Positions 1 through 64,000 of a stretch of 64,000 nt of DNA are shown here, one piece after another. Source of the DNA: a virus; IMG/VR virus record IMGVR_UViG_3300001533_000699. One strand, 5' to 3'. The notes under the pieces are model-generated. The model was not told where the DNA came from, did not search any database, and worked only from the letters and a program-made list of their open reading frames with translations. A program made the translations under genes and the position numbers. The stretch's first letter is position 1; the number at the start of each line of letters is the position of its first letter.

Positions 1-683
1 ACAGCACCTAATAACGACGTCCCCGTACCATAGATAGACAAGTCAACATTGACAATTTTGAAATGTGTGAGATTGCCAGTCCGATTTGAGCGAATAGGAA
101 ACGCAATTGGCGAAGGGGTGCCAGTAATGCTGCCACCAATCCAAGTGAACTCACAACACAGGACAACGACCCCACTGTAACCATTAAGGTCCGTATTGGG
201 ATTGGTTAGGGCGACCTCCACATTACGAAAGATTACCCGTGTGTCATCTGAAGCAAATGTATAGCCTATTTTCACAGCGTAGACGTAGACCTCAAAAAGA
301 CATGACTCAAAGGTCAGGTCGTGCGTCTTGGAGTTATCTTCTGCGATCTTAAAAGTTGAATATTGCCCGTTTGAGGTGAACTGTACCCCGTAAATATACC
401 CAGTGCCCTGGATGTATAGAGTGGAACTGCTGTCGCTCTGGTGAATCGTTCCACCTGCGCTAATTTCATCCGTGGTCCAATCAATCGAGAGTATTTCCAG
501 CCCACCACTGAGGACGTATTCAGTCCTATCTGCTACATTCTCCGAATGGTCATCAGCCATGAAAACACGCCCGCCAGAACCCGCTGCTGTTATGGCGGCC
601 TGTAGGGTGGCTTTAGCCAGCGCTTTCGTGCTCCCGTCGTCACCATCGTCACCATCGACGTTGCGTAGATAGATATCAGCCAC
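1..683 (-). CDS. Virion beta-helix/tail-spike-like protein (runs off the window edge)
   Basis: Not in the ORF track. GTG at 683 with GGAGGT SD; open to position 1: MADIYLRNVDGDDGDDGSTKALAKATLQAAITAAGSGGRVF. The N-terminal Y..G.D..G...A.ATLQAA motif is typical of parallel beta-helix proteins. Confidence 0.6.
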   Translation of the reverse strand, partial: MADIYLRNVDGDDGDDGSTKALAKATLQAAITAAGSGGRVFMADDHSENVADRTEYVLSGGLEILSIDWTTDEISAGGTIHQSDSSSTLYIQGTGYIYGVQFTSNGQYSTFKIAEDNSKTHDLTFESCLFEVYVYAVKIGYTFASDDTRVIFRNVEVALTNPNTDLNGYSGVVVLCCEFTWIGGSITGTPSPIAFPIRSNRTGNLTHFKIVNVDLSIYGTGTSLLGA

Positions 684-1029
684 GGCTCACCTCCAATACG
701 TCGGCACGTTGTTTCTCCCGGCTGGCATCGTCCACGGAAACCATAAGCACGTCGGCCACGTCCTCAACCGGCAGCCGCTTGATGACCGCAAGACGCTTCT
801 GCTCCATCGCCGCTTGCTCTGCTTCGGCAGCTTCCTGGGCGGCTCGCTGTGCCTCCAGAACCGACACCCTGGTAAGCATTGCCTTCTTCGCGTAGGTCTT
901 GTCGGAACAACGATAGGTAATCTCAGTCACGTTGCCATCGTCCCATTCATGTCGTTCGCGCACATCCCGTCCACAGCCCTTTGCTTGAGCAAGGTCTTCA
1001 ACAATATATGATTTGATAATTTTAGCCAT
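676..1029 (-). CDS. Hypothetical protein
   Basis: 117-aa ORF overlapping the next start; GC-richer than the head genes. Confidence 0.6.
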   Translation of the reverse strand: MAKIIKSYIVEDLAQAKGCGRDVRERHEWDDGNVTEITYRCSDKTYAKKAMLTRVSVLEAQRAAQEAAEAEQAAMEQKRLAVIKRLPVEDVADVLMVSVDDASREKQRADVLEVSRG

Positions 1030-1032
1030 TTG

Positions 1033-1497
1033 TTACCTATAGGTTGCAGAGTTACCCATACCAATTCCATATGGTCCTACTATAGCACGACCAAGAGACC
1101 CATCACCAAACATATAGTTAATTCTAGCTTTCTCATACGCCGCACAAGCTGTATCTGCAACACCAGCTAAATGTTTAGCTACATCTTTATTGTCTATTGT
1201 TGAAGGACCATCTTTAATAGATATGGCTTGACGAGCAACGGTTAAATATTCGCCACGAGACAATGAACACGCTGTCTTCAAACTAACAAGCGCTTGAAAA
1301 TCTATACCAGGAGAAGGTGTGATTGTAAAAGTAAAAAGATTAACTGTATATGATACTGGAAATTCTATCTCATTTAATACCAACACGGCACTAACACACA
1401 ACAGCTCTTGTATTCTTTCATCTGAATAAGCTGGTGGAGAACCAAAATCATTAATTAGTCCACGCACTATTCGAACCATTTCCACATACCAAGACAT
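1033..1497 (-). CDS. Putative head-tail adaptor/head completion protein
   Basis: ATG 1497 (MSWYVEM) with GGAG SD; lies directly after the major capsid gene. Confidence 0.55.
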   Translation of the reverse strand: MSWYVEMVRIVRGLINDFGSPPAYSDERIQELLCVSAVLVLNEIEFPVSYTVNLFTFTITPSPGIDFQALVSLKTACSLSRGEYLTVARQAISIKDGPSTIDNKDVAKHLAGVADTACAAYEKARINYMFGDGSLGRAIVGPYGIGMGNSATYR

Positions 1498-1511
1498 CGG
1501 CGTACTCCCAT

Positions 1512-1555
1512 AAAAAAAGGGATAACGGCTGCGTTCATTCGCCGCCACTATCCCT
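1512..1555 (-). terminator. Intrinsic terminator after the major capsid gene
   Basis: AGGGATAGTGGCGGCG-loop-CGCAGCCGTTATCCCT followed by a T run on the minus strand. Confidence 0.8.
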
Positions 1556-1585
1556 ATATTTCAAAACGTGTTATTACCACTGTGA

Positions 1586-2584
1586 TTAGCAGGACAGTAA
1601 AATGACACGCCGGTTATCTAAACAGCCCAATCCATGTTCGCCCCAAGCATACACACCGGCCCGTCTTTGACGATGCAAGGTCGGGTCATCGAATACTTGA
1701 ATCTCTTCACGGACAGGATTAACGAATGAATCGTTAGTACGCAAGTCCAAACCAACCATCAACTCAACGTCACTGCCTTGTAGGCTTCCGCTAAGTTCGT
1801 TGGTGAAGAAGTTCTGATACTCTTGGCTCACACCAAGTTCATCAAGGTCATGCAGCATCACGCCAAAAATACGACTCAAAGTACCGTCCTCGGTTTGGAA
1901 AATTCGATTACGGGTTATTTCGTCAATTTGGTCAACACCCCAATCACGAATATCTTCCATGCCTTCTGGGCTCAGATACAAGTCTGTTAGCTTACCACGG
2001 TTGATGCTAGTAGAGTTACCTCCACCATTACGTCGCATGACGGTCTTACCAAGACTTACAACACGCTTGGTGAACTGACCAACGCTAGCAGCACTATCAT
2101 ACACCACAATATTGCGGTCAACACCAGCAGCAAGAATAACGTGCCAAGCATCATCGTTTGTCTTTTTGATGAAAGATGCTTCAAGAACTTGCATCGCACG
2201 AGATACGATATCCCAGCGAGCGTCTCTAGCATACTTCAAAAGCCAATCGATAGAGCAACCAATGTCATAAGTAGGAACCATGACATAATCGCCTTCTACG
2301 TTACGTTCAGGAATACGCCCTTGGTTAGGAATAGTATACGCAACATAATCTTTCTCGGTGCCCGGCTGAACAAAGTCTAGAGGAAATTCAGGAGCGGCCC
2401 CAGGTTGTAGAGTAATACGCTCAAAAATACCTCCAGTAATGTCGCCAGACAGAACACCCTTACGTAGGGGTGACTCTAGAGCTACTGTTAATTGTCGTGT
2501 AGCCGCCACGGACTTTCTTTCGTCACGCGCACCACTATCACGCAGCAATTGATTCATAGCAGCAGTTGGTTGAATAACTTTCAT
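1586..2584 (-). CDS. Major capsid protein (HK97-type)
   Basis: 332 aa, GGAG SD, position after protease/scaffold and decoration genes, followed by a terminator; C-terminal GVYAWGEHGLGCLD resembles HK97-fold capsid ends. Confidence 0.8.
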   Translation of the reverse strand: MKVIQPTAAMNQLLRDSGARDERKSVAATRQLTVALESPLRKGVLSGDITGGIFERITLQPGAAPEFPLDFVQPGTEKDYVAYTIPNQGRIPERNVEGDYVMVPTYDIGCSIDWLLKYARDARWDIVSRAMQVLEASFIKKTNDDAWHVILAAGVDRNIVVYDSAASVGQFTKRVVSLGKTVMRRNGGGNSTSINRGKLTDLYLSPEGMEDIRDWGVDQIDEITRNRIFQTEDGTLSRIFGVMLHDLDELGVSQEYQNFFTNELSGSLQGSDVELMVGLDLRTNDSFVNPVREEIQVFDDPTLHRQRRAGVYAWGEHGLGCLDNRRVILLSC

Positions 2585-2612
2585 TGTTTATATTCTCCTA
2601 AAATTACTGCAA

Positions 2613-3077
2613 TTATCGAGGCAGCTTGACATATACTTTGACATAGCCATCTTCGTCACGGGATGACTCAAACCGTCCAACTTCTGGGTTGTCACAACCA
2701 GCAGCAGTAGTTAACAAACCACTTAAACCTAGATATGCCTTTTCGCCACCAGATGGAACAATTCCAGTACCTTCTAGTCTGTCAGTTACCACCCAACCAT
2801 CGCGAAGCAAAGAAACCTTACTTCCTTTTTGCTGCTCAGTCTTTTGAAAATTCAAATGTGTACGAGTTAGGTCTTTGTTGACCATATCGTTCAAAAGCAA
2901 ACCTACCGGATATTCACCGGATGGATTTGCGGCGTATTCAACTTCCGCGTCTTGCTGGTCTAATGCTACACCAGACCCGGCAGTCTTCAACACGGCCACA
3001 CCACCACACTCGGCTACTTGGTCCATGTAAAAACCAATCTCGGTGATTGCCAGATATCTATCGCCTTTTAGAGCCAT
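2613..3077 (-). CDS. Capsid decoration/cement protein
   Basis: ATG 3077 (MALKGDR) with GGAGG SD; Gly-rich beta protein (PVGLLLND, G..VYL..SG) between scaffold and capsid genes. Confidence 0.6.
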   Translation of the reverse strand: MALKGDRYLAITEIGFYMDQVAECGGVAVLKTAGSGVALDQQDAEVEYAANPSGEYPVGLLLNDMVNKDLTRTHLNFQKTEQQKGSKVSLLRDGWVVTDRLEGTGIVPSGGEKAYLGLSGLLTTAAGCDNPEVGRFESSRDEDGYVKVYVKLPR

Positions 3078-3113
3078 ATCATCAGCCTCCAAAAATGTGT
3101 TATAAAAAATAAA

Positions 3114-4610
3114 TTACTCACCGTGCATGGTGGTATCCAAAAACGACGCCAAGGACTTCATCAAGTCATCAGTTTCGTCTGTATCGCTAGATGAAAGATT
3201 AGAGTCAGAATCAGCTTTGGCGTTATCTAAGTCAGCGTTGTTTGCGTTAGCTTCTTCTTTTGCCTTAGCCTTCTTTGCTTTTTCTTCTTCGGTTTCTTCC
3301 TCTTCTTTTGTCATCTTCTTAGCTTGAGTATGAATGTCAACAAGTCGTGCAAACTTCTCGTCGTTAAGTTCATCGAACTCCGCAACAATTTGTTCTGCTT
3401 CAGTCTTGTCTACATTCTTATCAACTAGAATAGACACTCTTGCTACAGAGCGTGACTTCTTGGCAATTTCTGCCAACTTCTCATTTGCTTCTGTCAGCTT
3501 TGTTTCAAATTCAGTGCGTTCTGCTTGAACAGCATCTCGTGCTTGCTCAAGGTCTTGCTTAGCAGCTTCAAGGGCAGCAATCTTATCTTGTGTGTCTTTC
3601 AATTCGTCAGACAACTTAGCGATTTGAGTGTCTTTCTCAGCTAGGGCACTCTTAACTTTTACATCACCTAATTCAGCAATACGTTGGTTTGCTTCTGTTA
3701 GTTGAGCCTGCAAAGCCTTTGTTTGTTCCTCTAATTGGCTTACATACTTTTCATCGGCCATATCTACTTCTCCCATTTCATGAGATTCTGTTATTAATTT
3801 GTGTTCGGCCCAATTATCAGCCACAACACCCACAAACTTCTTTGTATCGTTTATAATGATACTATCTGGATTGGCAGGATTTTCAACCAAGCCCTTGCCA
3901 CTAAACGTGATGTTACGTAATACTCGACCAAGTTTCCCACCATTATATTCACCGCACCCTTTATAAATACGCAAATGTTTGGTGAGGAATGCAGTACTTT
4001 CATTACGAGCTATTACTTGTTGATTACCGTCACTATATGATATACCATAATCAAAGTTATTGAATAAGCATTCCATTGATACAAACCATTCACCATTTTC
4101 AATGCCTTGAATCAATTCAGCAGCTTCTGCTTCAAGCGTCTTATCGCGACTACTGATATGCCTATAAATAACAGCGCTGGTAAGAATATGGAATTTCTCT
4201 GGGACATCTTCAAAAGCCAAGCTATCATCTACTATAGATAAATTTTCATCTACTATAGTATTAGCAGTAATGTGGCCTATGATATTACGAGGTTGATGTC
4301 CAAGATTAAATGGCTTGTCCTCTGGAGTACTACGAGCAGTCCATGTCTCTGCTCTATCAAAAATATCATCATTTCTGTTCCACCCAGTAGACACTAAGAT
4401 TGTATACACTGGATACAAATCAAAGGTAATGTCATTACCCAACGCCTGCTGCGTATCAGCAATAAATTTTGCAGTTACCAACTGATTAGATAATTCTTGT
4501 GGAATATGCAAAATAGAACTAACATATGCAATAGAGTTCTTGTTCTGAATTGTAGCCGCTAGACCAGATTTAATTTCATCGGCGTATACGGGCATGATAT
4601 ACTTTGTCAT
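3114..4610 (-). CDS. Prohead protease fused to coiled-coil scaffold
   Basis: N-domain has N.NDD.F, H...IIGH, VSMEC and G.GLVENPANP.S motifs of phage prohead proteases; the C-terminal ~215 aa is an acidic coiled coil. Confidence 0.75.
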   Translation of the reverse strand: MTKYIMPVYADEIKSGLAATIQNKNSIAYVSSILHIPQELSNQLVTAKFIADTQQALGNDITFDLYPVYTILVSTGWNRNDDIFDRAETWTARSTPEDKPFNLGHQPRNIIGHITANTIVDENLSIVDDSLAFEDVPEKFHILTSAVIYRHISSRDKTLEAEAAELIQGIENGEWFVSMECLFNNFDYGISYSDGNQQVIARNESTAFLTKHLRIYKGCGEYNGGKLGRVLRNITFSGKGLVENPANPDSIIINDTKKFVGVVADNWAEHKLITESHEMGEVDMADEKYVSQLEEQTKALQAQLTEANQRIAELGDVKVKSALAEKDTQIAKLSDELKDTQDKIAALEAAKQDLEQARDAVQAERTEFETKLTEANEKLAEIAKKSRSVARVSILVDKNVDKTEAEQIVAEFDELNDEKFARLVDIHTQAKKMTKEEEETEEEKAKKAKAKEEANANNADLDNAKADSDSNLSSSDTDETDDLMKSLASFLDTTMHGE

Positions 4611-4650
4611 ACATAAACCTCTCTTATAAGAGTAGATACACCATTCAATC

Positions 4651-4992
4651 TCAGAAACAACGTTTTTGCGATATGAAGGCATCTATTTCAGCAATCGCCT
4701 GCTTTCGGTCATCTACCCCTACAAAACCAGGAATACCTGTATACACTTCTTGACCAGAGTCTATGGCTGCTTTAGCACTCTCAGAACCCTGAGTATAATA
4801 TGTAATGTTCTTTACTACGTCTCCAGAGACTTCTCGCACTGAAATTCTAGCTTCTACATATTCGATAACACCATCCTTATTACGATATGTATACACACCA
4901 ATATCATCAGCATTGTTAATCACTTCATTATTCAATGATACTGACAGTGATTTATCTTCAGTATTCAATTCTATCTTTAGTTTAGACATCAT
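4651..4992 (-). CDS. Hypothetical protein
   Basis: 113 aa with GGAG SD, between portal and protease. Confidence 0.65.
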   Translation of the reverse strand: MMSKLKIELNTEDKSLSVSLNNEVINNADDIGVYTYRNKDGVIEYVEARISVREVSGDVVKNITYYTQGSESAKAAIDSGQEVYTGIPGFVGVDDRKQAIAEIDAFISQKRCF

Positions 4993-4998
4993 ATACTC

Positions 4999-7194
4999 CT
5001 AACTGTTGTTATAAATTTGTTCTTCGTCACTATTTAATACAGCATATGCAGTAATTTGCATCATGCGTGTCTCATCAATAGAAGGCTCGCATTGTTTATG
5101 AGCTATTACTTTATTGTATAGCTCATTATATAAGCGTTTGTATTGTGGTGGTGCTGGCTTTCCAGAAGCTAGGCTTTGTTTCACCACACCTACATCCACA
5201 TTGCTATACACCGGCAAACTACAGAGTACTGCAAACTTAATGTTTTCTGCGCAACGTACTTGTGTATCGGATAATGCTCTCATGGACTTTTTATTATAAT
5301 GCTTAAGAATTATAGGAGACACAATATCTGTGATTTGCTGTTGCGCATGTCTCGCCCACATCATAGAAGTCATGTATGCAGCAGCAACAGATGGTTTCGG
5401 TGTACGCTTATCTCTAGGCTCTTTATCTTTGGCATTTTTCGGTCGTCCTTGACTTGGAATACCGCTTTTCTTTTCTTGTGTAATTGGTCCATCTTTACTC
5501 TTCATCTGTTTATCAAATGGTGTCTCTACATCAAGAAATTCTGGTGGAAATTCATCCTGCATGCCAAGTTGCTCTGGTGAAATATATCCACACTGCAATG
5601 CCAGCTTCATAAATTCATACATCTTCTCTGGTGTGTGCCATGGTGATGACTTAGGCTTCATTTTGCCTTTCTTTCTTGCTTCTTCTTCTTTATTTAGTTT
5701 AAGCTGTTCAAACTCAGGCTCTTCACCAAAACGCTCTGTCAAAGTCTCAACCGATATTACATCTCTGTCAATAAGTTGAATTAATAACGCTTTTTCAGCA
5801 GCCTCATCAGAAAGCACCATATTATCAAACGTTAATTTAGCAGCCTTAGAAAACCCCATAGCCTGACGTACTAATTCAAGTTCTTGTTCCCAGAAGGAAC
5901 GTAGGGCGGCTCGCCCATATTCCAAACGTTGAATCAACGTCTTCAGAGATATATAGTTGTTGGTAAAGCCAGACGATGTTGCAGCGCCCGTCAAAGTAGG
6001 AGGAACACCAAGCCCAGCATAGATACTGTTCCACACTGGTTTATACTTCTCTTCGCCCAAAAACTGGTGCACATTGGTTTTGTATTCTTCAACGCTAAGC
6101 TCAGGACCCCATATAATATCAAATGCACCACCACCTGGGTTGGACATAATAATTTCAGACAAACGATTGATAGCATCGTCAGTGGGAAAAATAGACATAT
6201 CTGGATGCGCATCATTCATATGGCCTAATTTCCAAAGACGAATCTGAGAAATAGCTCCATCCAAAGCTGCCAAATCTGCAAGCTTCATTTTTTCTAGCAG
6301 GATGATGTCATCCATAATAGCAAATGTAAATGGATGAGCCCAGGTTTGCCAATCGTCTTTTTTATAGAAGAAAGCACGTACTTTGTCAGCGTCTAATGGT
6401 ATTACTGTATCGCCACGTTTTATAGCTGCACTAATTTCTTGCGGCAACAATTCCACTAATCTTTTCTCAGCATCGTTTTTTGGATTTTGCACAGACTGAC
6501 GTAAACGATAACTAACTTTTAACGCAAATTCTTGTCTACCAACAAACTGTGATAACTCTTCACCCAATACTTCTAGCGTCAAAGGGTTCAAGAAATTATA
6601 CCTAAAAGGAATGTTGCGCTTACGAGTAGACACTAACTTCTCTGCTTCAATGTCTGGTTGCAATTTATCGCCCATAGAACGCATCTGTTTTTCGCTCGCC
6701 ATAGGCAAGCGTGCCATCGTACGCTTAGTGACGGCTACTCCTTCACGATAGAAAAGATTTAAGAATCTCTCACTAATACGAGCACCATCTACTTTTTTCC
6801 ACCATCCACGATAAAACTTCTGAATAGTTGGGTTTGGGTGAATAAGTCGTGCTCCCTGACAACCAAAATCTGCCATCAAATCTATAACATTGTGAATTAT
6901 ACCTACACGATGATAGGCGTTACGACAAAGTGAAATGATTTCTTGTGGTTTTTGTGGTATGGCTTCATTAGGACGAAAGAACTCATAATCAGTACGAGTA
7001 AATTGATTACGTACAGATGTGTTTCTATCATGGTCTTTATATGTATCACGACCTCCACCTATAGAAGAATGATAACCTTCATAAGAGCGCAACCCAGTGT
7101 TATAGGCTGCTTTATCATTGCCTAAAGTAACAAATGCGGCACTAGAATGATTAGCAGGAGAGGTTGCCGGTATGGATTTAGGTGGCTTGGCCAT
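4999..7194 (-). CDS. Portal protein
   Basis: 731 aa directly after the terminase; contains IHNVIDLMADF and IYAGLGVPPTL portal-like segments and a QGRP C-terminal tail. Confidence 0.75.
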   Translation of the reverse strand: MAKPPKSIPATSPANHSSAAFVTLGNDKAAYNTGLRSYEGYHSSIGGGRDTYKDHDRNTSVRNQFTRTDYEFFRPNEAIPQKPQEIISLCRNAYHRVGIIHNVIDLMADFGCQGARLIHPNPTIQKFYRGWWKKVDGARISERFLNLFYREGVAVTKRTMARLPMASEKQMRSMGDKLQPDIEAEKLVSTRKRNIPFRYNFLNPLTLEVLGEELSQFVGRQEFALKVSYRLRQSVQNPKNDAEKRLVELLPQEISAAIKRGDTVIPLDADKVRAFFYKKDDWQTWAHPFTFAIMDDIILLEKMKLADLAALDGAISQIRLWKLGHMNDAHPDMSIFPTDDAINRLSEIIMSNPGGGAFDIIWGPELSVEEYKTNVHQFLGEEKYKPVWNSIYAGLGVPPTLTGAATSSGFTNNYISLKTLIQRLEYGRAALRSFWEQELELVRQAMGFSKAAKLTFDNMVLSDEAAEKALLIQLIDRDVISVETLTERFGEEPEFEQLKLNKEEEARKKGKMKPKSSPWHTPEKMYEFMKLALQCGYISPEQLGMQDEFPPEFLDVETPFDKQMKSKDGPITQEKKSGIPSQGRPKNAKDKEPRDKRTPKPSVAAAYMTSMMWARHAQQQITDIVSPIILKHYNKKSMRALSDTQVRCAENIKFAVLCSLPVYSNVDVGVVKQSLASGKPAPPQYKRLYNELYNKVIAHKQCEPSIDETRMMQITAYAVLNSDEEQIYNNS

Positions 7195-7251
7195 GTAAAA
7201 CTCCTATGTGAACTCAATTCGTATGTATTCTCATTGGTATCTACACCAAAA

Positions 7252-10200
7252 TTAACGCCTAACAACACCTTTGCCGTAATGCCCACAGTTCATTTTAGAT
7301 ACAATATGTTCTGGTCCAATATAATGGCGACCAACATGCTGTGTTTTACGTCGTTGTCCAGCAAAGCCACCAACAAATTCATGTTGTACTCCTGTCAATG
7401 AATTTTCCATAACATGCGCAACTATATTAGCAATCAATAAAGCTGAGTAACGGTCTTTACGCAATCTGCCTTTTTTATTTCCTGGTAACTTCACCTCTGG
7501 CGTGTCCCATCTATCTCTACCAGCAGCGGTTTGGTCATGAACAATAGTGGCTAACTCATCTTTTAGTTCCTCTATATCCATCACACAGTCTTCAAGTGTA
7601 TCATAATCTCGTCCATGTATTTTATCTAAGGATATAGCTTCACTAATTGTTGCCGGGTCAAACATTGGGAATAAAGTACTTCTACTTTCAAAGTCTTTTC
7701 TCATAAAGTGGTTGGCGTCCCTAGTAAAGTCAGCGTTCGCAAACTGCACCATATGTAAAATGTGTAGTCCAATTTCACCATCAGTTGGCTTATTGGCCTG
7801 TTCCCACCAAAACACATCATTCTCGCCCCTACGAATATATGGCCACAACGCCTTTTCTCCACGACTAGCATCAAACTCATCTGGGTCATGCAAAGCTTCC
7901 ATAATAGCAATACCGCCACCTTGCGTATCTATAGCAATATGCTCTGTTGGAAACACCTTCATAAGGTCACGAATTTTCCTAGCACAATAGGTATAGAAAG
8001 ACTTCTGAGTAGTCTTACCTCCCTGCTTAATTCGTTCACGCAACTTCTGTCTATTGATAGACCAAGCATATACGATGCGACGGTGGTCTGGATGAATCTC
8101 TAAAACAATAATAGCAAAGTTATCTTTTTCAGACGCAGGGTCAATACCATAAACATATCTACAATTAGGATTGCCGCGAATCGTAGCTGAAAATTGCACC
8201 GGTCCACTAGGCAACTCAATTGGTGATTTACACACACAGTTCTCTATAAGACTACGCTTGAAGAACCCATCACTGTCTTTAGCAAATGCAGCACCGTATT
8301 CCATAAGATAAGTCGAGCGGTGAACCGTAGCCTTGGCTTGGTGAATTTGAGTTTCATCCATAAAACCATATGGTAGTTTTTGCCACGGCACACGGAAGAT
8401 ACTAAACTGTTTCCAATCGAAACCCTCGGGTACTTCTCCTTTGAAAATTGCTTCAAGCAAATGATTATCGCCTTTTGACTCTATGATTTGTTTATATCGC
8501 TTCCAATAATCATAGAAGTGATTAAATGAATAGTATGCTGTACCACTAATCACGGTTTGGTTACCAAAGCCAACATCTATATCATCAGCTTCGGTATACA
8601 TTCCTAACGACTTCAATACTTTGATTCGTGCCATATCTTTCGTTCGTTGAGCTGGGCTTGCAGAAACGCTAGAAAAACCCTTGATAACGACTTCGAAGAT
8701 TTCTAGAGGAATGGAATTATGTTGACGATGGCCCTCAGCATAAAAACTATGTGTTATTGGCAAATGATAGTCGTAAAGACGTTTTTTATATGGCAGCAGC
8801 GTAACAGATATTACCTTACGATATTGCGTTCTATTGCGAACGGAGTCCACAAAATCTATCGCTTGTCGCTCTGACTTAAACCTCTTCTGTATGGTTTGGC
8901 CACAATAAACAATGGATACTTTCCATTTTTTACGACTGTTGTCCCAGCAATAGTTTTTTGGCTCGTCTGCTACATAACACTGCTTAATAGTATCAGCAAA
9001 TCTGTTAATCATTAGATATACTGCTGCTGTCCTAGCTTGTTCGCCATTCCAACGAACAAACCACTGCAAATTATCGCTTATTTCAGATGTACGATGATTG
9101 ATATAGCCATCAAAACCAAGTTTATACATCAAGAATTGTACATCTCGACATAGCCTTTCGGATACTGAATAATATGCCAAGCCTATGCGATTGATAATAT
9201 CCCTATCTTGCCACAAAAAACACGAACCGTCAACATCAAACAGACCACTCAAAAAATGTTGAATTACGGATTCTGGTGAACGCAAAATGGCGTGTGGAAT
9301 TTTCTTATCGTGTGCCGTAACATAATCCAAGCCCCATATCTTCATCTGATTCCTTAATGTTTCATCGTCTTTCCATAGCTTATATGCTTTTTTGCAATTC
9401 CAATCTCGCTTATCTACATATTCTGCAACAACCTTAAATTTGAAATTATATTCGTTAACAAGTCGCATACACGTGTCAATATCGGTTGTTGTTACCGATA
9501 TTCGCTTAGTATCAGTAACACAATCTTCACTAATCAAAGTTCCTAATAGCCACGCCTCTTTTTCTTTTAATCCATCGACATAACGAGTTCCAAAACGTGC
9601 GTGTCCACTTGGTGCCTGCTCTACATAATCGTCTTCAGAAAGTTCAAGAGGTTTTTTCCATCCATTATTGGTCATAATCTGATGATTCTCAGAACAACGA
9701 ATTACATAACCATTGGATAGCTTGACTTCATACACATCAGTATAAGGAGTTTTGATGAACTTGTCTGGCGCTTCTTGAGACAGTTTATCATCACCTGTCA
9801 AAACATAATCTACGTGGTCAAAGTCAGATATACGAACAAAACCATCGCTTGTTTCTACTATACTATCTCCTTCTAAACACGCAAACTCATCGGCAATCGT
9901 GTAGTGCGCACGTAATCCACGTATCTTACTGCCATCTCCCATCGGGATAGCGCACACTTCACTATCGCCCACATAGAACATGCATCTATCAATGTCTCTC
10001 TTTGGGCCTTGATGCTTACCATCACCGACCATATTACGAAGTATGGGTGCGCCACGCCATAGTTGCTCCATGTATTCAAACATAAGCTTAGCTTGACGGA
10101 ACGCGGCTCCGACGACAACTATCTTAGACCCTTGATTAAAGATTGCTCGAAGCATAGCGTAGAGAGAAAGAATCCAGGTATTGTGGGAAACAAAGCCATT

Positions 10201-11715
10201 AGAAATGAAGGAGTGGTTATCTGGTATGTGTACATCAAAAGTCTGAGCAACACCACTAGATATTGTCAACACAGGACTAAAAAACCAACCACAATGACAT
10301 AAGTCAAATAATGATTGCCACTCTTCTGTGTCTTGTTGTGTCACACATGAATCCAAGAACGCTGTCAAGAAATCATAAGAGACTAAATTACGATTACCAA
10401 GTGGATTTTTAGAGAACCTACGCTTATTATCAGAATGTGGTTGCAATACATTATATTGTGCGACCCATAAAGACCTTGGCACAATATCTATATTTGTATT
10501 TCTTTTCTTGCGCTTGTATCGTTCAGATTTTCGTTGTAAAGCAAACCCTATCTCATCCATGTATGTGTCTACGTCATGTCCAGTAATTCTCAAAACATGA
10601 TAGTGTCGCTGATATTTTTTGTTCCACTTCTTAGACTTGATACCTACCACGCCAAACTTTAGCAAAAAAGTCTGTAATGTCTTCACTAAAGATTCTGATT
10701 TAGAACAAAATGAAATTCTATCATGCTTATCAAACTCACCGTCTGTATCCATAAGTCCTCGAATAAATGCAGAGACGGCTTCCTTGGACGAACCAAACAC
10801 TACATCTGGGAAGTCCTTATCAGCACATACAGAAGAATTAAAACCGAACTCTGAAAATAGCTTAGTCCATAATTCCGTAGAATGAACACAGTAGTCATAT
10901 TTACCATATTGTACTGGTTTTTTATTACAGTGGGCGTAAGCAAAAGAATACCATAAATCCCGTATGGATTCATCAGCCGATGTTAGTGTTACACTACCTC
11001 GTTTAGTATACTCTCCACCATCTCCAACGAGGCACCCCAAAATATACATGTCGTTGTTTGACAAACCACTATCACCCGAATGCCACTGGGAATGACGACT
11101 AATAACAGCATGGTCTCCCAAACGAACATCAGCTAATTCACACCACTCTATTGCCCCATCTCGTACAATACGAATTTTATGTTCTGGGACACCAGTAAGT
11201 TCAAACCCATCGCGAGTTTTTGTGGTAATAACATCTCCTGTGCCATTATTCCAACAATACTCAACCTCATTATATCCATTCTCGCCCAGACAATGGTCGT
11301 TCACATACTGTCGTTCCTGTTCCGGCGCATCATATCCAACATAATCACCAATTCGCACAAACCTATCGCTAAGCTGAATAATAGAATCTCCAGTAATACA
11401 TTTTCCACCACCACGAGTAGCCAATAACATAGGAAATTTTCGCACCCAAAGCTCTTGAAGCATCACAACCTGAAATGGCAATAGATGTATGTTAAGCAAC
11501 CACTTACATGTATAATAGAAATATTCTGGTTTACTCATAATATCCAGAATATCCATGACTGGATTATTATCAAAATCCTTACTTCTAGATGCATCCAATA
11601 GTATGTTATACATCTCATCTTCATTAAAATCAGCAGGGAAGCCAAGGTATTCATTCTCCACCATATTGTCAATATCTTGCGGAGAATATAATTTAGGTAC
11701 TGTTAGTTTTGACAT
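7252..11715 (-). CDS. terL: Terminase large subunit with two inteins
   Basis: Walker A ATRGGGK/T split by intein 1; IRGLRAHYTIADEFA/S Walker B next to intein 2; nuclease GIDPA and KDRYSA motifs. Confidence 0.92.
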   Translation of the reverse strand: MSKLTVPKLYSPQDIDNMVENEYLGFPADFNEDEMYNILLDASRSKDFDNNPVMDILDIMSKPEYFYYTCKWLLNIHLLPFQVVMLQELWVRKFPMLLATRGGGKCITGDSIIQLSDRFVRIGDYVGYDAPEQERQYVNDHCLGENGYNEVEYCWNNGTGDVITTKTRDGFELTGVPEHKIRIVRDGAIEWCELADVRLGDHAVISRHSQWHSGDSGLSNNDMYILGCLVGDGGEYTKRGSVTLTSADESIRDLWYSFAYAHCNKKPVQYGKYDYCVHSTELWTKLFSEFGFNSSVCADKDFPDVVFGSSKEAVSAFIRGLMDTDGEFDKHDRISFCSKSESLVKTLQTFLLKFGVVGIKSKKWNKKYQRHYHVLRITGHDVDTYMDEIGFALQRKSERYKRKKRNTNIDIVPRSLWVAQYNVLQPHSDNKRRFSKNPLGNRNLVSYDFLTAFLDSCVTQQDTEEWQSLFDLCHCGWFFSPVLTISSGVAQTFDVHIPDNHSFISNGFVSHNTWILSLYAMLRAIFNQGSKIVVVGAAFRQAKLMFEYMEQLWRGAPILRNMVGDGKHQGPKRDIDRCMFYVGDSEVCAIPMGDGSKIRGLRAHYTIADEFACLEGDSIVETSDGFVRISDFDHVDYVLTGDDKLSQEAPDKFIKTPYTDVYEVKLSNGYVIRCSENHQIMTNNGWKKPLELSEDDYVEQAPSGHARFGTRYVDGLKEKEAWLLGTLISEDCVTDTKRISVTTTDIDTCMRLVNEYNFKFKVVAEYVDKRDWNCKKAYKLWKDDETLRNQMKIWGLDYVTAHDKKIPHAILRSPESVIQHFLSGLFDVDGSCFLWQDRDIINRIGLAYYSVSERLCRDVQFLMYKLGFDGYINHRTSEISDNLQWFVRWNGEQARTAAVYLMINRFADTIKQCYVADEPKNYCWDNSRKKWKVSIVYCGQTIQKRFKSERQAIDFVDSVRNRTQYRKVISVTLLPYKKRLYDYHLPITHSFYAEGHRQHNSIPLEIFEVVIKGFSSVSASPAQRTKDMARIKVLKSLGMYTEADDIDVGFGNQTVISGTAYYSFNHFYDYWKRYKQIIESKGDNHLLEAIFKGEVPEGFDWKQFSIFRVPWQKLPYGFMDETQIHQAKATVHRSTYLMEYGAAFAKDSDGFFKRSLIENCVCKSPIELPSGPVQFSATIRGNPNCRYVYGIDPASEKDNFAIIVLEIHPDHRRIVYAWSINRQKLRERIKQGGKTTQKSFYTYCARKIRDLMKVFPTEHIAIDTQGGGIAIMEALHDPDEFDASRGEKALWPYIRRGENDVFWWEQANKPTDGEIGLHILHMVQFANADFTRDANHFMRKDFESRSTLFPMFDPATISEAISLDKIHGRDYDTLEDCVMDIEELKDELATIVHDQTAAGRDRWDTPEVKLPGNKKGRLRKDRYSALLIANIVAHVMENSLTGVQHEFVGGFAGQRRKTQHVGRHYIGPEHIVSKMNCGHYGKGVVRR
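8716..9879 (-). mobile_element. Intein 2 (388 aa) with LAGLIDADG-type endonuclease, after Walker B
   Basis: Starts CLEGDS, ends GHRQHN followed by Ser; motifs LLGTLISED (degenerate) and FLSGLFDVDG. Confidence 0.9.
10180..11400 (-). mobile_element. Intein 1 (407 aa) with LAGLIDADG endonuclease, in Walker A
   Basis: Starts CITGDS, ends NGFVSHN followed by Thr; motifs LGCLVGDG and FIRGLMDTDG. Confidence 0.92.
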
Positions 11716-12164
11716 TCTATCATTCTCTTGAATATATTGGACGCTACCTCTTTGCCTTTATTGCCACAAAGCCAGATTGGTACTTTATACTTTATAGCCA
11801 TCTCTGTCATTCTTTTTAAAATAAAAGTACCATTAAACTTCAATCTTCTCCACATACTTTTTGGTATGCCTGAGCCAACCGGATATTGAATAACATCCGA
11901 CATATTGAACTCTAATAAAATCCATGCATAAGGCAGCTCACTTAGTCTTTCTAGTTCTTTTGTAAATCTGGCCTGCACTACATTCCCTGCCCACTCAGAA
12001 ATACTGCCTTTTCTCTCAACTACAAACAGGTGTTCAAATCCCTGAACCGTATAATCTCCAGTAGGTAATCCTTGTTCAATAGTGCCATTGTAAAGCTTGC
12101 TTGGTTCCCAAATCCAGCCTTTCTTTGTCTTCTCTCGCGTATCTCTAAGTATAGTATATTTCAT
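11703..12164 (-). CDS. ERCC4/XPF-family nuclease
   Basis: DTREK, GDY and VVERKGS motifs. Confidence 0.8.
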   Translation of the reverse strand: MKYTILRDTREKTKKGWIWEPSKLYNGTIEQGLPTGDYTVQGFEHLFVVERKGSISEWAGNVVQARFTKELERLSELPYAWILLEFNMSDVIQYPVGSGIPKSMWRRLKFNGTFILKRMTEMAIKYKVPIWLCGNKGKEVASNIFKRMIECQN

Positions 12165-13168
12165 AGGTCTGCCTCTATCATATCTACTACTAATTCATGA
12201 AAACTAATAGTACGTTTCCAGCCAAGGCTATTCTGAATTCGCAATGGAGAACCGCAAAGATGTGGTACTTCAGATGGGCGCAAATAACAACTGTTAACCT
12301 CAACATAGTCCTTATAATTCAAACCAATATGGGAAAATGCCACTTGGCAAAACTCCCTAACACTATGAGATTCACCAGTAGCCACGATATAATCAGTTGG
12401 TTTATCGCTCTGCAACATTAAATGCATAGCTCTAACATAGTCTTTAGCGTGCCCCCAGTCTCGTACTGCATCTAAATTCCCTAACTGAAGCTTATTTATG
12501 GTTTTACCAGCCTGTCGTGCGTGATATAGGTGCGCAACATAATTTGTAATCTTCCTAGTAACAAATTTCAAGCCCCTGCGCGGACTCTCGTGATTAAAGA
12601 GAATACCGCACCATCCCTTCAAACCATGAGTATCACGATACATATGGACGGCATTGTGAGCGGCTAGCTTTGCTATGGCATATGGGCTACATGGAACAAA
12701 AGCAACGGTTTCGTCTTGATATTTGATACCGTCATAGTCCAAACAGTTTTTCCCAAACATCTCACTTGTAGACGCCTGATAAAACTTGGTTCCGTTAGCA
12801 ATATAATGACGTTCACGCATAACATCTAATATACGTAAAACGCCTTGTGCATTCACATCCCACGTAAAATGTGGTTGGGTAAAGCTAGTACCAACATGGC
12901 TTTGAGCAGCAAGATTATATATTTCATGAGGCAAATCATCCCAATGCTCTTCTGCTAAGCGCATTGCATATGCTATTGATACATGGTCTGTTAAGTCGCC
13001 TTCCACTAAACGAAAATCTGGATGATTTATTACATTACTAGGCAGGCGTGATAAAGTATCTACACTAGAACGACGCACAACACCAATGACTCTGTAGCCT
13101 AGCTCTAAGAGATACTCTGCCAAGTACGAGCCATCTTGCCCAGTAATACCGAAAATTAAAGCATTCAT
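12161..13168 (-). CDS. gmd: GDP-mannose 4,6-dehydratase
   Basis: GITGQDGSYLAE, YNLAAQSHV, FYQASTSEMFG, SPYAIAK, GILFNHESPRRG and RDWGHAKDYV motifs. Confidence 0.95.
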   Translation of the reverse strand: MNALIFGITGQDGSYLAEYLLELGYRVIGVVRRSSVDTLSRLPSNVINHPDFRLVEGDLTDHVSIAYAMRLAEEHWDDLPHEIYNLAAQSHVGTSFTQPHFTWDVNAQGVLRILDVMRERHYIANGTKFYQASTSEMFGKNCLDYDGIKYQDETVAFVPCSPYAIAKLAAHNAVHMYRDTHGLKGWCGILFNHESPRRGLKFVTRKITNYVAHLYHARQAGKTINKLQLGNLDAVRDWGHAKDYVRAMHLMLQSDKPTDYIVATGESHSVREFCQVAFSHIGLNYKDYVEVNSCYLRPSEVPHLCGSPLRIQNSLGWKRTISFHELVVDMIEADL

Positions 13169-13431
13169 TTATCGTGCTCCTTTTCATCGGGCGTTATGCA
13201 GCTACCCAAAACATCAGCAGGAGGTGTGGGTGGTGTATCATATATAAGTGGTTGAGTTATTTCAAACCGCACATCATCATCGACTGCTTGTGGTTGCTGT
13301 TGTGACGATGGTGTTTCTGTGAATTTATATGGTGTTTGAGGCTTATTGCGTCTACCAACATTTATACCAAGCACAGTGGTTTGATTGGGTTTACCTATAG
13401 CTTGATTCTTGTCCATGCGAAAATCACTCAT
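13165..13431 (-). CDS. Hypothetical protein
   Basis: ATG 13431 after GGAG SD; stop overlaps the gmd start. Confidence 0.5.
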   Translation of the reverse strand: MSDFRMDKNQAIGKPNQTTVLGINVGRRNKPQTPYKFTETPSSQQQPQAVDDDVRFEITQPLIYDTPPTPPADVLGSCITPDEKEHDK

Positions 13432-13432
13432 A

Positions 13433-14224
13433 TTATATTTCTCCTTCTGGGCATAAAAATGGTTTATCAACTTCTCCATCTTCGTATGTATGGTATTCTT
13501 GCCAATCCTTAGCTGTTCTTTCTGCTGCTATTTTCACCTTTTCAGCTATACGTCCTTCCTCTATTCTACGACGATGTTGGTCTAAGTCTTTGATTAACTC
13601 AAAGATATTACGGCGACTTTCCTCAATTTGCTTAAAGCGCTGGTCACGAGAACCTTTTAGGTCTCTAAGTTTGGCATCTTTACGTTGTTGATAATCTAGG
13701 TGTTGTTTTGCTAGGGCACTCTTAGCGGCATACAGACTGTTTATTTGAGTACGTAAGTCGGCAATTTTCATTTGGTCTCTGTTATCAACTGAGAATCGTT
13801 CCTCTTTGCTAATATCTTCTTGTAGTGATTTAATACGCCGAGCAACGTTTGCTTGCTCCCCTATTGCTCTTTGCGCAAATATATCAAGCATAATCAGGTC
13901 TTTAATCATCAGCTCATCTGTTGGTAAGATGTCGGTAGACGCACTAAATTGACCAGTGTATGATGTCCACGCCTGTTCAAAGTAATCAATCTCCATATCT
14001 AATAGACCTTTGCGTACTTCGCTCCAAAATGCACTATCATGCAACCCTTCAATAAAATCAGTCCTACCAGCCTTGTAGCCGGTGACTTCTTCTAGGTGTT
14101 TTCGTACGGCGTCTTCGGTACGATTTAGATGCTCAGCAAGTTTAGGTATTGGTAGGTCTCGATGCGCAGATAAATATCTGCGGTCATCTTTACTCATTGG
14201 CCCACGCTTCAAGCTCTTTGCCAT
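13433..14224 (-). CDS. HTH/coiled-coil protein, possible terminase small subunit
   Basis: N-terminal HTH-like segment (LAEHLNRTEDAVRKH) plus coiled coil, upstream of terL; function inferred from position. Confidence 0.45.
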   Translation of the reverse strand: MAKSLKRGPMSKDDRRYLSAHRDLPIPKLAEHLNRTEDAVRKHLEEVTGYKAGRTDFIEGLHDSAFWSEVRKGLLDMEIDYFEQAWTSYTGQFSASTDILPTDELMIKDLIMLDIFAQRAIGEQANVARRIKSLQEDISKEERFSVDNRDQMKIADLRTQINSLYAAKSALAKQHLDYQQRKDAKLRDLKGSRDQRFKQIEESRRNIFELIKDLDQHRRRIEEGRIAEKVKIAAERTAKDWQEYHTYEDGEVDKPFLCPEGEI

Positions 14225-14825
14225 TAGTTAATTCTCCAAGTATGTCTCGTAACGCCTCAACTAAAGCATCTTTCCTGGTTTTCTTTAGTGGGGCACCTTC
14301 AATTAATCTCATGTAGTCAGCTCTTAAATGCACAGGTATATGCGCCGAAATGTATTCTATCAACTCTTTGTTTGATGCGCGCACCACAGTGTCGTCATAT
14401 TTAAATTGCAAGCTATGTTCTAGTTCACTGGTATCACCAGATTCTACTAGGCTGCGTTTTGCTTTGTTTCGACTAACCCACTTGGCCCACTTTTTACATT
14501 CAGCTTTATCTGACCATTTCAAGCAGTGGTCATCTTTGCGATGTGCACAAGATAAGCAGGGAGGTGTGTGCCTGTGCATTTTATCGCGCCGTAGATTAAG
14601 AAAACGATTTCTTATGTGAAGGCGCAAAAATGTTTCTATGGAACACCCTTTGTCATTATCTGGGTCAAAGTTGTATAGTGCCTGTGAGGCAAAAATTAGC
14701 CCTTCTTGTCGCATGTCGTCTGCGTCGTAATAACCAAAAGCAAAAGAATCAACTAAAGAGTCTAATACCTTGTTGATTATACATAAGACTTCATGTTCAT
14801 TATAGTTTGGGGGTATGAACATCAT
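14190..14825 (-). CDS. Sigma70-family (region 2) factor with Cys-rich insert
   Basis: DADDMRQEG..F..QAL..FDP and F...HIRNRFLNLRRD region-2 signature; CxxC...C...C insert. Confidence 0.75.
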   Translation of the reverse strand: MMFIPPNYNEHEVLCIINKVLDSLVDSFAFGYYDADDMRQEGLIFASQALYNFDPDNDKGCSIETFLRLHIRNRFLNLRRDKMHRHTPPCLSCAHRKDDHCLKWSDKAECKKWAKWVSRNKAKRSLVESGDTSELEHSLQFKYDDTVVRASNKELIEYISAHIPVHLRADYMRLIEGAPLKKTRKDALVEALRDILGELTNGKELEAWANE

Positions 14826-15047
14826 TAGGCGTCTCACTTATTTTTGACTTCTCTATAGCTGCCGCGCCAGCCGAACTAGGCGGGTCGCCCCTCTCTAGTT
14901 CATCTTCGACTTCCTGGTTGACTTTTGTGTCACCAATCGCGTATAATAAAGAAGGAAGTAGTGGAATTTTCATATTACAGTCCTTTCTATGTGAATGCGT
15001 ATCTGATATAGTATAACCAAAACCACAGTAGTTTGTCAAGGTAAAAA

Positions 15048-15260
15048 ATGCATAATAAAAAACAATGGAATAAAATAGAGGAACAGTTTGTGAAAGATAA
15101 TGCTACGAAATTGACCGATGCGGAAGGAGCAATGCAGCTCAGCCGTATTATCGGTGAATACATAAGTACCCGTAGTTGGAGACGTAAAAGGAACGAGTTG
15201 GGCATCAAAAAACAGAGAGGTAAGGGCTTGTCAAAATTGGGAATGCCCGCTTCTGGTTAG
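15048..15260 (+). CDS. Small HTH/SANT-like protein
   Basis: W...EEQFVKDN...LTD...A..L...RKR..LGIKK pattern. Confidence 0.6.
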   Translation: MHNKKQWNKIEEQFVKDNATKLTDAEGAMQLSRIIGEYISTRSWRRKRNELGIKKQRGKGLSKLGMPASG

Positions 15261-15276
15261 AAAGGTTAGGTAAATA

Positions 15277-15525
15277 ATGAGACAACCACGCTTAATGAAA
15301 CACCCTAATGGTGGCATTTTGAATGTAGATGTTACAATGTTGCAGCTAGGTTTGAGTCAATGTAGGAGTGACGCCGAGAGGGCATTACAGCAGCTAGAAC
15401 ATGGGGTAGAGATAGATGTTGCGGCTGTTCTTACGTCTATCGTAGAGAGAGCGCGCAGCACTATGCATGAGATTCGTGAGTATGAGATGGATGATGAGGT
15501 GAACACTATGTTGGTTAGGGTGTAG
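15277..15525 (+). CDS. Hypothetical protein
   Basis: 82 aa with AGG SD. Confidence 0.5.
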   Translation: MRQPRLMKHPNGGILNVDVTMLQLGLSQCRSDAERALQQLEHGVEIDVAAVLTSIVERARSTMHEIREYEMDDEVNTMLVRV

Positions 15526-15657
15526 CATCTGGAAAATTTTGGGGTTGCTGTGTATATAAGACCGTCGGGTTGAGGGAGGGTACGCCACCCATTGGTATTG
15601 GTTATAATAACCCCCACTATTCCAATAGCGGAACGGCGGAACGGCGGAGCAACAACG

Positions 15658-15797
15658 TGTTGCAATACGCTACAATTGTATCGTTTCGATGCATCGTTTC
15701 GATACACACGTGGAATACCATACTAATGGGGGGTTTGACGTAAGTGCTTGCGCTGCAAGGATTTACGATTTTAGGCCGGTTTGGCACACAACTTGCA
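15658..15797 (+). promoter_or_regulatory. Sigma54 promoter with upstream activator-like and IHF-like sites (copy 1)
   Basis: TGGCAC-ACAAC-TTGCA at 15782-15797; CGTAAGTGCTTG..CAAGGATTTACG at 15739-15767; three 17-bp TGY-N11-RCA boxes at 15658-15706. Confidence 0.8.
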
Positions 15798-15890
15798 TAT
15801 ACTCTTTTCTGGTTTGGCCGCGAACCGCCACCCCAGCGAGGGGTTCTCGTTTGTGGGTTCCGTTCCTATGCGGCATTGGAGCATGTTATC

Positions 15891-16235
15891 ATGGCTACAG
15901 AATCAGCGTTCGGGTTTGTGTACGAATATGGCGTAAACGGAGCATCTGTTGCGTTACGTCTGCTAGTCAAACATACCTCTGTATCAGAGGATACCGCTAG
16001 GGTGATGCGTAGCATTGCCGATGATTTAGGTGAGGTCAATGCTAACAAGGCGGCATGGGCAGATTTAGACTATGTTGGTCGTCTGTTATGCGACATACCG
16101 GGTTATTATCACTTCAGTGATGAGGTTTCCATGGCTTTACGCCAATTGGCGTGTGATATCGACTCGGTAGTGGCAAGCTATATCGGGAAGCGGCGACTGT
16201 CCATAATGGAATACCGTTTGTACGACAAGCGGTAA
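15891..16235 (+). CDS. Hypothetical protein under sigma54 promoter 1
   Basis: ATG 15891 with GGAG SD (MATESAFG). Confidence 0.65.
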   Translation: MATESAFGFVYEYGVNGASVALRLLVKHTSVSEDTARVMRSIADDLGEVNANKAAWADLDYVGRLLCDIPGYYHFSDEVSMALRQLACDIDSVVASYIGKRRLSIMEYRLYDKR

Positions 16236-16459
16236 ACCAGTGGGGAGCCCCCTCCTACGGGAGGGGGCGACCCGGCCCACCCCTTCGGTGAGGGGGTGAG
16301 CCGGGTGCCGACGCCCCACCCCACCCGCAAAGGGGTCCTGCGGATGGCGATAGTCGGAGTGGAGAGTAACTATGTTGAAAGTCGTGAAAGCTTCCCGATG
16401 ATGCAAATGTGTGTCGTGTGGTGAACAGATACGAACAGACGAAAATATCGTCATCGCCG

Positions 16460-17340
16460 GGGGGTTATTTTATACCTAATTGCTATATCAAATATAGTGA
16501 TTATCAGCATGACCCTATATCAATATACGTAGTCAGCGAATAGGGCTAGCGACCCCCAAAATAGTGGAAAAAGAGCCGACTTGTCGGCGCGTAACACCCC
16601 ACGCAGTGGGGTCAATATAGGTAGTCAGTAAAGACCCAAAAGGGTGGGTAAAAATGCGGCAATGCACGCCCCCAAAAGAAGGGCCACCGACGCGGTCACA
16701 ACCCCCTCAGAAGTAGTACCGCCTCCGGTGTAACACCCCACGTAGTGGGGTCAATATGGAGTAGCCAGCAACCCTCGTTAGTGGGGGCTCTAATAGGAAA
16801 AGGTAACACCCCAATCAGGGGGTCGGGCCAACAGCTACATTCTCTATGGCTTTTATGCACATTACCCCCTTACAGATATAGACGCGCCCCCCGTTCGTAG
16901 GGTAACAGCCGAGCCACTCGGCTCGGTCCAATGGGGGGTAGCCAGCACCACTCAGGGGGTACTCATTTTAGGTGGTAAGAAAAAATCAAATAAGGGGGCA
17001 CCGGCGCGGCAGTGCGTACCACCCAAAGGAGGGGCGTCGTGGCGAAATGCCATTGCTGATATGCATTATACCACTTGTGCACATTACCCCTCTACAGGCA
17101 TGGCCGGTACCACCACCCCCTCTATAGATATAGCTGCACCACCTTCTGATAGGGGTCCGACCGGGGGGTAACGCCCGACCCGGTCGGGTCGTCCTAATGG
17201 GGGGTAGCCAGCGGCTCTCTGGTAGGGTGTAAGGAAAAAGCAAAAGAGGGGGTTCTAATGGGGGGTATCACCCCATCCAATGTCGTCGAAATGCCATTGC
17301 TGATATGCATTATACGATTTATGGCTATTGCATACTTATG
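16460..17340. repeat. Non-coding mosaic of short hairpin modules (block 1)
   Basis: GTAACACCCCACGNAGTGGGGTCAATAT at 16591 and 16730; CGAAATGCCATTGCTGATATGCATTAT at 17043 and 17287; 16855-16995 resembles 17078-17247. Confidence 0.8.
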
Positions 17341-17383
17341 GGGGGTGGGGGGTTACCTAACTCAACCGAAGTGGTAGGAAAAG

Positions 17384-17521
17384 TGTTGCAAAATGCTACG
17401 ATTGTATCATTATGCTGCATCGAAACAATACACACCGATTCTCCCACCAATGGGGGGCTTGACGTAAGTGCTTACACTGTAAGGATTTACGATTTTAGGC
17501 CGGTTTGGCACAATAGTTGCA
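17384..17521 (+). promoter_or_regulatory. Sigma54 promoter with activator-like and IHF-like sites (copy 2)
   Basis: TGGCAC-AATAG-TTGCA at 17506-17521; diverged direct repeat of 15658-15797. Confidence 0.8.
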
Positions 17522-17602
17522 TTGTATTGTTGCGAAGCAACGACGCACCCCACCACGCGGGGGGGTCCCGTAATGGGGGGTGCGGAAAACCGGAGAAATG
17601 CT

Positions 17603-18049
17603 ATGACGTTTCAAGACATTGCGGCTGAACTATCCCGCACCTCAGAGCTGGCAATTGCCCTCCATCTGGGGGAAGTCCGCATGACCCTCGATGAGGGGGG
17701 GCAGCCAGTCAAGGTATTCCCCCAACTAGGGGGGGTTATCATGGCGTGTGACGGTACCCTACTAGAGGGGGGGAAGTGGGGTGCTAAGAAAGATGACCCT
17801 AATGAGGGGGTCGCACCCCCAGAAGAGACACCCCTCGACGAGAGGTTGGCATGGCATGCCGAGAGGGTAGCCCGCGAGGGGGAAGACACCCCCCCGTTCC
17901 ACAAGCCCCTCGTGCAGGGGTACGTCCCCCTAGAAAGTCGGTCATGCACGAAAACCTCCCCTTGCGAGGTATGCAAGGCTCACGGGGGCAAGAAGCCCCC
18001 CGTAATGAGTAAGAAACAATGGAACGACCATATGAAAACTATCCGATAG
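17603..18049 (+). CDS. Hypothetical protein with C-terminal Cys cluster, under sigma54 promoter 2
   Basis: ATG 17603 with GGAG SD; CTKTSPCEVC. Confidence 0.65.
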   Translation: MTFQDIAAELSRTSELAIALHLGEVRMTLDEGGQPVKVFPQLGGVIMACDGTLLEGGKWGAKKDDPNEGVAPPEETPLDERLAWHAERVAREGEDTPPFHKPLVQGYVPLESRSCTKTSPCEVCKAHGGKKPPVMSKKQWNDHMKTIR

Positions 18050-18154
18050 GGTAGTGGGGTGCCCCCCTCCTACGGGAGGGGGGTCGCCCGGCCCGCCCCC
18101 TCTTCGGAGGGGTCGAGTCGGACGATTCGGAACCCCCTGAATGGAGACAAAAGG

Positions 18155-18325
18155 ATGCCCGATGGAAGTAGACGCAAACGACGGCAAGGACACACCCCCC
18201 GAGCGAGGTACTACTCCCTCTATAGAAGCATACGGTTCGCCCGTAGGTTCGGGGGGGTAGAAGTTAACCTGTTGTACGTACTCAAAAGGAGGGGTGTAAA
18301 TACCCCCCAGAAGGAGGCCCACTGA
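18155..18325 (+). CDS. Small basic hypothetical protein
   Basis: GGAG SD before ATG 18155; stop overlaps the next start. Confidence 0.45.
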   Translation: MPDGSRRKRRQGHTPRARYYSLYRSIRFARRFGGVEVNLLYVLKRRGVNTPQKEAH

Positions 18326-18612
18326 TGAGTCACTATATCCCCCAAAAGCACCCCCTCCGTAATGCTGTTGCGTCTCTCTCCAGCGAGGGGGTCGGAACAT
18401 ACTACAGCCAACTCCACTATTGGTGGGGTAGGGTCCAGCACACCCTGAAAGAGGGGGGCTTCCCCCTAGAACGGAGGGAAGATGACCCCCCAATTGTGTA
18501 TGGGGTGGAAGGTAGATGGATACTACCGCTGGGGGGCACGAATACCCGTCTGTGTGTCTACGTATATCGAATGCCAAGCGGCAACTATGAAGTGGTAAAC
18601 TACCTAACATAG
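18325..18612 (+). CDS. Hypothetical protein
   Basis: GGAGG SD; ends YRMPSGNYEVVNYLT. Confidence 0.7.
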   Translation: MSHYIPQKHPLRNAVASLSSEGVGTYYSQLHYWWGRVQHTLKEGGFPLERREDDPPIVYGVEGRWILPLGGTNTRLCVYVYRMPSGNYEVVNYLT

Positions 18613-19117
18613 GGGGTAGCAACCAGCCACTAGAGGGGCTTCCTGTGGGGGTGGTAACACCCCACACAGCCCCCTCGACGGAGGGGTATGCTCTTAATGT
18701 GCACAATTCCTATAGGGATTATCACGCATAAAAACCATCGGAAATAAGCAGGGAAGCCTCCCCTGCTAATAGGGGGCCAAACACCACCCGAACACATACG
18801 TCAGGTGGTAACGCACCACCCAAAGGAGGGGGGTCGCGGCGAAACCCTATTGCTGATATGCACTATGCGGCATGTGGCTATTTGTCTTATTGCTATGATT
18901 TCTATGGGGGTTATGTTGTACCACCCAAAGGAGGGGTGTGAAAAAGATAGTAAATAGCTAGCAAATCTGGGAGTTAGAACGTACCACCCAAAGGAGGGGC
19001 GTTAATTCCTATTGCTGATATGCATTATGGCCGTTGTGCGCATTTCCCCCCTTTTGGTACTTTAGAAAAAATCTCTGGGGGGGTTGTAATCCGCAAAACT
19101 TATGGTATAATGTCGGT

Positions 19118-19211
19118 ATATGATACAGGCTATCTATACATTGAACGGTACCCTACCCCTGCGGGGGTGGCACATACCCCGTTGCTGGACCCCCCGGCAG
19201 CGGGGTTTTTT
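19118..19211 (+). ncRNA. Candidate ~95-nt sRNA
   Basis: Sigma70-type promoter near 19085-19111, three hairpins, ends in ACCCCGTTGCTGG/CCGGCAGCGGGGT plus T run; no ORF. Confidence 0.5.
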
Positions 19212-19585
19212 GGGAGGTAAACATGCATAAATAAAATAGGGATTATGACAATTTAAACCACACCGGGGAGGGGTACGACCCTCACCCTGGGGGATAGTCT
19301 GCACATACCGCGTACCATGTAAGCGTAGCGTAACACCCCACGTAGTGGGGTCAATATGGGGTAGCCAGTAACACCCAAAGGAGGGGTGTCGCCGCGAAAT
19401 GCCATAGGTGATATGCATTATATTCTTTGTGGCAATTACCATACTAATGGGGTGCAAGGAAAATCCATTTGGGGTACCACCAATGGTATGTAAGGAAAAA
19501 GCATCAGGACTACTTACAATGGGGGTGCGTACCACCCTAAGTAGTGGTGTCGCGAAATGCCAGTTTGTCTATGCGAATTAGACAC

Positions 19586-19601
19586 TGCAAATCTTGTGCC
19601 A
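19586..19601 (-). promoter_or_regulatory. Sigma54 -24/-12 site, leftward
   Basis: Reverse complement TGGCAC-AAGAT-TTGCA. Confidence 0.75.
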
Positions 19602-19649
19602 AAGCGTATCGAGACACCACACTAATGGGGGTTTGAAAAAAACATTAGG

Positions 19650-19796
19650 GGGGTTGTGGTTCTAAAATAGTGTGTTATACTATAGACAGTAAGGGGGGAA
19701 TAACAAACAACGAAAACGAAAGTGAGGAAAACCAAAAAGGGGGTTGCAAAACCAAAAACATGTGATAGAATAAGTTTAAGTGAGACACACACACCA
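19650..19796 (+). promoter_or_regulatory. Tandem sigma70-type promoter cassette (repeat of 20725-20878)
   Basis: TTGTGG-N16-TATACT then TTGCAA-N16-TAGAAT; ~115 bp nearly identical to 20751-20878. Confidence 0.8.
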
Positions 19797-19809
19797 CGAG
19801 GAATCAGAA

Positions 19810-20061
19810 ATGGTAACGTATCATTATGTACATCTACGTCAAGATGACGATTCAGAAACACGTTACATAGTCGAGGTCGAGCACACCCCCGCATTGGGTG
19901 GTATCGACCTGACAATTCAGGCATGTCAAGCCATAGCGTCTGTTAGGCTAGATGAAAACGGCGTAGAGGTATTCGACTACCTACACGAAGACATGCTTCT
20001 GGACACCCAACCGGGGGGTGAGGACGAAGAACGAATCCTGGTTGCGTGCGGATTGAGGTAG
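19810..20061 (+). CDS. Acidic hypothetical protein
   Basis: GAGGA SD, ATG 19810. Confidence 0.65.
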   Translation: MVTYHYVHLRQDDDSETRYIVEVEHTPALGGIDLTIQACQAIASVRLDENGVEVFDYLHEDMLLDTQPGGEDEERILVACGLR

Positions 20062-20153
20062 TAGTCACAGTGGGGGGAGGTATGCGACCCAAACACCGGG
20101 GGTGCTCCCCCCTATTTTGAGGAAAACTGAAACACACACTAAGGAGATGGATT

Positions 20154-20492
20154 ATGTCATGTTTGGCATGCGGCAGTAGACTGTTTGAACACAACGAAAA
20201 CATCGTGTGCGAGGGGTGTGGAGAATCCCTCGACAGGGGGGAGATGGAAAAGCCGATAGTGAACATGCCAATTCTGGCATATCATATACACGAACTAGCA
20301 ACAGCCAGGGGGGAATTCACCCTCCACCCCTGCGAGGGGGTATCGGTGGTGGTAAACGTAATTCCCTCCACCTGGGAGGGGGTCTGGGACACTATGTATC
20401 TAAACGGCAAAAATTGCGGAAATAGAGCGGGTGCCATCGGGGCATTCGTTAAAATGGTTGGCGAAGCCAACCCACAGGTATCATGGAAATAA
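20154..20492 (+). CDS. Zn-ribbon hypothetical protein
   Basis: AAGGAG SD; CxxC...CxxC. Confidence 0.7.
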   Translation: MSCLACGSRLFEHNENIVCEGCGESLDRGEMEKPIVNMPILAYHIHELATARGEFTLHPCEGVSVVVNVIPSTWEGVWDTMYLNGKNCGNRAGAIGAFVKMVGEANPQVSWK

Positions 20493-20691
20493 GTGGTGTG
20501 TGACACCCCCCGGTCAAGGTACGCTCTTGGCCGGGGGGTAACCCCCCATCCAGCCCCCTCTGGGGAGGGGTGGGGTATCGGCATAAAAGCCATAAAATCT
20601 ATAGGGTTTCATCTAAACCAACACCGTCAAAATCCATAGGTGATATGCACTATGGCAATTAAAAGCGTAGTAACTCTATCGGTGATAACAG

Positions 20692-20707
20692 AGCAAATAT
20701 CATGCCA
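20692..20707 (-). promoter_or_regulatory. Sigma54 -24/-12 site, leftward
   Basis: Reverse complement TGGCAT-GATAT-TTGCT. Confidence 0.7.
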
Positions 20708-20893
20708 AAATAAAATAAAATTAGGGGGTTGCAATTCTCAAAACCTATGCTATACTATAGACAGTGAGGGGGAAACAACAACAACAACAACAACGAAAAC
20801 GAAAGTGAGGAAAACCAAAAGGGGGGTTGCAAAACCAAAAACATGTGATAGAATAAGTTTAAGTGAGACACACACACCAACACGGAGTCAAAC

Positions 20894-21637
20894 ATGTTTT
20901 CGCCAAAAAATGCTAAAACAAAAGCGTTACGTCAAGTGTTCGGCAACAAAAGAGTCTACTCTTTGGACCTGCCTGCTGGACATACGTGCCCTGGGGCAAA
21001 AGACTGCAAGAGTCAGGCAGTTGTCAACGCCGATGGAAAATGCAAGATTGTCGATGGACCGGATTGCATCTTCAGATGCTTCGCAGCGTCTCAAGAGGCA
21101 CTATACCCCCAAACGTGGGCAAAGCGACAACGAAACCTAAAGCTGGTCAAGGGGTGCAGTACCCCCCAACAGGTGTGCGAATTGTTGTGTAACCACCTTC
21201 CAGACAATGCGGGAATAATCCGATTGCATGTATCCGGTGATTTCTACAGTAAAACCTACCTTCGGGGAGCCATGATGGCAGCACAACGTACCCCCAACAT
21301 CAGGTGGTACGCATACACGAAGAGTCTCCACCTGTTTAGTGGAGTGCCGATGCAAGACCCCCAAAACGGGGTGGTATTCAACAATTTCATTCTGACAGCC
21401 AGTGTGGGTGGTAAGCACGACCACCTGATTGAAAACCTCGGATTACGTACCGCTGAAGTGGTATTTAGCGAAGAAGAGGCAAAACAGAAGGGGTTGGAAA
21501 TAGACCATACGGACGAACACGCCGCACAACCAGGGGGGTCCTTCGCCCTGCTGATTCATGGTACCCAACCGGCGGGGTCCGAAGCTGGCAAGGCATGGTA
21601 TAAAATCCGCAAAGCCAAAGGGGGTTATAGTCGATAG
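20894..21637 (+). CDS. GP88-like Fe-S/radical-SAM-like protein
   Basis: LPAGHTCPGA..C, C.F.CFA, RLHVSGDFYS and YAYTK motifs. Confidence 0.7.
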   Translation: MFSPKNAKTKALRQVFGNKRVYSLDLPAGHTCPGAKDCKSQAVVNADGKCKIVDGPDCIFRCFAASQEALYPQTWAKRQRNLKLVKGCSTPQQVCELLCNHLPDNAGIIRLHVSGDFYSKTYLRGAMMAAQRTPNIRWYAYTKSLHLFSGVPMQDPQNGVVFNNFILTASVGGKHDHLIENLGLRTAEVVFSEEEAKQKGLEIDHTDEHAAQPGGSFALLIHGTQPAGSEAGKAWYKIRKAKGGYSR

Positions 21638-21775
21638 TGTGTGTGTCCCCCCCCACCAGGGTTCCCTCCCCTGGTGGGGGTTGGGGGAAAACCAAAAGAG
21701 GGGTTGTAAACAGAAAACATTGTGCTACAATACAAGAGTCAAGTATTCACCACCATCTTTCAGGGAGTTTGAACC

Positions 21776-22252
21776 ATGCGTGTTTTCACCCGTTCAGAGT
21801 TTGCCGAATTCGTTGCCAATATCAAGGGTTCGGTCATTATGTCGTTGACCATCAAGACCGATGCCCCTACGAAGAGGGGTGCCCCGGCCATCTTCAAAAT
21901 CAAGCATTGCCCTGCTGGGTTGGGTTGGAACTATGCCAAGCGGAAAGCCGCTGCTGAAGGGGTGCCAGTCGAACAGCTCGCCCCCTCCAATGGGTCATGG
22001 CACACCCTCGTGCAAGGGGCGCTGCGTCGGCATCGTGACGATGCGTCTCGACTGTATGTCGAATACTACCCCTCCGATAAGGGTGCGAAGACCCAGTACG
22101 AGATGGATGGTCGAACCTACTCGTATAATGAGGTTGCCGAGCACCTCAAAGCCCCCCGCAAGGGTGGTGACAACAACACGGGCTATCGTATGGCCAAGCT
22201 TGAAAACGTTGTTGGGGGTGTTCTGAACAAAGAGCCATTCGTGGTGGTATGA
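21776..22252 (+). CDS. Hypothetical protein
   Basis: GGAG SD; own promoter at 21704. Confidence 0.7.
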   Translation: MRVFTRSEFAEFVANIKGSVIMSLTIKTDAPTKRGAPAIFKIKHCPAGLGWNYAKRKAAAEGVPVEQLAPSNGSWHTLVQGALRRHRDDASRLYVEYYPSDKGAKTQYEMDGRTYSYNEVAEHLKAPRKGGDNNTGYRMAKLENVVGGVLNKEPFVVV

Positions 22253-22394
22253 TGGACCCTAGTAAGAGGGGTGTCCGGTAACAACGGGCACCCCTCTGAC
22301 GGGGATTTAACAAAAACCACAATAGGGGTTGCATTACACAAAAAACGTTGTACAATAAGAGTAGTTCATCACCACTTACTTAAGGAGTACAAGT

Positions 22395-22604
22395 ATGTAC
22401 GCAAGCATCAATTTCCGAACTAAGAAAGCTTTCCGTGAGGCTGTCAAGGCCGGTAAAGAAGTCTCCGTGTCGCAACCCGGCCCGTTTGGCGGCAACGAAC
22501 CGAGCAACGGAAGAGTGGCGGTTGAGGGGCCATGGTATCCCGAACCGCACAGGTGGTATGCCACTGCTACCCTCAAAGATGGGGTGGTGGTAAAGGTAGC
22601 ATGA
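22395..22604 (+). CDS. Hypothetical protein
   Basis: AAGGAG SD; own promoter at 22329. Confidence 0.75.
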   Translation: MYASINFRTKKAFREAVKAGKEVSVSQPGPFGGNEPSNGRVAVEGPWYPEPHRWYATATLKDGVVVKVA

Positions 22605-22881
22605 GGTGGTGACACACCCCCCGGCCAGAGTACCTCCCTGGCCGGGGGGTCACACCCCATCCGACCCCCTCGCGTGGGGGTATGCGCTGAACAGCCACAA
22701 AACCTATGGCAGATAAGCAGGGAAGCCTGTCCTGCTAATTTCTATAGGAATTCTAGCTTTTGAATAGCCACAACCCCCATGGTAATTCCAGCCCATCCTA
22801 CCATTTGACTCCCACATTTAGGGGTTAGTTAGTACTATGTTGGGGGGGGTAAAGATGTAGTAATTCTATTGGTTATTGTTG

Positions 22882-22897
22882 AGCAAATATTATGCCA
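22882..22897 (-). promoter_or_regulatory. Sigma54 -24/-12 site, leftward
   Basis: Reverse complement TGGCAT-AATAT-TTGCT. Confidence 0.7.
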
Positions 22898-23035
22898 AAG
22901 AATAATAAAATAAAGGGGTTGTAATTCTCAAAACTTGTGGTATGATATAGGTAGTGAAGGGGAAAGGGCAACAACGAAGAAAACCAAAAGAGGGGTTGTA
23001 ATTCTCAAGACTTGTGATAGAATACAGTTACCGAT

Positions 23036-23173
23036 GTGGGGGCCTTGGTGGGGCCAAGACGCCTAATGAAGAAGCGTCTTTGAGTACATAACAGAAACTG
23101 ACCGTGCTGTAATGTGCTGTGGTCATTGCTGGTCACAATGGCTTGCTAGGGGTTTGATTCCCCTCCCCCCTCC
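23036..23173 (+). ncRNA. tRNA-like structured RNA (T-arm and acceptor, enlarged interior)
   Basis: Starts just after the promoter at 22996-23023; 5' GGGGG pairs with 3' CCCCC; AGGGG-TTTGATT-CCCCT T-arm; internal hairpins. Confidence 0.45.
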
Positions 23174-23367
23174 TTTTACTGTACTGTGTTTATCAAAAGA
23201 GGGGTTGTAAAGTCAGAAAACCGTAGTACAATACAAGAGGGAGTAAGTTACAATGCAATGCCCGGTCTGCCAACACGAGATGAAATCCATCTGCAACCCC
23301 GTAACGGGAGTGTGGTATTGGGCTTGCGATGCGTGTCAAAGTTACATCAATAAAACGGAGAAATAAA

Positions 23368-23574
23368 ATGCGTAAGCGAGAAGTCACGTGCGTAGTGTGC
23401 AAGGAAACCGTCAGCCGACGTAAGTCGCTTGCTGTAGAGTTCGAACAGCGTGCGTGTCGAAAGCACCCAGGAACATCTGCTGCGTCAGCAGAGTTCGATA
23501 TTAAGCGGCGTGCCGCTCTCGATGCCGATAGAGACAGTAAGAAGCTGGAGTCTTCGACCCGCTCTCTTAAGTAA
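23368..23574 (+). CDS. Zn-finger hypothetical protein
   Basis: GGAG SD; CVVC...CRKH. Confidence 0.6.
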   Translation: MRKREVTCVVCKETVSRRKSLAVEFEQRACRKHPGTSAASAEFDIKRRAALDADRDSKKLESSTRSLK

Positions 23575-23939
23575 GGGGTTCGGCCCATATTTGGGGTTGC
23601 ATTACAACAAACATGTGATAAAATACAGTTAATGAAGCAAGAGATTTGGTTACAACAGCTAGTGTTCAAGTCAATATTACAGGGGGAAAGTGACAAACGC
23701 AAAACCTGTGGTATACTTAGGTTAGTCCAACATCACACACACAAGGGAGAAAAATGTTCAAGTACAATGCAAAACCCAACGGTTTGGAAGTGTCCATCCA
23801 TACACAAAGCATGGGCAAGCACTTTGAAATGAAGTCTGATGGGTCCATGAAAAAATAAAAATGAGGGGTTGCAAACGGCAAAAGTTATGATAGAATACTT
23901 GTAGTGAAGTGGATACGACACAACGCAAAGGAACACACA

Positions 23940-24182
23940 ATGTTACACATTCGACTGGTTGGTTTTTATGACGCCTCGGCCCTATTCGAGGGGTTCAGCG
24001 ACCTGTGGCAACAATTCATCGAAAGCGACCCCTCATTTTCGTGGGGGTCCAACAATCACTCACTTATAACAGTACGCGACGTTCTAAACCACATGGACAA
24101 TGTAGGAATTGAGTATGACAAAGCATTTGTAGACAAATGTGGTCTGATTGACGAACACTTCTACGTTGACCTAGAGAACTAA
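23940..24182 (+). CDS. Acidic hypothetical protein (paralog of 24687-24926)
   Basis: Shares F.WG.NNH.L and YVDLEN* with the paralog. Confidence 0.75.
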   Translation: MLHIRLVGFYDASALFEGFSDLWQQFIESDPSFSWGSNNHSLITVRDVLNHMDNVGIEYDKAFVDKCGLIDEHFYVDLEN

Positions 24183-24335
24183 GAGGGGGGGGGTAACGGG
24201 CTAACCCCCCGAGTGGGGGAGGTCTTTTCTTGAGTCATTAGCCAGTATTTCTATGGCAGATATGCATTTTATGGCAATGTACCACCCGAATAGGTGGGGT
24301 TGGCCCACCCATTTGAGGTGTCAGTAGACAGTACC

Positions 24336-24542
24336 TTACCAGTTTTCCAGCTCGTATTCTCGAAACACGTAATGCCGCAATTCTGGGGGGTTGCCAGCAC
24401 CCCCGTCCGACACTAACACATCCACTAGCGGTTGCCCGTTTTCATCAAAACGGTTCTTTTCCACGATGCCGGATTGCTGCGTAAGACGCACGGCGACTCG
24501 CTGGTTCACTCGAAATCGGAAATCAGGTGTTGTTGCTTTCAT
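24336..24542 (-). CDS. Small SH3-like hypothetical protein, inverted, with its own promoter
   Basis: F.VNQRV......GIV...V.V......F.E.EL pattern; minus-strand TTGCGT-N16-TACAAT just upstream. Confidence 0.5.
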   Translation of the reverse strand: MKATTPDFRFRVNQRVAVRLTQQSGIVEKNRFDENGQPLVDVLVSDGGAGNPPELRHYVFREYELENW

Positions 24543-24686
24543 ACGTGTATTGTAGCATAGATTATTGGAAACGCAACCCCCTCTTTTGGTAAGATAAGAA
24601 AAGTAAATGGAAGGGATTGCACTTGTCAAAAACTGTGATAGAATACGGGCATGGAACAAAACACCACACTCAACGGACACAAGACC

Positions 24687-24926
24687 ATGTCGAACATTTC
24701 AGTATGTAAATGTGAGTTTGTCAAATCTTCCGAACTGTTTGATGGTTATGAAGACCTCATGGAAGAATGGAGCACAGTATCACAATTCAACTGGGGGGAA
24801 AATAACCACCACACCTTGGTACTGTTCGCGTCCATTTTAGATGAAATGGAGTATTACGGCGTGGAGTTTTCGCATCAGTTTTCTTCGCGGGTGCCGTTTA
24901 ATATGTATGTTGACCTCGAAAACTAG
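24687..24926 (+). CDS. Acidic hypothetical protein (paralog of 23940-24182)
   Basis: Shares motifs with 23940-24182. Confidence 0.75.
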   Translation: MSNISVCKCEFVKSSELFDGYEDLMEEWSTVSQFNWGENNHHTLVLFASILDEMEYYGVEFSHQFSSRVPFNMYVDLEN

Positions 24927-25001
24927 GGGGTTGACTTCCACAAATCATGTGCTATAATGCAATTACTTAACAACCACCAACCACTTTCTTGAGGAAACGA
25001 A

Positions 25002-25304
25002 ATGAAGAGTATCGCAACGTATCGTGTCAATGACGTAATTAGTCTACAATACGGCAACCGTGTCAACGAACGCATATGTAGAGTGTTGAAGGTGCGAAAT
25101 CTCAACAAAGAACCCCTGTCTATCAAGACGCTGATTCGTCACCCCAACACCATACGCAGCAACGTACTGGTCACCTATAAGGACACAGAAGGCAAAATCC
25201 GTTCGTTTTATACGGGTGTCGAAAAGTCGGCACGTAAGGTCAACCCTTTGCGGGTAGCAATCCTATGTCTTCGCGGCAAGCTTCCCTGCCGTGTGTGGAG
25301 GTAA
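25002..25304 (+). CDS. Basic hypothetical protein
   Basis: GAGGA SD; promoter at 24931. Confidence 0.65.
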   Translation: MKSIATYRVNDVISLQYGNRVNERICRVLKVRNLNKEPLSIKTLIRHPNTIRSNVLVTYKDTEGKIRSFYTGVEKSARKVNPLRVAILCLRGKLPCRVWR

Positions 25305-25305
25305 A

Positions 25306-25542
25306 ATGAAGTACGAAGTTATGCACGGTGGCAGCACTGCATTTGTGCAAGCCGGTAACCCGTATGCGGCATGCTTAGAAATGCTGTACACAGAAGCAGA
25401 CGAAAACGATATCGAGTTCGCACCATTCGAGGTTACACCCCTCCCATATGGAGAGTCTGAGACAATCCCAATGGCGCTTGTGGTGGCGATACAAAACCAA
25501 GCATTGAACGGCGACCCCGACCACTTTTTAGAAAGGCAATAG
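25306..25542 (+). CDS. Hypothetical protein
   Basis: GGAGGT SD. Confidence 0.6.
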   Translation: MKYEVMHGGSTAFVQAGNPYAACLEMLYTEADENDIEFAPFEVTPLPYGESETIPMALVVAIQNQALNGDPDHFLERQ

Positions 25543-25789
25543 TATGCATCTACTCGCAATCGGTTCCACAATCAACCACAATGGCGTACCCATGAAGGTA
25601 GAGTCTGTGGTCACAATCAAACACCAGCCAATGGTGCAGGTACGCACCTCTCACAATACGACCATGTTGTTGTCGCATAAGCAGGTCGAAAAATCCCTGA
25701 ATAGGGGTTGACAACACCGAAAGGTGTGATACAATGTTTTTGTGTAACACTTACTCTTTTGGAGAGGCGCTTGTAGAAATACTGCGTCA

Positions 25790-26233
25790 ATGAAAATGTA
25801 TCGATGTGAACAGTGTGGGGTGCAGGTCGGACGCAAGGTATCGGCTATGAGGACAGTAGTCGAAACTCGCGAAAAGACGTATACAAAAACGCACGAGCTA
25901 GAAAACGGAGAGCAATACGAGCAGTACGACGGGGATGGAACCGAAATTGTGCGAGAAGTCAAGCTCTGTCACAAGTGTTATGGCGTCGAGGTGCCCGAAG
26001 CACCAAAACCTGAATACCATACACCGGCAGAACCATTGCCAACAGGAAAGTACTCACTGAAACTCGGCAGCGGCCATGAAGTTACCACAGACAACCCCTC
26101 GGAACTGTGGTGGTTCTACGAAAGCGATGGTGCGAGCATTCTACCCGCAAAACGTAAGAAAGGCGGCAAGTCCAAGGGTGCCCGTACCAAAGGCCGCAAG
26201 AACGTCAAGAAAACTTCAGAAGAACGGAGTTGA
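25790..26233 (+). CDS. Zn-ribbon protein with basic tail
   Basis: CEQC...G.EIVREVKLCHKC; Lys/Arg-rich C-terminus. Confidence 0.65.
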   Translation: MKMYRCEQCGVQVGRKVSAMRTVVETREKTYTKTHELENGEQYEQYDGDGTEIVREVKLCHKCYGVEVPEAPKPEYHTPAEPLPTGKYSLKLGSGHEVTTDNPSELWWFYESDGASILPAKRKKGGKSKGARTKGRKNVKKTSEERS

Positions 26234-26327
26234 CTTTTGCGAAAGTTGTGATACACTAGAAGTAATGAGGCAAGAGTGTAACGTGCCTCTGAGGGTCACC
26301 CGTCCCAAGAATAGCAAACGGGCATAT

Positions 26328-26401
26328 AGGGGAGTGGAGCAGTTGGTCAGCTCACAAGTTTCATAAGCTTGAGGTCGCAGGTTCAAATCCTGCCTTCCCC
26401 A
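26328..26401 (+). tRNA. tRNA-Met(CAT)
   Basis: Cloverleaf with CAAGT-TTCATAA-GCTTG; A1:C72 mismatch is initiator-like but the three G:C anticodon-stem pairs are absent. Confidence 0.85.
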
Positions 26402-26669
26402 CTGTCTAGACCGTCTTTCATGGTTTCCAATCATCAAGACGTAAAAACTGATGTATGGGGTAGACTTTGGTTTCTCAATTCCTTTCAACCTCAGAAACGG
26501 AAGTGATGTAGACCTTGGTTGTCGGTAACTTTCAACATAGAAATCGGAACCGTCTGGTTGGCGTGCCAATAAAACGCTGGGTGGCGGATAAAGTGATTTG
26601 TGCCTTGAAGGTTCCATGGGTCACCATACCATGAGTTCCGCCCGAATTTTATTAGTCAATCTTACGAGT

Positions 26670-26705
26670 GCCCGTAAGTCGATGCGTCGGCTTGCGGGTT
26701 TTTTT
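26670..26705 (+). terminator. Intrinsic terminator
   Basis: GCCCGTAAGTCGA-TGCG-TCGGCTTGCGGGT plus T run. Confidence 0.8.
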
Positions 26706-26815
26706 GTTGTTCCACCGTAACCCCCCACATCGGGTGAGATGGACGTAGCCAGTAAATATACCACCCAAACGGGGGTTGTGAAAAAACACATAGACGCTAG
26801 CTGTTATATCATAAC

Positions 26816-26831
26816 TGCAAATACCATACCA
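26816..26831 (-). promoter_or_regulatory. Sigma54-like -24/-12 site, leftward
   Basis: Reverse complement TGGTAT-GGTAT-TTGCA. Confidence 0.55.
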
Positions 26832-26947
26832 ACAAAATGAGAAAATAAGTGGTTGCAATAAGCAAAAGGTGTGGTATGATGTGTGTAGGTAAGAAACACT
26901 AACACAAACAAATGCCCTGTTGACATTTACAAAAGGTGTGGTAAGAT

Positions 26948-27436
26948 ATGGTTATGAACAGCAACGTACACATGACAGCAATTGCTCGCAAAACACCTTC
27001 GGCACCATGCCGATGGCTATATGAGCAGGGAAGGTGTGTTGGGCGAGTGCTCGACTGGGGTTGCGGAAAAGGTGTAGACGCCGCCTTTCTAGGGGCATAT
27101 GCCTACGACCCATATTTTCAGCCCGTAACGCCCTGTGTCAACCTACGCTATGACACCATCCTCTGCACGTATGTGTTAAATGTGATACCTGAATACTACG
27201 ACCGTTGCGTTGTGGTCGAAGAGGCACTAGAGTATTTGGCTGAGGGTGGATGGTTGTATGTGTCTATTCGGAATGACCGTAAAAGCTTAAAAGGATGGAC
27301 GAAAACGGGCACGTGGCAGGGTTATGTCGAAGACCAATTGAGGGTCGGTGGATTCACCATGATTCACCGTACATCTAATTATGAAATTTGGGGATGGCAG
27401 TTGACTTCCACAAATAATGTGATACAATGCAAGTAG
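26948..27436 (+). CDS. Class I SAM methyltransferase
   Basis: TAIAR..PS.P, VLDWGCGKG, YDPYF, YVLNVI and GTWQ motifs. Confidence 0.8.
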   Translation: MVMNSNVHMTAIARKTPSAPCRWLYEQGRCVGRVLDWGCGKGVDAAFLGAYAYDPYFQPVTPCVNLRYDTILCTYVLNVIPEYYDRCVVVEEALEYLAEGGWLYVSIRNDRKSLKGWTKTGTWQGYVEDQLRVGGFTMIHRTSNYEIWGWQLTSTNNVIQCK

Positions 27437-27537
27437 TCAAACCTTCAACTGAAGATAACGGTGCTTGACATTTTGAAAAGTTGTTGTATAATTACAAGAG
27501 TAAAGCGTTTCACTACTTTTAACAAGGGAGTTTGATT

Positions 27538-28821
27538 ATGATGAACGAGCAGCAAGGCCAGTCGATTGCACGCGAGGGGCAAGGCAGCTACAGCGGAGAC
27601 GTTATCTTGGAAAACCTAGAAATGGGCACCAAGCAAGGGTTCAATCACGTAGCTAAGTATTGGCTCGAAAACGGTTGTATGTCGTTCGATGAAGCCATTC
27701 AACAGCTTAGCAACGAACAGCAACAGATTCAAGACTTCCATGAGCCGCTGGAAGCATGGGACGTAGTCGTTGTGAACAACGGCGTGGCTTTCCGGCGTAG
27801 GGCCGATGGTAGGGACTACATCCCCACAGACCATGCGTTGAATCTCATGTGTCAGGTTGGGCGTGGTTTGTCATCTTGGACCGTCCGCAATCTTCGCGAC
27901 CCAATTCCGCACGCTACCAAAAAGGACGATGATGGTACCCCGTTGACGCTGAAGGGTGGAGAGCGTACCCAAGCCGATTATCAGGTACTCAGGGACTACA
28001 TTGCCCTGCATCTGTTCAACCCAGACCGTGTAAACCAACAAAAAACACGACTGTTCCGCACATGGAACGATGGCACCTTACGTGCTCTGTTGAGCGAACA
28101 ATACAGCATCGTCAACAATGCGTGGTTCCTTGATGTTCTGTCGAAGGCAATTCCAGGGGGTGTGGTGTCTCACTGGAAAGGTGATGCCGACAGCATCTAC
28201 GGAAACATTTTGATTCCAGACACAATCCGTAAAGAAAATGACTCCGACTTTGGGGGTATGCTATCTGTCGGCAACAGCGAAATTGGTACACGACGCATTT
28301 CATCCTGCCCATCGGTGTTCCGTGCGATTTGCATGAACGGCTGTATCTGGAATCAGGAAATGGGCAAGGCACTTAGTAAGGTGCATCGTGGCAAGTTGGA
28401 CTTCAGCCAATTGGCTGCGATGATTACAGAAAACCTGGAAGCACAGATTCCAATGCTTCCGCAAGGCATCGAACGCGTACTTGGATTGCGTGCATTCGGG
28501 TGCGGGGAAACACCAACTATAAACCTGTTGGCACAAACCGCAATCGACTACAACCTATCTAAGCGGCAAACACAAGCGGTGTTTGATGGGTGGTTGGAAG
28601 AGAACAATATTCTTGGTCTGAAGGAAAGCAGGACAGCGTTCGGTTTGACCGCTGCAATCACGCGTGCCGGTCAATATTTTGACAACGAAACCTGGGTACG
28701 TTTTGACGGTATCGCAGGTGAGTTTGCGAACTACAACCGCAACGCATGGGACCAATTCCGTAACCGTGCCGAGAATCTGACCGTCAAACAAGTAGAGAAG
28801 CGTATGATGTTATCTGTGTAA
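27538..28821 (+). CDS. DUF932-family protein
   Basis: RALLSEQY..VNN, NSEIG and FRAICMNG motifs. Confidence 0.75.
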   Translation: MMNEQQGQSIAREGQGSYSGDVILENLEMGTKQGFNHVAKYWLENGCMSFDEAIQQLSNEQQQIQDFHEPLEAWDVVVVNNGVAFRRRADGRDYIPTDHALNLMCQVGRGLSSWTVRNLRDPIPHATKKDDDGTPLTLKGGERTQADYQVLRDYIALHLFNPDRVNQQKTRLFRTWNDGTLRALLSEQYSIVNNAWFLDVLSKAIPGGVVSHWKGDADSIYGNILIPDTIRKENDSDFGGMLSVGNSEIGTRRISSCPSVFRAICMNGCIWNQEMGKALSKVHRGKLDFSQLAAMITENLEAQIPMLPQGIERVLGLRAFGCGETPTINLLAQTAIDYNLSKRQTQAVFDGWLEENNILGLKESRTAFGLTAAITRAGQYFDNETWVRFDGIAGEFANYNRNAWDQFRNRAENLTVKQVEKRMMLSV

Positions 28822-28902
28822 ATACAAGATTGGCATCCGACTGAGCCACTTGGTTCAGTCGGATGCTATGAGTTTTCAATTCACTAACAGAAAGGAAAAG
28901 AG

Positions 28903-29451
28903 ATGTCAATCAAAAAACTAACAGACGCACAAGTTGGGCAACGCATCAGTTTTATGTATTTGGGCGGTACAAACCCAGGTGCAGTCAGGCATGTAGAGGT
29001 AGTAGAAGTACTTGGTGACCGCATTGTGGGAGTAGACCTAGATAAAGACGCGCTGCGTGTGTTTATGGTAGACAAGGCGGTGATGATTGAGGTATTGCCC
29101 GACAAGCCCGCGGTAGCTCCACGCAAGCTATTCACCAAAGAGCAGGCTCGCGAAATGGTGCGGACTTACATCGACTCGTTGAACGGTCCAGAACTTGCCA
29201 ACGTGTTGGGCGCATGCCATGATTGCGTTGATGCCACATATGACGAATCTGGTAACATTACTGTGCAATACCAGAAACCCGGTATCCAACACGAAGAGTT
29301 GGGCTTCACCGTGTTCAACGACGATGGCGAAGGATTGTATATCTGCAAAGCAGAAGACGACGAACAGCTATTGGTCAACGACAAAGCAATCAGCGACCCG
29401 TATGTCCTTGCCCACAAATTATGCACGCATTTGGGTTTGACAATCGAATAA
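28903..29451 (+). CDS. WYL-like domain protein
   Basis: N-terminal F.Y.GG..PG..R.VE......G.D......R.F..DK pattern. Confidence 0.55.
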   Translation: MSIKKLTDAQVGQRISFMYLGGTNPGAVRHVEVVEVLGDRIVGVDLDKDALRVFMVDKAVMIEVLPDKPAVAPRKLFTKEQAREMVRTYIDSLNGPELANVLGACHDCVDATYDESGNITVQYQKPGIQHEELGFTVFNDDGEGLYICKAEDDEQLLVNDKAISDPYVLAHKLCTHLGLTIE

Positions 29452-29517
29452 CCTGTGGTAAAATACAGGTACTGAACGAGTTTCACTTTCACTTTCATTT
29501 TCAAAAGGAGTTTTTCA

Positions 29518-29850
29518 ATGGCACGAGCAACGTTCACCGACAAACAGCTTTGTCTTGCATGGGCGGCGGCATTTAAGAGCACCCCCAAGGGTACGCGAGG
29601 CGATGTGGTACGAGCTTTGATGGCAGAAGTCGGCATCGAAGACAATGCGGACAACTACCGCAAGATGTACAACAACGTCACTCAGCGACACAAGCAGTTG
29701 AGCACCCATCCGACCAATCCGGTCAAGTTTCTGCCTCTTGCCCCTGGGTTGAAGGGTGCCCGTCGTACAGCGGAAGCCATGCAGTCTCTGCAAGATATCT
29801 TTGCGGAAACCGATGACGATGACGATGACGCTGGTTCCGGATGTGGTTGA
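29518..29850 (+). CDS. Hypothetical protein with acidic tail
   Basis: AAGGAG SD; promoter at 29437. Confidence 0.7.
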   Translation: MARATFTDKQLCLAWAAAFKSTPKGTRGDVVRALMAEVGIEDNADNYRKMYNNVTQRHKQLSTHPTNPVKFLPLAPGLKGARRTAEAMQSLQDIFAETDDDDDDAGSGCG

Positions 29851-29973
29851 GGTGCTTATCCTAATTACAATCATCCTCTGTATTGTGGATGTCGTAACCG
29901 ACAAGTAATTCCCTTCCTCTGGAGCCCTCGACCGCTATTGGTCGGGGGCTCCACAAACAAACCTGGAACAGTG

Positions 29974-30222
29974 ATGAATAAAACTGTACTTGGTGCTCCT
30001 AATCCTGGCACCCACGACGTTGGGGAAGAAATTTGTTGTGGTGTATGTGGTACTGCTATGAAAGTTGTTCGTAACGTATTGGGGCCTCGTGGGTTCGCCC
30101 AGGCAATGGCTGGAGGTAAGAGCCTGCACGATGCTTACTATTGCCCGAACAGAGGTGAGAGTTGGCATAAACAGCTTATCGCTTTTCGACAAGAAGCAGC
30201 CTTGGTCGGGCGGCGAAATTAG
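29974..30222 (+). CDS. Zn-binding hypothetical protein
   Basis: CGVCG...HD.Y.CP...WH; followed by a terminator at 30256-30282. Confidence 0.55.
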   Translation: MNKTVLGAPNPGTHDVGEEICCGVCGTAMKVVRNVLGPRGFAQAMAGGKSLHDAYYCPNRGESWHKQLIAFRQEAALVGRRN

Positions 30223-30449
30223 TAAAAGCATAAGCACGAGTAGAAACAAAACAGTAAGCCCCGAACACATCGGGGCTTTTTTAGTCACACTCCATCCGAC
30301 CCCCTCGGTTGGGGTATGCGCCAAACTGCTATAAAATCTATGGCAATTAGATTGGTACGCTCTATCTGGCGTGGTGAAACGGGTCTACGCTAATCGATAG
30401 TCAACAAAACGAGATTGACTTTACCCCCCTTCTAGTGTATAATACTGTT

Positions 30450-30576
30450 AGTCCCGTCGAGTAGCCCAACCCAGGCTGGGGCAATTCTGAAGGAAAGCGA
30501 AGGTGGAACTAAAAAGGGTGAGGTATGGTCTGCCTACCTGAAACGACTAACCCCGACATGTTCGGGGTTTCTTTTT
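30450..30576 (+). ncRNA. Candidate ~125-nt structured RNA
   Basis: TTGACT-N17-TATAAT at 30415-30443; ends in the AACCCCGA/TCGGGGTT terminator; internal hairpins. Confidence 0.55.
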
Positions 30577-30667
30577 AGACACACCTAAAGTGGTCTGGTT
30601 GTCTGGCTAATGTCTGTAGCTAGCAAAATCAAAAAGAATAGAATAAGCAGGGAAGCCCCCCCCTTAC

Positions 30668-30895
30668 TTATTTCCATATTTTGCTCAAGAGTGGCCAACA
30701 CACCAAGTATACGCAATACGCCACAAACACCATAAATGTGTATATGACTATTGGTAGCCAGCATACGGAAAATAGAATACTGTAGTCCGCACTTAGATAT
30801 GGGTCTTTGGTTATTTCTATTGCGATAAGTAAACCAATGAATACATAAATGATAAGAAAGATGATGACATAATCCATTGTGTTACACCTAAACAA
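30668..30895 (-). CDS. Small membrane protein
   Basis: Two hydrophobic helices. Confidence 0.5.
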   Translation of the reverse strand: MFRCNTMDYVIIFLIIYVFIGLLIAIEITKDPYLSADYSILFSVCWLPIVIYTFMVFVAYCVYLVCWPLLSKIWK

Positions 30896-30933
30896 TCGTC
30901 GTTTGTCTAGAGAATGTCTGTAGTCAGTAAAAG

Positions 30934-31017
30934 TGGGTCGAGGGAGAGTCGAACTCCCAAGCGCTCATCACGCGCCTGATTTACAGTCAGGTGGGCTCAC
31001 CTATGCCCAGCCGACCC
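30934..31017 (-). tRNA. tRNA-Tyr(GTA)
   Basis: CCTGA-CTGTAAA-TCAGG, long variable arm, GGGAG-TTCGACT-CTCCC. Confidence 0.9.
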
Positions 31018-31025
31018 GTCTATTG

Positions 31026-31256
31026 TTATACTACACCAAAAATCCAGTGTGTTGTCAATAGATAGATGAAAAAACACAAAATAAGCAGGGAAGTGGCCAT
31101 GGATGAATATATTACAATCCGCATCATTGCTATCAACTTCTCTGTGTCAACATCCTTTATGCCTCTCCATTTAAGCCACATCTCACGAAGTAGGATTACT
31201 GGTACTCCAATAGGTAGACCAATAAACAAAAAACAAGAAACCATGAATTTAGTCAT
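31026..31256 (-). CDS. Small membrane protein
   Basis: Two hydrophobic helices. Confidence 0.5.
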   Translation of the reverse strand: MTKFMVSCFLFIGLPIGVPVILLREMWLKWRGIKDVDTEKLIAMMRIVIYSSMATSLLILCFFIYLLTTHWIFGVV

Positions 31257-31504
31257 TATGTTCTAGCCTAGCTCTCTCGCGTACAGCACCCTTACCCTTA
31301 CCAAATCTCATATCCAAGAGCGCCAACTGTTCTTGTGCCGAACGGTCGTCTCTCGCCTCTTGGCGTTTTTCGGCTTGTTGGCGTTTTACTGTACGGCGTT
31401 CACGTGTTTTTTGACCCATGTTTTTTCCTGAATTATAAATGAAGAAATTAAAAATAAGTGCGTCTCTCTCTCACACTTATATCTTACCACAAGATTTACA
31501 AAAG

Positions 31505-32031
31505 TCAAGCCCCAACTCTGTCTAGAACTTGCTGCAATGACAACGGCATGTAGCCCGTCTTTTCCACGCACAGGTTTCTACCAGTAAACGGCGAGCGCGT
31601 GTGTGTATGACCATGTAACCATATAAGATTAGGGTCGCGCCTTGTTTCACGCTCAATAAGCCCCTTACTCCAACAGTTATCTTCTGGCGGGCGATGCACC
31701 AGCAAAAAAGAGTGTTGTTCTATATCGACAATGTGCCAGTTAAGTACGCTGACGAACATGTTTGATAGTTGTGGGGTTTTGGCAATAAGTTTATCGTGGT
31801 TTCCTCTTATCAACACGATATTCTTACATTTAATTTGTCTTCTTATAAGAATAATATCACCTATAGTAATCCCACGACCAAACGCAAAATCACCCAAGTG
31901 CCAAAGAGTATCGTCTACGCCAACAACATCATTTATATTTTTTATAAGCGCCTTATCCATATCAGAAGAGTTGGCGAAAGGCCGCTGGCAGTACCGAATG
32001 ATATTTGCGTGTCGCTAATAAAGTAATGCAT
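31505..32031 (-). pseudogene. Calcineurin-like phosphoesterase, frameshifted
   Basis: MHYFISDT from ATG 32031 is out of frame with ANIIRYCQRPF...HLGDF...GNHD...HGHTH; the first-motif HxGH is missing. Confidence 0.75.
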
Positions 32032-33224
32032 ACGGATATCTTACCACAAAATTTTCAAAAGTCAAGTGCAAAAATTCCTCCTTATAGACTCTATTATGCT
32101 TCATATTGATACAAGTTGTGGCTACTATAGTGAGGACTTAACCTGTGTGAGTAATCTGGCGTAATGAAAGAGGGACTAACACGTGTGATTATGTTCTGTG
32201 TCGTTGATGTACGGTAGACCACGACAACCTTCCCTGCTTATACTTAACGTAAGGCGTAGCGTGTACGTAGACCTATATCTAACGGTATCATCGAGTGCAT
32301 TTGACTTGCCTATATCTATAAATAGGAATTTCATGTGTGTCTGCCCCACGCTTTTATGTTAAAAACAAAGGTAGCGCCGTCATCGCAGACCGACAACCAA
32401 AAAGATGGACTGTATTATGTTAAGCGAGCCCGACAGAGTAGAGACAGTGGTCTCTAACTGGCATCGCTACTCGGCTTCAGGGTATCGTCACGGTAACCCG
32501 CTACTCCCATCCATCGCCCCCAACGCAAACTCTTTACTCATATATTTTTTAGCCTGTTGAGGTAGGCTACTCTATTATACGCCTCACACCACCCGTTTGT
32601 CAACCACTAACCCAGATTTGTACCAAAGTGTAACACATCCGAACACAACGTACGGTTTCGAACACCGTTTTTAGGTAAACCCCCCCTCTCAGAGACACAA
32701 TGTTGCGTAATTGGTACAAAAAGTGGCTAATTTAATGCTATTTTGACACGTTAAGCGTTAAATTCGCCGCATCTCTTGACTTTTTCGAAATTTATGATAA
32801 AATACGGGTAAGAACTCGAAAAAACCTGTGATATTACGTAAGTCCTTACTGTGTAAGGGTTAAACGAGCCGTGATATATCATGGAGGGCAGTAGTCTTGC
32901 TATGCATGGGGCTCCTGCACCCAATTTCCTAGCGAAAAAATCCCCCCACCCCACCAACTCACCCCATAAGGGCTTACAACACTATTTGCTTGTTCTTCTT
33001 AGTGTTTTTGGTTGTTTTCTTATGGTGTTTTTGAGTACATATACCACAAATAACAAAAAAAATAGAATAATAACCACAATACAATTCACACTACGAACAC
33101 TCAATACAAACACCGCTTTCACAACGTTAAGCAGGGAATATCCCACTCACAACACATCATAACGCTTGTTATTCCTATGAAATAGGCAGAAATACAAAAC
33201 AGCGTATTTAAGAAATAGAAAACC

Positions 33225-33512
33225 ATGAAAATATGGCTAGATGACGAAAGAGCCGCCCCTCCTGGGTGGATACATGTGAAAAATGTAGTAGAAGCCATTA
33301 GTCTTTTGCAAACAGAACAAGTTGAGGAAATTAGCCTTGACAATGACCTCGGTCATCAAATGAAAGAAGGGCGTGAAGTCGCTCGATACATCGAAGAGGC
33401 GGCGATTCGTGGAATAATGCCACGCATCAAGATACACGTGCACACAGCCAATCCTGTGGCTCGTCAATACATGTTGGCTGCTATTCGTAACGCAGAAAAG
33501 GCTTGGGGATAA
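33225..33512 (+). CDS. Cyclic-phosphate-processing receiver (cREC) domain protein
   Basis: KIWLDDER.AP.GW, ISLDNDLG and HTANPVAR motifs. Confidence 0.8.
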   Translation: MKIWLDDERAAPPGWIHVKNVVEAISLLQTEQVEEISLDNDLGHQMKEGREVARYIEEAAIRGIMPRIKIHVHTANPVARQYMLAAIRNAEKAWG

Positions 33513-33666
33513 CTATGTATTTATTTCTGCTGTTGTACGGCGTTATTGGTGTTCTTGTGTGTGATTGTGTGTACCATATACATGCTAATGCACACAAGGC
33601 TTTATTCTATGGGTCGATGTGGCCTATTACTATTACGATTTTCTTTATTAAACATGTGAGAAAACA

Positions 33667-33921
33667 ATGAGATATTCAGATGAAATCACTAGCCTTACTT
33701 TATGGTTTAAGGCTGCACTTAGTTCAGTAGACACTATTGAAATAACGCAACAACAATATGAGTATGGTTTTGGTAGTCTGCCCGTGAACCTATTGACTAT
33801 TTGCAACAATGCGTTTGATGTGTGGTTGATACATCGAAAGTATGAACTTAGCTATAGTCAGATAAGTATTGCATTCTTTACGGCGGCAGAAGCTATCGGC
33901 AAATTAAAAATTCGTAATTAA
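33667..33921 (+). CDS. Hypothetical protein
   Basis: 84-aa ORF in the plus-strand gene run. Confidence 0.5.
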   Translation: MRYSDEITSLTLWFKAALSSVDTIEITQQQYEYGFGSLPVNLLTICNNAFDVWLIHRKYELSYSQISIAFFTAAEAIGKLKIRN

Positions 33922-33944
33922 CTCTAGCCACACCTTCCCTGCTT

Positions 33945-34457
33945 ATGAACATTTTTGCACTTGACAGAAATCCACGTATTGCCGCCCAATGTCATTGTGA
34001 TGTGCATGTACGCAAGATGACCGTAGAGTCTGCTCAGATACTATGCACCGTTAATCACTTATATGGAACCTACGACAACATTCCGTATAAGTCCACACAT
34101 GTGCACCATCCGTGTGTTAAATGGGCATGTGAGTCTCAACAGAACTATAACTGGTTATGTGAGCTAGGAATCGGGCTTGCTAAAGAGTTCACGTTTAGGT
34201 TTGGACGCTTCCATAAAACCGAGAGCGTATTATACTGGTGTAGGCACCATAACCCGTGTCCTTTTAATCGTACGCTAGGTACATCGCAGCACTTTGCCTT
34301 ATGTATGCCAGAGCGGTGGCGTGGAGAAGATGGAGTATCTTCTTATCGTAGATATTATGCGGCAGAAAAGGCGGATATTGCTAAGTGGACTAAAAGAAGT
34401 AAACCGCCGTGGTGGCTCAGATATAAGATGTTGTACTATTACCCAAATAAATCATGA
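33945..34457 (+). CDS. Pyrimidine-dimer DNA glycosylase (endonuclease V-like) family
   Basis: MNIF.LD..P..AAQ.HCD.HV.KM..ESAQ.L, H.HHPC..W and YRRYY...K motifs. Confidence 0.8.
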   Translation: MNIFALDRNPRIAAQCHCDVHVRKMTVESAQILCTVNHLYGTYDNIPYKSTHVHHPCVKWACESQQNYNWLCELGIGLAKEFTFRFGRFHKTESVLYWCRHHNPCPFNRTLGTSQHFALCMPERWRGEDGVSSYRRYYAAEKADIAKWTKRSKPPWWLRYKMLYYYPNKS

Positions 34458-34563
34458 TAAAACAAGTCATTGTAATTCGCAAAGACCTTAAAATGAGGCG
34501 GGGTAAGGAAATAGCTCAAGGTGCTCAATCGATAAGATAACTAGACATTTAAGGCTATACTAA
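34454..34563 (+). pseudogene. pth2: Peptidyl-tRNA hydrolase Pth2 remnant (internal deletion)
   Basis: MIKQVIVIRKDLKMRRGKEIAQGA joined out of frame to the family C-terminus IDKITRHLRLY*. Confidence 0.8.
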
Positions 34564-34565
34564 AA

Positions 34566-35015
34566 GTGGAAGCGAGACATTACTATCACTTATCGGCTCT
34601 GTATTTAGGTGGTCCAAAAATCACATTAACCCCTCGTGATTTTGGTGTCAATAGAGGCTATGATGAACCAGACAATAAACGTATTTGTGTTGCTCCATCA
34701 CCAGAGCACTGTATGATTGCATTAGGTGGTTTATTATGTAGTGGTGACTACATATATGTGTATAAGACAAAGAATAAGGTTAAGGGTTTCAGTCCTCATA
34801 ATGTTGTTGATGTAGATGTTACTTTAGAACGTTGGTTATTAAGACGTACTAGTTTTGTACTTGAGACTCAAATCGAATTAGAGTGTGCAAATGGTCTCAT
34901 TGATATATTAGAGGATATGAACCATATCGGCACGGCCAAAGGTATACCGATTCAGCGGCTCGCCCTACAAAAATTAAAAAGAATGAAGTTGACATTTGCT
35001 AGTGTTGTTGTATAA
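34566..35015 (+). CDS. Hypothetical protein, possible ADP-ribosyltransferase fold
   Basis: YYHLS...RICVAPS...YVY...T.E.W pattern; fold call is tentative. Confidence 0.45.
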   Translation: MEARHYYHLSALYLGGPKITLTPRDFGVNRGYDEPDNKRICVAPSPEHCMIALGGLLCSGDYIYVYKTKNKVKGFSPHNVVDVDVTLERWLLRRTSFVLETQIELECANGLIDILEDMNHIGTAKGIPIQRLALQKLKRMKLTFASVVV

Positions 35016-35073
35016 TAGAATAACAAAGAAGTTTGTTTTTTTTTATTAACTGTAGACAATAAGGAGTGAAAAA

Positions 35074-35313
35074 ATGGCTAGAACAGCAAAGATGAATGGG
35101 AATCAACGACGTTCGGTGGCGAGTCTCGCAAAGCAGCATGGTGCCTCACGAGCAGCGGAAATTTTAGCAGCACCAAACGATACAGAAGATGCTAAGCTAC
35201 GTGCAAAGAGTTTGTTTCCTGAACCTATCACTGTTACAATCGCTACTGTATGTCGATATGCCAAGGAATACGGCATTGCATTGGCGAAGGGTCGTCGCCC
35301 GAAGCAAGTTTGA
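35074..35313 (+). CDS. Small basic protein
   Basis: AAGGAG SD, own promoter, ends GRRPK. Confidence 0.7.
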   Translation: MARTAKMNGNQRRSVASLAKQHGASRAAEILAAPNDTEDAKLRAKSLFPEPITVTIATVCRYAKEYGIALAKGRRPKQV

Positions 35314-35438
35314 TATTGACTTTTGCGAAATTTGTAGTAAACTATTGGGAGTGGGGCCAAGCAAACCGCCTCGACCTATGCTTGGCTTCACACCTTATTT
35401 ACAAGCTGCAAATTACATGACACAAAGAAGTGAATAAT

Positions 35439-35693
35439 ATGTCTAATATTTTAGAGGAAAAGTTCGGTGCAATTTTGGCTTTTCCGTGGCAAAAATCACA
35501 GAGTCAACCGGATGAAATTATTGGGCAATGGGCAGAAGACGGTAATAGATATGTGATAAGTTGCCCAGAACAATTACGCGACCAACTAGTTAATTTACAA
35601 GTACAGTTGTACGCAAAACTAGATGGTGTAAATAAACTGCGTACACAACTTAATGCAGAAGAACTAAGGATTGAAAAGGTACTACTAACATGA
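35439..35693 (+). CDS. Hypothetical protein
   Basis: Coiled-coil C-terminus. Confidence 0.5.
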   Translation: MSNILEEKFGAILAFPWQKSQSQPDEIIGQWAEDGNRYVISCPEQLRDQLVNLQVQLYAKLDGVNKLRTQLNAEELRIEKVLLT

Positions 35694-35787
35694 AATTTGC
35701 ACTAGATATTATTGTGTTGGTGATGGCGATTGGTATGTTTTTGTGCGTTGTGATGCATGGACTACACTAATAAGAAAGATATATGAT

Positions 35788-36480
35788 ATGCAGAATGTGC
35801 GTATGTACTACGTTGGAGGTTTTGTTCGTGATAAAATCCTTGGCGTAGTTTCAAAAGATATAGATTTTGCTGTTGTTGCGCCGTCATATGAAGCAATGAA
35901 ATGTGAAATTGTTCGGAGGGGCGGTAGTATCTTCATAGAACACCCAGAGTACTTTACTATACGCGCTAAACTACCACAATACAATCAGGTTGCGGATTTT
36001 GTGTTGTGTCGTAAAGACGGTGAGTATGTGGATGGACGTAGGCCAGAAGAAGTTATCCATGGCACCCTTGAAGATGATTTGGCTCGTCGTGATTTCACTA
36101 TGAATGCCATTGCTATTGATGAAAACGGAACTTATATTGACCCACATAATGGTATTGAAGACCTAAATCATGGGTTGATTAGATGTGTTGGTGATACTCG
36201 CACCAGATTTACTGAGGACCACCTACGTTTGTTGCGTGCAGTTAGGTTTGCTATTACTAAGAAAATGATGTGGCATTACGATATCGTTGAATGTCTACAC
36301 GATGCTGATTTAGTAGATAATCTAAAGTATGTTGCTGTAGATAGAATTAGAAGCGAGTTATATAAGTGTTTTTTGTGTGACTCTTCTCTTACTATAGAAA
36401 TACTTGCTGAGTTGCGCTATGTTAGAGAAGCTGTATTCTCTACTGAGCTTTGGCTGAAGCCAACTACTGAGCAAAAATAA
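35788..36480 (+). CDS. cca: Class II tRNA nucleotidyltransferase (CCA/poly(A) polymerase family)
   Basis: VGGFVRD, KDIDF, DLARRDFTMNAIA and RFTEDHLRLLRAVRFA motifs. Confidence 0.88.
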   Translation: MQNVRMYYVGGFVRDKILGVVSKDIDFAVVAPSYEAMKCEIVRRGGSIFIEHPEYFTIRAKLPQYNQVADFVLCRKDGEYVDGRRPEEVIHGTLEDDLARRDFTMNAIAIDENGTYIDPHNGIEDLNHGLIRCVGDTRTRFTEDHLRLLRAVRFAITKKMMWHYDIVECLHDADLVDNLKYVAVDRIRSELYKCFLCDSSLTIEILAELRYVREAVFSTELWLKPTTEQK

Positions 36481-36501
36481 TATAAGAATGTGAGGTAAAG
36501 T

Positions 36502-37101
36502 ATGTCTTGGATAAGTGTAAATCCTGTAAGACAAGTAAATACGACAGGATTACTTGGTGATATAGAGTCCCAATTAAGTGCGGCTCAATACCGTGTGTAT
36601 AGTGACCCTGATTTGGTTACGTCTGCTCATGAAATGACACATGGTATTTGTGCTCGTTTGCGTAACGCCATGAACGTAAAAAACGTATGGTACGTTGGTT
36701 ATGGTAGGGCATTTCACACTTCACAGTCACACATTACACTAGCAGACTTAGCAAAGAAGATACCATCGCAACATCGAGGTATGGGTTATCAGCTATATCT
36801 GATACAGCAACAACAATACTGGAATGATGATGCTGCGTACCTAGTTGAAGAGTTAACGTGCTATCTTAATGGCACGGCTGTGGGTGTTGAACGAAGTTTG
36901 TATCAACGTACGAAGGGGAGCTTTCAGAGTGCATGCGAGTTTCTATACTATGTAATGCACTTACGACAGTTAACAATGAACGATGAAATCAAAGAATACA
37001 TTGAGTTTGTGCATAAGCGTATGATTGAACAAGTAGCTAAGCTTGGCGACTTAGTGAGTATTGTGGCAAGAAAATACCTAGAGGAAATTACAAATGTCTG
37101 A
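36502..37101 (+). CDS. Hypothetical HExxH protein
   Basis: AHEMTHGI plus a downstream EE. Confidence 0.6.
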   Translation: MSWISVNPVRQVNTTGLLGDIESQLSAAQYRVYSDPDLVTSAHEMTHGICARLRNAMNVKNVWYVGYGRAFHTSQSHITLADLAKKIPSQHRGMGYQLYLIQQQQYWNDDAAYLVEELTCYLNGTAVGVERSLYQRTKGSFQSACEFLYYVMHLRQLTMNDEIKEYIEFVHKRMIEQVAKLGDLVSIVARKYLEEITNV

Positions 37102-37306
37102 ATCTCAAGACGCTATGGGTTCTATTGGTGGTGTGCTGATGGCTATATTTTCTATGTTTATTTGTTTTATCATGATTACAGAAGGATGTATTAAAGGCAA
37201 ACCCATGCCAAAAATGAACATGTTTCAAAGGGTAGAGCCAGAACCTTCTTCCAATGATAGGCGATTACGTCGTGAATACGAACACCAAAACGGGTTAAAT
37301 ATTTAA
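37094..37306 (+). CDS. Small membrane protein
   Basis: GAGGA SD; one TM helix. Confidence 0.5.
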   Translation: MSESQDAMGSIGGVLMAIFSMFICFIMITEGCIKGKPMPKMNMFQRVEPEPSSNDRRLRREYEHQNGLNI

Positions 37307-37391
37307 GGCCGGTGGTTGCAAAACGAAAATTTTGTGCTATGATGTAAGTGTGGCACGAATAAACCTCTTGGTTATATGGAGAGTCATCTAA

Positions 37392-38036
37392 ATGCTTAGA
37401 ATCATTGGCGACATACACGGCAAACAAGAAGCATATAGTGAATTGGCGCGTGAGGTCAAGCACAGTGTTCAAGTCGGAGATATGGGTCTTAATTACACTG
37501 TGTTAACTGATTCAGTCAACGCAGAACATCATCGTTTTGTACCAGGAAACCATGACAACTACGACAACCTTCCTGCTCATGCGTTTAAGGACGATTACAG
37601 CATGACGGCTTTGTGCGGTATTCCGTTTTTGTATGTAAGAGGCGCATATTCTATAGATAAAGCGTTTCGTACTCTAGGTATAAGTTGGTGGGGTAATGAA
37701 GAGATTTCATGGCAATCAGGATTAAGTCTTATACAATATGCGTCGAGCTATAAACCTTCACTGATTATATCACACGATTGTCCGTATTGCGTATATTCAT
37801 ATGTACTTACTAATGAAGATAAGTGGAGACAGTCGAGAACTGCTCAAATACTAGACGCATTGTTTAAGGCACATCAACCAGATGTTTGGGTGTTTGGTCA
37901 CCATCATAAAGATATTGTGTTCAAATATCCAAATACCAAAACTACATTTGTGTGTCTTGACGAACTGTCTTATGTAGACTATCCATCATTACAGATACAC
38001 CGAGCTGTTCATTTTTTAACACATTTACAGGAGTAA
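37392..38036 (+). CDS. Calcineurin-like metallophosphoesterase
   Basis: GDIHG, GDMG, GNHD and FGHHH motifs. Confidence 0.9.
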   Translation: MLRIIGDIHGKQEAYSELAREVKHSVQVGDMGLNYTVLTDSVNAEHHRFVPGNHDNYDNLPAHAFKDDYSMTALCGIPFLYVRGAYSIDKAFRTLGISWWGNEEISWQSGLSLIQYASSYKPSLIISHDCPYCVYSYVLTNEDKWRQSRTAQILDALFKAHQPDVWVFGHHHKDIVFKYPNTKTTFVCLDELSYVDYPSLQIHRAVHFLTHLQE

Positions 38037-38042
38037 AAAATC

Positions 38043-38378
38043 ATGTTGGTAGAATACGTGCGTGGTAAACGTGGTGGTTTGGTTGGATGCGTTGTGGCCG
38101 TACTAGATAAAAACATGATAAAGCTAGGTTGGTCCAAGTGCATGGTTAAGCCACCTATTAACTCAAAGTTGAAGGCTGACAAATTCGATAAGGACTACGC
38201 ACTTGATAAAGCTATTGGTCGTGCATTGAGCACCAAAGACCATGTGCGTGTTATGCTGCTTGGAAAAGGCAAGTCGTTGAGTACACAACCTATGGATGTG
38301 CCTAGTTCTGTGAGACCGACCTTGCGCAAAATGGAAAAGCGTGTTGTTTCATACTTCAAACAATTTCAAGATGAATGA
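38043..38378 (+). CDS. Hypothetical protein
   Basis: AGGAG SD; GWS.C...D.FDK..A...AIGRA. Confidence 0.7.
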   Translation: MLVEYVRGKRGGLVGCVVAVLDKNMIKLGWSKCMVKPPINSKLKADKFDKDYALDKAIGRALSTKDHVRVMLLGKGKSLSTQPMDVPSSVRPTLRKMEKRVVSYFKQFQDE

Positions 38379-38937
38379 ATTTGACAGGCACTTACGACAA
38401 CGTGGTTTAAGACCACAGTATCAGTACTACAAAACTGAGTGTCTGCCAAACAATCATATTGAAGAGCATGTTGTATTTCCATTTGTGATGCCGGGCGGTA
38501 GATATGTAGGACATCAACGGTATTTTTGGCGTAAACCTAAATTACGTAATAATGATGAGCAGGGAAGGTATGTATCTACTTTTCTCCCTGAATACAATCT
38601 TACTGCGTTTTATGGGTGGCCGCAATGTCGTGGTGTTGGCCCGTTGTTTGTCACGGAAGGAATCTGGGACAGTATACGTGTTAGTAACTGTGGTTTTGAT
38701 TGTATTGCTTTACTATGTAATAGTCCTAATATACAATTACGTAAATATATTAGGTTATTAGCTAACGGCGCGGTAATTGTGGCATTGATAGATAAAGATG
38801 AGAATAAGGCTGGAGAACAATTAGCTAGTTCATTTGACTTTAGTTTTGAGCCAGCACATGGATATGTAGACTTCAACGATATGCCGCAAGAAGTCTGTGA
38901 ATTGCGTATGCTAGAAATTATGGGAGAACTTTTGTGA
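38371..38937 (+). CDS. TOPRIM-domain (primase-like) protein
   Basis: FVTEGIWD, D.DE..AG and DFND motifs. Confidence 0.75.
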   Translation: MNEFDRHLRQRGLRPQYQYYKTECLPNNHIEEHVVFPFVMPGGRYVGHQRYFWRKPKLRNNDEQGRYVSTFLPEYNLTAFYGWPQCRGVGPLFVTEGIWDSIRVSNCGFDCIALLCNSPNIQLRKYIRLLANGAVIVALIDKDENKAGEQLASSFDFSFEPAHGYVDFNDMPQEVCELRMLEIMGELL

Positions 38938-39266
38938 AGCTATTAGTAGACATAGATTGGGAAGATATGCTTGCGTGGTATATTCATATACAATCAATTC
39001 CTGTGGCGTATTTGGTAGATACAGAGAATGTAGTGAGAGCTTACATCGCCGAAACAGAGGTGTATATCTATAGCATAGATTTATTGTTGGATATCAAAGA
39101 CATTGATTTGCGCAATGAACTATGGCGTATGCGTGAGGTGGCGTTATCATATAACCGAATGTGTCAGGCCGGGCGTGAATTTTATAAGTGTTTAGATGAG
39201 TATTGTGAGACTAACAGTGAATCAGAGAATACGAACACAAAATACAACCTAGAGTATCTAGTATAA
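38934..39266 (+). CDS. Hypothetical protein
   Basis: Coupled GTG start with GGAG SD. Confidence 0.55.
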   Translation: MKLLVDIDWEDMLAWYIHIQSIPVAYLVDTENVVRAYIAETEVYIYSIDLLLDIKDIDLRNELWRMREVALSYNRMCQAGREFYKCLDEYCETNSESENTNTKYNLEYLV

Positions 39267-39297
39267 GAGTTAGTTACACCGGCAATGGAGTGAAATA

Positions 39298-40251
39298 ATG
39301 ATTAAAGATGCGATATATCTACCAAGCGGACGCATTTTCTTAAGTGAAGTAGATGGCTATTTGATTGAATCTACGGAAATGCGCGACGTATCTGTAGATG
39401 GCAAACATAGTAAAGTACGTGAATCTACAGATGTACAAGAAATATGGAAACATCTTGTACCCTACAGTAAAAAGTGGCTATTAACTGTTAGTACCCAGCG
39501 AGGATGCACACATAATTGCCAATTTTGCGATGTTGCAAATTTACCCTTCAAAGGCAACCTTACTAGACAACAAATTGAACAACAGGTTTATGACATTTTG
39601 CTTGCATCGCCGTATGTTAAATATAGCGAGAAAGTAAAAATTGGTTTTGCTAGAATGGGAGAACCGGCATGGAATGTCTCCAATGTTTTAGGCGCAATGT
39701 TGAGTTTAGATAGTATTGCGAATTCTTTAGATAGAGACTTTAAGTGGTTACCGTGTTTTAACTCTATTCTGCCACGCAAAGCTCCATGTCTAGAACAAGT
39801 CATAGATTTTAAGGAAAGTGTTTGTGGTGGGCGGCTACACCTTCAAGTTTCCTGTAATTCAACTAATGAGGATAAGCGGAGTGAACTGTTTGGCGGAGCA
39901 GACGTTCTATCTCTTGATGAAATTGTTCATATCGTTAATCAAAAAAAGATTACTAATAGAACTGTGACATTGAACTTCATAGTGATGGATGGGGTTGAAG
40001 TGTCTGTTACTAAACTAAAGAAAATGGGATTGAATGGAGATAAGTTTACTGTTAAGCTTATTCCTCTAAATAAAACTGTTAATTCAGAACATAATGATTT
40101 ACACGCTTATGCTAATTACTCTAATTATGACAAGCTTGTTGATTTGAAGAATAAATTTGAGCAGGAAGGTGTTCCTGTAGTAATGGACGCCATTGCGAAG
40201 TGTGAAGAAGCAGGCTTATGCTGTGGTCAACTTGCACAAATATATCTATAG
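39298..40251 (+). CDS. RlmN/Cfr-like radical SAM enzyme
   Basis: VSTQRGCTHNCQFC, MGEP and C-terminal CCGQL. Confidence 0.85.
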   Translation: MIKDAIYLPSGRIFLSEVDGYLIESTEMRDVSVDGKHSKVRESTDVQEIWKHLVPYSKKWLLTVSTQRGCTHNCQFCDVANLPFKGNLTRQQIEQQVYDILLASPYVKYSEKVKIGFARMGEPAWNVSNVLGAMLSLDSIANSLDRDFKWLPCFNSILPRKAPCLEQVIDFKESVCGGRLHLQVSCNSTNEDKRSELFGGADVLSLDEIVHIVNQKKITNRTVTLNFIVMDGVEVSVTKLKKMGLNGDKFTVKLIPLNKTVNSEHNDLHAYANYSNYDKLVDLKNKFEQEGVPVVMDAIAKCEEAGLCCGQLAQIYL

Positions 40252-40266
40252 AGGCAATAAACAATA

Positions 40267-40494
40267 ATGAAGGCAAAAATTAAGTGTGGTGTATGTGGCA
40301 ACGAGATTGACATTACTCAACAAATAGATGCTGATGTGTTATTGCTTGCTGATAAGGCCGAACAAGACAATAAAGAGCTGCTTGAATTACTGGACCGCTT
40401 TCGTTCAGAAGTAAGGCCATATTGTCGTCCAGGTTTTGTGAAGTATGATGTGTTTCCAGTCTTCAAGGAGGTAGACGCATTGTTTTCAAAGTAA
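40267..40494 (+). CDS. Hypothetical protein
   Basis: CGVCG at the N-terminus. Confidence 0.55.
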   Translation: MKAKIKCGVCGNEIDITQQIDADVLLLADKAEQDNKELLELLDRFRSEVRPYCRPGFVKYDVFPVFKEVDALFSK

Positions 40495-40550
40495 AATGAA
40501 ATGCATAAAGGAATATCAATAATTACCGACTAAGGAAGCGAGTAATCTCT

Positions 40551-40802
40551 ATGAAAATACGACAAGGTTTTGTTAGCAATTCTTCATCCTCAAGCTTTGT
40601 TGTCATCGACAAAGAACATCCAGGCTATCGTTTTCTTTTATCACAAGCAACACCAACTGCTGACTTTTACATAGAATACCAAGACTCACAACAACCACTG
40701 ATATACGATGCCTACGACAACGCAACATGGGACACACTATCTCTGTCGCCAGTCTATTATGACTGGACCGAATTTCTAGACCAGATATCTTTTGACGGTT
40801 GA
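40551..40802 (+). CDS. MKIRxGFVSNSSSSSF-motif protein 1
   Basis: N-terminal motif shared with 44263-44739. Confidence 0.7.
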   Translation: MKIRQGFVSNSSSSSFVVIDKEHPGYRFLLSQATPTADFYIEYQDSQQPLIYDAYDNATWDTLSLSPVYYDWTEFLDQISFDG

Positions 40803-40855
40803 CTTCCTGAAAATTTGTGATAAGATATTAGCAGTGCAGACAACCTTCCCTGCTT

Positions 40856-41392
40856 ATGGAGCCACCGACCACAATGTCAGAGACTGTAATTGTCAATCGT
40901 ACTGACGATACACAAATCGAAAAGTGGGCCAAACAAGCGCTCATTATGTTGGATTGCGATATTCGCACAGTGCGTATCGAGTGGAATGGACGATTTACTC
41001 GCCGTATGGGCGATGCTGGTCTGAAAAACGGTATTGGTGTTGTACGTCTGTCTAAGCCGTTGTGGCCACGAGCAACTGAAATGGACCGCCAACAAACCGT
41101 TGTGCATGAAGTGTGTCATGTAGTACAGCGATATAGACATGGGCGATTAGATACTCCGCACGGTAAAATATGGCAGCATTATATGAAAACGTGTGGGTTT
41201 CAACCACGGCGTTGTCACAGTGTTAACCTAGAAGGTTTACGACGTAATATTCCGAAATACGCTGCGAGGTGTTCATGTCAGACACATCAAATCGGACTAA
41301 TCAGAGCACGGCGAATGATGGCTGGAATTTCGTCGTATAGATGTAAGAAATGCAATACACAATTGACTTTAATTGAGGGGTATGACACATGA
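40856..41392 (+). CDS. SprT-like zinc metalloprotease
   Basis: HEVCH, HG..WQ..M and a C-terminal Zn ribbon. Confidence 0.85.
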   Translation: MEPPTTMSETVIVNRTDDTQIEKWAKQALIMLDCDIRTVRIEWNGRFTRRMGDAGLKNGIGVVRLSKPLWPRATEMDRQQTVVHEVCHVVQRYRHGRLDTPHGKIWQHYMKTCGFQPRRCHSVNLEGLRRNIPKYAARCSCQTHQIGLIRARRMMAGISSYRCKKCNTQLTLIEGYDT

Positions 41393-42510
41393 GTAAGATG
41401 ATTGTAAAAATCAAGCATATAGACGCAATCACGCCACATAATAACGCCGACGCCTTAGAAATCGCACATCTAGGTGCGTGGACCACATGCGTTAAGAAGG
41501 GTGTGTTTAATGTTGGTGATTTAGTTGTGTTTCTACCCCCCGACGCTATTCTACCGAAGTCTTTGCATCAATTTCTTGGTATCACTAAGTATTGTAGTGA
41601 AATGCCAAAGTATAGTGAAGATTATAAGCAGGGAAGGTGTCGTGTTAGAGCTGCTAGGTTGAGGGGTGAGAGGTCATTTGGTACTTTAATGACGAAGAAT
41701 GACCTATTAAAGTATGTTATGACTTACACCCCAGAAAAGTGTACTAGTTATGGTTTTATGGTCGATGATGACGTTGCTGATTTGCTTGGCATTACAAAAT
41801 ATACACCGCCAGAAAAGATTAAGAGTGGAGATGCTGCGCCAGAGAATGCATTGTTTCATCAATATACTGACATAGAACGCTATCAGAATTATCCGAAAGC
41901 AATTGATGAGGGTGAGCATGTTGTTATGCTTGAGAAGGTTCACGGCACCAACTCTCGTATTGGGTTAGTGATGTCTAATGATGATTTGGTGTGGATGTGC
42001 GGTAGTCATCGTTCTAACCGCAAACAGTTTGATGCTACTGGCGACTTATCATTGTACTGGAAACCTTTGACTTGCAATGTCGTAGATATGTTAACCGAGA
42101 TACAAAACGATACTAAAGCCGTGTCGGTTGTTTTGTTCGGAGAGATTTACGGCAGAGGCATTCAGGATATGCAATATGATGGCAATATTTCATTTGCCGC
42201 ATTTGATATCTCTGTTAATGGACAGTATCTTGATTGGCCTGCTGTGGTGAAAATGTGCGATAAACATTCCGTATCTATGGTTCCAGTTGTTTATGAAGGT
42301 CCGTTTAGTGAAGCAATACTAATGGAGCACACTGATGGACCAACTATCGTATGTGAGCAGCCGATATCCAAATTCAAAGGTAGAGAAGGGGTGGTTGTAA
42401 AACCGATAGTAGAACGACAATCTCAGTATTTGCCGAATCATGGCAGGGTGATACTTAAGAGTGTTAGTGTGGACTACCTAAACAGACGCGGTGGAACAGA
42501 TAACGCATGA
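41389..42510 (+). CDS. ATP-dependent RNA ligase (DRB0094-like)
   Basis: H.NADALE N-domain, EKVHGTN, FGEIYG, FDI, REGVVVKP and ILKSVS motifs. Confidence 0.88.
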   Translation: MSKMIVKIKHIDAITPHNNADALEIAHLGAWTTCVKKGVFNVGDLVVFLPPDAILPKSLHQFLGITKYCSEMPKYSEDYKQGRCRVRAARLRGERSFGTLMTKNDLLKYVMTYTPEKCTSYGFMVDDDVADLLGITKYTPPEKIKSGDAAPENALFHQYTDIERYQNYPKAIDEGEHVVMLEKVHGTNSRIGLVMSNDDLVWMCGSHRSNRKQFDATGDLSLYWKPLTCNVVDMLTEIQNDTKAVSVVLFGEIYGRGIQDMQYDGNISFAAFDISVNGQYLDWPAVVKMCDKHSVSMVPVVYEGPFSEAILMEHTDGPTIVCEQPISKFKGREGVVVKPIVERQSQYLPNHGRVILKSVSVDYLNRRGGTDNA

Positions 42511-42878
42511 GCAAACTGTATAATCGTCAAGTATGTTGGCCTATGTTTGTCCAGCGATTAGTATTAGACGCGATTAACAGAGCAGACTGTCATCAGTGTC
42601 AGTATAGTTTTCATGCCAAACTAGCTGCTAATAACGATAAATATGGTGCGTTCACTTTACCATTGTCTATTCATATTGAAGCACATAATGTTGTAGAAGC
42701 AGATATAACACAAGATGTATTAGTAAAACTAGTGGTAAGATTACCTTTAGACGAACATAGAAACATATGTTTAGTATTAGTGCCAAAACATTATGGTTTC
42801 TTTGTGAAAACTGTTTGGATAAATTTGGTAACAGACCAACGTCAAACATTACAGAGACATCGTTACTGTGTACAGTAA
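42507..42878 (+). CDS. Hypothetical protein
   Basis: YS.HA...VVE......KLVVR......I.LV.......KTVW.N..D pattern. Confidence 0.6.
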   Translation: MSKLYNRQVCWPMFVQRLVLDAINRADCHQCQYSFHAKLAANNDKYGAFTLPLSIHIEAHNVVEADITQDVLVKLVVRLPLDEHRNICLVLVPKHYGFFVKTVWINLVTDQRQTLQRHRYCVQ

Positions 42879-42919
42879 CTATTTTATCAATGACTACATT
42901 CCAGAAAATGGTTGATAAC

Positions 42920-44002
42920 ATGACATACCAAATCTCCCAAGAAGGTCCGTTAAAGAGACTGGTGTCTGAGTCGTATAACTATACGTTTAATCTTGATAAT
43001 GGACATTTCATGAGATGGGGTGCTGAAATAGAAGATGACCCAGAATGGTCACCTTTCGGACCTGAGATTCTTGACCTTGAAATATCCACTGGTGAATGTT
43101 TGGGTAGGTGTCCGTTTTGCTACAAGGAAAATGGTGTGCCACGTTCGCCAACTAAACACATGACACTAGAAACCTTCAAAGGTATTCTTGATAGGATGCC
43201 ACCAACGCTAACGCAAATCGCTCTAGGTTTAACAGACGTTAGGGGAAACCCTGACCTATTCAACATGATTCGTGAAGCCGATAGGCGAGGAATCAAGTGT
43301 AACTACACTACTCATGGTTTGGATATGGACGATGATGCCGCCAATCTCACAGCAGAGCTATGTGGTGCTGTTGCTGTATCTATCGTCAATAAAGACAAGT
43401 CATACGATACTGTACAGAAGTTGACTGACCTTGGTATGACTCAGGTCAATATTCACTTTATGTTGTCTAGTGAAAGAATCGATAAAGCCATGGAGTTGGT
43501 GCGAGAAATTAAAACCGACCCCAGACTTGCCAAGCTAAATGCGGTTGTTTTCCTGCAATATAAACCAAAGGGTGGCAATACTGATAAATTCACAACGCCG
43601 TCGTTTGAAGATTTTTCTACCCTCATACGATACTGTGATAACGCTGGTGTCAGCTATGGTTTTGATAGCTGTACTGCACCGATGTACATGAAAGTTATTA
43701 AGGGGCAACCTAACGAAGAACTCTTAGAACAGTATGTAGAGCCATGCGAGAGCGGTTTATTCTCTGCCTATATCAATGTTGATGGTGAGTTCTTTGCTTG
43801 TAGTTTTTGTGAGAACGAACATGGGTGGAAAACAGGCATGAACGTATTTGATTATGATAATTTTGAAGATTTGTGGCGTTCACCTAGATTAGATAAGTGG
43901 CGCAAGACGTTGTTAGATAATGAACGTGCATGTCCAATGTATTCGCTTGGTGACGGTCAAAGCCAACCACTATATCAAATTAAGGAACTTAATAATGCTT
44001 GA
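42920..44002 (+). CDS. Radical SAM/SPASM-domain protein
   Basis: CLGRCPFCY; CESGLFS.YINVDG...ACSF...CP SPASM/twitch motif. Confidence 0.9.
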   Translation: MTYQISQEGPLKRLVSESYNYTFNLDNGHFMRWGAEIEDDPEWSPFGPEILDLEISTGECLGRCPFCYKENGVPRSPTKHMTLETFKGILDRMPPTLTQIALGLTDVRGNPDLFNMIREADRRGIKCNYTTHGLDMDDDAANLTAELCGAVAVSIVNKDKSYDTVQKLTDLGMTQVNIHFMLSSERIDKAMELVREIKTDPRLAKLNAVVFLQYKPKGGNTDKFTTPSFEDFSTLIRYCDNAGVSYGFDSCTAPMYMKVIKGQPNEELLEQYVEPCESGLFSAYINVDGEFFACSFCENEHGWKTGMNVFDYDNFEDLWRSPRLDKWRKTLLDNERACPMYSLGDGQSQPLYQIKELNNA

Positions 44003-44273
44003 AACAAAAACAAACAAATATTATGTTGAGTCCGGTGACCTACGTGTTATTATAGAGGCAGAATGTCCTCTATGGGCTGCTGTACGTGCTCTACATTATA
44101 ATCAACAACGTAAACCCGGTATTTTACATGTGGGTGATTATTGTTTCGTAGATGAACGTGGATTTCGTAAGGGTAGCTTTGCTTCGCATCATATCAAAAC
44201 AATGCAAGCATACGATATTCTGGCAGAAGATATAGTACCATTTATTACTAAGGAAGATAAAGATGAAAATTAG
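43995..44273 (+). CDS. Hypothetical protein
   Basis: KYYVESGDL...V.ERGF. Confidence 0.6.
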   Translation: MLETKTNKYYVESGDLRVIIEAECPLWAAVRALHYNQQRKPGILHVGDYCFVDERGFRKGSFASHHIKTMQAYDILAEDIVPFITKEDKDEN

Positions 44274-44739
44274 AAAAGGTTTTGTTAGTAACAGTTCAAG
44301 TTCCAGTTTTGTATGTGATATTTCAGGCAGAACGGAGTCAGGATATGATATAGGTCTAAAAGAGGTAGAAATGATTGTGTGTAACAATGGACATTGTATG
44401 AGTGAAGAATATGTCTTGGAATATATCGCAGCCTTAGAGCGTAAATATGGTATGGAACATATACGCCAACTATTGCGTAATGCAGACTATGATATTGATG
44501 TAGAGTCTATTATCAGTCCTAGCAAAGTGATTGATTTTATCAACGAATTAGATGATGGTAGATATGAGCTGGAGTCGTGTTTTTGCCCAATGTGTAATCT
44601 AATATACATTGAAAACCACGATATACTTAATTATATTTTGTGGAATTCTGGTACTACACGACAAGAAGTTGTGCAACAAATGCAAGAACGATTTGTGACA
44701 CACGAAGTTTTTCGTGAAGCCGTTCAATCAGACTCATGA
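44263..44739 (+). CDS. MKIRxGFVSNSSSSSF-motif protein 2 (Cys-rich)
   Basis: Shared motif plus CDISG, CNNGHC and CPMC. Confidence 0.75.
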   Translation: MKIRKGFVSNSSSSSFVCDISGRTESGYDIGLKEVEMIVCNNGHCMSEEYVLEYIAALERKYGMEHIRQLLRNADYDIDVESIISPSKVIDFINELDDGRYELESCFCPMCNLIYIENHDILNYILWNSGTTRQEVVQQMQERFVTHEVFREAVQSDS

Positions 44740-44765
44740 GCTAAAGGATAATATAAACGAAGTTG

Positions 44766-44856
44766 GGCTAAGTGTGACGTAATGCGGGAACGGTTTATCG
44801 CACCCTTGGTATAGCCATGGTTGTCCTTGATGCTGGTTCGAGTCCAGCCTTAGCCT
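44766..44856 (+). ncRNA. tRNA-like RNA with canonical top half and non-canonical interior
   Basis: GGCTAAG/CTTAGCC acceptor; GCTGG-TTCGAGT-CCAGC T-arm; no standard D or anticodon arm. Confidence 0.6.
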
Positions 44857-44896
44857 ATGTTTTTTACTTTTAACAATTAGATGAAAAGAGTGTGTT

Positions 44897-45223
44897 ATGA
44901 AACCAGGTGATATTGTAGAAGTGTTCGATGGCTCGTGGACTATGGCGTTGGTTGATGGTAAATTGAGAGAGACGGGTAGTCTTTCAGGCCAAAAGTTTCG
45001 CGTAGTACATATCGGAGGTGAGTATCCAACCTCAACATCATCCCAAATGATTCACCAATCGAAAGAATGTTGTGATATAATGTTGGCTTCTTTACGCGAC
45101 CCAACATTTGTAGTATTTGCTATGTCGTATTTATGTTGCCCTACTATTGAACGCCAACCAGATGCTGAATACATAGTAGATGTTCCGAAGCGTGCAAAGC
45201 GAGTGGTTTTGAATTTTACTTGA
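44897..45223 (+). CDS. Hypothetical protein
   Basis: MKPGDIVEV SH3-like start. Confidence 0.6.
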   Translation: MKPGDIVEVFDGSWTMALVDGKLRETGSLSGQKFRVVHIGGEYPTSTSSQMIHQSKECCDIMLASLRDPTFVVFAMSYLCCPTIERQPDAEYIVDVPKRAKRVVLNFT

Positions 45224-45348
45224 CTTTTCAACATTCTGCTGCTTACAGAGACCGCGAAATTATTTCCTCGCCACCCTCTCTTGACTTTTGAAAAATGTAT
45301 GCTACAATACACGAGTAACACAAATCCAAACCTTTGTTGGAGAGCACA

Positions 45349-47490
45349 ATGAGTATGATTGCTAACCCTCAATTTGTACAACGTGACGGCGGCGACTTTC
45401 AGCGTAAACAGTTCCAAATTGCTGCTTCTCAAGAAGCGTTTCGTATTCTTAGCGATGGGCTTTACAGCCGTAAAATCGACGCCGTGATTCGTGAGCTAAG
45501 CACTAATGCACTCGACAGCCATATTGTGTGTGGTAAGGAAGAACCATTTGAAGTGCATCTGCCGTCTATGTCAGAACCTTGGTTCTCGGTTAAAGACTAT
45601 GGAACCGGATTGTCTCATGAAGATGTGATGGAGCTTTACTCCACATACTTTGGTACGAATAAGGCAGAAGATATTAGTACGACAGGGTGTTTGGGGTTGG
45701 GTTCAAAGTCACCACTCGCCAAAGTACGGTCATTCTCTGTTATGTCTCTTCACGGTGGTGTAGAACGTCATTATATTGTTGCTCTGAACGAAGACCGCAT
45801 TCCAGAAGTCAATTACTTGCCAGAACAAGATAGTGCTACCACTGTCACTGGCATGGAAATCAAATTGGCTGTTTCTGCTTCTGATATATACGAATATATC
45901 AATCGTGCCTCGGCAATCTACAGATATTTTCCAGAGCATTGTCGTCCTCGCGTTCTCAATTGTGCTAACTATAGTATTAGTACATCTAAGGCTATGATTG
46001 AGGGTAATGGATGGCGTATCTATAAAGAATCTGGAAACCCAATCGCTATTCAGGGAAATGTTGCGTATCCGATTGTTGCATCACACATTAAAGGCATCGA
46101 GACACGGCATGAACATATATTGTCATGCAATATCGAAATTGATTTTCCGAATGGAAGTCTGTCATTTACGCCTTCTCGCGAACACCTGTCTTATAACAAG
46201 ATGACTACTGATGCATTGCTACAACGATTGGATGAAATAGTAGAGGAAGTGAATGAAAGGATTGCTAAACGATTTGAGAATTGTCGTAGTCTGTGGGAAG
46301 CAAGAACCTTGGCGTCTAGTATGTTTTGGTCCGACGGTGCTTATTTGAGGAAGCTTCGTAAACTAGCAGACACGAGCAATCTGGTTTGGCAAGGTAAGAA
46401 AATCGCCGGGCAACGACTATCATTTGATGACATTGATGGTGTGCATGGACACTCGTTTGAAATTGCAAAACGTAGGAAATCCTATTGGTCAAATACGTAT
46501 TCTATTCGCGTAGTAAGAAGAGAGCGTAAGGAATATGTTCCTAAGACGAATGCGTTGTGGATAGAAAGCGATATTCCACGAGGCGTTTATTCTAGGTGTG
46601 ACACTTATATCAGAGACAATGAAGATACCACTATATATTTGGTGTCGTTCGATGACGCTAGTGCTAAGCAGGCGTTTTGTGATAAAATGGGGTTGTTGGG
46701 TGATGAATTTATTCAAGTATCAACATTACCAAAGCCGGTAAGCAATTATGTCAAAGGCAATAGAATTCATCGCTCTACTTCTCTTGTATATCGGCATAAA
46801 CACATAAGCAATGCTGAACGCCTGCATAAATACTGGGAACCAACTGAAGTAGATTTGGATTCTGAAAACGGTGGCGTATATGTTGAAATGAAACACAATA
46901 AAGTAGTAGACGCATCCAGTAAATGCATAGACCCGTCTATTATCACAACTGTAGTTAATTTAGTGGAAAACGCTACCGAGGAACACATTGATGTTATTGG
47001 TGTACGACCACAAGTAGCTAAGAAGTTTCATAAATCTGATGATTGGGTTGACCTGTGGACATATGTGAAAAACTTAATCCGTATACATATCAACAAACAC
47101 AACCTTGCTAATAATGTGGTGAACACTGAAGCACTACTAGGTATGAAAGACTACAAGCTGTGGGAAAGTATCACAGCATTGCAAAATGTTAACTCCAGTA
47201 AGCGTTTCCATGATTTTGTTGGCGTCATGACAAAAATGACCCAATATTATACCGCATGTAATGGATATAAGGCTTGGCGTGAATTGTGTACTCTTTTATC
47301 GGTAAGCTTGGATGCTAAGCCAAAGCATGACTTAGATAGACTAGTTATTGGTATGTGTAGTGAATTCCCTATGATTAGTGTATTGATATGTGCGAAGCGT
47401 CGAATGTATGATGATAACAGATTTACGCCCGAAGAGCTAGAGGCAATTCGCCATTATCTTGGGTTGACTTCTGTAAAAACCGTGCTATAA
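45349..47490 (+). CDS. rIIA: rIIA-like GHKL ATPase protein
   Basis: F.ILSDGLYS.KI.AVIRELSTNA.DSH, DYGTG and GLGSKSP motifs; adjacent to rIIB. Confidence 0.85.
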   Translation: MSMIANPQFVQRDGGDFQRKQFQIAASQEAFRILSDGLYSRKIDAVIRELSTNALDSHIVCGKEEPFEVHLPSMSEPWFSVKDYGTGLSHEDVMELYSTYFGTNKAEDISTTGCLGLGSKSPLAKVRSFSVMSLHGGVERHYIVALNEDRIPEVNYLPEQDSATTVTGMEIKLAVSASDIYEYINRASAIYRYFPEHCRPRVLNCANYSISTSKAMIEGNGWRIYKESGNPIAIQGNVAYPIVASHIKGIETRHEHILSCNIEIDFPNGSLSFTPSREHLSYNKMTTDALLQRLDEIVEEVNERIAKRFENCRSLWEARTLASSMFWSDGAYLRKLRKLADTSNLVWQGKKIAGQRLSFDDIDGVHGHSFEIAKRRKSYWSNTYSIRVVRRERKEYVPKTNALWIESDIPRGVYSRCDTYIRDNEDTTIYLVSFDDASAKQAFCDKMGLLGDEFIQVSTLPKPVSNYVKGNRIHRSTSLVYRHKHISNAERLHKYWEPTEVDLDSENGGVYVEMKHNKVVDASSKCIDPSIITTVVNLVENATEEHIDVIGVRPQVAKKFHKSDDWVDLWTYVKNLIRIHINKHNLANNVVNTEALLGMKDYKLWESITALQNVNSSKRFHDFVGVMTKMTQYYTACNGYKAWRELCTLLSVSLDAKPKHDLDRLVIGMCSEFPMISVLICAKRRMYDDNRFTPEELEAIRHYLGLTSVKTVL

Positions 47491-47540
47491 TACTAATAAC
47501 TTTCCACTTTCGTCTTTTTTCTTTTAAGGAGAATGAAACA

Positions 47541-48449
47541 ATGTCTATGGTTCACAGTCTAATTTCTGGCGATGGTACAATCTGTTTGGTAGTCGATGGT
47601 CGTCACCATACAGTAACAGCTACGCATCCAGCGTATCGTGAAATTCGAAGATTGATTACAACCCGACCACTCAACGAACAAGCATTATTGGACCTAATTG
47701 ATATTCCACAGTCAATTAACCATATTATGCAGGGAAGGGTGCGTGTCGATTTGGAGGCCGGTAAGGTTTGGTATAACGACACTGAATTTCATGACGAAGC
47801 GTTCTGTGGCCGTATCCTGCGGCTTATGGGGGAGGGGCAAGATGTTCAATATATGCTCAACTTCTTGAATAACCTTGGGCAAAACCCTGAATTTCGTGCT
47901 ATTATGGAAACCTTCAAGTTCATCTGTAATGAAGGCATGCCAATCACTCCAGATGGTTGTTTTCTTGGATATAAAGGTGTGCGCGAAGACTATTATGATG
48001 AATGGTCTGGGCAGATTGATAACACCCCCGATGGTCGTCGCGTTGATATACCAAGAGAAAATGTTTGTAATAACCCAAGTAATGGTTGTGCATCAGGACT
48101 ACACGTTGGTTCTTATAATTATGCTAAGGGTTGGGGCCATACTGTGGTATTGGTAAAGGTGAATCCGAAGGATGTCGTTAGCGTACCAAATCACGAATGT
48201 GAGAAGATGCGTGTATGCGGCTATTGGGTTATCAAGGAGTTTGGTCCTGGTAATTCTTCTCAACCTGCATTGCGGGGTGAAGTCTACGACTCGACCGGTA
48301 AACGGGTGCCTGGAAGTTTGTTTTCTGAACTTGGCCAGTTTGATAATGATGTCAACTCGCATTGGGATGAAGAAGAAGGTCGTACCTATAGTGAGTCATT
48401 GATTGATGATATGGATGACGACGATGATTGGGATTATGAAGACGACTAG
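47541..48449 (+). CDS. rIIB: rIIB-like protein
   Basis: PITPDGCFLGYKGV, C.SGLHVG...YA, VKVNPKDVVSVP and K.RVC.Y motifs. Confidence 0.88.
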   Translation: MSMVHSLISGDGTICLVVDGRHHTVTATHPAYREIRRLITTRPLNEQALLDLIDIPQSINHIMQGRVRVDLEAGKVWYNDTEFHDEAFCGRILRLMGEGQDVQYMLNFLNNLGQNPEFRAIMETFKFICNEGMPITPDGCFLGYKGVREDYYDEWSGQIDNTPDGRRVDIPRENVCNNPSNGCASGLHVGSYNYAKGWGHTVVLVKVNPKDVVSVPNHECEKMRVCGYWVIKEFGPGNSSQPALRGEVYDSTGKRVPGSLFSELGQFDNDVNSHWDEEEGRTYSESLIDDMDDDDDWDYEDD

Positions 48450-48538
48450 TGTTAGTGGTTAGTTCTTATGCCCCGACCACATCAACCGGTATGTGGTTGG
48501 GGCTATGTTTTATATAGAATAACTCAATAGGTGTTGTT

Positions 48539-49066
48539 ATGCCTCGTGGCTCAAAACTGTGTACATATTGTAATTTTGCTAACGGGCCAAGAAGTTGGGC
48601 GTGCTCTAATTGTGGCAAGGGGTTCGTTGTTAAGGGAGAGCGTAAGCCTGATATCAGTGTTACTGCCCAACAGGCTCAGTCTGATACGCCCGCAGAACAG
48701 ACTAAACAGCGTCTTTGGAGCTTGGTGGAGCGATACAATGGTTTGGATGACCAGCAGCTAAGGACTAAGTACGATATAGTTGGCCGAACTTGGCAATCTC
48801 TGTGTGGTTGCTACCGTATTCGTGAGAATAAGACATTTATGGGCGTGGATATGTCTAGTCATTATTCTAGATGTGTGTACCTACTAAAATTCTCAGAAGG
48901 CAGATGGGATATTGTAAGACCAAAAGGGAGATTCAAAACACCAATAGCGGCAATTAAAAGAATGATTATAGACAAAGACGGGGGTAAGCCTAAGGCGACT
49001 ACTCAACAAGAAAAGACAGAGCTACAGATAGCACAAAGGCTTAACAGAAAAACGAGTTACTCATGA
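48539..49066 (+). CDS. Zn-ribbon hypothetical protein
   Basis: MPRG.K.CxxC...GPR...CxxC. Confidence 0.65.
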   Translation: MPRGSKLCTYCNFANGPRSWACSNCGKGFVVKGERKPDISVTAQQAQSDTPAEQTKQRLWSLVERYNGLDDQQLRTKYDIVGRTWQSLCGCYRIRENKTFMGVDMSSHYSRCVYLLKFSEGRWDIVRPKGRFKTPIAAIKRMIIDKDGGKPKATTQQEKTELQIAQRLNRKTSYS

Positions 49067-49455
49067 CCAATAAACTAAAACCAAAACGGATAGAGGTAGA
49101 TTGTGTGTACGTATGCCCAGAATGCGGGTGCGAAACGTGGTATACTGTCCTTGAGTTGAAATACCGCAAGACATTAGAGTGTATTTGTGGTGTTAATACG
49201 CTTTTAGTCCCTGTACGTAATATTAACGTACAATACATTGGTGATGATGACGAAAAATTAAACAAGTCTGGCGAACATGAAGGGCCAGTAATACCGGTCA
49301 ATGATTTTGTATCTGCGCTTTCTAGACTAGGATGCCAAAAAACAGACGCTAAAAAACTAATAAAACAACTACAACCTAAATACAATGGTAATGACGGTGA
49401 TTTTATGAAACTTTTATTGCAGCATAGGTTGACAAATGCCACTATTGATGTATAA
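49063..49455 (+). CDS. Zn-ribbon plus RuvA-C-like helical protein
   Basis: CPECG..CICG; SAL..LG..K.DA. Confidence 0.6.
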   Translation: MTNKLKPKRIEVDCVYVCPECGCETWYTVLELKYRKTLECICGVNTLLVPVRNINVQYIGDDDEKLNKSGEHEGPVIPVNDFVSALSRLGCQKTDAKKLIKQLQPKYNGNDGDFMKLLLQHRLTNATIDV

Positions 49456-49492
49456 TATTTTGTCGTGAATAACGGATACAGGAACCAAAAAG

Positions 49493-51070
49493 ATGAATAA
49501 GAACATTTTTAACACTCAACTGAATAATGTACTGCCAGCAGACACTGTCAATGACGCTGGTGGTGTTGCGTACAATATGTCTAGTGCCGCCGCTTTAGCT
49601 CAATACGCAGTTACAGGTACATTTAATACAACTTATTATGTTAATGATAAACAACACCTACAACGTGTACAAAAACTAGCTCAAGAATGTAGTTCTGAGT
49701 TTTTGGCTAAGCTTGCTGTATATGCACGGCAAGAAGCTAAGATGAAGGATATGCCAGCGTATCTATTGGCTGTTCTTGCTGCCAGAAATGAACATAAACT
49801 ATTGCGTAAGATTTTCGATAGAGTATGCGACAATAGTAAAATGTTGTTTGGTTTTGTGAGTATTATTCGTTCTGGAGTAACCGGGCGACGTTCATTCGGT
49901 ACCGCTATCAAAAAAATGATTCAATCTTGGTTGACACAACAACATAATTGGTCACTATATCTCTCTAGTGTTGGTCATAGTAACCCATCTATGGCAGATG
50001 TAATCAAAATGGTGCACCCAAAGCCAACGAACGAGTATCAAGCGGCTATGTTTTCATATATACTAGGTAAAGAGTGTGATATTAGTAAACTTCCGTTAGC
50101 TGTTAGGCAACTAATCGTATGTAATGGCAACTTTGAAGGGGATATACCAGATGTGCCTTTTCGCGTATTGACAAACTATGATTTAAGCAAAGTGCATTGG
50201 CAACGAATAGCAACACGAATGCCTTGGAATACTTTACGACAATCATTAGTGTTGTTGGGTCGTCGCGGTGTATTTGACTCACAAGATACGGTAGAAAAAA
50301 TAGCACAGCGATTGTCTAATAAAAACGAAGTACTACAGAATAATGTATTTCCTTTTGAGTTGTTGGCAACCTGGAAAGCCACAAAGGATTGTATTCCAAT
50401 CGAAATCACAAATGCGCTATACGATGCCATGGATATTGCCACACACAAAGCGCCTCAATTCAATGGTAAGACTTTGGTCGCCATAGATACTTCGGGTTCT
50501 ATGCAGTGGGCATCATTGACCGGAGCGAGTAATAAGCCTTCTATCATAAGTGTTGTTGAAGCCGCTGCTCTTATTGCGTGTTCTATTTTGCGTAAGAATA
50601 AAACAACAAAACTTATTGGATTTGATTGTGCTCAAGTATTTAATTGTTATACATCAAACGGTATTTATGTTATGGATGATATCAGAGCACATGACAGCGT
50701 TTTTACGAATATGTCAAAGATGTATTTTAATGGTGGGGGAACAGATTGTTCGTTGCCATTCAAATACTTGCTTAGTGAAAATTTGAGAGTAGACAACATT
50801 ATAGTATTGTCAGATAATCAAAGTTGGTCTGGTACATATGGTCCTGGTTCAGCTTCATGTAATGCGTGGACACAATATAAGAAGAGTAACCCTAAGACAA
50901 GGCTTATGTGTGTAGACTTAACACCAAACCAAACAACCCAAGTACCTGACAATAAGGATGTCATAAATATTGGTGGCTGGAGTGACTCGATGTATGGTGT
51001 TATGAGCCAATTCTTCAACGAACATACAGTTGTTAACTTTGTGCAGACTATTAACAATACAGAAATATAA
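49493..51070 (+). CDS. rsr: Ro60/TROVE RNA-binding protein with vWA domain
   Basis: N.AGG.AY, TGTFN.TYY, MKDMP, HPKP; MIDAS DTSGSM, GGTD and SDNQSW motifs. Confidence 0.9.
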   Translation: MNKNIFNTQLNNVLPADTVNDAGGVAYNMSSAAALAQYAVTGTFNTTYYVNDKQHLQRVQKLAQECSSEFLAKLAVYARQEAKMKDMPAYLLAVLAARNEHKLLRKIFDRVCDNSKMLFGFVSIIRSGVTGRRSFGTAIKKMIQSWLTQQHNWSLYLSSVGHSNPSMADVIKMVHPKPTNEYQAAMFSYILGKECDISKLPLAVRQLIVCNGNFEGDIPDVPFRVLTNYDLSKVHWQRIATRMPWNTLRQSLVLLGRRGVFDSQDTVEKIAQRLSNKNEVLQNNVFPFELLATWKATKDCIPIEITNALYDAMDIATHKAPQFNGKTLVAIDTSGSMQWASLTGASNKPSIISVVEAAALIACSILRKNKTTKLIGFDCAQVFNCYTSNGIYVMDDIRAHDSVFTNMSKMYFNGGGTDCSLPFKYLLSENLRVDNIIVLSDNQSWSGTYGPGSASCNAWTQYKKSNPKTRLMCVDLTPNQTTQVPDNKDVINIGGWSDSMYGVMSQFFNEHTVVNFVQTINNTEI

Positions 51071-51753
51071 TGAAAAACTACTATTCATTTGCTGGTATGC
51101 AACGTGTTGGTAATCATGCAATTGTCAATTGGTGGATGAAACACTTTAGTTCGTGGTCGGTACGCAATAATATACTTGGACTGCGCTATAATGACCCAGC
51201 AGCACAAACTACAGATATCGGTAGTGATAATGTAGTACAAATTGATACATGGGAAAATTATGACCCTAATGATATCATTGTGTGTAGATTGAGCGAGCCA
51301 ATCATTGTCATTATAAGAGACCCGTATAATTGGTGGGCATCGTGGTTTCAATACACAATACCAAATCAAAATATTCAAGCCATAGACAGAGACAAAACTA
51401 TCGATTGGTATATAAGATATGTTGAATATGCGCGCAACACAAAACGTTGGATATCTTTTAATAATTGGTTTGCTGACACAGACTATAGACGTAGTTTGGA
51501 GCGTCAATATGGTCTGCAAGAATCTGACGCTGGTTTACAAGAACTAATGCGTAGTAATAATGAATTTATTGGTAATGGCAGTACCTTTGATAGAACACGT
51601 TATCACAAAAACGCACAACATATGAAGGTACTCACTAGATACCAAAAATTTTTAGCAGATGATAAATATCTTACACCATTACGCCAACATCTAGAATTGG
51701 CAGATATAGCCAGAGAATTGTTTAATATGGAACCGCCGAAAGGAATATATTGA
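51070..51753 (+). CDS. Sulfotransferase-like P-loop protein
   Basis: GMQRVGNHAI and IIRDPYNW.AS motifs. Confidence 0.6.
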   Translation: MKNYYSFAGMQRVGNHAIVNWWMKHFSSWSVRNNILGLRYNDPAAQTTDIGSDNVVQIDTWENYDPNDIIVCRLSEPIIVIIRDPYNWWASWFQYTIPNQNIQAIDRDKTIDWYIRYVEYARNTKRWISFNNWFADTDYRRSLERQYGLQESDAGLQELMRSNNEFIGNGSTFDRTRYHKNAQHMKVLTRYQKFLADDKYLTPLRQHLELADIARELFNMEPPKGIY

Positions 51754-52265
51754 TGACCAGTATACATGAACTAAAACGCAGAATTCAACGACTAGAACAC
51801 ATTACTAGAAGTACTGTAATCGGCATAGATTTTAAGCGACTCAACACTAATGCACAGCTTCCAATTAAAGCAGGACCAGAAGAAGCGTGTTACGATATTC
51901 ATTGTATAGCAGACGAGTCATTTTCTGACCAAGGAACCATATGTCTTTGTCCTGGTGACAGTCATGTATTTCATACTGGATTAGCATCATATATTCCTAG
52001 TGGATATGGTGTGTTTTTGTGGGATAGGAGCGGAATGGGGGCAAAACGCAACATTCACAGGCTTGCCGGTGTAATTGATAGTACTTACAGGGGAGAGTGG
52101 ATGGTTCCGTTGACCAATTTAGGAAAAAAAGAGCAATACATCAAAGCAGGTGATAGAATCATTCAAGCATATATAGCTGTGATATTGCCAAGCACTGTAC
52201 GGTGGGTCGATGAATTGCCAGAATCGTATCGTGGTGATAGTGGCTTAGGGTCTACTGGCGCTTGA
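51753..52265 (+). CDS. dut: dUTPase
   Basis: RSG, GVIDSTYRGE, GDRIIQ and RGDSGLGSTG motifs. Confidence 0.92.
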   Translation: MTSIHELKRRIQRLEHITRSTVIGIDFKRLNTNAQLPIKAGPEEACYDIHCIADESFSDQGTICLCPGDSHVFHTGLASYIPSGYGVFLWDRSGMGAKRNIHRLAGVIDSTYRGEWMVPLTNLGKKEQYIKAGDRIIQAYIAVILPSTVRWVDELPESYRGDSGLGSTGA

Positions 52266-52278
52266 AATAGGGCAAACA

Positions 52279-52833
52279 ATGATTAATAGATTAAATGGAA
52301 TGCGATGCTATCTGATTGGTGCTATGGACCGCACTGATGATGGTGGTGTACAGTGGCGTGAAGACATTAAAGAATTCCTACATACTAAAGGGGTAGTTGT
52401 ACTAGACCCATGTGACAAACCTATTGACATAGGACAAGAACATATAGAAGACAGAAGTGTGAGACAAACACTGAAAAAGTCTGGACAATATAACTCGCTA
52501 GCAAAAACGATGAAGACAATTCGTGTCATAGACTTACGTATGACAGACATGGCAGACTTCGTGATAGTTCACATTGACACAGACGTACATGCTTGTGGTA
52601 CATACGAAGAATTGTTTTGGGCAAACCGCTTGAAAAACCCTGTACTTATCGTTTGTAAGCAGGGAAAGGCTCAGTGTCCCGATTGGTTGTTCGGGGTCGT
52701 ACCGCACAGGCATATATTTGATAATTTTGAGCAGTTACGTGAGTATTTGGAGTATGTTGCACATAGTTATAGTGTATATCATATGCGTAGGTGGACTTTC
52801 TTTAACTACGAGAAATTAAAATGCCCTATATAA
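52279..52833 (+). CDS. Nucleoside 2-deoxyribosyltransferase-like protein
   Basis: YLIGAM....WR, DP, DL....AD and GT.EE motifs. Confidence 0.75.
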   Translation: MINRLNGMRCYLIGAMDRTDDGGVQWREDIKEFLHTKGVVVLDPCDKPIDIGQEHIEDRSVRQTLKKSGQYNSLAKTMKTIRVIDLRMTDMADFVIVHIDTDVHACGTYEELFWANRLKNPVLIVCKQGKAQCPDWLFGVVPHRHIFDNFEQLREYLEYVAHSYSVYHMRRWTFFNYEKLKCPI

Positions 52834-53129
52834 AACAAAAATTCAAAGATAAAATAGATGAATCAATACATGCTTTAGTCGATGATATTGAGCAGTGTTG
52901 TAAGGATGATGATAGAGACGCATTAAAAGGTGTGTTAAACTACACTATTACATCTATATTACTAGCAACATTTACAAAGCATGGAATAAGTTATTCTAAA
53001 TTTGCCGATGTTATTGGTACTCTAGAATGTTCAAAGCTAGAAATATATCGACGGGCAATAGCGTCATATGAAGACCGTTGTATACGCAACAACGGAGATA
53101 TAGAAGAGTTTATCCGCATGGGCCTGTAA
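52821..53129 (+). CDS. Hypothetical phage protein
   Basis: MPYIK, G.LNY.IT, G.LEC.KLE.YRR...YED....NGD; stop lies inside the tmRNA gene. Confidence 0.75.
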   Translation: MPYIKQKFKDKIDESIHALVDDIEQCCKDDDRDALKGVLNYTITSILLATFTKHGISYSKFADVIGTLECSKLEIYRRAIASYEDRCIRNNGDIEEFIRMGL

Positions 53130-53408
53130 GGTTTCGACGGGTTGTGAAAGTTTGTGACGGCATTCCGTGGTTCGTCTGATGGCCACGTAAAAATCAGACG
53201 AAAAAAGTAACTGGCACCTGCCATACTTTGGCTCTGTGCGCCTGAGCACAGGTTTCTACTTGTAGAAGCAGCTTAATCTTGTGCTACAACAAGAGCGTAT
53301 AAGCATTTGAGACAGTTTTGTTTGTTGTACAGCTTAACAACATACTATGAATGTAGATGTTACTTATAGAAGCAAAGCCGGACAACGGTTCAATTCCGTT
53401 CAGGTCCA
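53120..53408 (+). ncRNA. ssrA: tmRNA (~290 nt)
   Basis: GGGCCTG/CAGGTCC acceptor with G3.U, GGTTTCGAC, PK1 (CGTGG/CCACG and CGTCTGAT/ATCAGACG), TAACT before tag ORF GTCHTLALCA* at 53213-53245, and a T-arm. Confidence 0.9.
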
Positions 53409-53510
53409 CTGAATCTGATAAGGTGTATAATATAGAAGAAAGCCGATATCAACAAATGGTTTGAGCTTGTTCCTTTCTTTTTGTCTTAAAAATTACATAA
53501 GGAAGTATGA

Positions 53511-53852
53511 ATGAATACTAAATTAGCTAGGGCGATTATGGCCGCTGAAACAGCCAAAGCACAAGGCACACTAGACTTTAAGACGGCAACTTGGTTGGTT
53601 GCGGCGTGGGTAGCCTTCGCAGCAGAATCTGTTGTGCAATTAGCTAACCCTAATGAATACGTAGATAAGGCCGCTCTTACAGATATGTTAGAGACCAGTT
53701 GGAAACAACTTAGTGCTGTAATTGATGACATACCTATGAGTTTGTTTACTAACTTCATTTGGGTATCAGCACGTTCAAGAGTGCTATCTGTAATACCATC
53801 AGCCGTGGATTATTTGGCCACAGAACTAGATAAAGGAGAAAATCACTCATGA
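53511..53852 (+). CDS. Hypothetical protein
   Basis: First gene of a coupled membrane-protein cluster. Confidence 0.65.
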   Translation: MNTKLARAIMAAETAKAQGTLDFKTATWLVAAWVAFAAESVVQLANPNEYVDKAALTDMLETSWKQLSAVIDDIPMSLFTNFIWVSARSRVLSVIPSAVDYLATELDKGENHS

Positions 53853-54148
53853 ATTTGATTCAATTAAGCATTGTCATATTAGCAGCAGTGGGTGTTGTTA
53901 TGATGTTCGGTGACCAATTACTGGTGGTGTGGGATAAGGTTAAGTCGTTTTTTAAGTCCGCAGTACAACCTTCTCCATCGCCAGTGTCTGTAGAATTAGA
54001 CACTAACGATATGTTCAGTAAAATACGTCATCTTATTACTTTAGCAGAGCAAAGTGAAGCTGCTGGAGTAGATAAGGCTGGTGAATTACTACGTCAAGCT
54101 GCCGCTACTGCATTATTAGACAAGAAGGTTAGCGTAGTTAATGAATAA
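53849..54148 (+). CDS. Membrane-anchored protein
   Basis: N-terminal TM helix and Pro linker. Confidence 0.65.
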   Translation: MNLIQLSIVILAAVGVVMMFGDQLLVVWDKVKSFFKSAVQPSPSPVSVELDTNDMFSKIRHLITLAEQSEAAGVDKAGELLRQAAATALLDKKVSVVNE

Positions 54149-54449
54149 ACCATCTCATTATAGTAGTACTGATTTCAAATATGACTGTGCTACGATAGGT
54201 TTTATATTTGGTTTCTTGTGCGTATTCTTTAGTGAGGCTTTGTTTTCACTTGGATTCTTAACTACAGTAGGTATTCTATTAACCATAATGATGCCTTTAT
54301 CTGAAGTTCTTGGAAGTAATGATGCTGGTTGGTTAGCGCTGTTCATTATATATCCTTTAGCTATGTTCATCAACGGTGTTGTGTATGGTGGTATAGGATA
54401 TGGTATTGGTAAATTAATAACACTTTTTATAAAGGATAAAAACCCATGA
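54141..54449 (+). CDS. Multi-TM membrane protein
   Basis: Two to three TM helices. Confidence 0.55.
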   Translation: MNKPSHYSSTDFKYDCATIGFIFGFLCVFFSEALFSLGFLTTVGILLTIMMPLSEVLGSNDAGWLALFIIYPLAMFINGVVYGGIGYGIGKLITLFIKDKNP

Positions 54450-54853
54450 AGACAAAACAATTTATGGGGGTGATACTAGTTTTAGCTGCATTAGGTCTAT
54501 ACGGCGTAGACCAAGGCTATATAGTATTGCCGGATAGTATTACGCCAAAACCATCGCCACCATCTGTCTTATATGGTATTGTTATAGAAGAGACAAATGA
54601 GCGTACCCCTGAACAAAATATTGTACTGTCTTCGCCAATTGTAAGAGGACTGTTTGACAAACCAGAGCACTTTAGACCTATCGACCCAAACACAAAGGTA
54701 ACACCAGATTTACAGAAATTCAAGGATAAAGCTAAGGCTAGGGAGGGTGATGTTACATTATTCCTAATAGAACCTAATGGTACTATTCATTATGAGGGAG
54801 ACCTACCAAATACGGTTGAAGAATTTCAACGATTATTTAGGGAGATAAAATAA
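54446..54853 (+). CDS. Membrane-anchored protein, possible thioredoxin-like fold
   Basis: Signal/TM, Pro-rich linker, IEET..R.P...L motif. Confidence 0.6.
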   Translation: MKTKQFMGVILVLAALGLYGVDQGYIVLPDSITPKPSPPSVLYGIVIEETNERTPEQNIVLSSPIVRGLFDKPEHFRPIDPNTKVTPDLQKFKDKAKAREGDVTLFLIEPNGTIHYEGDLPNTVEEFQRLFREIK

Positions 54854-55584
54854 TGAATACATACGGCGTCATACCATCCGGCTATCGTACTGGTTGTTTG
54901 CCAAGAACCACCAAACCTGGAGAGTTTTGTCCATTATTTGGGTCGAGAATTCGGGTCATTCCACGTTCTGACTGGGCAACATACACAGGTAAAATCAGCC
55001 TGCGTCATTTTGTTAGAGAAATACTTAATCAGGGTCGTGTAGGTAGTTGTGCCAGCGAATCATCAACACAGTCGCTGATGATTATACGTGCATTTGCTGG
55101 TTTACCACATGTTAGTTTGAATCCTTATTTTGTATATAATACTGTTTGTGGCGGAAGAGACCAGGGCAGTACTATAGATAGTAATTTGAAGTTCTTACGT
55201 GAAGTAGGTGTCCCGCCAATATCTATATGGCCAAGAGATAAGGGGTGGCAAACTAGACCATCGGAAGAAGCAATAGAAGCCGCAAAGGATTTTCGTATTC
55301 TAGAGTTCTATGATATTAGCACTATAGAAGAAATGGTTACTGCGCTTTTCTTAGGATTTCCAGTGGTGTACGGTGCAAACGGTCATGCAGTCGTAAAGGT
55401 GGAACACCTAAATGACAGAGAAGGTTTAGATGTTAATAGTTGGGGTACTGACTGGGGCGACGGTGGTTTTGGCGTTTGGGTACCATACAGCACGATAGGC
55501 AGCAGTCTACGATATGGTGCGTTTGCCGTAAGAACTTCACTACAGAACGACAATCTATTTGATGTTGAAAGGGCGGCTATCTAA
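54853..55584 (+). CDS. Papain-like C1 cysteine peptidase
   Basis: NQGRVGSCA, GHAV and NSWG.DWGDGGF motifs. Confidence 0.88.
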   Translation: MNTYGVIPSGYRTGCLPRTTKPGEFCPLFGSRIRVIPRSDWATYTGKISLRHFVREILNQGRVGSCASESSTQSLMIIRAFAGLPHVSLNPYFVYNTVCGGRDQGSTIDSNLKFLREVGVPPISIWPRDKGWQTRPSEEAIEAAKDFRILEFYDISTIEEMVTALFLGFPVVYGANGHAVVKVEHLNDREGLDVNSWGTDWGDGGFGVWVPYSTIGSSLRYGAFAVRTSLQNDNLFDVERAAI

Positions 55585-55586
55585 TC

Positions 55587-55841
55587 ATGAGAAGGGTTGG
55601 TATAGCGTTTATCGTTATTGCTATAATTGTGTTTTTGTTTAATAAGCAGGCAAGTGCACCTAGACCACCAATACCGCCAGATAATGAAGAAGAACAAGTA
55701 GTAGATTTTGAAAAGTGGTTTCAACATCACCAACTAGAATGCGATATATGTGAACCTGGATGGCCACCACGCTTATGTACAGAAGCATGGAATAAACTTA
55801 ATGCTCAAAGACTCCACCAAAAGGAGATAGAAAATGAATAA
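55587..55841 (+). CDS. Membrane-anchored small protein
   Basis: TM helix; H..EC..C...C. Confidence 0.55.
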   Translation: MRRVGIAFIVIAIIVFLFNKQASAPRPPIPPDNEEEQVVDFEKWFQHHQLECDICEPGWPPRLCTEAWNKLNAQRLHQKEIENE

Positions 55842-56541
55842 AATATTAGGAGTTACGATATTGTTTGGTTTAGTGGTTCTGATGCTGTTTGGTCCTAGTC
55901 TTAGTTCAACACATGTAGGCGATACTCCAGACAACAACACCACACAAATAGACCTTGGTACACCACAAGTTGCTGAAGAACAACCAGAAACCTTGAATAC
56001 AACAGAGACTAAAGAAGTAGTTGCTTCTATTGGCAGTATTCGCGAGATTATAAGAAACGCACAAAATGAATTACGGTTCTTTGCTAAGGCTAGACTCGTA
56101 ACACAAGAGTGGTTTACTGCTATGGCAAAGCTTACAGCAGAAGATATGCCGCAGATACAATCACACACAAATGTTATTGAAAACCGTGAGTGGGTACCAC
56201 CTCATAAACAAGTAATTTTGGTGTTCTATCAAGACGACTACTATCAAGAACAACGAATGGTGCCACAAGCACAAAAGCTAATGGATGAAGGACACTATGT
56301 ATATAGAATTCCAGCACGACGCACAGACCTATATCATCAGTACGCGGTTACACAAACGCCGATGTGGTTGGTTGTGCGAGATAAAGAAGTAATTTACCGA
56401 CATACAAAACCACCAACCTTCCCTGCTTATGAAGAACAGGTAGATGTACCCGTTAATGTTCAGGAAACACAAATATATTACACTCCATCATCTATGCAAA
56501 AATACGTCCCGTCATCATGTGGTATCGGAGGATGCAGATGA
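55834..56541 (+). CDS. Secreted protein with thioredoxin-like domain lacking CxxC
   Basis: Signal peptide; L.F...M.P....L...Y.V..TP....RD..VI; ends CGIGGCR. Confidence 0.55.
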   Translation: MNKILGVTILFGLVVLMLFGPSLSSTHVGDTPDNNTTQIDLGTPQVAEEQPETLNTTETKEVVASIGSIREIIRNAQNELRFFAKARLVTQEWFTAMAKLTAEDMPQIQSHTNVIENREWVPPHKQVILVFYQDDYYQEQRMVPQAQKLMDEGHYVYRIPARRTDLYHQYAVTQTPMWLVVRDKEVIYRHTKPPTFPAYEEQVDVPVNVQETQIYYTPSSMQKYVPSSCGIGGCR

Positions 56542-56831
56542 ATCAACAACTTGTGGATTTGGTTACAGACTATGTGCAACGTAGGTCTTGGCGTGCGCGA
56601 AAATCAAATCATACTAGAAGAATAGTGCATATTGCGCTGTTTAATCTACAAAATGCCCAGCGTAATATACCTGTTGCTGAATTTGGACTACAGTCTTATA
56701 TAAAACATAAGGTACTAACACAACTCAAGACAACAGAATCATGGTATGTGGTGCAGTATATATTGTATTGGCTATTAGATGTTATAATAGAGTTAGTTAT
56801 TAAATGGTGGTTAAGTCAGCAGGAGAAGTAA
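56538..56831 (+). CDS. Hypothetical protein (similar to the next gene)
   Basis: C-terminal TM ending KWW. Confidence 0.55.
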   Translation: MNQQLVDLVTDYVQRRSWRARKSNHTRRIVHIALFNLQNAQRNIPVAEFGLQSYIKHKVLTQLKTTESWYVVQYILYWLLDVIIELVIKWWLSQQEK

Positions 56832-56833
56832 AA

Positions 56834-57145
56834 ATGAGCTTTGGTGATGTGGTAAAATCGGCTACAAACTACGTGTTAGAAAATTCATGGACTGCCAGAC
56901 ATAATAGCAAGCATGCCTCTCGTTTGGCAAACGCAGCTATCATGGAGATATATCTTATACCAGCTCATGAACGTAGACATATGAGTAAAAGTGATTTACG
57001 TGCTCATATCAAAGCTAAATTAAAGAAACGTAATGTTGGCAATCCAATAGTTATTACGTTGATTTTGCAAGTGTTAGTTGGTATCGTAGCTAAACTAATC
57101 GTAGATTGGTGGTGGAAAAATAAGAGAGATAATGTATGGCCATGA
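56834..57145 (+). CDS. Hypothetical protein
   Basis: C-terminal TM ending DWWW. Confidence 0.55.
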   Translation: MSFGDVVKSATNYVLENSWTARHNSKHASRLANAAIMEIYLIPAHERRHMSKSDLRAHIKAKLKKRNVGNPIVITLILQVLVGIVAKLIVDWWWKNKRDNVWP

Positions 57146-57540
57146 ATCAAAATGAGTTGATTACGCCTGACAGTTCAGGTTTTCATATAGATGATATGGA
57201 CTTCATAAGTCCGACTAAAGACCCATGCTCTAGGGAAAACCCAGATGCGTTTTGGGTTGGATATGGTAAGTTTCGTCAAGGTAAGTGGTATACTGATTTG
57301 CCTCGTGATTCTCACTCTTTGGCTGGATGGTTTTTTGGGTTTACTGAAGGTAAACGATGGAAAAAATGGTGGCAAAGTAAATCTCTATGGCTAGCTACAT
57401 GCGTGGGTTTTACGTCTGTTTTGGCGCAGGTCGATGTCGGTGTAATATCAGATAATCCGCGCATAGTGGCGTTTGCAGCGAGTACTGTCGCTGCTGCGAT
57501 AGCCACTCTGAGATTCGTCACGCACACCACAGTAAAATAA
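57136..57540 (+). CDS. Putative holin-like membrane protein
   Basis: KKWWQSKSLW followed by two TM helices ending LRFVT. Confidence 0.5.
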   Translation: MAMNQNELITPDSSGFHIDDMDFISPTKDPCSRENPDAFWVGYGKFRQGKWYTDLPRDSHSLAGWFFGFTEGKRWKKWWQSKSLWLATCVGFTSVLAQVDVGVISDNPRIVAFAASTVAAAIATLRFVTHTTVK

Positions 57541-57608
57541 TTTGTTAGGTCGGTCTTGACTTTTGGGAATTTTGGTGTAAGATACTAGTAACGAACAACG
57601 CACGTTTT

Positions 57609-57680
57609 TGCACGGTAGCACAATGGTAGTGCACCTGACTGTTAATCAGAGGGTTGCAGGTTCGAATCCTGCCTGTGCAG
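57609..57680 (+). tRNA. tRNA-Asn(GTT)
   Basis: Cloverleaf, loop CTGTTAA. Confidence 0.92.
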
Positions 57681-57718
57681 CTTGGATTTTTTTAGGACAC
57701 TAATCAAGGAACAAATAC

Positions 57719-58030
57719 ATGCAAAAACCAAAAATCATCAAGTTAGTCAGCGGAGAAACAATTGTTGCACAAGTAGAGTTTATGACAAATAAACTACATT
57801 TGACACGACCTTTGTCTCTAATTGCGATGCCGCGCCCAGACCAAAGTGGTAGAATGAATACTGCTATTACCTTGATGGATTTTATACCTGGAGTTAAGGA
57901 CGAAAAAATGGTGTTGAATAAGGATATGGTTATGCTTGTTGTAGAACCTGACGAACAAATCAAAGAGTTGTATAGTAGGTTGACAAATCCAAATCATATT
58001 GAGGTTGCTAAACCAGAATTGATAGTTTAG
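57719..58030 (+). CDS. Sm-like hypothetical protein
   Basis: KIIKLVSGETIVA pattern. Confidence 0.65.
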   Translation: MQKPKIIKLVSGETIVAQVEFMTNKLHLTRPLSLIAMPRPDQSGRMNTAITLMDFIPGVKDEKMVLNKDMVMLVVEPDEQIKELYSRLTNPNHIEVAKPELIV

Positions 58031-58036
58031 TTATTT

Positions 58037-58110
58037 GGGGTAGTGGACTAGTGGTTGATGTCATCACCCTTTCAAGGTGAAGGTCACGGGTTCAAATCCC
58101 GTCTACCCTA
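58037..58110 (+). tRNA. tRNA-Glu(TTC)
   Basis: Loop CTTTCAA. Confidence 0.9.
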
Positions 58111-58112
58111 CT

Positions 58113-58202
58113 GTGTATAAGTCAGATATTGGTTAGCTGAACTTGACTGTGAATCAAGAGGCCGTTAAGGCTGTGCGGGTTCGATTCCCGTTATACACCC
58201 CA
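58113..58202 (+). tRNA. tRNA-His(GTG) with long variable arm
   Basis: CTTGA-CTGTGAA-TCAAG, GCC-GTTAA-GGC V-arm, C73 and encoded CCA. Confidence 0.8.
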
Positions 58203-58209
58203 TATTATT

Positions 58210-58279
58210 AACGGTGTCCTCCTGGGAGAGGCGACGGATTCCAAACCCGTACGATGGCGTTCGACTCGTCACACCGTTG
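58210..58279 (+). tRNA. tRNA-Trp(CCA)
   Basis: AACGGTG/CACCGTT acceptor, loop TTCCAAA, G73. Confidence 0.75.
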
Positions 58280-58288
58280 CTTTATTAA

Positions 58289-58363
58289 CAGTGTGTAGCT
58301 CAGTCTGGCTAGAGCACGTGCCTTGGGAGCACGGGGTCGAACGTTCAAATCGTTTCACACTGA
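58289..58363 (+). tRNA. tRNA-Pro(TGG)
   Basis: Loop CTTGGGA. Confidence 0.9.
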
Positions 58364-58396
58364 CTGTATGGTTAGTATTACTTAGGGGTTCATACT

Positions 58397-58813
58397 ATGA
58401 ATTCGCAGACAGTACGAGACGAATTACTTCAGAGAGCACTATGGTTGGAGTTTCATTGGAAGAATGATGACATTACCATACAAGACGTAGCCGTAGAGCA
58501 TAATTGGTGGAGATATCTAGTAGAAAATCATAAGCGAGATATGAGAATCATAGGCCATTTTCTACTGGATGTTATTGATGATTTGCTTGAGGTAGTAGCT
58601 AAACTAGTTGGTCCTCGTGATATTGTATTTTTCCAAACGACATTACTTGAGGTCATTTCAGGACTATATGATACCATGGTAGAAAAACTCAAAGTGCCAT
58701 GGTGGGTCAAACCCTTTGCAAATAATATTCACAGAATAGTCAAGAGCGTGGTACTGCCACTGATTTTGAATTATCTAGTGCATAAGTTTGTTGCTGGAAA
58801 AATGATAGTATGA
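58397..58813 (+). CDS. Hypothetical protein
   Basis: 138-aa ORF among tRNAs. Confidence 0.6.
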   Translation: MNSQTVRDELLQRALWLEFHWKNDDITIQDVAVEHNWWRYLVENHKRDMRIIGHFLLDVIDDLLEVVAKLVGPRDIVFFQTTLLEVISGLYDTMVEKLKVPWWVKPFANNIHRIVKSVVLPLILNYLVHKFVAGKMIV

Positions 58814-58857
58814 ATGGGTTGACATTCTAAAAATCTATTGTATAATGTTTTAGAGTT

Positions 58858-58940
58858 GGCCGGGTGGCGAAATTGGTAAACGCATCGGTTTTAAGCACCG
58901 ACGCCCTAGCGGCTTGCGGGTTCGACTCCCGCCTCGGCTA
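58858..58940 (+). tRNA. tRNA-Leu(TAA)
   Basis: Loop TTTAAGC, V-arm. Confidence 0.9.
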
Positions 58941-59030
58941 CTGACGAATGCAGTAATGCTTACATATCATTGATTAGATTGACAAACAGCATTACATTTT
59001 TGTCGTCAACTTTTTACTATAGGAAAACAA

Positions 59031-59399
59031 ATGCTGACTGAAATTGCACCAATAGACGTATTTAGTGTTACTACTGGTAAAGTCGTCTATGAAAACGAAA
59101 ATCACAACGCTACTATGTATGCGTTTGATGAAGGCAGGCTCTATAGATATGTCGAGTATCGCAAACTAATTATATACACATGTATACCAACATCAGAAAT
59201 ACTTGAAAAAGCCCAGTATATTCTGAAAATGGCAGCTAAGGATAATCCTAACGTAGTTGATGCGACACATAAGCTATCGATAGATGGAGAAAACATAGTA
59301 TTGGATTTGCGTGACCGCAGCAAGTTTGTGTGCGTCAAACAAGGCAATGTGTGTGGATTGGCAATTTTAGATAGTAGCAAAGTCGGGTCCATCGTCTAG
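59031..59399 (+). CDS. Hypothetical protein
   Basis: AGGA SD; stop lies inside tRNA-Lys. Confidence 0.6.
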   Translation: MLTEIAPIDVFSVTTGKVVYENENHNATMYAFDEGRLYRYVEYRKLIIYTCIPTSEILEKAQYILKMAAKDNPNVVDATHKLSIDGENIVLDLRDRSKFVCVKQGNVCGLAILDSSKVGSIV

Positions 59400-59455
59400 T
59401 GGTAAGACTACAGACTTTTAATCTGTGTACCGGGGTTCGATTCCCCGTGGACCCA
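59385..59455 (+). tRNA. tRNA-Lys(TTT)
   Basis: Loop CTTTTAA. Confidence 0.9.
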
Positions 59456-59461
59456 CTATAT

Positions 59462-59537
59462 GGGGCGTAAGGTAAGCCGGTAGCATCCGCGAATCTTATA
59501 AATTCGTCATAGGCAGGTTCAACTCCTGCACGCCCTA
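59462..59537 (+). tRNA. tRNA-Ile(TAT)
   Basis: CGAAT-CTTATAA-ATTCG. Confidence 0.8.
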
Positions 59538-59573
59538 CTCTGTATTACACTGTCGAGTATTAGTAATAGAACA

Positions 59574-60188
59574 ATGGTTTCAGTAATAGTGCCATATACA
59601 CCGCTCACACCATCTAGAGAGCGCGCTTGGATATACACGCAAAAAAAAATTCATCAAATACTACCGGATTGTGAATTAATTGTTGCCGACATATCTGGCA
59701 ATATAAGAACATACAATAAAGCTCAAGCTATCATAGATGCTACTAAAAAAGTCACGCATGAAGTTGTTGTTGTACACGATGCTGACTGTTGGTGTAAGGC
59801 ATTACCAGCGGCTATACAAGCCATAGAAACCAACCAGTGTATGGTTGCCATACCGCATAAAGCTATCAATAATCTTAATGAGGTTTCTACTCATTGTTTA
59901 TATAATAATCTACCATGTACACATAAATACAAAACACGTGGTATTACTAAGTGTGGTTTGATAGTAGTAATGCATCGTGATGTTCTACAAGAGTTTCCAC
60001 CAGATATACGTTTTGTGGGGTGGGGACACGAGGACCATGCCTGGAGCTATATGATAGGGTCTAAGTATGAATTTTGGCTAGGCAATGGCGTTGCTTGGCA
60101 TTTATGGCATGATAGAGCGAATAAAGAGGTTGTAAATGCAAACAACAGTCAGCTTCTTCAAGCATATAAAAAAATGTACGGACCTTAA
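59574..60188 (+). CDS. Glycosyltransferase (GT2/GT7-like)
   Basis: SVIVPY, HDAD, F.GWG.ED and HLWH motifs. Confidence 0.85.
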   Translation: MVSVIVPYTPLTPSRERAWIYTQKKIHQILPDCELIVADISGNIRTYNKAQAIIDATKKVTHEVVVVHDADCWCKALPAAIQAIETNQCMVAIPHKAINNLNEVSTHCLYNNLPCTHKYKTRGITKCGLIVVMHRDVLQEFPPDIRFVGWGHEDHAWSYMIGSKYEFWLGNGVAWHLWHDRANKEVVNANNSQLLQAYKKMYGP

Positions 60189-60209
60189 CAAAATTAGTTA
60201 GGAAAAGCT

Positions 60210-60650
60210 ATGATAGTATATCTAGCATTTGATGGTGGTGGTAATGCACAAATTACACCATGTTATGCCTATACGTTGAAGATGGATGATAAGGTTGTAG
60301 GTCAAGGATATGGCGTATGTCATGATGAAAAACCAACTAGCAATGTTGCTGAATGGTCAGGATTATGGCATGGCCTTATGGCGGTTTGGCCACATATAAT
60401 AACACAGAGTAGATATTCAGACATAAAAGGTTTAGTATTATGCGGAGATAGTCAATTGGTGTTGAATCAACTGACCGGTGCTTACGGTATAACAAAACCA
60501 CATCTACAATTTTATCATGCTAAGTGCGTAGCGTTAGTCGAAAGAATTAAGCAGGAAGGTGTGCCTGTCACAATTAAATGGGCGGGTCGCGATACTAATA
60601 AGGTCGCGGATAAACTCACACACACAGCCAGAAGCATATACAAGGGTTAA
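60210..60650 (+). CDS. rnhA: Ribonuclease HI
   Basis: FDGG, TSNVAEW, GDSQLV.NQ and R..N..ADKL motifs. Confidence 0.88.
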   Translation: MIVYLAFDGGGNAQITPCYAYTLKMDDKVVGQGYGVCHDEKPTSNVAEWSGLWHGLMAVWPHIITQSRYSDIKGLVLCGDSQLVLNQLTGAYGITKPHLQFYHAKCVALVERIKQEGVPVTIKWAGRDTNKVADKLTHTARSIYKG

Positions 60651-60661
60651 AGCCAACATAT

Positions 60662-60745
60662 GGCGATGTGGCGAAATTGGTAAACGCACCACGCTTAGAA
60701 CGTGGCGGACGAAAGTCCTTGCAGGTTCGAATCCTGTCATCGCTA
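60662..60745 (+). tRNA. tRNA-Leu(TAG)
   Basis: Loop CTTAGAA, V-arm. Confidence 0.92.
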
Positions 60746-60875
60746 CTTACTATAACTAAACCAAAATGAAAAACAATGTTAAGTAACTATAAACATATAC
60801 GTATATTAGTGTCTTTACTCAAACAATATAACGAGAGAAGTTTATACAGGAGATTTAAGTGCGACATACATCGAT

Positions 60876-61196
60876 GTGATGATACACGCCAACGACATAA
60901 TGAATATAATACAACGTATGATAAACGCCAAATTTGTTTTGACTAACAGTCTACATTGCCTAATATTGTGTATAGCTTATAAGGTGCCATGCGCTGTAAT
61001 TATACGTGAAAATGAGAAATTAAACATGCCGGATAAATGGTTAGATGTATTTTCTACACTCAACACGGATTTTGTTACTGTTAAATCTATGACAGAAGGA
61101 CAGCAATGGTGGAAAAAACACGGACAATATATTCGACCACCCAAAGATGTCGAATGCGCCTACGAACTAAGTAAAAATTTAGCGGCTGTGGTGTAG
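60876..61196 (+). pseudogene. Polysaccharide pyruvyltransferase-like C-terminal fragment
   Basis: I..AKFVLTNSLH.LI...AY.VP...KW.D; N-terminal part absent (in-frame stop shortly upstream). Confidence 0.5.
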
Positions 61197-61252
61197 AGGT
61201 AGCACGTTAGCTTGCCAAGCTGGAGGTGGCAGTTCAAGTCTGCTCAGTCGCA
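61182..61252 (+). tRNA. tRNA-Gly(GCC)
   Basis: Loop TTGCCAA. Confidence 0.88.
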
Positions 61253-61406
61253 CTTGACATTTGAAAAAATTGTGTTATGACAATAGCATACAACGAGGCA
61301 CCTTTCCTGCTTATGTTTGGAGTAAAACAATGACACGCAACACCTTATCCAATAGATGTAGTAATATGTATTAGTTTACAAATTAACTATCTCTATGGGG
61401 TATAAC

Positions 61407-61955
61407 ATGAAGAATAAGACTAAGCACCAAAAGTTTTATCGATGCCCACGTACAACACAAGAGCGTCGTATTAACGGTAAGCGTAGTGAATATGGCAGAG
61501 CAAAACGAAATCAATCAAATTTAGTTAATGCTTATTATGATAAGCCTACTTGCGTACAAAAGACCTGGAAAGTCAAACGTAAGCATCAATATAGAGTAGA
61601 TGGTCGTGGTAAAAAATATCAAATCACTATAAATCCTAAAGGGTTACTTAGTGATTGGTTATTGAAACAATGGTTTGATGAGCACGATATTCCGTGTCGT
61701 TTAATACCAATATACAAATTACTGCGTAGTAAGCCACATAAACAGCGTATTAAGTATGTAGAAAGATACATAGAAAAGTATATCACGCATTATGATGGAA
61801 CTGTAGAACATTATCAGCATCCAGTACATGGATATAAATACATTCAACCAAGAGAATATGTGTATAGACATCTTATTGGATATCAACTAACTTGGTGGTG
61901 TCATAAGGACATAGATATTGATAACCTACTACGTTCATTGAGTTTGGAGGTCTAG
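61407..61955 (+). CDS. Basic hypothetical protein
   Basis: R.PRTTQERR...R..NL.NAY.D......WK..RK.QY; stop lies inside tRNA-Phe. Confidence 0.65.
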   Translation: MKNKTKHQKFYRCPRTTQERRINGKRSEYGRAKRNQSNLVNAYYDKPTCVQKTWKVKRKHQYRVDGRGKKYQITINPKGLLSDWLLKQWFDEHDIPCRLIPIYKLLRSKPHKQRIKYVERYIEKYITHYDGTVEHYQHPVHGYKYIQPREYVYRHLIGYQLTWWCHKDIDIDNLLRSLSLEV

Positions 61956-62022
61956 TGTATGCTGGTGTGCACGGCGGCTTGAAGTACCGCAGGTCTTGAG
62001 GGTTCGATTCCCTGGGCCTCCA
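61946..62022 (+). tRNA. tRNA-Phe(GAA)
   Basis: Loop TTGAAGT; slightly irregular stems. Confidence 0.75.
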
Positions 62023-62067
62023 CTTGACAATTGTAAAGATTGTGCTATAATCAAAATAGAAGTACAA

Positions 62068-62142
62068 CCTCCGTTGGTCCAGTCTGGAGTGGACGCTGCC
62101 CTGTCAAGGCAGAGAGCATGGGTTCAAATCCCATACGGGGGG
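62068..62142 (+). tRNA. tRNA-Asp(GTC)
   Basis: Loop CTGTCAA. Confidence 0.9.
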
Positions 62143-62146
62143 CTTT

Positions 62147-62276
62147 GGTGAATGATGTAAGACATACATGCATTGTAAGCCGTATGTGTAGGTTCAAGTC
62201 CTACTCTCACCGCTTTATGGTGAGATAGCTTAATTGGACAGAGCGACGAAAATTAGTCTTGCTAATTAGTCACCAA
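62147..62276 (+). pseudogene. Two degenerate tRNA-like elements
   Basis: 62147-62212 keeps a T-arm and GGTGA/TCACC acceptor without a D-arm; 62219-62276 keeps a 5' half and TCACCA end without a T-arm. Confidence 0.5.
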
Positions 62277-62279
62277 AAC

Positions 62280-62351
62280 GGGCCTATAGTACAATGGTCA
62301 GTGCATATGGTTTACACCCATAAAATGGGGGTTCGATTCCCTCTAGGCCCA
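62280..62351 (+). tRNA. tRNA-Val(TAC)
   Basis: TATGG-TTTACAC-CCATA. Confidence 0.9.
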
Positions 62352-62536
62352 CTTATGACAATGGTTTCAATGGAGAAACAGTTATGAACGACGCACTATA
62401 TATTCAATTCATTGATGAGCGCATCAAAGATGGTGAACTACTGACTGCTTTATTTCACGTTGGTATAGAGGGTATTTTACAAGAATTTGAATGTTGGTTA
62501 CAATCAAATTTCATACTAACACAGAAATAAACATAA

Positions 62537-63262
62537 ATGAAAACTTCTGCCGTATGTTGTATTAGGAATCGCAATAATATTCTAATGCAAACACTACATT
62601 CATGGTTACAACAGACAAAACCATTCGATGAAATAGTGTTAGTACAGTGGGGCGGCAAAGAACAGATACAAGATATAGTTAATGACATAGATACCCGAAT
62701 ACCGATAGCAGTATATGAAGTATTAGACGCTGATAGGTGGATATTAACACATGCATATAATCTGGCTATAAGTTTGTCTAAATATCCAGCTATATATAAA
62801 CTTGATGCAGACTATATGTTGCATCCAAGTTTTACTACACAATACCAAATCGATTACCGACCAAGGTTCTTTGCTGGTAATTGGAGAATGTATCCATCGT
62901 GTAATCAAAACACACGTAATATTAATGGGTGCGTTGTAATAAATCAACAGCTATTTTGGAATGTTGGTGGCTATAATGAACACATAGTAGATTATGGATA
63001 TGATGACAACGACTTGTATGAGCGCCTACAGGCTGCTGGATATTTACGGCTTAACATTAGTTACGGCTTAATCCAACATATACCTCATGATGATACGATA
63101 CGTGCATGTAAACACTCTAACTTACGAGGGCAAATGATTCAACAAAACCAAAAGATAGCTCATTCGCAACGATGGTCAAAAATTAATCAGTGTAGTAGAT
63201 GGTGCGTGAAGCATGTCAGTAATAACCACTATATCGTACGTAAAGTAATAAATGGAAATTAG
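62537..63262 (+). CDS. Glycosyltransferase (GT2/GT7C-like)
   Basis: KLDAD, VGGYNE...YGYDD.DL..RL and HIPH motifs. Confidence 0.85.
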   Translation: MKTSAVCCIRNRNNILMQTLHSWLQQTKPFDEIVLVQWGGKEQIQDIVNDIDTRIPIAVYEVLDADRWILTHAYNLAISLSKYPAIYKLDADYMLHPSFTTQYQIDYRPRFFAGNWRMYPSCNQNTRNINGCVVINQQLFWNVGGYNEHIVDYGYDDNDLYERLQAAGYLRLNISYGLIQHIPHDDTIRACKHSNLRGQMIQQNQKIAHSQRWSKINQCSRWCVKHVSNNHYIVRKVINGN

Positions 63263-63464
63263 CAGGGGATGTGTGTTGGTGAGTGAACTTGGGCAGCTAT
63301 TTGTAGCCATGCATCGCACTCGCATAAATAATAACAACGGATGGAGTGGCATAGGGTTTAATGGTGAGAGTATTGTGTCTCAAAACCCTGAATTTGTATC
63401 TAAGTCTATAAATGTGTATATTAACCAAACATATAGCGATGTTGCAGACGGTTCTGCCGCGTGA
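63252..63464 (+). CDS. Hypothetical protein
   Basis: Overlapping start; W.GIGF.G....S.NP; stop lies inside tRNA-Gln. Confidence 0.55.
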   Translation: MEISRGCVLVSELGQLFVAMHRTRINNNNGWSGIGFNGESIVSQNPEFVSKSINVYINQTYSDVADGSAA

Positions 63465-63506
63465 CTTTGAATCACGTTGTTTAGGGTTCAACTCCTTACG
63501 TCGCTG
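63435..63506 (+). tRNA. tRNA-Gln(TTG)
   Basis: CGTGA-CTTTGAA-TCACG. Confidence 0.85.
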
Positions 63507-63509
63507 CTT

Positions 63510-63578
63510 GCCGACGTAGAGTGGTCTCAACTACACATTGGTAATGTGGGGTTCCCGATTCGATTTCGGGCGTTGGCT
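63510..63578 (+). tRNA. tRNA-Thr(GGT)
   Basis: GCCGACG/CGTTGGC acceptor, loop TTGGTAA, short D-arm. Confidence 0.7.
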
Positions 63579-63620
63579 TTGTATAGTTTTTCAATCACAA
63601 TCAGCTAAGGATGTATAGGA

Positions 63621-64000
63621 ATGAACAAAAATCTTACAGACCTAACCATTATCATGGACCGCAGCGGTTCTATGTTTACCTGCCAACAAGAAGCAGAAAA
63701 TGGACTTAATCATCTAATTGAAGAACAACAAAAAGAGACAGGTGATTGCAACTTCACTCTTGTGCGATTTGATAACGAATACGATATTGTTTACGATGGG
63801 GTGCCAATTAAGGATGTGCAACACGTTAAACTAGACCCGCGTGGTATGACTGCGCTGAACGATGCTGTTGGTAAAACCATCAATACGATTGGAGAAAGAC
63901 TAAGCAAGATGAATGAAGAAGACCGCCCTGGCTTAGTGATGGTGGTTATTGTCACGGACGGTGGAGAGAATGCAAGCCAAGAGTTCACCAGCGATATGGT
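63621..64000 (+). CDS. vWA-domain protein (runs off the window edge)
   Basis: Not in the ORF track: MNKNLTDLTIIMDRSGSM...PRGMTALNDA...VTDGGENAS. Confidence 0.88.
   Translation, partial: MNKNLTDLTIIMDRSGSMFTCQQEAENGLNHLIEEQQKETGDCNFTLVRFDNEYDIVYDGVPIKDVQHVKLDPRGMTALNDAVGKTINTIGERLSKMNEEDRPGLVMVVIVTDGGENASQEFTSDM

Follow-up and report, generated by a model that had tools for sequence, protein, structure and literature searches.

Organisation of the early-type block

The window analysed here is a 64,000-nt stretch from the uncultured giant phage IMGVR_UViG_3300001533_000699, and all positions are given in whole-window numbering. The coding strand switches at about 15 kb, away from the late genes (portal, capsid-like and terminase-like), and a plus-strand block of very small genes, mostly ORFans of no known function, occupies 15.5–30.6 kb. 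The left half of this block is a domain dense in G-runs and C-runs (15540–24400, assigned to neither strand), with 22 runs of at least four per kb and a GC of 0.51; conservative gene calls make about 45% of it coding. Rightward transcription starts just left of the domain boundary (14918–15525, plus strand), where a promoter scan places a sigma70-like promoter (14918–14947) ahead of two small conserved genes (15048–15260 and 15277–15525, plus strand; homologues in L002–L007 and L011) that are compositionally ordinary (GC3 0.44, GGG in 1 of 11 Gly codons).

The domain itself opens with a sigma54-type unit (15658–16298, plus strand): an upstream repeat of family D18, a TGGCAC-N5-TTGCA site (15782–15797), a gene (15891–16235) and, after it, paired stem-loops at 16247–16268, with a C(UACG)G loop, and 16278–16298. 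Shuffled hairpin modules follow in non-coding DNA (16300–17400, neither strand; ACCCCAC-GNA-GTGGGGT, AATGGGGGGTAGCCAGC, CCACCCAAAGGAGGGG and TGATATGCA; families D6, D7, D17 and D20), for which there was neither a conserved ORF in comparison with the relatives nor an Rfam match. The second sigma54-type unit (17446–18112, plus strand) has its TGGCAC-N5-TTGCA site at 17506–17521, then a non-conserved gene (17603–18049) with the highest run density of all (GGG in 11 of 14 Gly codons, CCC in 8 of 13 Pro codons), and finally stem-loops at 18062–18083 (UACG loop) and 18097–18112 (UUCG loop). Two small plus-strand genes with tblastn matches in L002, L085 and L087 (18155–18325 and 18325–18612) lead to a second stretch of non-coding modules (18620–19601, neither strand), carrying one copy of the genome-wide word AAGCAGGGAAG at 18746 and a sigma54-type site on the minus strand (19586–19601). 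There are three perfect sigma54-type sites in the whole window, and all of them lie within 15.8–19.6 kb.

The remainder of the domain is dominated by an array of 13 repeated plus-strand promoters (19079–24646; families D1–D5 and the promoter scan) of the form A-rich tract, (A/G)GGGGTTG(C/T)AA, N, TGTG-ATAnAAT. Interspersed are nine small plus-strand gene cassettes (19810–24182), all with SD-linked starts and some conserved in relatives: 19810–20061, 20154–20492, 20894–21637 (Pfam GP88, E=5.5e-33), 21776–22252, 22395–22604, 23253–23366, 23368–23574, 23754–23858 and 23940–24182. The hairpin search places C-run/G-run stem-loops at the ends of transcription units on the same strand, at 20098–20112, 20506–20570, 21650–21680 (12 bp), 22616–22681 (13 bp plus a second) and 24187–24219. 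The right half of the block (24600–30600, plus strand), which we used as an internal control, is run-poor; it has a GC3 of 0.55, canonical TTGAC(A/T) promoters, a tRNA-Met (26328–26402) and conserved genes (25002–25304, 25306–25542, 25847–26233, 28903–29451 and 29518–29850, together with a methyltransferase at 26948–27436 and a DUF932-like gene at 27538–28821).

In all, the block holds about 20 near-consensus sigma70-type promoters, every one of them rightward and with an A-rich upstream tract: an 18-copy family plus further consensus sites. A/T-rich tracts of the GAAAACCAAAAG type precede the -35 element (repeat families D2 and D3), and in most promoters GGGG stands immediately 5' of it. The promoters of the run-poor half are as strong as those of the run-rich half, and the relatives possess dense promoter sets of their own.

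Runs, codon choice and stem-loops

A sequence-only reading of this DNA had proposed that dense G-run and C-run tracts at 15540–24330 form a compositional domain that also rewrites codon choice. The tracts are real. Runs of at least four G or C reach 20–32 per kb at 16–24.5 kb, as against 0–3 per kb across most other parts of the window. Within 15540–24330 there are 196 such runs, where composition shuffles give 55.7±7.2 and a first-order Markov model 117±10; for runs of at least five the corresponding figures are 109, 14.7±4.4 and 40.4±5.2. The flanking late region is depleted in the longer runs (2 versus 10.0 expected), as is the right region (12 versus 19.5), and the 24.5–31 kb neighbour, whose GC is similar (0.47), stands at expectation (12 versus 7.3). 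The bias therefore survives correction for GC. The left compositional boundary is sharp, at about 15.5 kb, and the shift in GC and GC3 reaches to about 30.6 kb, the run-rich portion being its left half only. The runs are word-like (GGGGGT/ACCCCC), T following 64–72% of the G-runs against a T background of 22%. Homopolymer sequencing error was considered as a source and rejected: the reading frames are unbroken and their alignments with orthologues span the full length, hairpin arms complement one another exactly, and the run-rich block recurs in more than 10 independent assemblies.

Genes outside the domain use GGG for 11–12% of Gly and CCC for 4–5% of Pro, preferring GGT and GGC (together 64–67% of Gly) and CCA (50–56% of Pro), with a GC3 of 0.33. 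Inside the domain GGG rises to 41% and CCC to 48%, and GC3 to 0.57, so that the claim about codon choice is borne out. The main shift, however, replaces NNT by NNC, and the same tRNAs read both. The phage tRNA-Gly(GCC) and tRNA-Pro(UGG) read the codons favoured outside the domain rather than GGG or CCC; such a match with the outside preference holds for Gly and Pro, partly for Ile, and not for Leu or Val.

Runs in domain genes begin in all three codon phases. When synonymous codons were shuffled within genes, protein and codon usage being held fixed, the domain's coding runs exceeded expectation (66 versus 47.8±3.3), which upholds the view that a pressure at the nucleotide level overrides codon choice. 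The corresponding counts were 17 versus 18.0 in the control genes of the run-poor half and 15 versus 24.9 in the late genes. Three relatives show the same excess in their domains (108 versus 79.4, 41 versus 32.8 and 56 versus 33.9), their late genes being neutral. GC hairpins inside the domain's coding sequences are likewise in excess over synonymous shuffles (43 versus 18.2±3.7; folding energy z=-4.5), synonymous positions serving to form runs and also stems in which run pairs with run. This hairpin excess is clear in the window and in relative G001, but it is not significant in G002 and G003, where the run excess is; the runs, and not the hairpins, may thus be the primary target.

The domain contains 45 perfect GC hairpins, against 9–15 in Markov simulations, and in four phages their density inside and outside the block is 6.0 and 0.5, 3.9 and 0.6, 1.6 and 0.1, and 1.8 and 0.1 per kb. 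Most units of the run-rich part close with a very stable hairpin in which a C-run pairs with a G-run; at 8 of its 13 gene ends such a hairpin lies 5–41 nt past the stop codon, and UNCG, GNRA and GNA loops favour the coding strand over their reverse complements (16 versus 3, P=0.004). Only about a quarter of the runs sit in perfect stems, though, and the excess folding is equal on both strands and equally strong in the run-poor half; a comparison of G.U with A.C mismatches (3 versus 6) gave no support. Most of the stem-loops have no U-tail. A stem-loop lies between stop codon and promoter within 80 nt at three gene ends only of the run-rich part (21637, 22252 and 23574), the others there being 160–700 nt upstream of the next promoter.

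Perhaps the runs are a signal in duplex DNA and the hairpins a by-product: GGGGGT/ACCCCC could attract a protein of the phage or its host, or AT-seeking nucleoid or silencing proteins could be kept off by the G:C tracts, so that the early promoters of an AT-rich genome fire at once. The word-like run flanks, symmetric on both strands, the strand symmetry of the folding scores, the coding run excess of G002 and G003 and the GGGG beside most -35 elements would all fit. Yet no candidate for the binding protein turned up, the loop sequences show a strand bias, runs cluster in stems directly past stop codons, and promoters are equally strong where runs are few; we regard this explanation as rather improbable. 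A protein-coated domain, which the sequence-only reading also raised, is possible. Its suggestion of a G-quadruplex domain fails, for neither strand has a canonical motif (four tracts of at least three G, loops of 1–7 nt), whereas 3.0±1.7 are expected from the run density under a second-order Markov model.

Could the non-coding DNA at 16.3–19.6 kb, or the entire zone of G-clusters and high transcription, instead be a replication zone, even the phage origin, possibly R-loop-primed with G-clusters on the non-template strand stabilising the hybrid? G-run R-loops are used at the ColE1, T4 and mitochondrial origins; here the cumulative GC skew has its minimum at about 15 kb, about 55% of the domain is non-coding, and the non-template strand carries 127 G-runs versus 72 C-runs. 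The skew minimum coincides, however, with the switch in gene orientation, and the domain's GC skew is no higher than that of the right arm. The domain has no iteron arrays and its DnaA-box matches are at chance (9 versus 10.9 expected), while in G001 C-runs outnumber G-runs on the same strand. An origin seems very unlikely, a phage-specific one being still conceivable.

A conserved composition with shifting content

Among the relatives covering the domain, none of which exceeds about 83% protein identity, background GC ranges from 30 to 50%, and a run-rich block sits at the same place, with GC raised by 8–15 points and GC3 by 0.2–0.35. Domain GC follows each lineage's own background plus about 10 points, which the duplex signal would also accommodate, and this in lineages whose portal proteins are only 48–67% identical. 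GGGGGGT ranks among the top 7-mers specific to the domain in the window, in G001 and in G002 (34 versus 0, 19 versus 1 and 13 versus 0), and GGGGTTT is the top one in G003, again in keeping with such a signal. Gene content and order turn over while the composition stays: homologues in relatives exist for only 5 of the 13 domain genes, the genes stand in permuted order, that for GP88 has been relocated, and in L183 and L184 the upstream 8 kb is unalignable. Even between GP88 orthologues, runs fall mostly at non-homologous columns (52 versus 11).

These comparisons bear on two further origins: an island acquired from a donor of higher GC, or the passive outcome of mutation or repair biased by region, GC-biased gene conversion at a recombination hot spot being one example. 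The distinct composition, the sharp left boundary and the hyperplastic gene content, with repeated modules that would favour recombination, are what one might expect of either. But position and offset are kept across these divergent lineages, the runs show an arrangement beyond codon usage and pair into stems, and GC bias alone gives no runs, as the 24.5–31 kb control illustrates. We find either origin hardly credible.

The sequence-only reading had also suggested that this may be the first-entering end of the genome, with runs reducing the target sites of restriction or other defences. In T5 and SPO1 an early-expressed block, lying in long terminal repeats, occupies the end that enters first. 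By analogy our block could be, or lie within, such a repeat, its composition adapted to defence evasion, ejection or packaging control and its boundary near 15.5 kb being a physical end, an idea that can in part be reconciled with the early-block explanation given below. The early-type block does adjoin the late module, and the contigs L003, L004, L006, L183 and L184 break off within the domain or at its margin. Contig breaks are, however, equally expected from internal repeats, strain variation or coverage bias at GC-rich and homopolymer DNA, two ordinary plus-strand genes separate the strand switch from the boundary, and the available sequence has no second copy of the block. In three relatives the equivalent domain is internal to contigs of 125–162 kb classed as linear without end repeats, although this is weak evidence because assembly ends are arbitrary. 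As for restriction, avoidance of 6-bp palindromes is of the same degree throughout (observed/expected 0.58 inside the domain versus 0.56, 0.55 and 0.63 elsewhere) and 4-bp palindromes stand at 0.79 versus 0.71–0.83, so the runs give no extra avoidance and an island of restriction avoidance was rejected. The terminal-repeat idea accordingly strikes us as improbable.

A proposed variable early block and its known counterparts

We lean, with some reserve, towards the explanation that the domain is the variable half of an early block, a cassette array transcribed by host RNA polymerase; that it is expressed early we infer from promoter type, position and gene type. The stem-loops would act as terminators or insulators for transcription that starts at very strong promoters and would protect transcript 3' ends, and stems within genes could give transcripts that are compact and long-lived, or harder to access. 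The promoter and hairpin modules, being repeated, would supply homology for cassette shuffling, as has been shown for the promoter-early stem-loop (PeSL) elements of T4-type phages. The higher GC3, through NNT to NNC, would suit translation from the tRNA pool of the host ahead of the build-up of phage tRNAs, which read A/T-ending codons. This explanation does not account for the preference for runs when GC-rich stems could have any other sequence. A bolder version, to which we give a small but appreciable chance, is that in this clade of uncultured giant phages a block of 9–16 kb, which we read as the early one, is under region-limited selection for GGGGGT/ACCCCC that extends to synonymous positions and arises anew in each lineage, the runs being themselves the target and not a by-product of terminators. 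They might then be, for example, places where a dedicated factor docks or from which it is excluded, one that would mark, shield or time the DNA or RNA of the block. The sequence-only reading was in our judgement right to see a functionally distinct domain, under a nucleotide-level pressure, and mistaken about quadruplexes and restriction sites.

Known systems share parts of this picture. The host-takeover and pre-early modules of SPO1 and T5 lie in long terminal repeats (the SPO1 terminal redundancy and the T5 first-step-transfer region), and like the block they have many strong host-type promoters, short transcription units, abundant repeats and small genes of no known or host-directed function. 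Terminal, repeated placement is a feature of theirs and only a candidate one for our block, and we know of no report of a G/C-run composition in these modules. Hyperstable C(UUCG)G hairpins were reportedly described between T4 genes by Tuerk et al. in 1988; in both cases C-G-closed UNCG-loop hairpins follow genes on the coding strand, but only a handful here have such loops, and the stems are homopolymer-based and reach into coding sequences. Early and late phage genes are known to differ in their synonymous codons, a difference related in part to GC content and to the supply of tRNAs (Mioduser, Goz and Tuller 2017, PMC5683454). Early-type and late genes differ here too, but the shift is very large (GC3 0.56 versus 0.33), sharply regional and kept across lineages of differing GC, and in one half its driver is nucleotide context, in the form of runs and stems, rather than codon identity.

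The closest known system is the PeSL cassettes found in hyperplastic regions of the T4-type phages RB49/phi1, PST and nt-1, although our phage is not T4-type by its portal, for which tblastn gave no match in the phage collection. PeSL elements stand upstream of ORFans and have demonstrated terminator and promoter activity (Arbiol et al. 2010, PMC2839356; Comeau et al. 2014, PMC4122927). Further marks by which such cassettes would be recognised are indels or replacements between close relatives that the elements bound, and excised mini-circles. Common to both systems are strong sigma70 promoters that recur, each with an A/T-rich tract upstream, stable intergenic polyG/polyC stem-loops, small ORFan genes, lineage-specific motif spellings and a location in the most plastic part of the genome. 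A PeSL stem lies within or beside the promoter, the two making one composite element; the stems of the block lie mostly just past stop codons and not inside the promoter. About half of our domain is non-coding module DNA, and sigma54-type sites are present. The block's coding sequences are themselves shifted, with GC3 up by 0.2 and runs raised about 10-fold and above synonymous shuffles. Since the PeSL regions of RB49 are unshifted (GC 36–41%, GC3 0.39, 0.9 coding runs per kb), the analogy does not explain the composition, and we found no description of such a region-wide shift. In its architecture the block resembles a familiar type of array, cassettes of promoter plus hairpin, but with a shift in composition that spans the region.

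A run-rich domain and its codon choice

The dense G and C runs at 15540-24400 form a compositional domain that is real, conserved and statistically strong. Runs of at least 4 occur at 20-32 per kb between 16 and 24.5 kb, against 0-3 per kb over most of the remaining window, and the 109 runs of at least 5 in 15540-24330 compare with only 14.7+/-4.4 in composition shuffles and 40.4+/-5.2 under a first-order Markov model. Such runs are depleted in the late region, with 2 (10.0 expected), and in the right arm, with 12 (19.5 expected). A sequence-only reading of this DNA had described a sharp run-rich domain, and this description holds after correction for GC: the excess goes beyond both shuffles and Markov models, and the adjacent 24.5-31 kb, our internal control with a similar GC (0.47), has just the expected number of runs, which together rule out a pure GC effect. 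Homopolymer sequencing error or faulty assembly can likewise be set aside, since the reading frames are intact, the hairpins have complementary arms and numerous independent assemblies show the same feature. The G-runs are followed by T in 72% of cases on the plus strand and 64% on the minus strand (T background 22%), and this excess on both strands identifies the underlying word as GGGGGT/ACCCCC. The longest tracts, G9 (24185), G8 (22842), C8 (21647) and C8 (30656), are all intergenic and long enough for replication slippage.

The domain was also said to rewrite codon choice, and so it does. In the genes outside (late genes and right arm) GC3 is 0.33, GGG makes up 11-12% of glycine codons and CCC 4-5% of proline codons; in the run-rich part the values are 0.57, 41% and 48%. 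The genes of the run-poor control part at 25-30 kb have a GC3 of 0.55, with GGG at 14% and CCC at 31%. Thus the entire 15.8-30 kb block is GC3-rich, and the run-rich domain is only its left half. Runs in coding DNA start in all three codon phases. Against synonymous shuffles that hold constant both the protein and the codon usage of each gene, the domain genes contain 66 runs where 47.8+/-3.3 are expected (35 against 23.0+/-2.4 for the conserved genes alone), the control genes 17 against 18.0, and the late genes 15 against 24.9+/-3.6, which amounts to avoidance. This excess, found in the window and in its relatives, rules out a pure codon-usage effect. It is known as a general phenomenon that phages use codons differently in their early and late genes (PMC5683454). 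The phage's own tRNA-Gly(GCC) and tRNA-Pro(UGG) match the codons preferred outside the domain and leave GGG and CCC unread; the genes of the putative early block would rely on host tRNAs.

The mechanisms originally suggested for the domain fared less well. Avoidance of restriction sites or palindromes is not special to it, the observed/expected ratio for 6-bp palindromes being 0.58 as against 0.55-0.63 elsewhere; this avoidance is genome-wide, and in any one region of the window just 28-42 of the 64 possible 6-bp palindromes occur. The G-quadruplex proposal fails as well, with no canonical motif on either strand where the run density alone would predict about 3. As for a generic replication origin, DnaA boxes and iterons are at chance level or absent.

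Anatomy of the block

The window, part of the genome of a large uncultured phage, carries a tRNA array and a tmRNA and encodes a homologue of rIIA as well as a Ro60-like RNA-binding protein. The leftward late module (1-14.8 kb) contains capsid-like and portal genes and, beside the portal, a gene for a 1487-aa terminase/helicase-like protein (7252-11715, minus strand) with PHROG matches to helicase, endonuclease and large-terminase families; the gene resembles a terminase-like fusion of unusual size. The first kilobase (1-1029) has a GC of 0.52 and an ORF (676-1029, minus strand) with a GC3 of 0.59, so the left window edge may be another GC-rich patch. Near 15 kb the genes change direction, and so does the GC skew. 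The window has no nucleotide match and its portal no match in the phage collection, and no close relative spanning the domain was found there, in IMG/VR or among metagenome contigs. The matches to the sugar dehydratase/epimerase gene (at most 51% identity) are scattered over all phyla and give no host signal.

Two ordinary small conserved genes (15048-15525) lie ahead of the domain. All three perfect sigma54-type sites (TGGCAC-N5-TTGCA) of the 64 kb are in its left part, at 15782-15797 (+), 17506-17521 (+) and 19586-19601 (-). The two plus-strand sites end copies (90% identical) of a 77-nt repeat that open the domain's first two units; each is 90-110 nt upstream of a gene, and each gene has paired stem-loops behind it, their loops being C(UACG)G or C(UUCG)G. 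The DNA that separates and follows the two units includes about 2 kb of shuffled non-coding hairpin modules, with neither a conserved ORF nor an Rfam match; tRNAs aside, no known RNA family was detected in the domain. A module containing TGATATGCA, present in six copies at 17045-20677, reads (T/C)ATAATGCAT on the minus strand, resembling a -10 element, and such modules may be leftward promoters inside the non-coding stretch. Another word, AAGCAGGGAAG, is dispersed over the genome in 9 exact copies (0.01 expected), including those at 18746, 22715, 30645 and 31083; the two copies in the domain are each inside a small hairpin.

From 19.08 kb onwards there is an array of repeated, predicted plus-strand promoters, each with an A-rich tract, GGGGTTG(C/T)AA and an extended -10 element. 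Thirteen are in the run-rich part, and further ones with a canonical TTGAC(A/T), also all on the plus strand, extend to 29.4 kb. The genes behind them are very small and have good Shine-Dalgarno sites, and conservative gene calling assigns only 45% of the domain to coding sequence. The only recognizable protein functions in the block are Pfam GP88, a methyltransferase domain and a DUF932-like protein. This last (27538-28821, plus strand) is the best conserved of the block's proteins, with 80% identity in the relative G001; its assignment comes from an atlas feature (score 0.96, 27 of the 30 matches in the set), and its Pfam match (E=0.032) is below the cut-off.

Of the 13 gene ends in the run-rich part, 8 have a C-run/G-run stem-loop 5-41 nt downstream, mostly lacking a U-tail. 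Perfect GC hairpins number 45, compared with 9-15 in Markov simulations of order 1-5, and within the domain's coding sequence there are 43 where synonymous shuffles give 18.2+/-3.7. The folding energy of this coding sequence is also lower than that of the shuffles (z=-4.5). Loop types with stability on the coding strand (UNCG, GNRA, GNA) are commoner than their reverse complements in the pooled data of four phages, with 16 cases against 3 (P=0.004). Three observations limit this structural reading. Perfect stems contain only 48 of 199 runs; the folding excess has no strand asymmetry and is no different in the run-poor half; and helix mismatches as a test of RNA or DNA gave 3 G.U and 6 A.C, too few cases to be informative.

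Conservation and turnover among relatives

Using the portal and a conserved protein of the block as two anchors, we located uncultured relatives with a GC-elevated, run-rich block in the equivalent position (G001/L002, G002/L005, G003/L013, L003, L006, L057, L099 and L183-L188); in the more distant L093, L095 and L097 such a block is not clear. Across four lineages whose late-gene GC3 ranges from 0.13 to 0.40, the GC3 of the block's genes is 0.2-0.35 higher, and in the window phage and its relatives GC hairpins are about 10-18 times denser within the block than outside. Three relatives compared with synonymous shuffles all have an excess of coding runs (108 against 79.4, 41 against 32.8, and 56 against 33.9) and run-neutral late genes, the excess of coding hairpins being significant only in G001. 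The boundary near 15530 had been put forward as a candidate physical terminus; three long relative contigs, all in the class of linear sequences without end repeats, have the equivalent domain in their interior. Several short contigs do end inside it, for which repeats or coverage bias would be an equally good explanation.

Each phage has GGGGGGT or GGGGTTT among its top domain-specific 7-mers. Beyond these run words no motif is shared: the promoter and module spellings of the window are not found in the relatives' domains, which have their own dense sets of predicted promoters. The relatives have homologues of only 5 of the 13 domain genes, and the gene order is permuted. The GP88 gene, for example, is inside the run-rich zone in the window (20894-21637), and in G001 (C1:47426-48193) and G002 (C1:122226-122963) it adjoins the methyltransferase and DUF932-like pair. 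Its run count tracks its surroundings, with 12 and 14 in run-rich contexts and 4 in the run-poor context of G002. Across its aligned orthologues, runs are private to a single sequence at 52 columns and shared at 11. Contigs L183 and L184 are about 71% identical in conserved genes, and the 8 kb upstream is unalignable. They also share a 249-nt island (L183:7058-7305, L184:7167-7415) with 89% identity, where the two are otherwise unalignable or about 71% identical. Situated after a tRNA-like 3' end, the island has compensatory changes in a hairpin and neither an Rfam match nor a counterpart in the window; these features suggest that it may be a structured RNA. Since gene content and sequence turn over among the relatives while the composition is kept, this composition must be maintained and renewed, which argues against a one-off acquisition.

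Reading of the domain and comparison with PeSL cassettes

The domain, whose anatomy, statistics, conservation and plasticity are established here, is best read as an early cassette array resembling the promoter-early stem-loop (PeSL) cassettes, in which nucleotide-level selection acts, even inside genes, on the stems and perhaps on the runs per se. Judging by promoter type, position and gene type, the block would be expressed early; the run stem-loops would terminate or stabilize transcripts, and cassettes would be shuffled within the array. The phage genome is split between two nucleotide dialects along the lines of the apparent expression program rather than of ancestry: G/C runs and run-on-run stems are built up over one 9-kb stretch, even at the synonymous sites of its genes, while the late genes avoid such runs. 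Should the runs serve to stabilize early transcripts, to insulate or hide them, or to mark early DNA, they would constitute a layer of gene control in phages which tools relying on composition misread as foreign DNA or assembly error. The run signature could also pinpoint the early anti-host block in uncultured phages of this clade, the likeliest place for new host-takeover and anti-defense genes.

Nothing like a run-rich early domain came up in our literature searches. The architecture matches that of the PeSL cassettes of T4-type phages, which are located upstream of ORFans in hyperplastic regions, have demonstrated terminator and promoter activity and serve in modular shuffling (PMC2839356, PMC4122927). 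Unlike our domain, the ORFan-rich PeSL regions of RB49, the type phage, have a GC of 36-41% (background 40%) and a GC3 of 0.39 (against 0.34-0.37). Their coding runs amount to 0.9 per kb, the total run density is 2-5 per kb, and polyG/polyC tracts occur only in the intergenic stems. Features of this domain that the described PeSL picture does not include are therefore its region-wide shift, the effect on coding sequence and the large stretches of non-coding modules.

Follow-up and report, generated by a model that had tools for sequence, protein, structure and literature searches.

Two diverged copies of a cassette, located upstream of two ORFan genes of an uncultured giant phage, appear to represent a host-activated sigma-54 promoter in two copies, a reading to which a probability of roughly 60% is given. 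Since the boxes upstream of the promoter match a site type found near bacterial sigma-54 promoters, the phage probably lets a host activator time the two genes, here called A and B. In bacteria, sigma-54 enhancer promoters are well established, and they stay silent until a specific activator driven by ATP has been switched on. For the early genes of phages, the host housekeeping sigma factor is normally responsible. Dependence on such an activator would make phage gene expression conditional on the state of the host.

An initial annotation had proposed activator-dependent sigma-54 promoters served by a host enhancer-binding protein. This proposal has gained support from the sequence, with the exception of its IHF sites, its third copy and the equivalence of its three upstream boxes. 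The support comes from the quality and statistics of the core motif, its placement, the GG-N10-GC spacing conserved in a relative, the association of the box type with bacterial sigma-54 promoters and the lack of an activator or rpoN gene in the window, as the whole 64-kb stretch of DNA analyzed is called here. The features are listed in Table 1.

Table 1. Features of the two cassettes and related elements in the window.
Feature	Position	Strand	Remarks
Phage sigma-70-family factor, 215 aa	14190-14837	-	PF04542 (sigma-70 region 2), E 1e-6
Box 1, cassette A, TGT-N11-ACA	15658-15674	+	Conserved with copy B; more than 3 mismatches to TGYATCG-N3-CGATRCA
Boxes 2 and 3, cassette A, putative enhancer (UAS)	15677-15706	+	Box 2 15677-15693, box 3 15690-15706; two perfect palindromes TGYATCG-TTT-CGATRCA, 0 mismatches each
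AATGGGGGG run between enhancer and palindrome	15725-15733	+	G6 run kept in copy B and L003
Imperfect palindrome/hairpin, cassette A	15738-15767	+	Centred at about -55; separate module
Sigma-54 core promoter A, TGGCAC-ACAAC-TTGCA	15782-15797	+	Predicted start near 15808
Gene A, 114-aa ORFan	15891-16235	+	GGAG 9 nt 5' of ATG
Box 1, cassette B	17384-17400	+	Ends in ACG, not RCA
Boxes 2 and 3, cassette B, putative decayed enhancer	17403-17432	+	Box 2 17403-17419, box 3 17416-17432; 3 and 1 mismatches; centre of box 3 flipped to AAA
Palindrome, cassette B	17462-17491	+	Paired G>A / C>T change relative to A
Sigma-54 core promoter B, TGGCAC-AATAG-TTGCA	17506-17521	+	Predicted start near 17532
Gene B, 148-aa ORFan	17603-18049	+	GGAG 8 nt 5' of ATG
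Third perfect sigma-54 core, leftward	19586-19601	-	Flanks like core B (21/25); no enhancer of the box 2/3 type
Palindrome only, third copy	32836-32862	+	About 30 nt downstream of sigma-70 promoter TTGACT-N17-TGATAAAAT

Genomic setting

The window belongs to the genome of an uncultured giant phage. This genome measures at least 158 kb (158,199 bp in the longest contig with genes A and B), and the stretch is present in two DNA metagenome runs labeled aquatic and freshwater sediment. ARAGORN and Rfam agree on 15 tRNA genes and a tmRNA gene (one extra tRNA, Ile at 59462, is called by ARAGORN only), and rIIA, an RNA ligase and a portal-like protein are encoded as well. Leftward genes extend to 14837, the last of them being the gene of the sigma-70-family factor. 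This protein is 54-68% identical in the related phage contigs L001, L002 and L003, and its gene stands back to back with the early region. Divergent sigma-70 promoters at 14918 and 15039 are followed by small rightward genes (15048-15525) and then by cassettes A and B.

The cassettes open an island from 16 to 24 kb which is marked by G and C runs and by a GC content of 48-54% vs. 40% in the phage body. Runs of at least five G or C are nearly limited to 16000-24000, with 24 G-runs in 16-18 kb vs. 0 in most other 2-kb bins, and AATGGGGG occurs eight times from 15725 to 19624, every time on the plus strand. From 19080 on, some 18 sigma-70 promoters are present in the island, their -10 boxes being TG-extended. 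The same G/C-run hairpins are present in L001 and L003, even within coding sequence. Furthermore, a 49-nt repeat (family D6) occupies 16960-17093 and has further copies at 17289, 18842, 19004, 19397 and 20629. On the minus strand it displays a TG-extended TATAAT, about 75 nt with a CCCCTCC/GGGTGG hairpin and finally a hairpin with a T-rich tail. Possibly, the repeats encode related small RNAs that are transcribed leftward where ORFs are scarce between the cassettes.

That each copy precedes an orphan gene was borne out. Genes A and B have no relatives in Pfam, PHROGs and 5.8 billion proteins, the latter search being bounded by length and word limits, and neither has a paralogue or a homologue in the phage relatives compared. 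The same pair of G/C hairpins is located 3' of both genes. Transcription from the sigma-70 promoter at 14918-14947 could extend into gene A.

The sigma-54 cores

The two copies, described beforehand as diverged and about 140 bp long, are identical at 113 of 140 positions (81%) between 15658-15797 and 17384-17521, and the identity reaches 90% over their last 77 nt (family D20). As duplicates of one element, cassettes A and B are not independent. Each ends with the perfect TGGCAC-N5-TTGCA that had been noticed before. Held against the sigma-54 consensus YTGGCACG-N4-TTGCW, both cores conform, with GG and GC exactly 10 bp apart. A comparison with shuffled sequence, suggested in the initial annotation, gave a clear result: the exact pattern TGGCAC-N5-TTGCW is found three times in the window vs. 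0.01 expected, and allowing TGGCAY adds two more leftward sites, resulting in five vs. 0.16 expected. Cores A and B are co-oriented with their genes, the distance from the -12 GC to the ATG being 95 nt for A and 83 nt for B.

The sigma-54 cores at 19586, 20692 and 22882 have no enhancer and abut sigma-70 promoters, which suggests that sigma-54 sites are used in this phage also without activation. This leads to the main rival of the proposed promoter function, namely that sigma-54 holoenzyme binds the cores and is rarely or never activated. Closed complexes parked at the border of the early region would then serve as roadblocks, insulators or polymerase sinks, and the boxes would be vestigial. 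Apart from the three enhancer-less cores, such a role is in line with E. coli, where sigma-54 is inactive at many of the sites it binds (PMC4591121). It is at odds with the arrangement of cores A and B, since both face genes that have ribosome-binding sites and stand at the right distance from them. All in all, including the evidence on boxes and relatives given below, binding without activation is considered unlikely.

The upstream boxes

All of the three 17-bp boxes reported for each copy exist; their equivalence does not hold, as only boxes 2 and 3 share the motif TGYATCG-N3-CGATRCA. In copy A, boxes 2 and 3 overlap by 4 nt, are 13 bp apart from centre to centre and are centred near positions -123 and -110 relative to the predicted start. 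By our own calculation, about 0.001 perfect 17-bp boxes would be expected in 64 kb, compared with the two in copy A. Dyad-symmetric sites in the range of an activator, about 80-200 bp upstream, are thus found in both copies, perfect in A and degenerate in B. It is plausible from the bacterial associations described below that the box TGYATCG-N3-CGATRCA is an activator site.

The decay of the boxes in copy B would fit to vestigial sites next to a core that is merely occupied. Copy A, however, retains two perfect sites of the type that is tied to active-looking bacterial sigma-54 promoters, which speaks for the host-activated promoter. A box-like TGTATTGTTGCGAAGCA with two mismatches is additionally present at 17523-17539, right after core B and over its predicted start; it has no counterpart in A. 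Exact-pattern scans of IMG/VR revealed no match for the cassette and none for the combination of box and sigma-54 core.

The box type in bacterial genomes

One genome per species was scanned for 185,579 bacterial and archaeal species (596 Gb) with the pattern TGYATCG-N3-CGATRCA followed 60-90 nt later by TGGCAY-N5-TTGC. Here, 12 matches were obtained vs. about one expected by our own calculation. Three of the 12 are orthologous matches in Gemmatimonadales, two are found in one MAG (G001) and the others are single matches across other phyla, among which the one in Streptomyces is probably due to chance. Most matches have a start codon shortly downstream, the TTT/AAA centre of the phage box is present in five of the 12, and in five of the matching genomes the box is found nowhere else. 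The reversed control pattern gave zero in this closer examination.

In G001, all three boxes precede sigma-54 cores, the third of which had not been selected by the scan and lies 93 nt after its box. An unbiased sample of 92 other genomes of this phylum contains six boxes in all, and four of these have a GG-N10-GC core (at most two mismatches) 48-87 nt away, vs. about 5% expected for each. In a Comamonadaceae MAG (locus L007), the box even lies between two divergent sigma-54 cores. On the contrary, in 400 genomes from the phylum of the Bacillota MAG G098 the boxes occur at chance frequency and none of six is linked to sigma-54. The association of box and sigma-54 is therefore clade-specific.

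Matching of the boxes to bacterial regulons, as suggested beforehand, was successful in part. The site type recurs near sigma-54 cores; the genes behind the bacterial boxes have no common function and, due to this, the activator could not be named. Only a single bacterial box adjoins an activator gene, which encodes a 1292-aa protein of G001 with kinase, TPR, GAF, sigma54-activator (AAA+) and HTH_8 domains. Downstream of a kinase-TPR-GAF-sigma54-activator gene in this MAG (L018:4900-5330), two tandem sigma-54 cores are present, each followed by a similar GGCTGG...CCAGCC hairpin. Possibly, small RNAs driven by sigma-54 are encoded here. An overlapping pair of boxes as in cassette A does not occur among the bacterial examples.

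A literature search with the box sequence returned primers only. In a comparative study of Clostridiales, TGT-N10-12-ACA sites were described for 15 activator groups, and predicted sites of the Clostridium regulator BldR, for example TGTATCGTTTTGATACA, are two bases off the phage boxes (PMC6615313, Table S3).

The palindrome near -55

The palindrome noticed just upstream of the core is real in both cassettes. The IHF-like half sites ascribed to it, however, did not withstand a comparison with the consensus WATCAANNNNTTR, for which the best candidate is CAA-N4-TTA with three of nine specified positions (WAT) wrong. This failure, together with the recurrence of the palindrome away from sigma-54 cores, led to the rejection of an IHF site at this place. 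The window contains three occurrences of the palindrome. The supposed degenerate third copy of the cassette at 32700-32901 is reduced to it: the palindrome alone can be aligned, the position homologous to the cores of A and B reads GTGATATATCA and has no sigma-54 core, while further upstream a sigma-70 promoter is present. In IMG/VR contigs L067 and L068 the palindrome is likewise found near sigma-70 promoters or gene ends without sigma-54 cores. These two contigs, which belong to other uncultured phages, harbor non-coding clusters of CGTAAGT...ACTTACG-type hairpins beside sigma-70 promoters (L067:100-240; L068:2240-2340, minus strand), and the clusters are related to the palindrome of the cassettes.

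The palindrome folds as a hairpin (z about -4.3) with paired changes between the copies. As a reading, an RNA hairpin has the drawback that in A and B the palindrome lies 5' of the predicted start, and three copies are no proof. The palindrome is probably a control element in its own right, an operator for some protein or a hairpin, and not an IHF site; as such a module, it would have been combined with the sigma-54 core in the two cassettes.

In both A and B, a weak sigma-70-like promoter (TTGACG, 16 nt, TGn-AAGGAT) shares sequence with the palindrome. Transcription from this promoter would proceed into the sigma-54 site, which is a further point for a core that is bound without being activated.

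The recurrence of the palindrome with sigma-70 promoters also bears on a different explanation, in which the cassette is read by a phage regulator or by the phage sigma-70-family factor and its sigma-54 likeness is coincidental. The gene of this factor (PF04542) is only 800 nt away, and the conserved genes at 15048-15525 look DNA-binding-like by eye, with no Pfam or PHROG match. Sigma-70-family factors, however, read -35/-10 elements. The sites in question match the sigma-54 consensus at each of its 11 fixed bases and at the final A/T, with exact spacing at three places, and the kept flanks around a free spacer are the pattern of a -24/-12 promoter. Furthermore, the box type is independently linked to sigma-54 in bacteria without this phage. 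The exact consensus and the bacterial associations make a phage-specific factor less likely than binding without activation, and very improbable overall.

Conservation in related phages

Among the relatives found by protein-guided searches, only L001 and L003 cover the junction region. In the metagenome contig L003, which stems from a related phage with neighboring proteins 68% and 84% identical, about 250 nt of the cassette can be aligned at the syntenic place, reading TTGGCACACTATATGCA. Its core is TGGCACACTATATGCA, with two changes in the spacer and one more at the first T of TTGC. Loss of the GG-N10-GC spacing in related phages had been named as a sign against the promoter; in L003, the single informative relative, the spacing is intact and the core is kept while the spacer drifts. 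At the syntenic place of the more distant L001 (54% identity), a sigma-54 core is missing.

L003 has retained neither the boxes nor the palindrome, nor the overlapping sigma-70-like promoter. As the boxes have decayed in B and are absent from L003, the enhancer is less conserved than the core. Loss of the boxes next to a kept core is again a point for sites that are occupied and not activated, while the lack of the sigma-70-like promoter in L003 speaks against them.

On the minus strand of L003 (1610-1700), three tandem 29-nt direct repeats are found, each with GACG-N11-CGTC. They are located 120-200 nt upstream of the sigma-54 core, where the window has its boxes, and by this position they may be a swapped enhancer.

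The same core bears on another alternative, that the cassette is duplicated, mobile or recombinogenic DNA without a promoter role, for example a captured fragment of a host promoter that travelled with the G-run island. The region is indeed assembled from shuffled repeat modules and differs from the phage body in base composition. Yet the core of L003 is conserved amid diverged flanks, each copy lies precisely before a gene, and one cassette in front of two different ORFs looks like selected promoter reuse. Non-functional DNA, which the exact consensus and the bacterial associations also render less likely, is the least credible of these explanations.

Activator, RpoN and host

The statement that neither an activator nor rpoN is present in the window was confirmed by profile searches against its six-frame translation, where the best E values were 1.8 for the activator AAA+ domain and 1.1 for RpoN. 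A HU/IHF profile found nothing in the same translation (best E 1.5). The profiles were built from 20 activator AAA+ domains, from three RpoN proteins plus one activator protein included by mistake, and from 14 HU/IHF proteins, all of them from box-bearing genomes.

The host is assumed to possess sigma-54 and a matching activator. A Bacillota host had been considered due to TRTG-type -16 elements, the leftward TGGCAT-N5-TTGCT sites, the BldR-like boxes and weak helicase matches to Herelleviridae. Since the strict boxes are at chance frequency and unlinked to sigma-54 in the 400 genomes of the phylum of G098, this idea was dropped. A BLAST search with the phage tmRNA against 93 genomes of the phylum of G001 revealed no match.

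Proposed mechanism

For the host-activated promoter, the following sequence of events can be proposed, in which binding of sigma-54, binding of an activator, transcription and any physiological gating are all predictions. Host RNA polymerase with sigma-54 would bind TGGCAC-N5-TTGCA as a closed complex. A host enhancer-binding ATPase would occupy the TGYATCG-N3-CGATRCA palindromes, 110-123 bp or so upstream, and reach the polymerase by looping, and only while this ATPase is active would transcription start about 12 nt downstream of the core. Each promoter would drive one short unit consisting of a structured 5' leader, an ORFan gene and a double hairpin. In this way, a signal of the host, not encoded by the phage itself, would control two genes located at the left edge of the early region.

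An extension of this mechanism is a portable two-input switch, in which the host enhancer is one input and the -55 palindrome is the operator of a phage regulator that overrides it, with relatives keeping the sigma-54 core and swapping enhancers, as L003 appears to have done, according to the activators of their hosts. The palindrome is common to the cassettes, to a sigma-70 promoter 17 kb away and to other uncultured phages, which would fit such a module; still, we regard the complete switch as quite doubtful. If it were true, ORFan early genes would depend on one host activator and thereby on a physiological or stress signal of the host.

Comparison with known systems

Well-known bacterial enhancer-dependent sigma-54 promoters are glnAp2 with its NtrC sites and nifH with its NifA sites (TGT-N10-ACA) and an IHF bend. 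Like these, the phage cassettes have a -24 GG / -12 GC core with exact spacing and no -35/-10 promoter, dyad-symmetric TGY...RCA sites about 110-125 bp upstream and an intervening element near -55. In contrast to both, they are located on a virus with no cognate activator in the 64 kb examined, and their two best sites share 4 nt. A further difference concerns the -55 element, which is a palindrome that fails the IHF consensus and is found away from sigma-54 promoters as well.

The butA promoter with its BldR sites is similar in having multiple 17-bp TGTATC-N5-GATACA/GATGCA palindromes upstream of TTGGCA(C/T)-N5-TTGC (PMC6615313, Table S3). However, at positions 7 and 11 the CG of the phage boxes is replaced by A/T in the clostridial sites, which are spaced by 23-28 bp and do not overlap (PMC6615313). 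The BldR sites are predictions, and the experiment of that study was the binding of sigma-54 to butA DNA (PMC6615313).

The promoters of G001, G025, Gemmatimonadales and the Comamonadaceae MAG share the identical 17-bp box including the TTT/AAA centre. Here, the boxes lie 48-93 nt upstream of the core, which is followed by small, mostly unannotated genes. These promoters differ from the phage cassettes by single boxes and A/T-rich linkers, and the linker of L018 contains a perfect IHF consensus ATCAATAAGTTA.

For the Pseudomonas aeruginosa phage YuA, Ceyssens et al. reportedly confirmed in 2008 one sigma-54-like promoter by mapping of the transcription start site and a promoter trap. The development of YuA depends on host sigma-54, and such dependence is called rare, not unprecedented, with YuA as the example (PMC5053324, PMC10914365). 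Published precedent for the use of host sigma-54 was found for this one phage, and a host-gated sigma-54 strategy is documented for very few phages. Both YuA and the phage described here would use host sigma-54, the latter case resting on sequence. YuA differs as an unrelated siphovirus of 58.7 kb, and here the enhancer is of a type that can be matched to bacterial promoters.

The added value of the present case would lie in this cross-match of a putative phage enhancer to bacterial promoters. As the enhancer matches a defined bacterial site type, it offers a concrete handle on the activator, its signal and possibly the host, and genes A and B are two ORFans whose function could be examined against that host signal.

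Follow-up and report, generated by a model that had tools for sequence, protein, structure and literature searches.

Enhancer-dependent sigma54 promoters are classically represented by glnAp2 with NtrC, nifH with NifA and Pu with XylR and IHF. Sigma70 promoters, in turn, are repressed by unactivated RpoN holoenzyme (PMC8743547; PMC4591121), and sigma factor antagonism has been described at algD of P. aeruginosa (Boucher 2000, as cited in PMC2725144). In phages, a sigma54-like promoter with a mapped start has been reported for YuA (bioRxiv 10.1101/2023.10.13.562163). At lambda PR/PRM, polymerases arranged back-to-back interfere with one another in a distance-dependent manner, as summarized in PMC1920246.

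Here, we describe helically phased sigma54-type sites at some of the early promoters of an uncultured giant phage and of many other uncultured phages. Their −24/−12 sequence and spacing match those of classical sigma54 promoters and of the YuA promoter. The arrangement that we propose shares with the RpoN ‘repressive promoters’ (PMC8743547) an unactivated sigma54 holoenzyme that is bound close to a sigma70 promoter and requires no enhancer. In the described cases of RpoN repression, however, the sites overlap the sigma70 promoter and double as real promoters for the same genes, whereas the phage sites are viral, mostly face away, are spaced by whole helical turns, occur in arrays and leave the core promoter free, ending 21–64 bp upstream of the −35 box and sharing only UP-element DNA with it. 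Lambda PR/PRM (Strainic 2000, via PMC1920246) is alike in its back-to-back polymerases, its similar start-to-start distance and its distance-dependent interaction, but both of its promoters are sigma70-dependent and productive, whereas one partner here would be a silent sigma54 complex and many cassettes are concerned. Sites of class I activators such as CRP are likewise helically quantised upstream of the sigma70 −35 box and occur in either orientation; the phage motif, in contrast, is the promoter sequence of a sigma factor, and activation is only hypothetical here. Literature searches, for which most subscription journals were outside reach, returned no phage sigma54 arrays and no phased divergent sigma54/sigma70 promoters.

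Sites and promoters in the window

The window, meaning the whole 64,000-nucleotide stretch analysed, carries four leftward sigma54-type sites, each upstream of a rightward promoter that is the first of a pair:

19586–19601, minus strand: sigma54-type −24/−12 site, 52 bp (5 turns) 5′ of the −35 box at 19654
19654–19681, plus strand: sigma70-type promoter TTGTGG-N16-TATACT, first of a pair, the second at 19744
20692–20707, minus strand: sigma54-type site, 21 bp (2 turns) 5′ of the −35 box at 20729
20708–20728, no strand: A-rich spacer over UP-element positions of the rightward promoter
20729–20756, plus strand: sigma70-type promoter TTGCAA-N16-TATACT with extended −10, first of a pair, the second at 20827
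22882–22897, minus strand: sigma54-type site, 21 bp 5′ of the −35 box at 22919, duplicate of the 20692 module
22898–22918, no strand: A-rich spacer over UP-element positions of the rightward promoter
22919–22946, plus strand: sigma70-type promoter TTGTAA-N16-TATGAT, first of a pair, the second at 22996
26816–26831, minus strand: degenerate sigma54-type site (TGGTAT), 21 bp 5′ of the −35 box at 26853
26832–26852, no strand: A-rich spacer over UP-element positions of the rightward promoter
26853–26880, plus strand: sigma70-type promoter TTGCAA-N16-TATGAT, first of a pair, the second at 26920

A first-pass annotation of this DNA had placed the four minus-strand sites at these coordinates, with gaps of 21 bp in three cases and 52 bp in the fourth, and had described them as pointing back antisense to the previous cassette. 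The coordinates and gaps were confirmed, three sites ending 21 bp before the TTG at 20729, 22919 and 26853 and the fourth 52 bp before the TTGTGG at 19654, and each site points into the end of the previous cassette. Its tandem-pair rule likewise holds for all four window promoters, whose second promoters lie 90, 98, 77 and 67 bp downstream, respectively, but does not extend to relatives (4/45 versus 15/234) and is genome-specific.

The four leftward sites are real and well above chance. When one mismatch at most to TGGCACG-N4-TTGCW is allowed, the window contains four sites against 0.27 in dinucleotide shuffles, and all fall at 15.8 to 20.7 kb; at two mismatches, there are four against 2.8 expected. 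Because the 20692 and 22882 sites both lie inside one duplicated 140-nt module (repeat family D10, 76% identity), they count as one event, and the 26816 copy is more distant (gap 52–57% identical, flanks 17–42%). Two of the window's four best sites, at 15782 and 17506, point rightward and stand outside the leftward-site finding. They are listed here together with two phage genes:

14190–14837, minus strand: phage sigma-like protein in which only Sigma70_r2 is detected, near the head of the leftward terminase/portal block
15048–15260, plus strand: P0001, a 70-aa three-helix HTH protein at the edge of the motif island, a rival candidate reader of the sites
15781–15797, plus strand: rightward sigma54-type site with IHF-like half-sites upstream, repeat family D17, of a more promoter-like class
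17505–17521, plus strand: second copy of the rightward sigma54 module, repeat families D17 and D20

The closest relative (L656) has a module similar to the one at 15781–15797. Searches with P0011, the sigma-like protein, the portal and an island fragment gave no match to a cultured phage, and the P0001 family was not found in 301 genomes of the phylum of locus L430.

A-rich upstream DNA accompanies nearly all early promoters from 19 to 24.6 kb, with or without a sigma54-type site. The −35 boxes of all four site-bearing window promoters are non-consensus, and early promoters of the window that have no site carry equally weak ones. The predicted start-to-start distance in this window is about 81 bp, close to the 82 bp of lambda PR/PRM.

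Spacing, orientation and arrays across viruses

The viral motif, TGGCAY-N5-TTGC, places GG and GC exactly 10 bp apart. Two positions that were left free in the search follow the sigma54 consensus, which supports a sigma54-type identity: TGGCAY is followed by a purine in 91% of the viral sites, compared with 58% of bacterial matches, and TTGC by W in 79% of viral sites; from such sequence features, we infer that sigma54 is their reader.

Across dereplicated viral contigs, the gap between site and −35 box is quantised at about 21, 32, 42, 53 and 64 bp, corresponding to whole helical turns, with divergent gaps peaking at 20–22, 31–33, 41–43 and 52–55 bp. The fixed 21-bp distance originally proposed therefore does not hold in relatives, where gaps of 32 and 42 bp are the commonest, above 21; in the promoter style of this phage, the fixed pattern matched only one other viral family. 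Rayleigh tests at 10.5 bp detected the phase both for gaps of 5–35 bp (p=5e-5, n=73) and for gaps of 36–66 bp (p=3e-4, n=82). It was kept when each DNA cluster contributed a single site (n=70, median p=0.0014) and when the largest cluster was left out (p=8e-5), and is also present outside the clade of this phage. A control motif whose core was 1 bp longer matched 40 times, in 22 families, and showed no phase (p=0.13); the real motif had at least 120 matches. In an independent metagenome set, picked without any promoter term, gaps fell at 29–32, 42–43, 51–54 and 61–64 bp (n=16, p about 0.001). In 596 Gb of bacterial genomes, only 89 matches were found; most were single sites, and their phasing was weak (p=0.012). 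A few are genuine, as exemplified by a Brevibacillus case with a 42-bp gap. Three bacterial matches resemble mis-binned phage contigs.

About 85% of viral sites face away from the promoter, and in 27 island stretches the nearest site was divergent 57 times and tandem 10 times. The sites lie where the phased UP-element A-tracts end, on the side away from the promoter: when a site lies 29–34 bp upstream, A-tracts occur about twice as often at −5 to −9 and −16 to −19 relative to the −35 box, and a third appears at −26 to −29. Simple groove counting of whether sigma54 and sigma70 polymerases would share a helix face gives opposite answers for the two orientations.

The sites are also ordered relative to one another. 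Same-direction neighbours lie 26–27 or 35–38 bp apart, a half-integral number of turns (n+0.5) that puts them on opposite faces; head-to-head pairs are 18–21 bp apart start-to-start in 59 of 67 cases, with an inner gap of modal length 4 bp and many pairs 3–6 bp apart; and back-to-back pairs occur at 21–24 and 30–33 bp. Some phages hold 10–13 sites inside a few kb, and many sites are in arrays without a nearby promoter. Eight named phage records, among them T5, YuA, phiCbK, PA5oct and DSS3P8, contained no site array, and the strict motif is not matched exactly in YuA.

Candidate readers and possible effects on early promoters

The motif, its clustering, orientation bias and phasing and the A-tract layout are demonstrated, and the link between sites and promoters is non-random. 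The explanation that we tentatively prefer is that unactivated host sigma54 holoenzyme, parked back-to-back with the sigma70 polymerase, may modulate, and probably damp, early sigma70 promoters. Host sigma54 RNA polymerase would dock at the sites without an activator and stay there as a stable closed complex that is silent and directed away from the gene. It would sit at the promoter-distal end of a series of A-tracts, comprising the UP element plus one to three more, that keeps phase with the sigma70 −35 box. The two polymerases would thus lie back-to-back on common curved DNA, and whole-turn spacing would allow alpha-CTDs and surfaces to meet in one fixed geometry. The likeliest effect would be a face-of-helix-dependent damping of the earliest cassette promoters, through competition for the A-tracts at 21–32 bp and through polymerase–polymerase interference at larger gaps, by which early expression would be tied to the host sigma54 level. 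Closed-complex formation, an influence on transcription and the direction of that influence are predictions of this model. Occlusion of the UP element, as suggested in the first-pass annotation, is plausible at the 21-bp gap, which covers UP-element positions, but steric occlusion is hard to argue at 42–64 bp.

Several observations sit uneasily with damping. Strict phasing is not by itself needed for repression, phasing that extends to 53–64 bp would be more usual for activators or for co-occupancy, and the reason for a lytic phage to damp its early genes is left unexplained. An advantage for the phage is readily imagined if bound sigma54, free or as holoenzyme, instead acts from the same phased positions as a class I-like activator or anti-silencer of the sigma70 promoter, a reading that we consider unlikely. 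Site centres near −63 and −74 from the start are close to the positions (−61.5, −71.5 and further) at which class I activators such as CRP work, the phasing persists to 53–64 bp, and all four window promoters have a non-consensus −35 box. TTGCA-type boxes are enriched among site-bearing promoters in relatives (12/62 versus 11/262), which leans towards activation, although this comparison is post hoc, and the overall share of TTGAC does not differ (p=0.28). Against activation, site-free early promoters of the window share the weak −35 boxes, and no described sigma54 activation of sigma70 polymerase was found. The arrays without a nearby promoter are better fitted by a decoy, to which we assign a small but appreciable chance: the sites would soak up host sigma54 holoenzyme, especially after replication, and mute the host sigma54 regulon, and phasing would merely let parked polymerases coexist with one another and with sigma70 polymerase. 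The ordered same-direction, head-to-head and back-to-back spacings and the 10–13 sites per few kb of some phages favour such a sink, but this window has only six sites, the 85% orientation bias towards promoters would not be needed, and the few sites of an incoming genome would probably make a small sink.

The first-pass annotation had alternatively suggested antisense firing, with antisense RNA that shuts early cassettes down. In this model, the leftward sites would be true sigma54 promoters, fired by a host enhancer-binding protein, and would act by antisense RNA or by collision with transcription of the previous cassette. Their full −24/−12 consensus, the orientation of every window site into the end of the previous cassette, the mapped YuA start and the resemblance of the rightward modules at 15782 and 17506, with IHF-like half-sites upstream as in classical sigma54 promoters, to real promoters of this type all count for it. 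Unlike classical promoters, however, the leftward sites have no free enhancer region and no convincing downstream gene or phage activator: the DNA in which an enhancer would be expected is the sigma70 promoter itself, and IHF-like boxes in relatives are often on the downstream side of the site. Among 26 motif-bearing phages, no sigma54 gene was detectable and no convincing enhancer-binding protein was found (64 of 158 kb being covered for this genome), a result that also favours the use of host sigma54 polymerase without an activator, although a host enhancer-binding protein may act. No leftward ORF with a convincing ribosome-binding site follows the four sites, two candidate leftward ORFs being antisense to a called rightward gene, and no Rfam RNA was found downstream of them, although an unannotated antisense RNA may be made. 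In head-to-head pairs with gaps of 3–6 bp, each promoter would have its start within the other, which speaks against productive antisense transcription, and antisense firing is on these grounds disfavoured and quite unlikely. It is improbable that the reader is encoded by the phage, in which case P0001 would act as an RpoN-like domain on its own, regulating the promoters through binding to the −24 half, even though an isolated RpoN domain can bind −24 sites and block transcription (PMC5626770) and the motif island lies directly beside the P0001 gene in related complete genomes. P0001 weakly resembles GcrA and the sigma54 RpoN domain; the best PDB match of its family profile is the Aquifex sigma54 RpoN domain, at only E=0.069, and one of 74 family members matches Sigma54_DBD (E=0.009). 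Its generic HTH fold, however, scores higher with GcrA (Z 6.8) and small terminase (Z 6.3) than with the sigma54 RpoN domain (Z 4.8–5.0), and the RpoN box (ARRTVAKYR) is not conserved, with RKxR and LGI kept and the RRT positions varying. The complete multi-site phages G029 (10 sites), G004, G016 and G035 have no clear family member, and a 70-aa domain would leave the exactly spaced −12 half unexplained. Finally, the sites might mark or protect a physical genome end (packaging start or first-entering DNA), with a secondary link to promoters; they cluster in one stretch adjoining the terminase/sigma block in the relatives examined, but phasing to the −35 box and orientation bias are unaccounted for, making this highly improbable.

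Implications for phages and their hosts

Bacteria hold many silent sigma54 sites, the purpose of which is an open question (PMC4591121), and sites of this kind seem to have been selected by phages of many lineages, which carry them densely and in strict helical register with sigma70 promoters. There is close to an even chance that, in a widespread phage strategy, unactivated host sigma54 polymerase parked in helical register serves as an architectural transcription factor that sets early phage output, up or down, according to host state and without any phage-encoded regulator; if true, this would be a new viral route to read host physiology. A fragment of 60–100 bp offers a compact model for the effect of a parked sigma54 polymerase on an adjacent promoter, and the motif could serve as a sequence marker of the early region in phages of sigma54-containing hosts.

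Leftward sigma54 motifs in the putative early region

The window is a portion of a 158,199-nt contig from a tailed phage; its source runs are metagenomes of freshwater or sediment. The window carries terminase-like, portal, rIIA-like, RNA ligase and Ro60-like genes, 16 tRNAs and a tmRNA. The terminase-like gene (7252-11715) encodes 1487 aa, and its homologs in L656, the closest relative, and in the related locus L659 contain an intein and LAGLIDADG domains. The sigma-like protein, terminase and portal genes form a leftward block that begins near 15 kb. On the right of this block the DNA is higher in G+C, rich in repeats and made up of small rightward cassettes that each have a sigma70-type promoter with a 16-bp spacer; we take this stretch to be the early region. 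Strong promoter matches have a 16-bp spacer in 29 of 43 cases, usually with an extended -10, and those around the sigma/terminase block have an 18-bp spacer; the divergent 18-bp pair 14918/15039 is conserved in L656.

Promoter classes of the window by spacer length
18 bp: 11709, 14918, 15039, 32603
16 bp: 19084-62024

The 18-bp promoters may form a late class that the phage sigma-like protein recognises. In related phages (L507-L512), many early promoters contain GCCGATA, GACGATA or TCAAG within the -35/-10 spacer, possibly a site for a further regulator; these motifs do not occur in the window's promoters.

Sigma54 sites and their gap to the -35 box of a rightward promoter
19586-19601 (-), 52 bp
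20692-20707 (-), 21 bp
22882-22897 (-), 21 bp
26816-26831 (-), 21 bp

All four minus-strand sites lie where the first-pass annotation had placed them. Near-perfect sigma54 motifs, counted over the whole window, number 4 against 0.27 expected by chance. Since the sites at 20692 and 22882 are copies of a single 140-nt module, the window provides two independent 21-bp cases and one 52-bp case. The 21-bp gaps are real, but the claim that this distance is fixed does not hold, the window cases being too few and other viruses showing a whole series of gaps. Spacing was therefore tested in other viruses.

Helical spacing, orientation and packing

IMG/VR was scanned with a pattern in which a reverse sigma54 motif precedes TTGAC and a -10 box, and this gave at least 120 matches for gaps of 5-35 bp and at least 120 for gaps of 36-66 bp. 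Among the matches listed, dereplicated gaps peaked at 20-22, 31-33 (mode 32), 41-43 (mode 42) and 52-55 bp with troughs between, and 10.5-bp phasing was significant (p=5e-5 for 5-35 bp; p=3e-4 for 36-66 bp) when families were treated as independent, which they are not. A control with the motif core one base longer gave 40 matches, unphased. Because of this non-independence, and because the matches listed are only samples, phasing was retested by DNA-similarity cluster, and it persisted when each cluster contributed a single site (n=70, median p=0.0014) as well as when the largest cluster was left out (p=8e-5). A metagenome set chosen for paired motifs alone, by a pattern without the promoter term, gave gaps of 29-32, 42-43, 51-54 and 61-64 bp (n=16). 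The 21- and 52-bp gaps of the window belong to this whole-turn series.

In Brevibacillus genomes (L415, L418, L432, L460, L468, L479, L487), a consensus housekeeping promoter is preceded at a distance of 42 bp by a shared reverse sigma54 motif, a culturable bacterial example with the geometry seen in phages. Two bacterial genomes from the phylum of L430, G099 and G068, have 33 and 17 sigma54-motif matches, many more than their relatives, several in near-identical contexts.

Almost every site in complete relatives falls within one 3-20 kb island among the first early cassettes. Across 27 island stretches, which include the window and some of the matches by which islands were first found, the site nearest to a promoter diverges from it 57 times and faces it 10 times; same-direction sites are also present, with gap peaks near 17 and 27 bp. 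Neighbouring sites are also ordered among themselves, spaced by 18-21 bp start to start when head-to-head, by 21-24 and 30-33 bp when back-to-back, and by 26-27 and 35-38 bp when in the same direction. The same-direction spacings correspond to n+0.5 turns, so that neighbours lie on opposite helix faces, as bulky proteins packed without clashing would.

A-tracts occupy both UP-element positions upstream of promoters in general. With a sigma54 site 29-34 bp upstream, they are about twice as frequent there and a third tract lies one turn further out, which indicates that the site caps a phased A-tract array usable by both polymerases. Such an array could explain the phasing simply, whichever sign any effect may have.

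An IHF-like box (CAA-N4-TTA) recurs in relatives 28-29, 41-44 and 97-98 bp downstream of the sigma54-motif start (L085, L162, L163, L285, L304 and others), on the side expected to hold a transcript's start. Non-coding DNA left of the sigma54 sites is filled with copies of a motif around GCTGATATGCA and with hairpins around ACCACCCAAAGGAGGGG, which may be sites for another protein.

GCTGATATGCA motif and ACCACCCAAAGGAGGGG hairpins (repeat families D5-D9)
Window 17045, 17289, 18842, 19004, 19397, 20629, 24252

Candidate readers and possible effects on early promoters

Positions left free by the search patterns agree with the sigma54 consensus. Among 26 phage records that bear the motif, none has a gene for a sigma54 DNA-binding domain, and an activator-family search of these records gave just three weak, partial AAA-type matches.

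Genes beside the island
14190-14837 (-), sigma-like protein
15048-15260 (+), P0001, HTH protein of 70 aa

P0001 adjoins the island in the window and in relatives, and the best PDB match of its family profile is the sigma54 RpoN domain, though at just E=0.069. Its fold is nevertheless a generic three-helix HTH, RpoN-box positions vary across the family, and no clear member of the family is present in complete phages bearing as many as 10 sites. Host sigma54 is thus the more probable putative reader and P0001 a quite improbable one; that P0001 lies beside the island is probably synteny. The family comprises conserved viral HTH proteins of about 65-100 aa, numbers 118 relatives at 50% clustering and shares a GRG motif at the C-terminus; its genes diverge from the sigma-like gene, and L656 has two apparent paralogs (10001-10201 and 11065-11283). 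P0001 is perhaps a partner of the sigma-like protein at 18-bp-spacer promoters.

Without activator, sigma54 holoenzyme forms a stable silent complex on its site and can repress sigma70 promoters (PMC8743547, PMC4591121), and back-to-back polymerases at lambda PR/PRM interfere in a distance-dependent manner (PMC1920246). The favoured reading, held tentatively, is that a parked sigma54 polymerase damps the early promoter by way of the A-tracts that both could use. The earlier proposal of UP-element occlusion or an antisense switch survives in its occlusion half, modified to shared A-tracts; the antisense half is the weaker. The array might instead be a decoy, which is unlikely, or the sites might activate the promoter, somewhat less likely still. 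That they are true antisense promoters is doubtful to a slightly greater degree, and head-to-head pairs, 3-6 bp apart, presumably cannot both serve as ordinary promoters simultaneously. A role at a genome end is very improbable; within 15759-20850, contig depth climbs from about 6 to about 13 (contig depths from two DNA runs, one of which may be the source sample), a weak hint of a genome end or packaging start there. A low-depth contig in both runs links 20653 to 19402, places in similar repeat modules, and is possibly a strain variant, recombination between modules or an artefact.

Repression by sigma54 and interference between divergent promoters are already known, as is a single sigma54-like promoter in phage YuA (bioRxiv 10.1101/2023.10.13.562163). 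Our literature search, largely of openly available papers, found none that describes sigma54-site arrays in phages or sigma70 promoters in helical register with them, and such arrays are absent from eight named phage records. Phased sigma54 sites are a real, widespread feature; this analysis adds that their spacing is quantised, that their orientation is biased and that same-direction neighbours pack on opposite helix faces.

Follow-up and report, generated by a model that had tools for sequence, protein, structure and literature searches.

Gene arrangement of the tmRNA and tRNA region

The window, i.e., the whole analysed stretch of 64,000 nucleotides of the virus record IMGVR_UViG_3300001533_000699, was lengthened to about 68 kb via L066. 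The phage is present in the samples JGI 3300077562/3, SRR1179191, and SRR2989655. A search for the host gave no match in genome contigs or among cultured phages. An earlier note had claimed that five CDSs stop inside the downstream tRNA or tmRNA gene, and all five overlaps were confirmed by ARAGORN, Rfam, and the ORF ends. The RNA genes start, according to both ARAGORN and Rfam, at 53120 (tmRNA), 59385 (tRNA-Lys), 61182 (tRNA-Gly), 61946 (tRNA-Phe), and 63435 (tRNA-Gln). The ORFs end at 53129, 59399, 61196, 61955, and 63464, with the last base of the stop codon at nt 10, 15, 15, 10, and 30 of the respective RNA. Of the 17 RNA genes in the window, 5 are overlapped. Each CDS shares its strand with the valid t(m)RNA gene in which it stops; four of the five CDSs are well supported, and 60876-61196 is a remnant. 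Purifying selection was seen on the four ORFs with homologues (pN 0.14-0.26 vs pS 0.61-0.90). The window is an instance of the published CDS/t(m)RNA overlap layout (Hudson, 2014; PMC4131195) and is ordinary as such.

The DUF6899 gene (52821..53129, + strand; 102 aa; Pfam PF21840, E 2e-23) ends in a TAA formed by nt 8-10 of the tmRNA gene (53120..53411, + strand). A cut at +1 of the tmRNA would take MGL* off the DUF6899 gene. The nearest strong promoter upstream of the run from Ro60 to DUF6899-tmRNA is of the sigma70 type (49429..49456, + strand; 12/12 consensus; PWM score 23.7). The tmRNA, whose CCA end is not encoded, scores 108.8 bits in Rfam against a cut-off of 47 (RF00023). It is a standard one-piece tmRNA, with a tRNA-like domain, pseudoknot 1, a resume signal, and a tag ORF with a hydrophobic end. 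The frame of the tag proposed in the earlier note, (A)GTCHTLALCA, proved right, given the canonical UAACU/GGC resume context, the hairpin-loop stop, and the G3-U70 pair. Frame +1, which ends in EAA*, was ruled out by its wrong resume context and its closure in phage G002. TAA at nt 8-10 is a common tmRNA variant (40/290).

A strong promoter (58819..58846, + strand; consensus and PWM) precedes the unit that runs from tRNA-Leu(TAA) through an ORF, tRNA-Lys, and tRNA-Ile to tRNA-Gly. The ORF is an orphan CDS of 122 aa (59031..59399, + strand; coding score 24, AGGA RBS), and its TAG is nt 13-15 of tRNA-Lys(TTT) (59385..59456, + strand; Rfam 68.8 bits). No real homologue of the protein was found among 1.84 billion representatives. 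The CDS before tRNA-Gly(GCC) (61182..61253, + strand; Rfam 61.4 bits) is a 5'-truncated remnant of a polysaccharide pyruvyl transferase gene (60876..61196, + strand), and its TAG is also nt 13-15 of the tRNA. Its product aligns at 67% identity with the last 106 aa encoded by an intact 270-aa gene in L050, and that gene has no tRNA behind it. The remnant has no RBS, its upstream homology is decayed and contains a stop, and its translation is doubtful.

Directly 3' of tRNA-Gly lies a predicted promoter (61254..61281, + strand; PWM score 23.5) that would drive a 182-aa gene and tRNA-Phe. This gene (61407..61955, + strand; ORF open from 61395) encodes a conserved basic phage protein with 13 homologues, and its TAG is nt 8-10 of tRNA-Phe(GAA) (61946..62023, + strand; Rfam 32.7 bits). 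The protein has no Pfam or PHROG match. For neither this protein nor the 122-aa one did Pfam, PHROGs, or Atlas point reliably to a function; the Atlas matches of the 182-aa protein score 0.8 or lower and are leads only. A strong promoter directly 3' of tRNA-Phe (62024..62051, + strand; 12/12 consensus) would drive the Asp-YrlA-Val-ORFs-Gln-Thr unit. In this unit, a 70-aa CDS (63252..63464, + strand) takes its final nine residues and TGA from nt 1-30 of tRNA-Gln(TTG) (63435..63507, + strand; Rfam 38.6 bits), which has a cloverleaf fold.

Predicted co-transcription and non-stop mRNA

No promoter above background was found within 110 nt of the five RNAs by the sigma70 consensus or a phage-trained PWM, and no sigma54 promoter was found for them either. 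The tRNAs Asn, Leu(TAA), Asp, and Met do have their own promoter. Judging from the sequence, each CDS is likely to be co-transcribed with the RNA it overlaps. Since the five RNAs lack a promoter directly before them, a cut by RNase P would leave the upstream mRNA non-stop. Non-stop mRNA and some tagging would follow from known biochemistry. No experiment that tested tagging due to tRNA overlap came up in a literature search.

Conservation of the overlaps

The DUF6899-tmRNA and 70-aa gene-Gln overlaps are kept in close relatives and persist over large synonymous divergence. The former is also found in L048 and L049 (64-65% aa identity; three phages in all), and the latter in L050/L697 (74% aa identity). 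Relatives lack the overlap at the Phe and Gly genes and retain both genes without the tRNA. In relatives, the 182-aa gene ends before a tRNA or has none. Junction alignment revealed that tRNA-Phe was deleted in the L050/L697/L699 lineage, with the gene and the stop-bearing 5' stub of the tRNA kept. The G002 homologue of the 70-aa gene has the same end point and no tRNA, and more distant relatives of the DUF6899 gene have no tmRNA behind them and terminate near NGD. This comparison does not support the coupling suggested in the earlier note, which named homologues that stop before the tRNA as a refuting outcome. Of the four genes with homologues, two show that outcome, and the remaining two show it in distant homologues.

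Overlap rates across viral contigs

Genes were called with a simple codon model, which recovered three of the four annotated T5 overlaps. Among unrelated viral contigs, 56 of 354 independent CDS-to-tRNA junctions overlap (16%), 24 of them at +10; this background was sampled by sequence patterns, may include recoded phages, and gives rates that ignore phylogeny. In the window, the proportion is 5/11 (binomial p=0.02 against the 16% baseline), or 4/10 for tRNAs alone (p=0.085 against the rate of tmRNA-positive phages). In bacteria, 250 of 115,660 t(m)RNA genes were overlapped when only Pfam-positive CDSs were counted (PMC4131195). Overlap in the window is far above that of bacteria and only modestly above that of phages.

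The link to the phage's own tmRNA proposed in the earlier note was not borne out by the rates in other phages, as overlap occurred at 21/118 junctions with tmRNA and 14/67 without (p=0.70). Nor was tRNA overlap enriched near tmRNA genes (13/77 vs 32/209, p=0.72). An apparent enrichment beside tmRNA genes (37-46%) was an artefact of permuted tmRNA calls by ARAGORN being counted as tRNAs. A stop triplet is present at nt 8-10 in 52% of 477 tRNAs. No sign was found that the RNA 5' ends are adapted to provide a stop: 39 of 68 overlapped tRNAs carry the triplet vs 166 of 326.

In the window phage and three relatives, 25 of 53 junctions overlap (47%), compared with 18% for the other phages that carry a tmRNA (p=1.4e-4). 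This is about three times the baseline and involves different gene/tRNA pairs. In the relatives, the genes that overlap are cargo of unrelated kinds (sulfotransferases, DegT, fucosyltransferase, SpoU, and nucleases), and protein families contain both overlapping and non-overlapping members. Of the 16 CDS-CDS junctions in the region, 11 overlap as well. The CDS-CDS overlap rate of the four phages is not unusual; the excess of tRNA overlaps is therefore not accounted for by general compaction alone.

Discussion

We consider it probable that deletions compacted co-transcribed gene-tRNA units and so gave rise to the overlaps, and that tagging is a tolerated by-product rather than the output of a dedicated circuit. 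The tRNA region would consist of co-transcribed promoter-gene-tRNA units squeezed by deletions and by gene gain or loss. A gene that loses its own stop would read on into the next tRNA as far as its first stop triplet, which the 5' end of an ordinary tRNA provides at nt 8-10 or 13-15. Full-length protein may come from translation of the precursor prior to tRNA folding and cleavage. Cleavage by RNase P at +1 would then render the upstream mRNA non-stop, with the tmRNA of host or phage rescuing the last ribosomes and tagging what they have made. The overlap would persist because its cost is low. This reading is favoured by the baseline overlap rate, the stop triplets in ordinary tRNAs, the lack of a tmRNA effect, the T5 overlaps, the CDS-CDS overlaps of the region, the observed deletion of tRNA-Phe, and the mixed, unrelated set of overlapped genes. 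Counting against compaction are the 47% overlap rate of the four phages next to their ordinary CDS-CDS rate, the rescue factor (tmRNA or an RF-1-domain protein) that all four carry, and the persistence of two overlaps over large synonymous divergence.

The earlier note had proposed that tRNA maturation is coupled to tagging, with genome compaction as the alternative. The co-transcription part of that proposal is supported by the lack of promoters before the five RNAs, but a purposeful coupling tied to the phage tmRNA is not supported, given the equal rates with and without tmRNA and the T5 overlaps; compaction fits better. In a regulatory version, tRNA maturation would serve as a timer that removes stops, the phage tmRNA would tag specific proteins, and there would be feedback on the gene before ssrA. 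Besides the likely co-transcription, this version could draw on the DUF6899-tmRNA overlap kept in three phages, the Gln overlap kept in two lineages, and the G004 tmRNA, whose first G is shared with the upstream TAG. It could also draw on the finding that a CDS overlaps a standard tmRNA in only 6 of 84 other viral loci, half of them by one base, and such overlap is thus rare. We nevertheless regard it as improbable, because the five proteins have no common function and one is a remnant, homologues do without the overlap, and an overlap of a few codons would be expected to last even without selection. Moreover, the G002 tmRNA is preceded by a different gene that stops 5 nt upstream. Nor is there a Carsonella-type feedback loop, since the upstream gene encodes DUF6899 instead of SmpB, and a search of G002 and G004 turned up no smpB. 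We give equally little credence to a lineage-wide timer, in which about half of the pre-tRNA cargo genes would lose their stop by tRNA excision and the phage tmRNA, with its unusual tag, would recycle ribosomes and set protein fate.

Relaxed selection has a somewhat better, though still low, chance of being correct. Extra rescue capacity (tmRNA or an ArfB-like RF-1 protein) may cheapen non-stop mRNA so that overlaps accumulate, or the load may retain the rescue genes; either would be permissive rather than regulatory. The 47% overlap in four related phages is consistent with this, as are the tmRNA in the window, G002, and G004 and the RF-1-domain protein in G002 and L071. However, these four phages are related and do not count as independent cases. 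An excess is also missing from the 26 other phages with a tmRNA (18%), and rates of 31-50% occur in phages that have none (G045, G051, and T5). It is very unlikely that non-stop mRNA fails to form in practice, whether through separate transcription of the tRNAs or through a lack of ORF translation. The truncation of 60876-61196, its missing RBS, and the low Rfam scores of tRNA-Phe and tRNA-Gln point that way, but the promoter scan and the purifying selection on four ORFs argue against it.

The mitochondrial tRNA punctuation model offers a comparison with the phage overlaps at the level of how they may work only. In mitochondria, tRNA excision from a polycistronic transcript sets the mRNA ends and sometimes removes letters of the stop codon. 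Mitochondria restore such stops by polyadenylation, whereas bacteria send such mRNA to trans-translation. Non-stop mRNA from CDS/t(m)RNA overlap was predicted earlier for the same layout, in which a tRNA or tmRNA gene contains the stop of a same-strand CDS upstream of it (Hudson, Lau and Williams, 2014; PMC4131195). That survey did not include phage tRNA regions, and its 250/115,660 bacterial genes contrast with 5/17 here. In Carsonella, whose genome is compacted, a CDS of some but not all strains also stops inside ssrA (PMC4131195); there, the upstream gene is smpB, the tmRNA partner, and feedback is possible, whereas here it is the DUF6899 gene. In arfA, an RNase III site produces a programmed non-stop mRNA (cited in PMC4131195). 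An endonucleolytic cut likewise leads to non-stop mRNA and a tagged product, but arfA is a conserved circuit whose tagged protein is itself a rescue factor; the present overlaps lack consistent gene-by-gene conservation, and the proteins are not linked to rescue. A programmed non-stop type as in arfA or Carsonella smpB is not supported, as the upstream genes (DUF6899, an orphan, a pyruvyl-transferase fragment, and two unknowns) are not rescue components.

Coliphage T5 (AY543070) also has small genes interleaved with tRNAs. Its T5.057, hegD, hegC, and T5.069 end 6, 23, 14, and 24 nt inside tRNA-Met, Gln2, Ser2, and Asn, respectively, and no tmRNA was found in T5 despite these four overlaps. Two of the four T5 genes are HNH homing endonucleases, whereas none of the five here is recognisably so. 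Homing-endonuclease insertion at tRNA 5' ends, of the hegC/hegD type, is not supported, as Pfam and PHROGs assigned the five CDSs to no nuclease family (HNH, GIY-YIG, or related).

In phage tRNA regions, about one in six CDS-to-tRNA junctions is overlapped, far above bacterial chromosomes; hence, annotators should keep such genes untrimmed. Infection may burden the host rescue system with a small non-stop load. The threefold excess in this lineage offers a testable way to ask why tmRNA or ArfB-like factors occur in some phages.

Coding sequences ending inside tRNA and tmRNA genes

The window belongs to a 158-kb phage contig and contains 16 tRNA calls and one tmRNA (ARAGORN; Rfam). Five ORFs end inside the RNA gene downstream, as the earlier note had described. 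The stop codon of 52821-53129 (DUF6899) ends at nt 10 of the tmRNA, and those of 59031-59399 (122 aa), 60876-61196, 61407-61955 (182 aa), and 63252-63464 (70 aa) end at nt 15 of tRNA-Lys, nt 15 of tRNA-Gly, nt 10 of tRNA-Phe, and nt 30 of tRNA-Gln, respectively. A cut at +1 of each RNA would remove the stop codon together with MGL, GSIV, AAVV, LEV, and SDVADGSAA, in the same order. Of the other RNA genes, six have a CDS no more than 150 nt away, with gaps of 6 to 94 nt.

Synonymous change greatly exceeded non-synonymous change against homologues for all five ORFs except 59031-59399, an orphan with a good coding score and a good RBS. ORF 60876-61196 corresponds to the 3'-terminal 106 codons of a pyruvyl transferase gene whose product has 270 aa in relatives. 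Its translation is doubtful, because the homology on its 5' side has decayed and contains a stop, and no RBS was found for it. A short ORF of 13-14 codons (~61330-61374), preceded by a good RBS, lies in front of the 182-aa gene; it is conserved at the DNA level in the related contigs L050 and L699 and is a possible leader element.

The tmRNA is of the standard type (G3-U70, canonical resume signal, tag (A)GTCHTLALCA). The +1 frame of its message (53215-53277) is also open for 20 codons, ending in EAA and a stop; it is likewise open in the related contigs L048 and L049, but not in G002, and is probably a coincidence. One further tRNA, which neither ARAGORN nor Rfam called in the window, lies directly 3' of tRNA-Gln (63510-63580); its counterpart in L050 was called tRNA-Thr(GGT). 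No CCA is encoded in the tmRNA and most tRNA genes of the window, and genes for a CCA-adding/poly(A) polymerase-family enzyme and an RNA ligase are located at 35743-36480 and 41389-42510. The window also contains a Ro60 gene (TROVE plus vWA, 49493-51070) and, between tRNA-Asp and tRNA-Val, a YrlA-like Y RNA candidate (62145-62279; 39.7 bits, under the cut-off of 69; fold z -4.2). Another candidate is located past the window, at 9763-9879 of L066, the sequence through which the window was extended to about 68 kb. Ro60/Y RNA pairs are already known from phages (PMC4201824).

Transcription of the overlapped RNAs

Strong promoters of the phage are of the TTGACA-16-TATAAT type and occur in the tRNA region at 49429, 57556, 58819, 61254, and 62024. 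The Met, Asn, Leu(TAA), and Asp tRNAs have their own promoter within 110 nt. No promoter was found within 110 nt of any of the five overlapped RNAs, so each is most likely excised from a transcript shared with the gene in front. RNase P cleaves at tRNA +1, and products of non-stop mRNA are tagged by tmRNA; from this established biochemistry, some non-stop mRNA and some tagging should follow.

A long, imperfect hairpin with a run of T after it (58943-59010; z -2.1) separates tRNA-Leu(TAA) from the 122-aa gene and is a possible terminator or attenuator. A 13-bp motif, CCTTCCCTGCTTA, is dispersed on both strands (15 copies in 68 kb when one mismatch is allowed, e.g., at 32228, 33933, 40844, 56417, and 61301).

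Overlaps in other viruses

A single pipeline (ARAGORN plus a codon model) was applied to several hundred viral loci chosen by tRNA or tmRNA patterns and to the tRNA regions of 57 long contigs. Homologous junctions were merged before counting. Overlap was found at 56 of 354 CDS-to-tRNA junctions (16%), and at 27% of those within 20 nt. Overlap length peaked at +10 (24/56). A stop triplet is spelled at nt 8-10 in 52% of tRNAs, no more commonly in overlapped tRNAs than in others, and TAA occupies nt 8-10 in 40 of 290 tmRNA 5' ends, which argues that the RNAs are not shaped to supply stops. The largest background families ending inside tRNAs look like HNH or homing endonucleases; in one, 11 of 13 members overlap (compare hegC and hegD of T5).

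The earlier note had proposed that stop-codon removal by RNase P feeds tagging by the phage's own tmRNA. Co-transcription with the upstream gene is likely, but the tie to the phage's tmRNA did not hold: the overlap rate was 21/118 junctions in tmRNA phages versus 14/67 in near-complete tmRNA-free phages (p=0.70). Bacterial hosts nearly always carry tmRNA, so this null result removes the link to the phage copy, not tagging itself. T5 has the same layout, with four genes ending inside tRNAs, but no tmRNA (GenBank T5 record).

In the window phage and its relatives G002, G004, and L071, the proportion is higher: 25 of 53 junctions overlap (47%), roughly threefold the figure for other phages. Their tRNAs are single and scattered among cargo genes, and 43 of the 53 junctions are 20 nt or shorter. 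The overlapped gene/tRNA pairs differ among the four phages, and the gene functions are unrelated. CDS-CDS junctions overlap at 11 of 16 sites in the window's region; the CDS-CDS overlap rate of this lineage does not stand out from that of the other genomes tested.

Overlaps in related phages

Close relatives keep the DUF6899-tmRNA and Gln overlaps, whereas homologues of the Phe and Gly genes end without one. The DUF6899-tmRNA overlap is identical base for base in L048 and L049, at 64-65% protein identity. Distant DUF6899 proteins end near an NGD motif without tmRNA, and the G002 tmRNA is preceded by a different gene stopping 5 nt before it. The Gln overlap is retained in one lineage; the G002 homologue of the 70-aa gene has the same end point without a tRNA. 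In relatives, no tRNA follows the intact pyruvyl transferase gene.

The distance from the end of the 182-aa gene to the tRNA that follows is 8 nt in L071 (tRNA-Cys) and 229 nt in G002 (tRNA-Phe); in L070 and G004 there is no tRNA near its end. tRNA-Phe is deleted in L050, L697, and L699, leaving only the ten 5'-terminal bases, which include the TAG, and part of the D and anticodon arm, fused to the downstream promoter. This stop-bearing stub argues that the Phe overlap is old; the gene nevertheless persists with no tRNA left to cut it.

In G004 (L058, ~15540-14690, minus strand), an HTH plus endonuclease VII gene (PF02945, E 3.9e-19) has been inserted into the tmRNA gene and separates the 5' part from the tag region (tag AEYNGILACAA). 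No group I intron was detected there by Rfam at the gathering score. Nt 1 of this tmRNA is supplied by the TAG of the upstream ORF.

Origin of the overlaps

The overlaps are probably a by-product of deletions and gene turnover, which would press genes against tRNAs. A gene that has lost its own stop would then continue into the tRNA and end at the first stop it meets there. Short C-terminal extensions appear to be tolerated, since the earliest-stopping frame is used in 47 of 78 overlaps. The protein would be made from the uncut precursor; after cleavage, the remaining ribosomes would be rescued and their products tagged.

Relaxed selection through extra rescue capacity is an unlikely source of the overlaps. 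Each of the four high-overlap phages does encode a rescue factor (three have tmRNA and two have an RF-1-domain protein), but with four related genomes cause and shared ancestry are inseparable. Dedicated regulation of these genes through tRNA cutting is somewhat less likely still. The overlaps are not members of the arfA/smpB programmed type, because the layout does not track tmRNA and none of the genes in front encodes a rescue component. That no non-stop mRNA arises in practice seems very improbable.

Hudson et al. (2014, PMC4131195) described an overlap of this kind, with the same non-stop prediction, for Carsonella smpB-ssrA and found 250 in a set of 115,660 bacterial t(m)RNA genes. Layout and prediction are already known from that study, and the layout also from T5. 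What the present analysis adds is the phage baseline, the excess in this lineage, and the stop-bearing tRNA stub.
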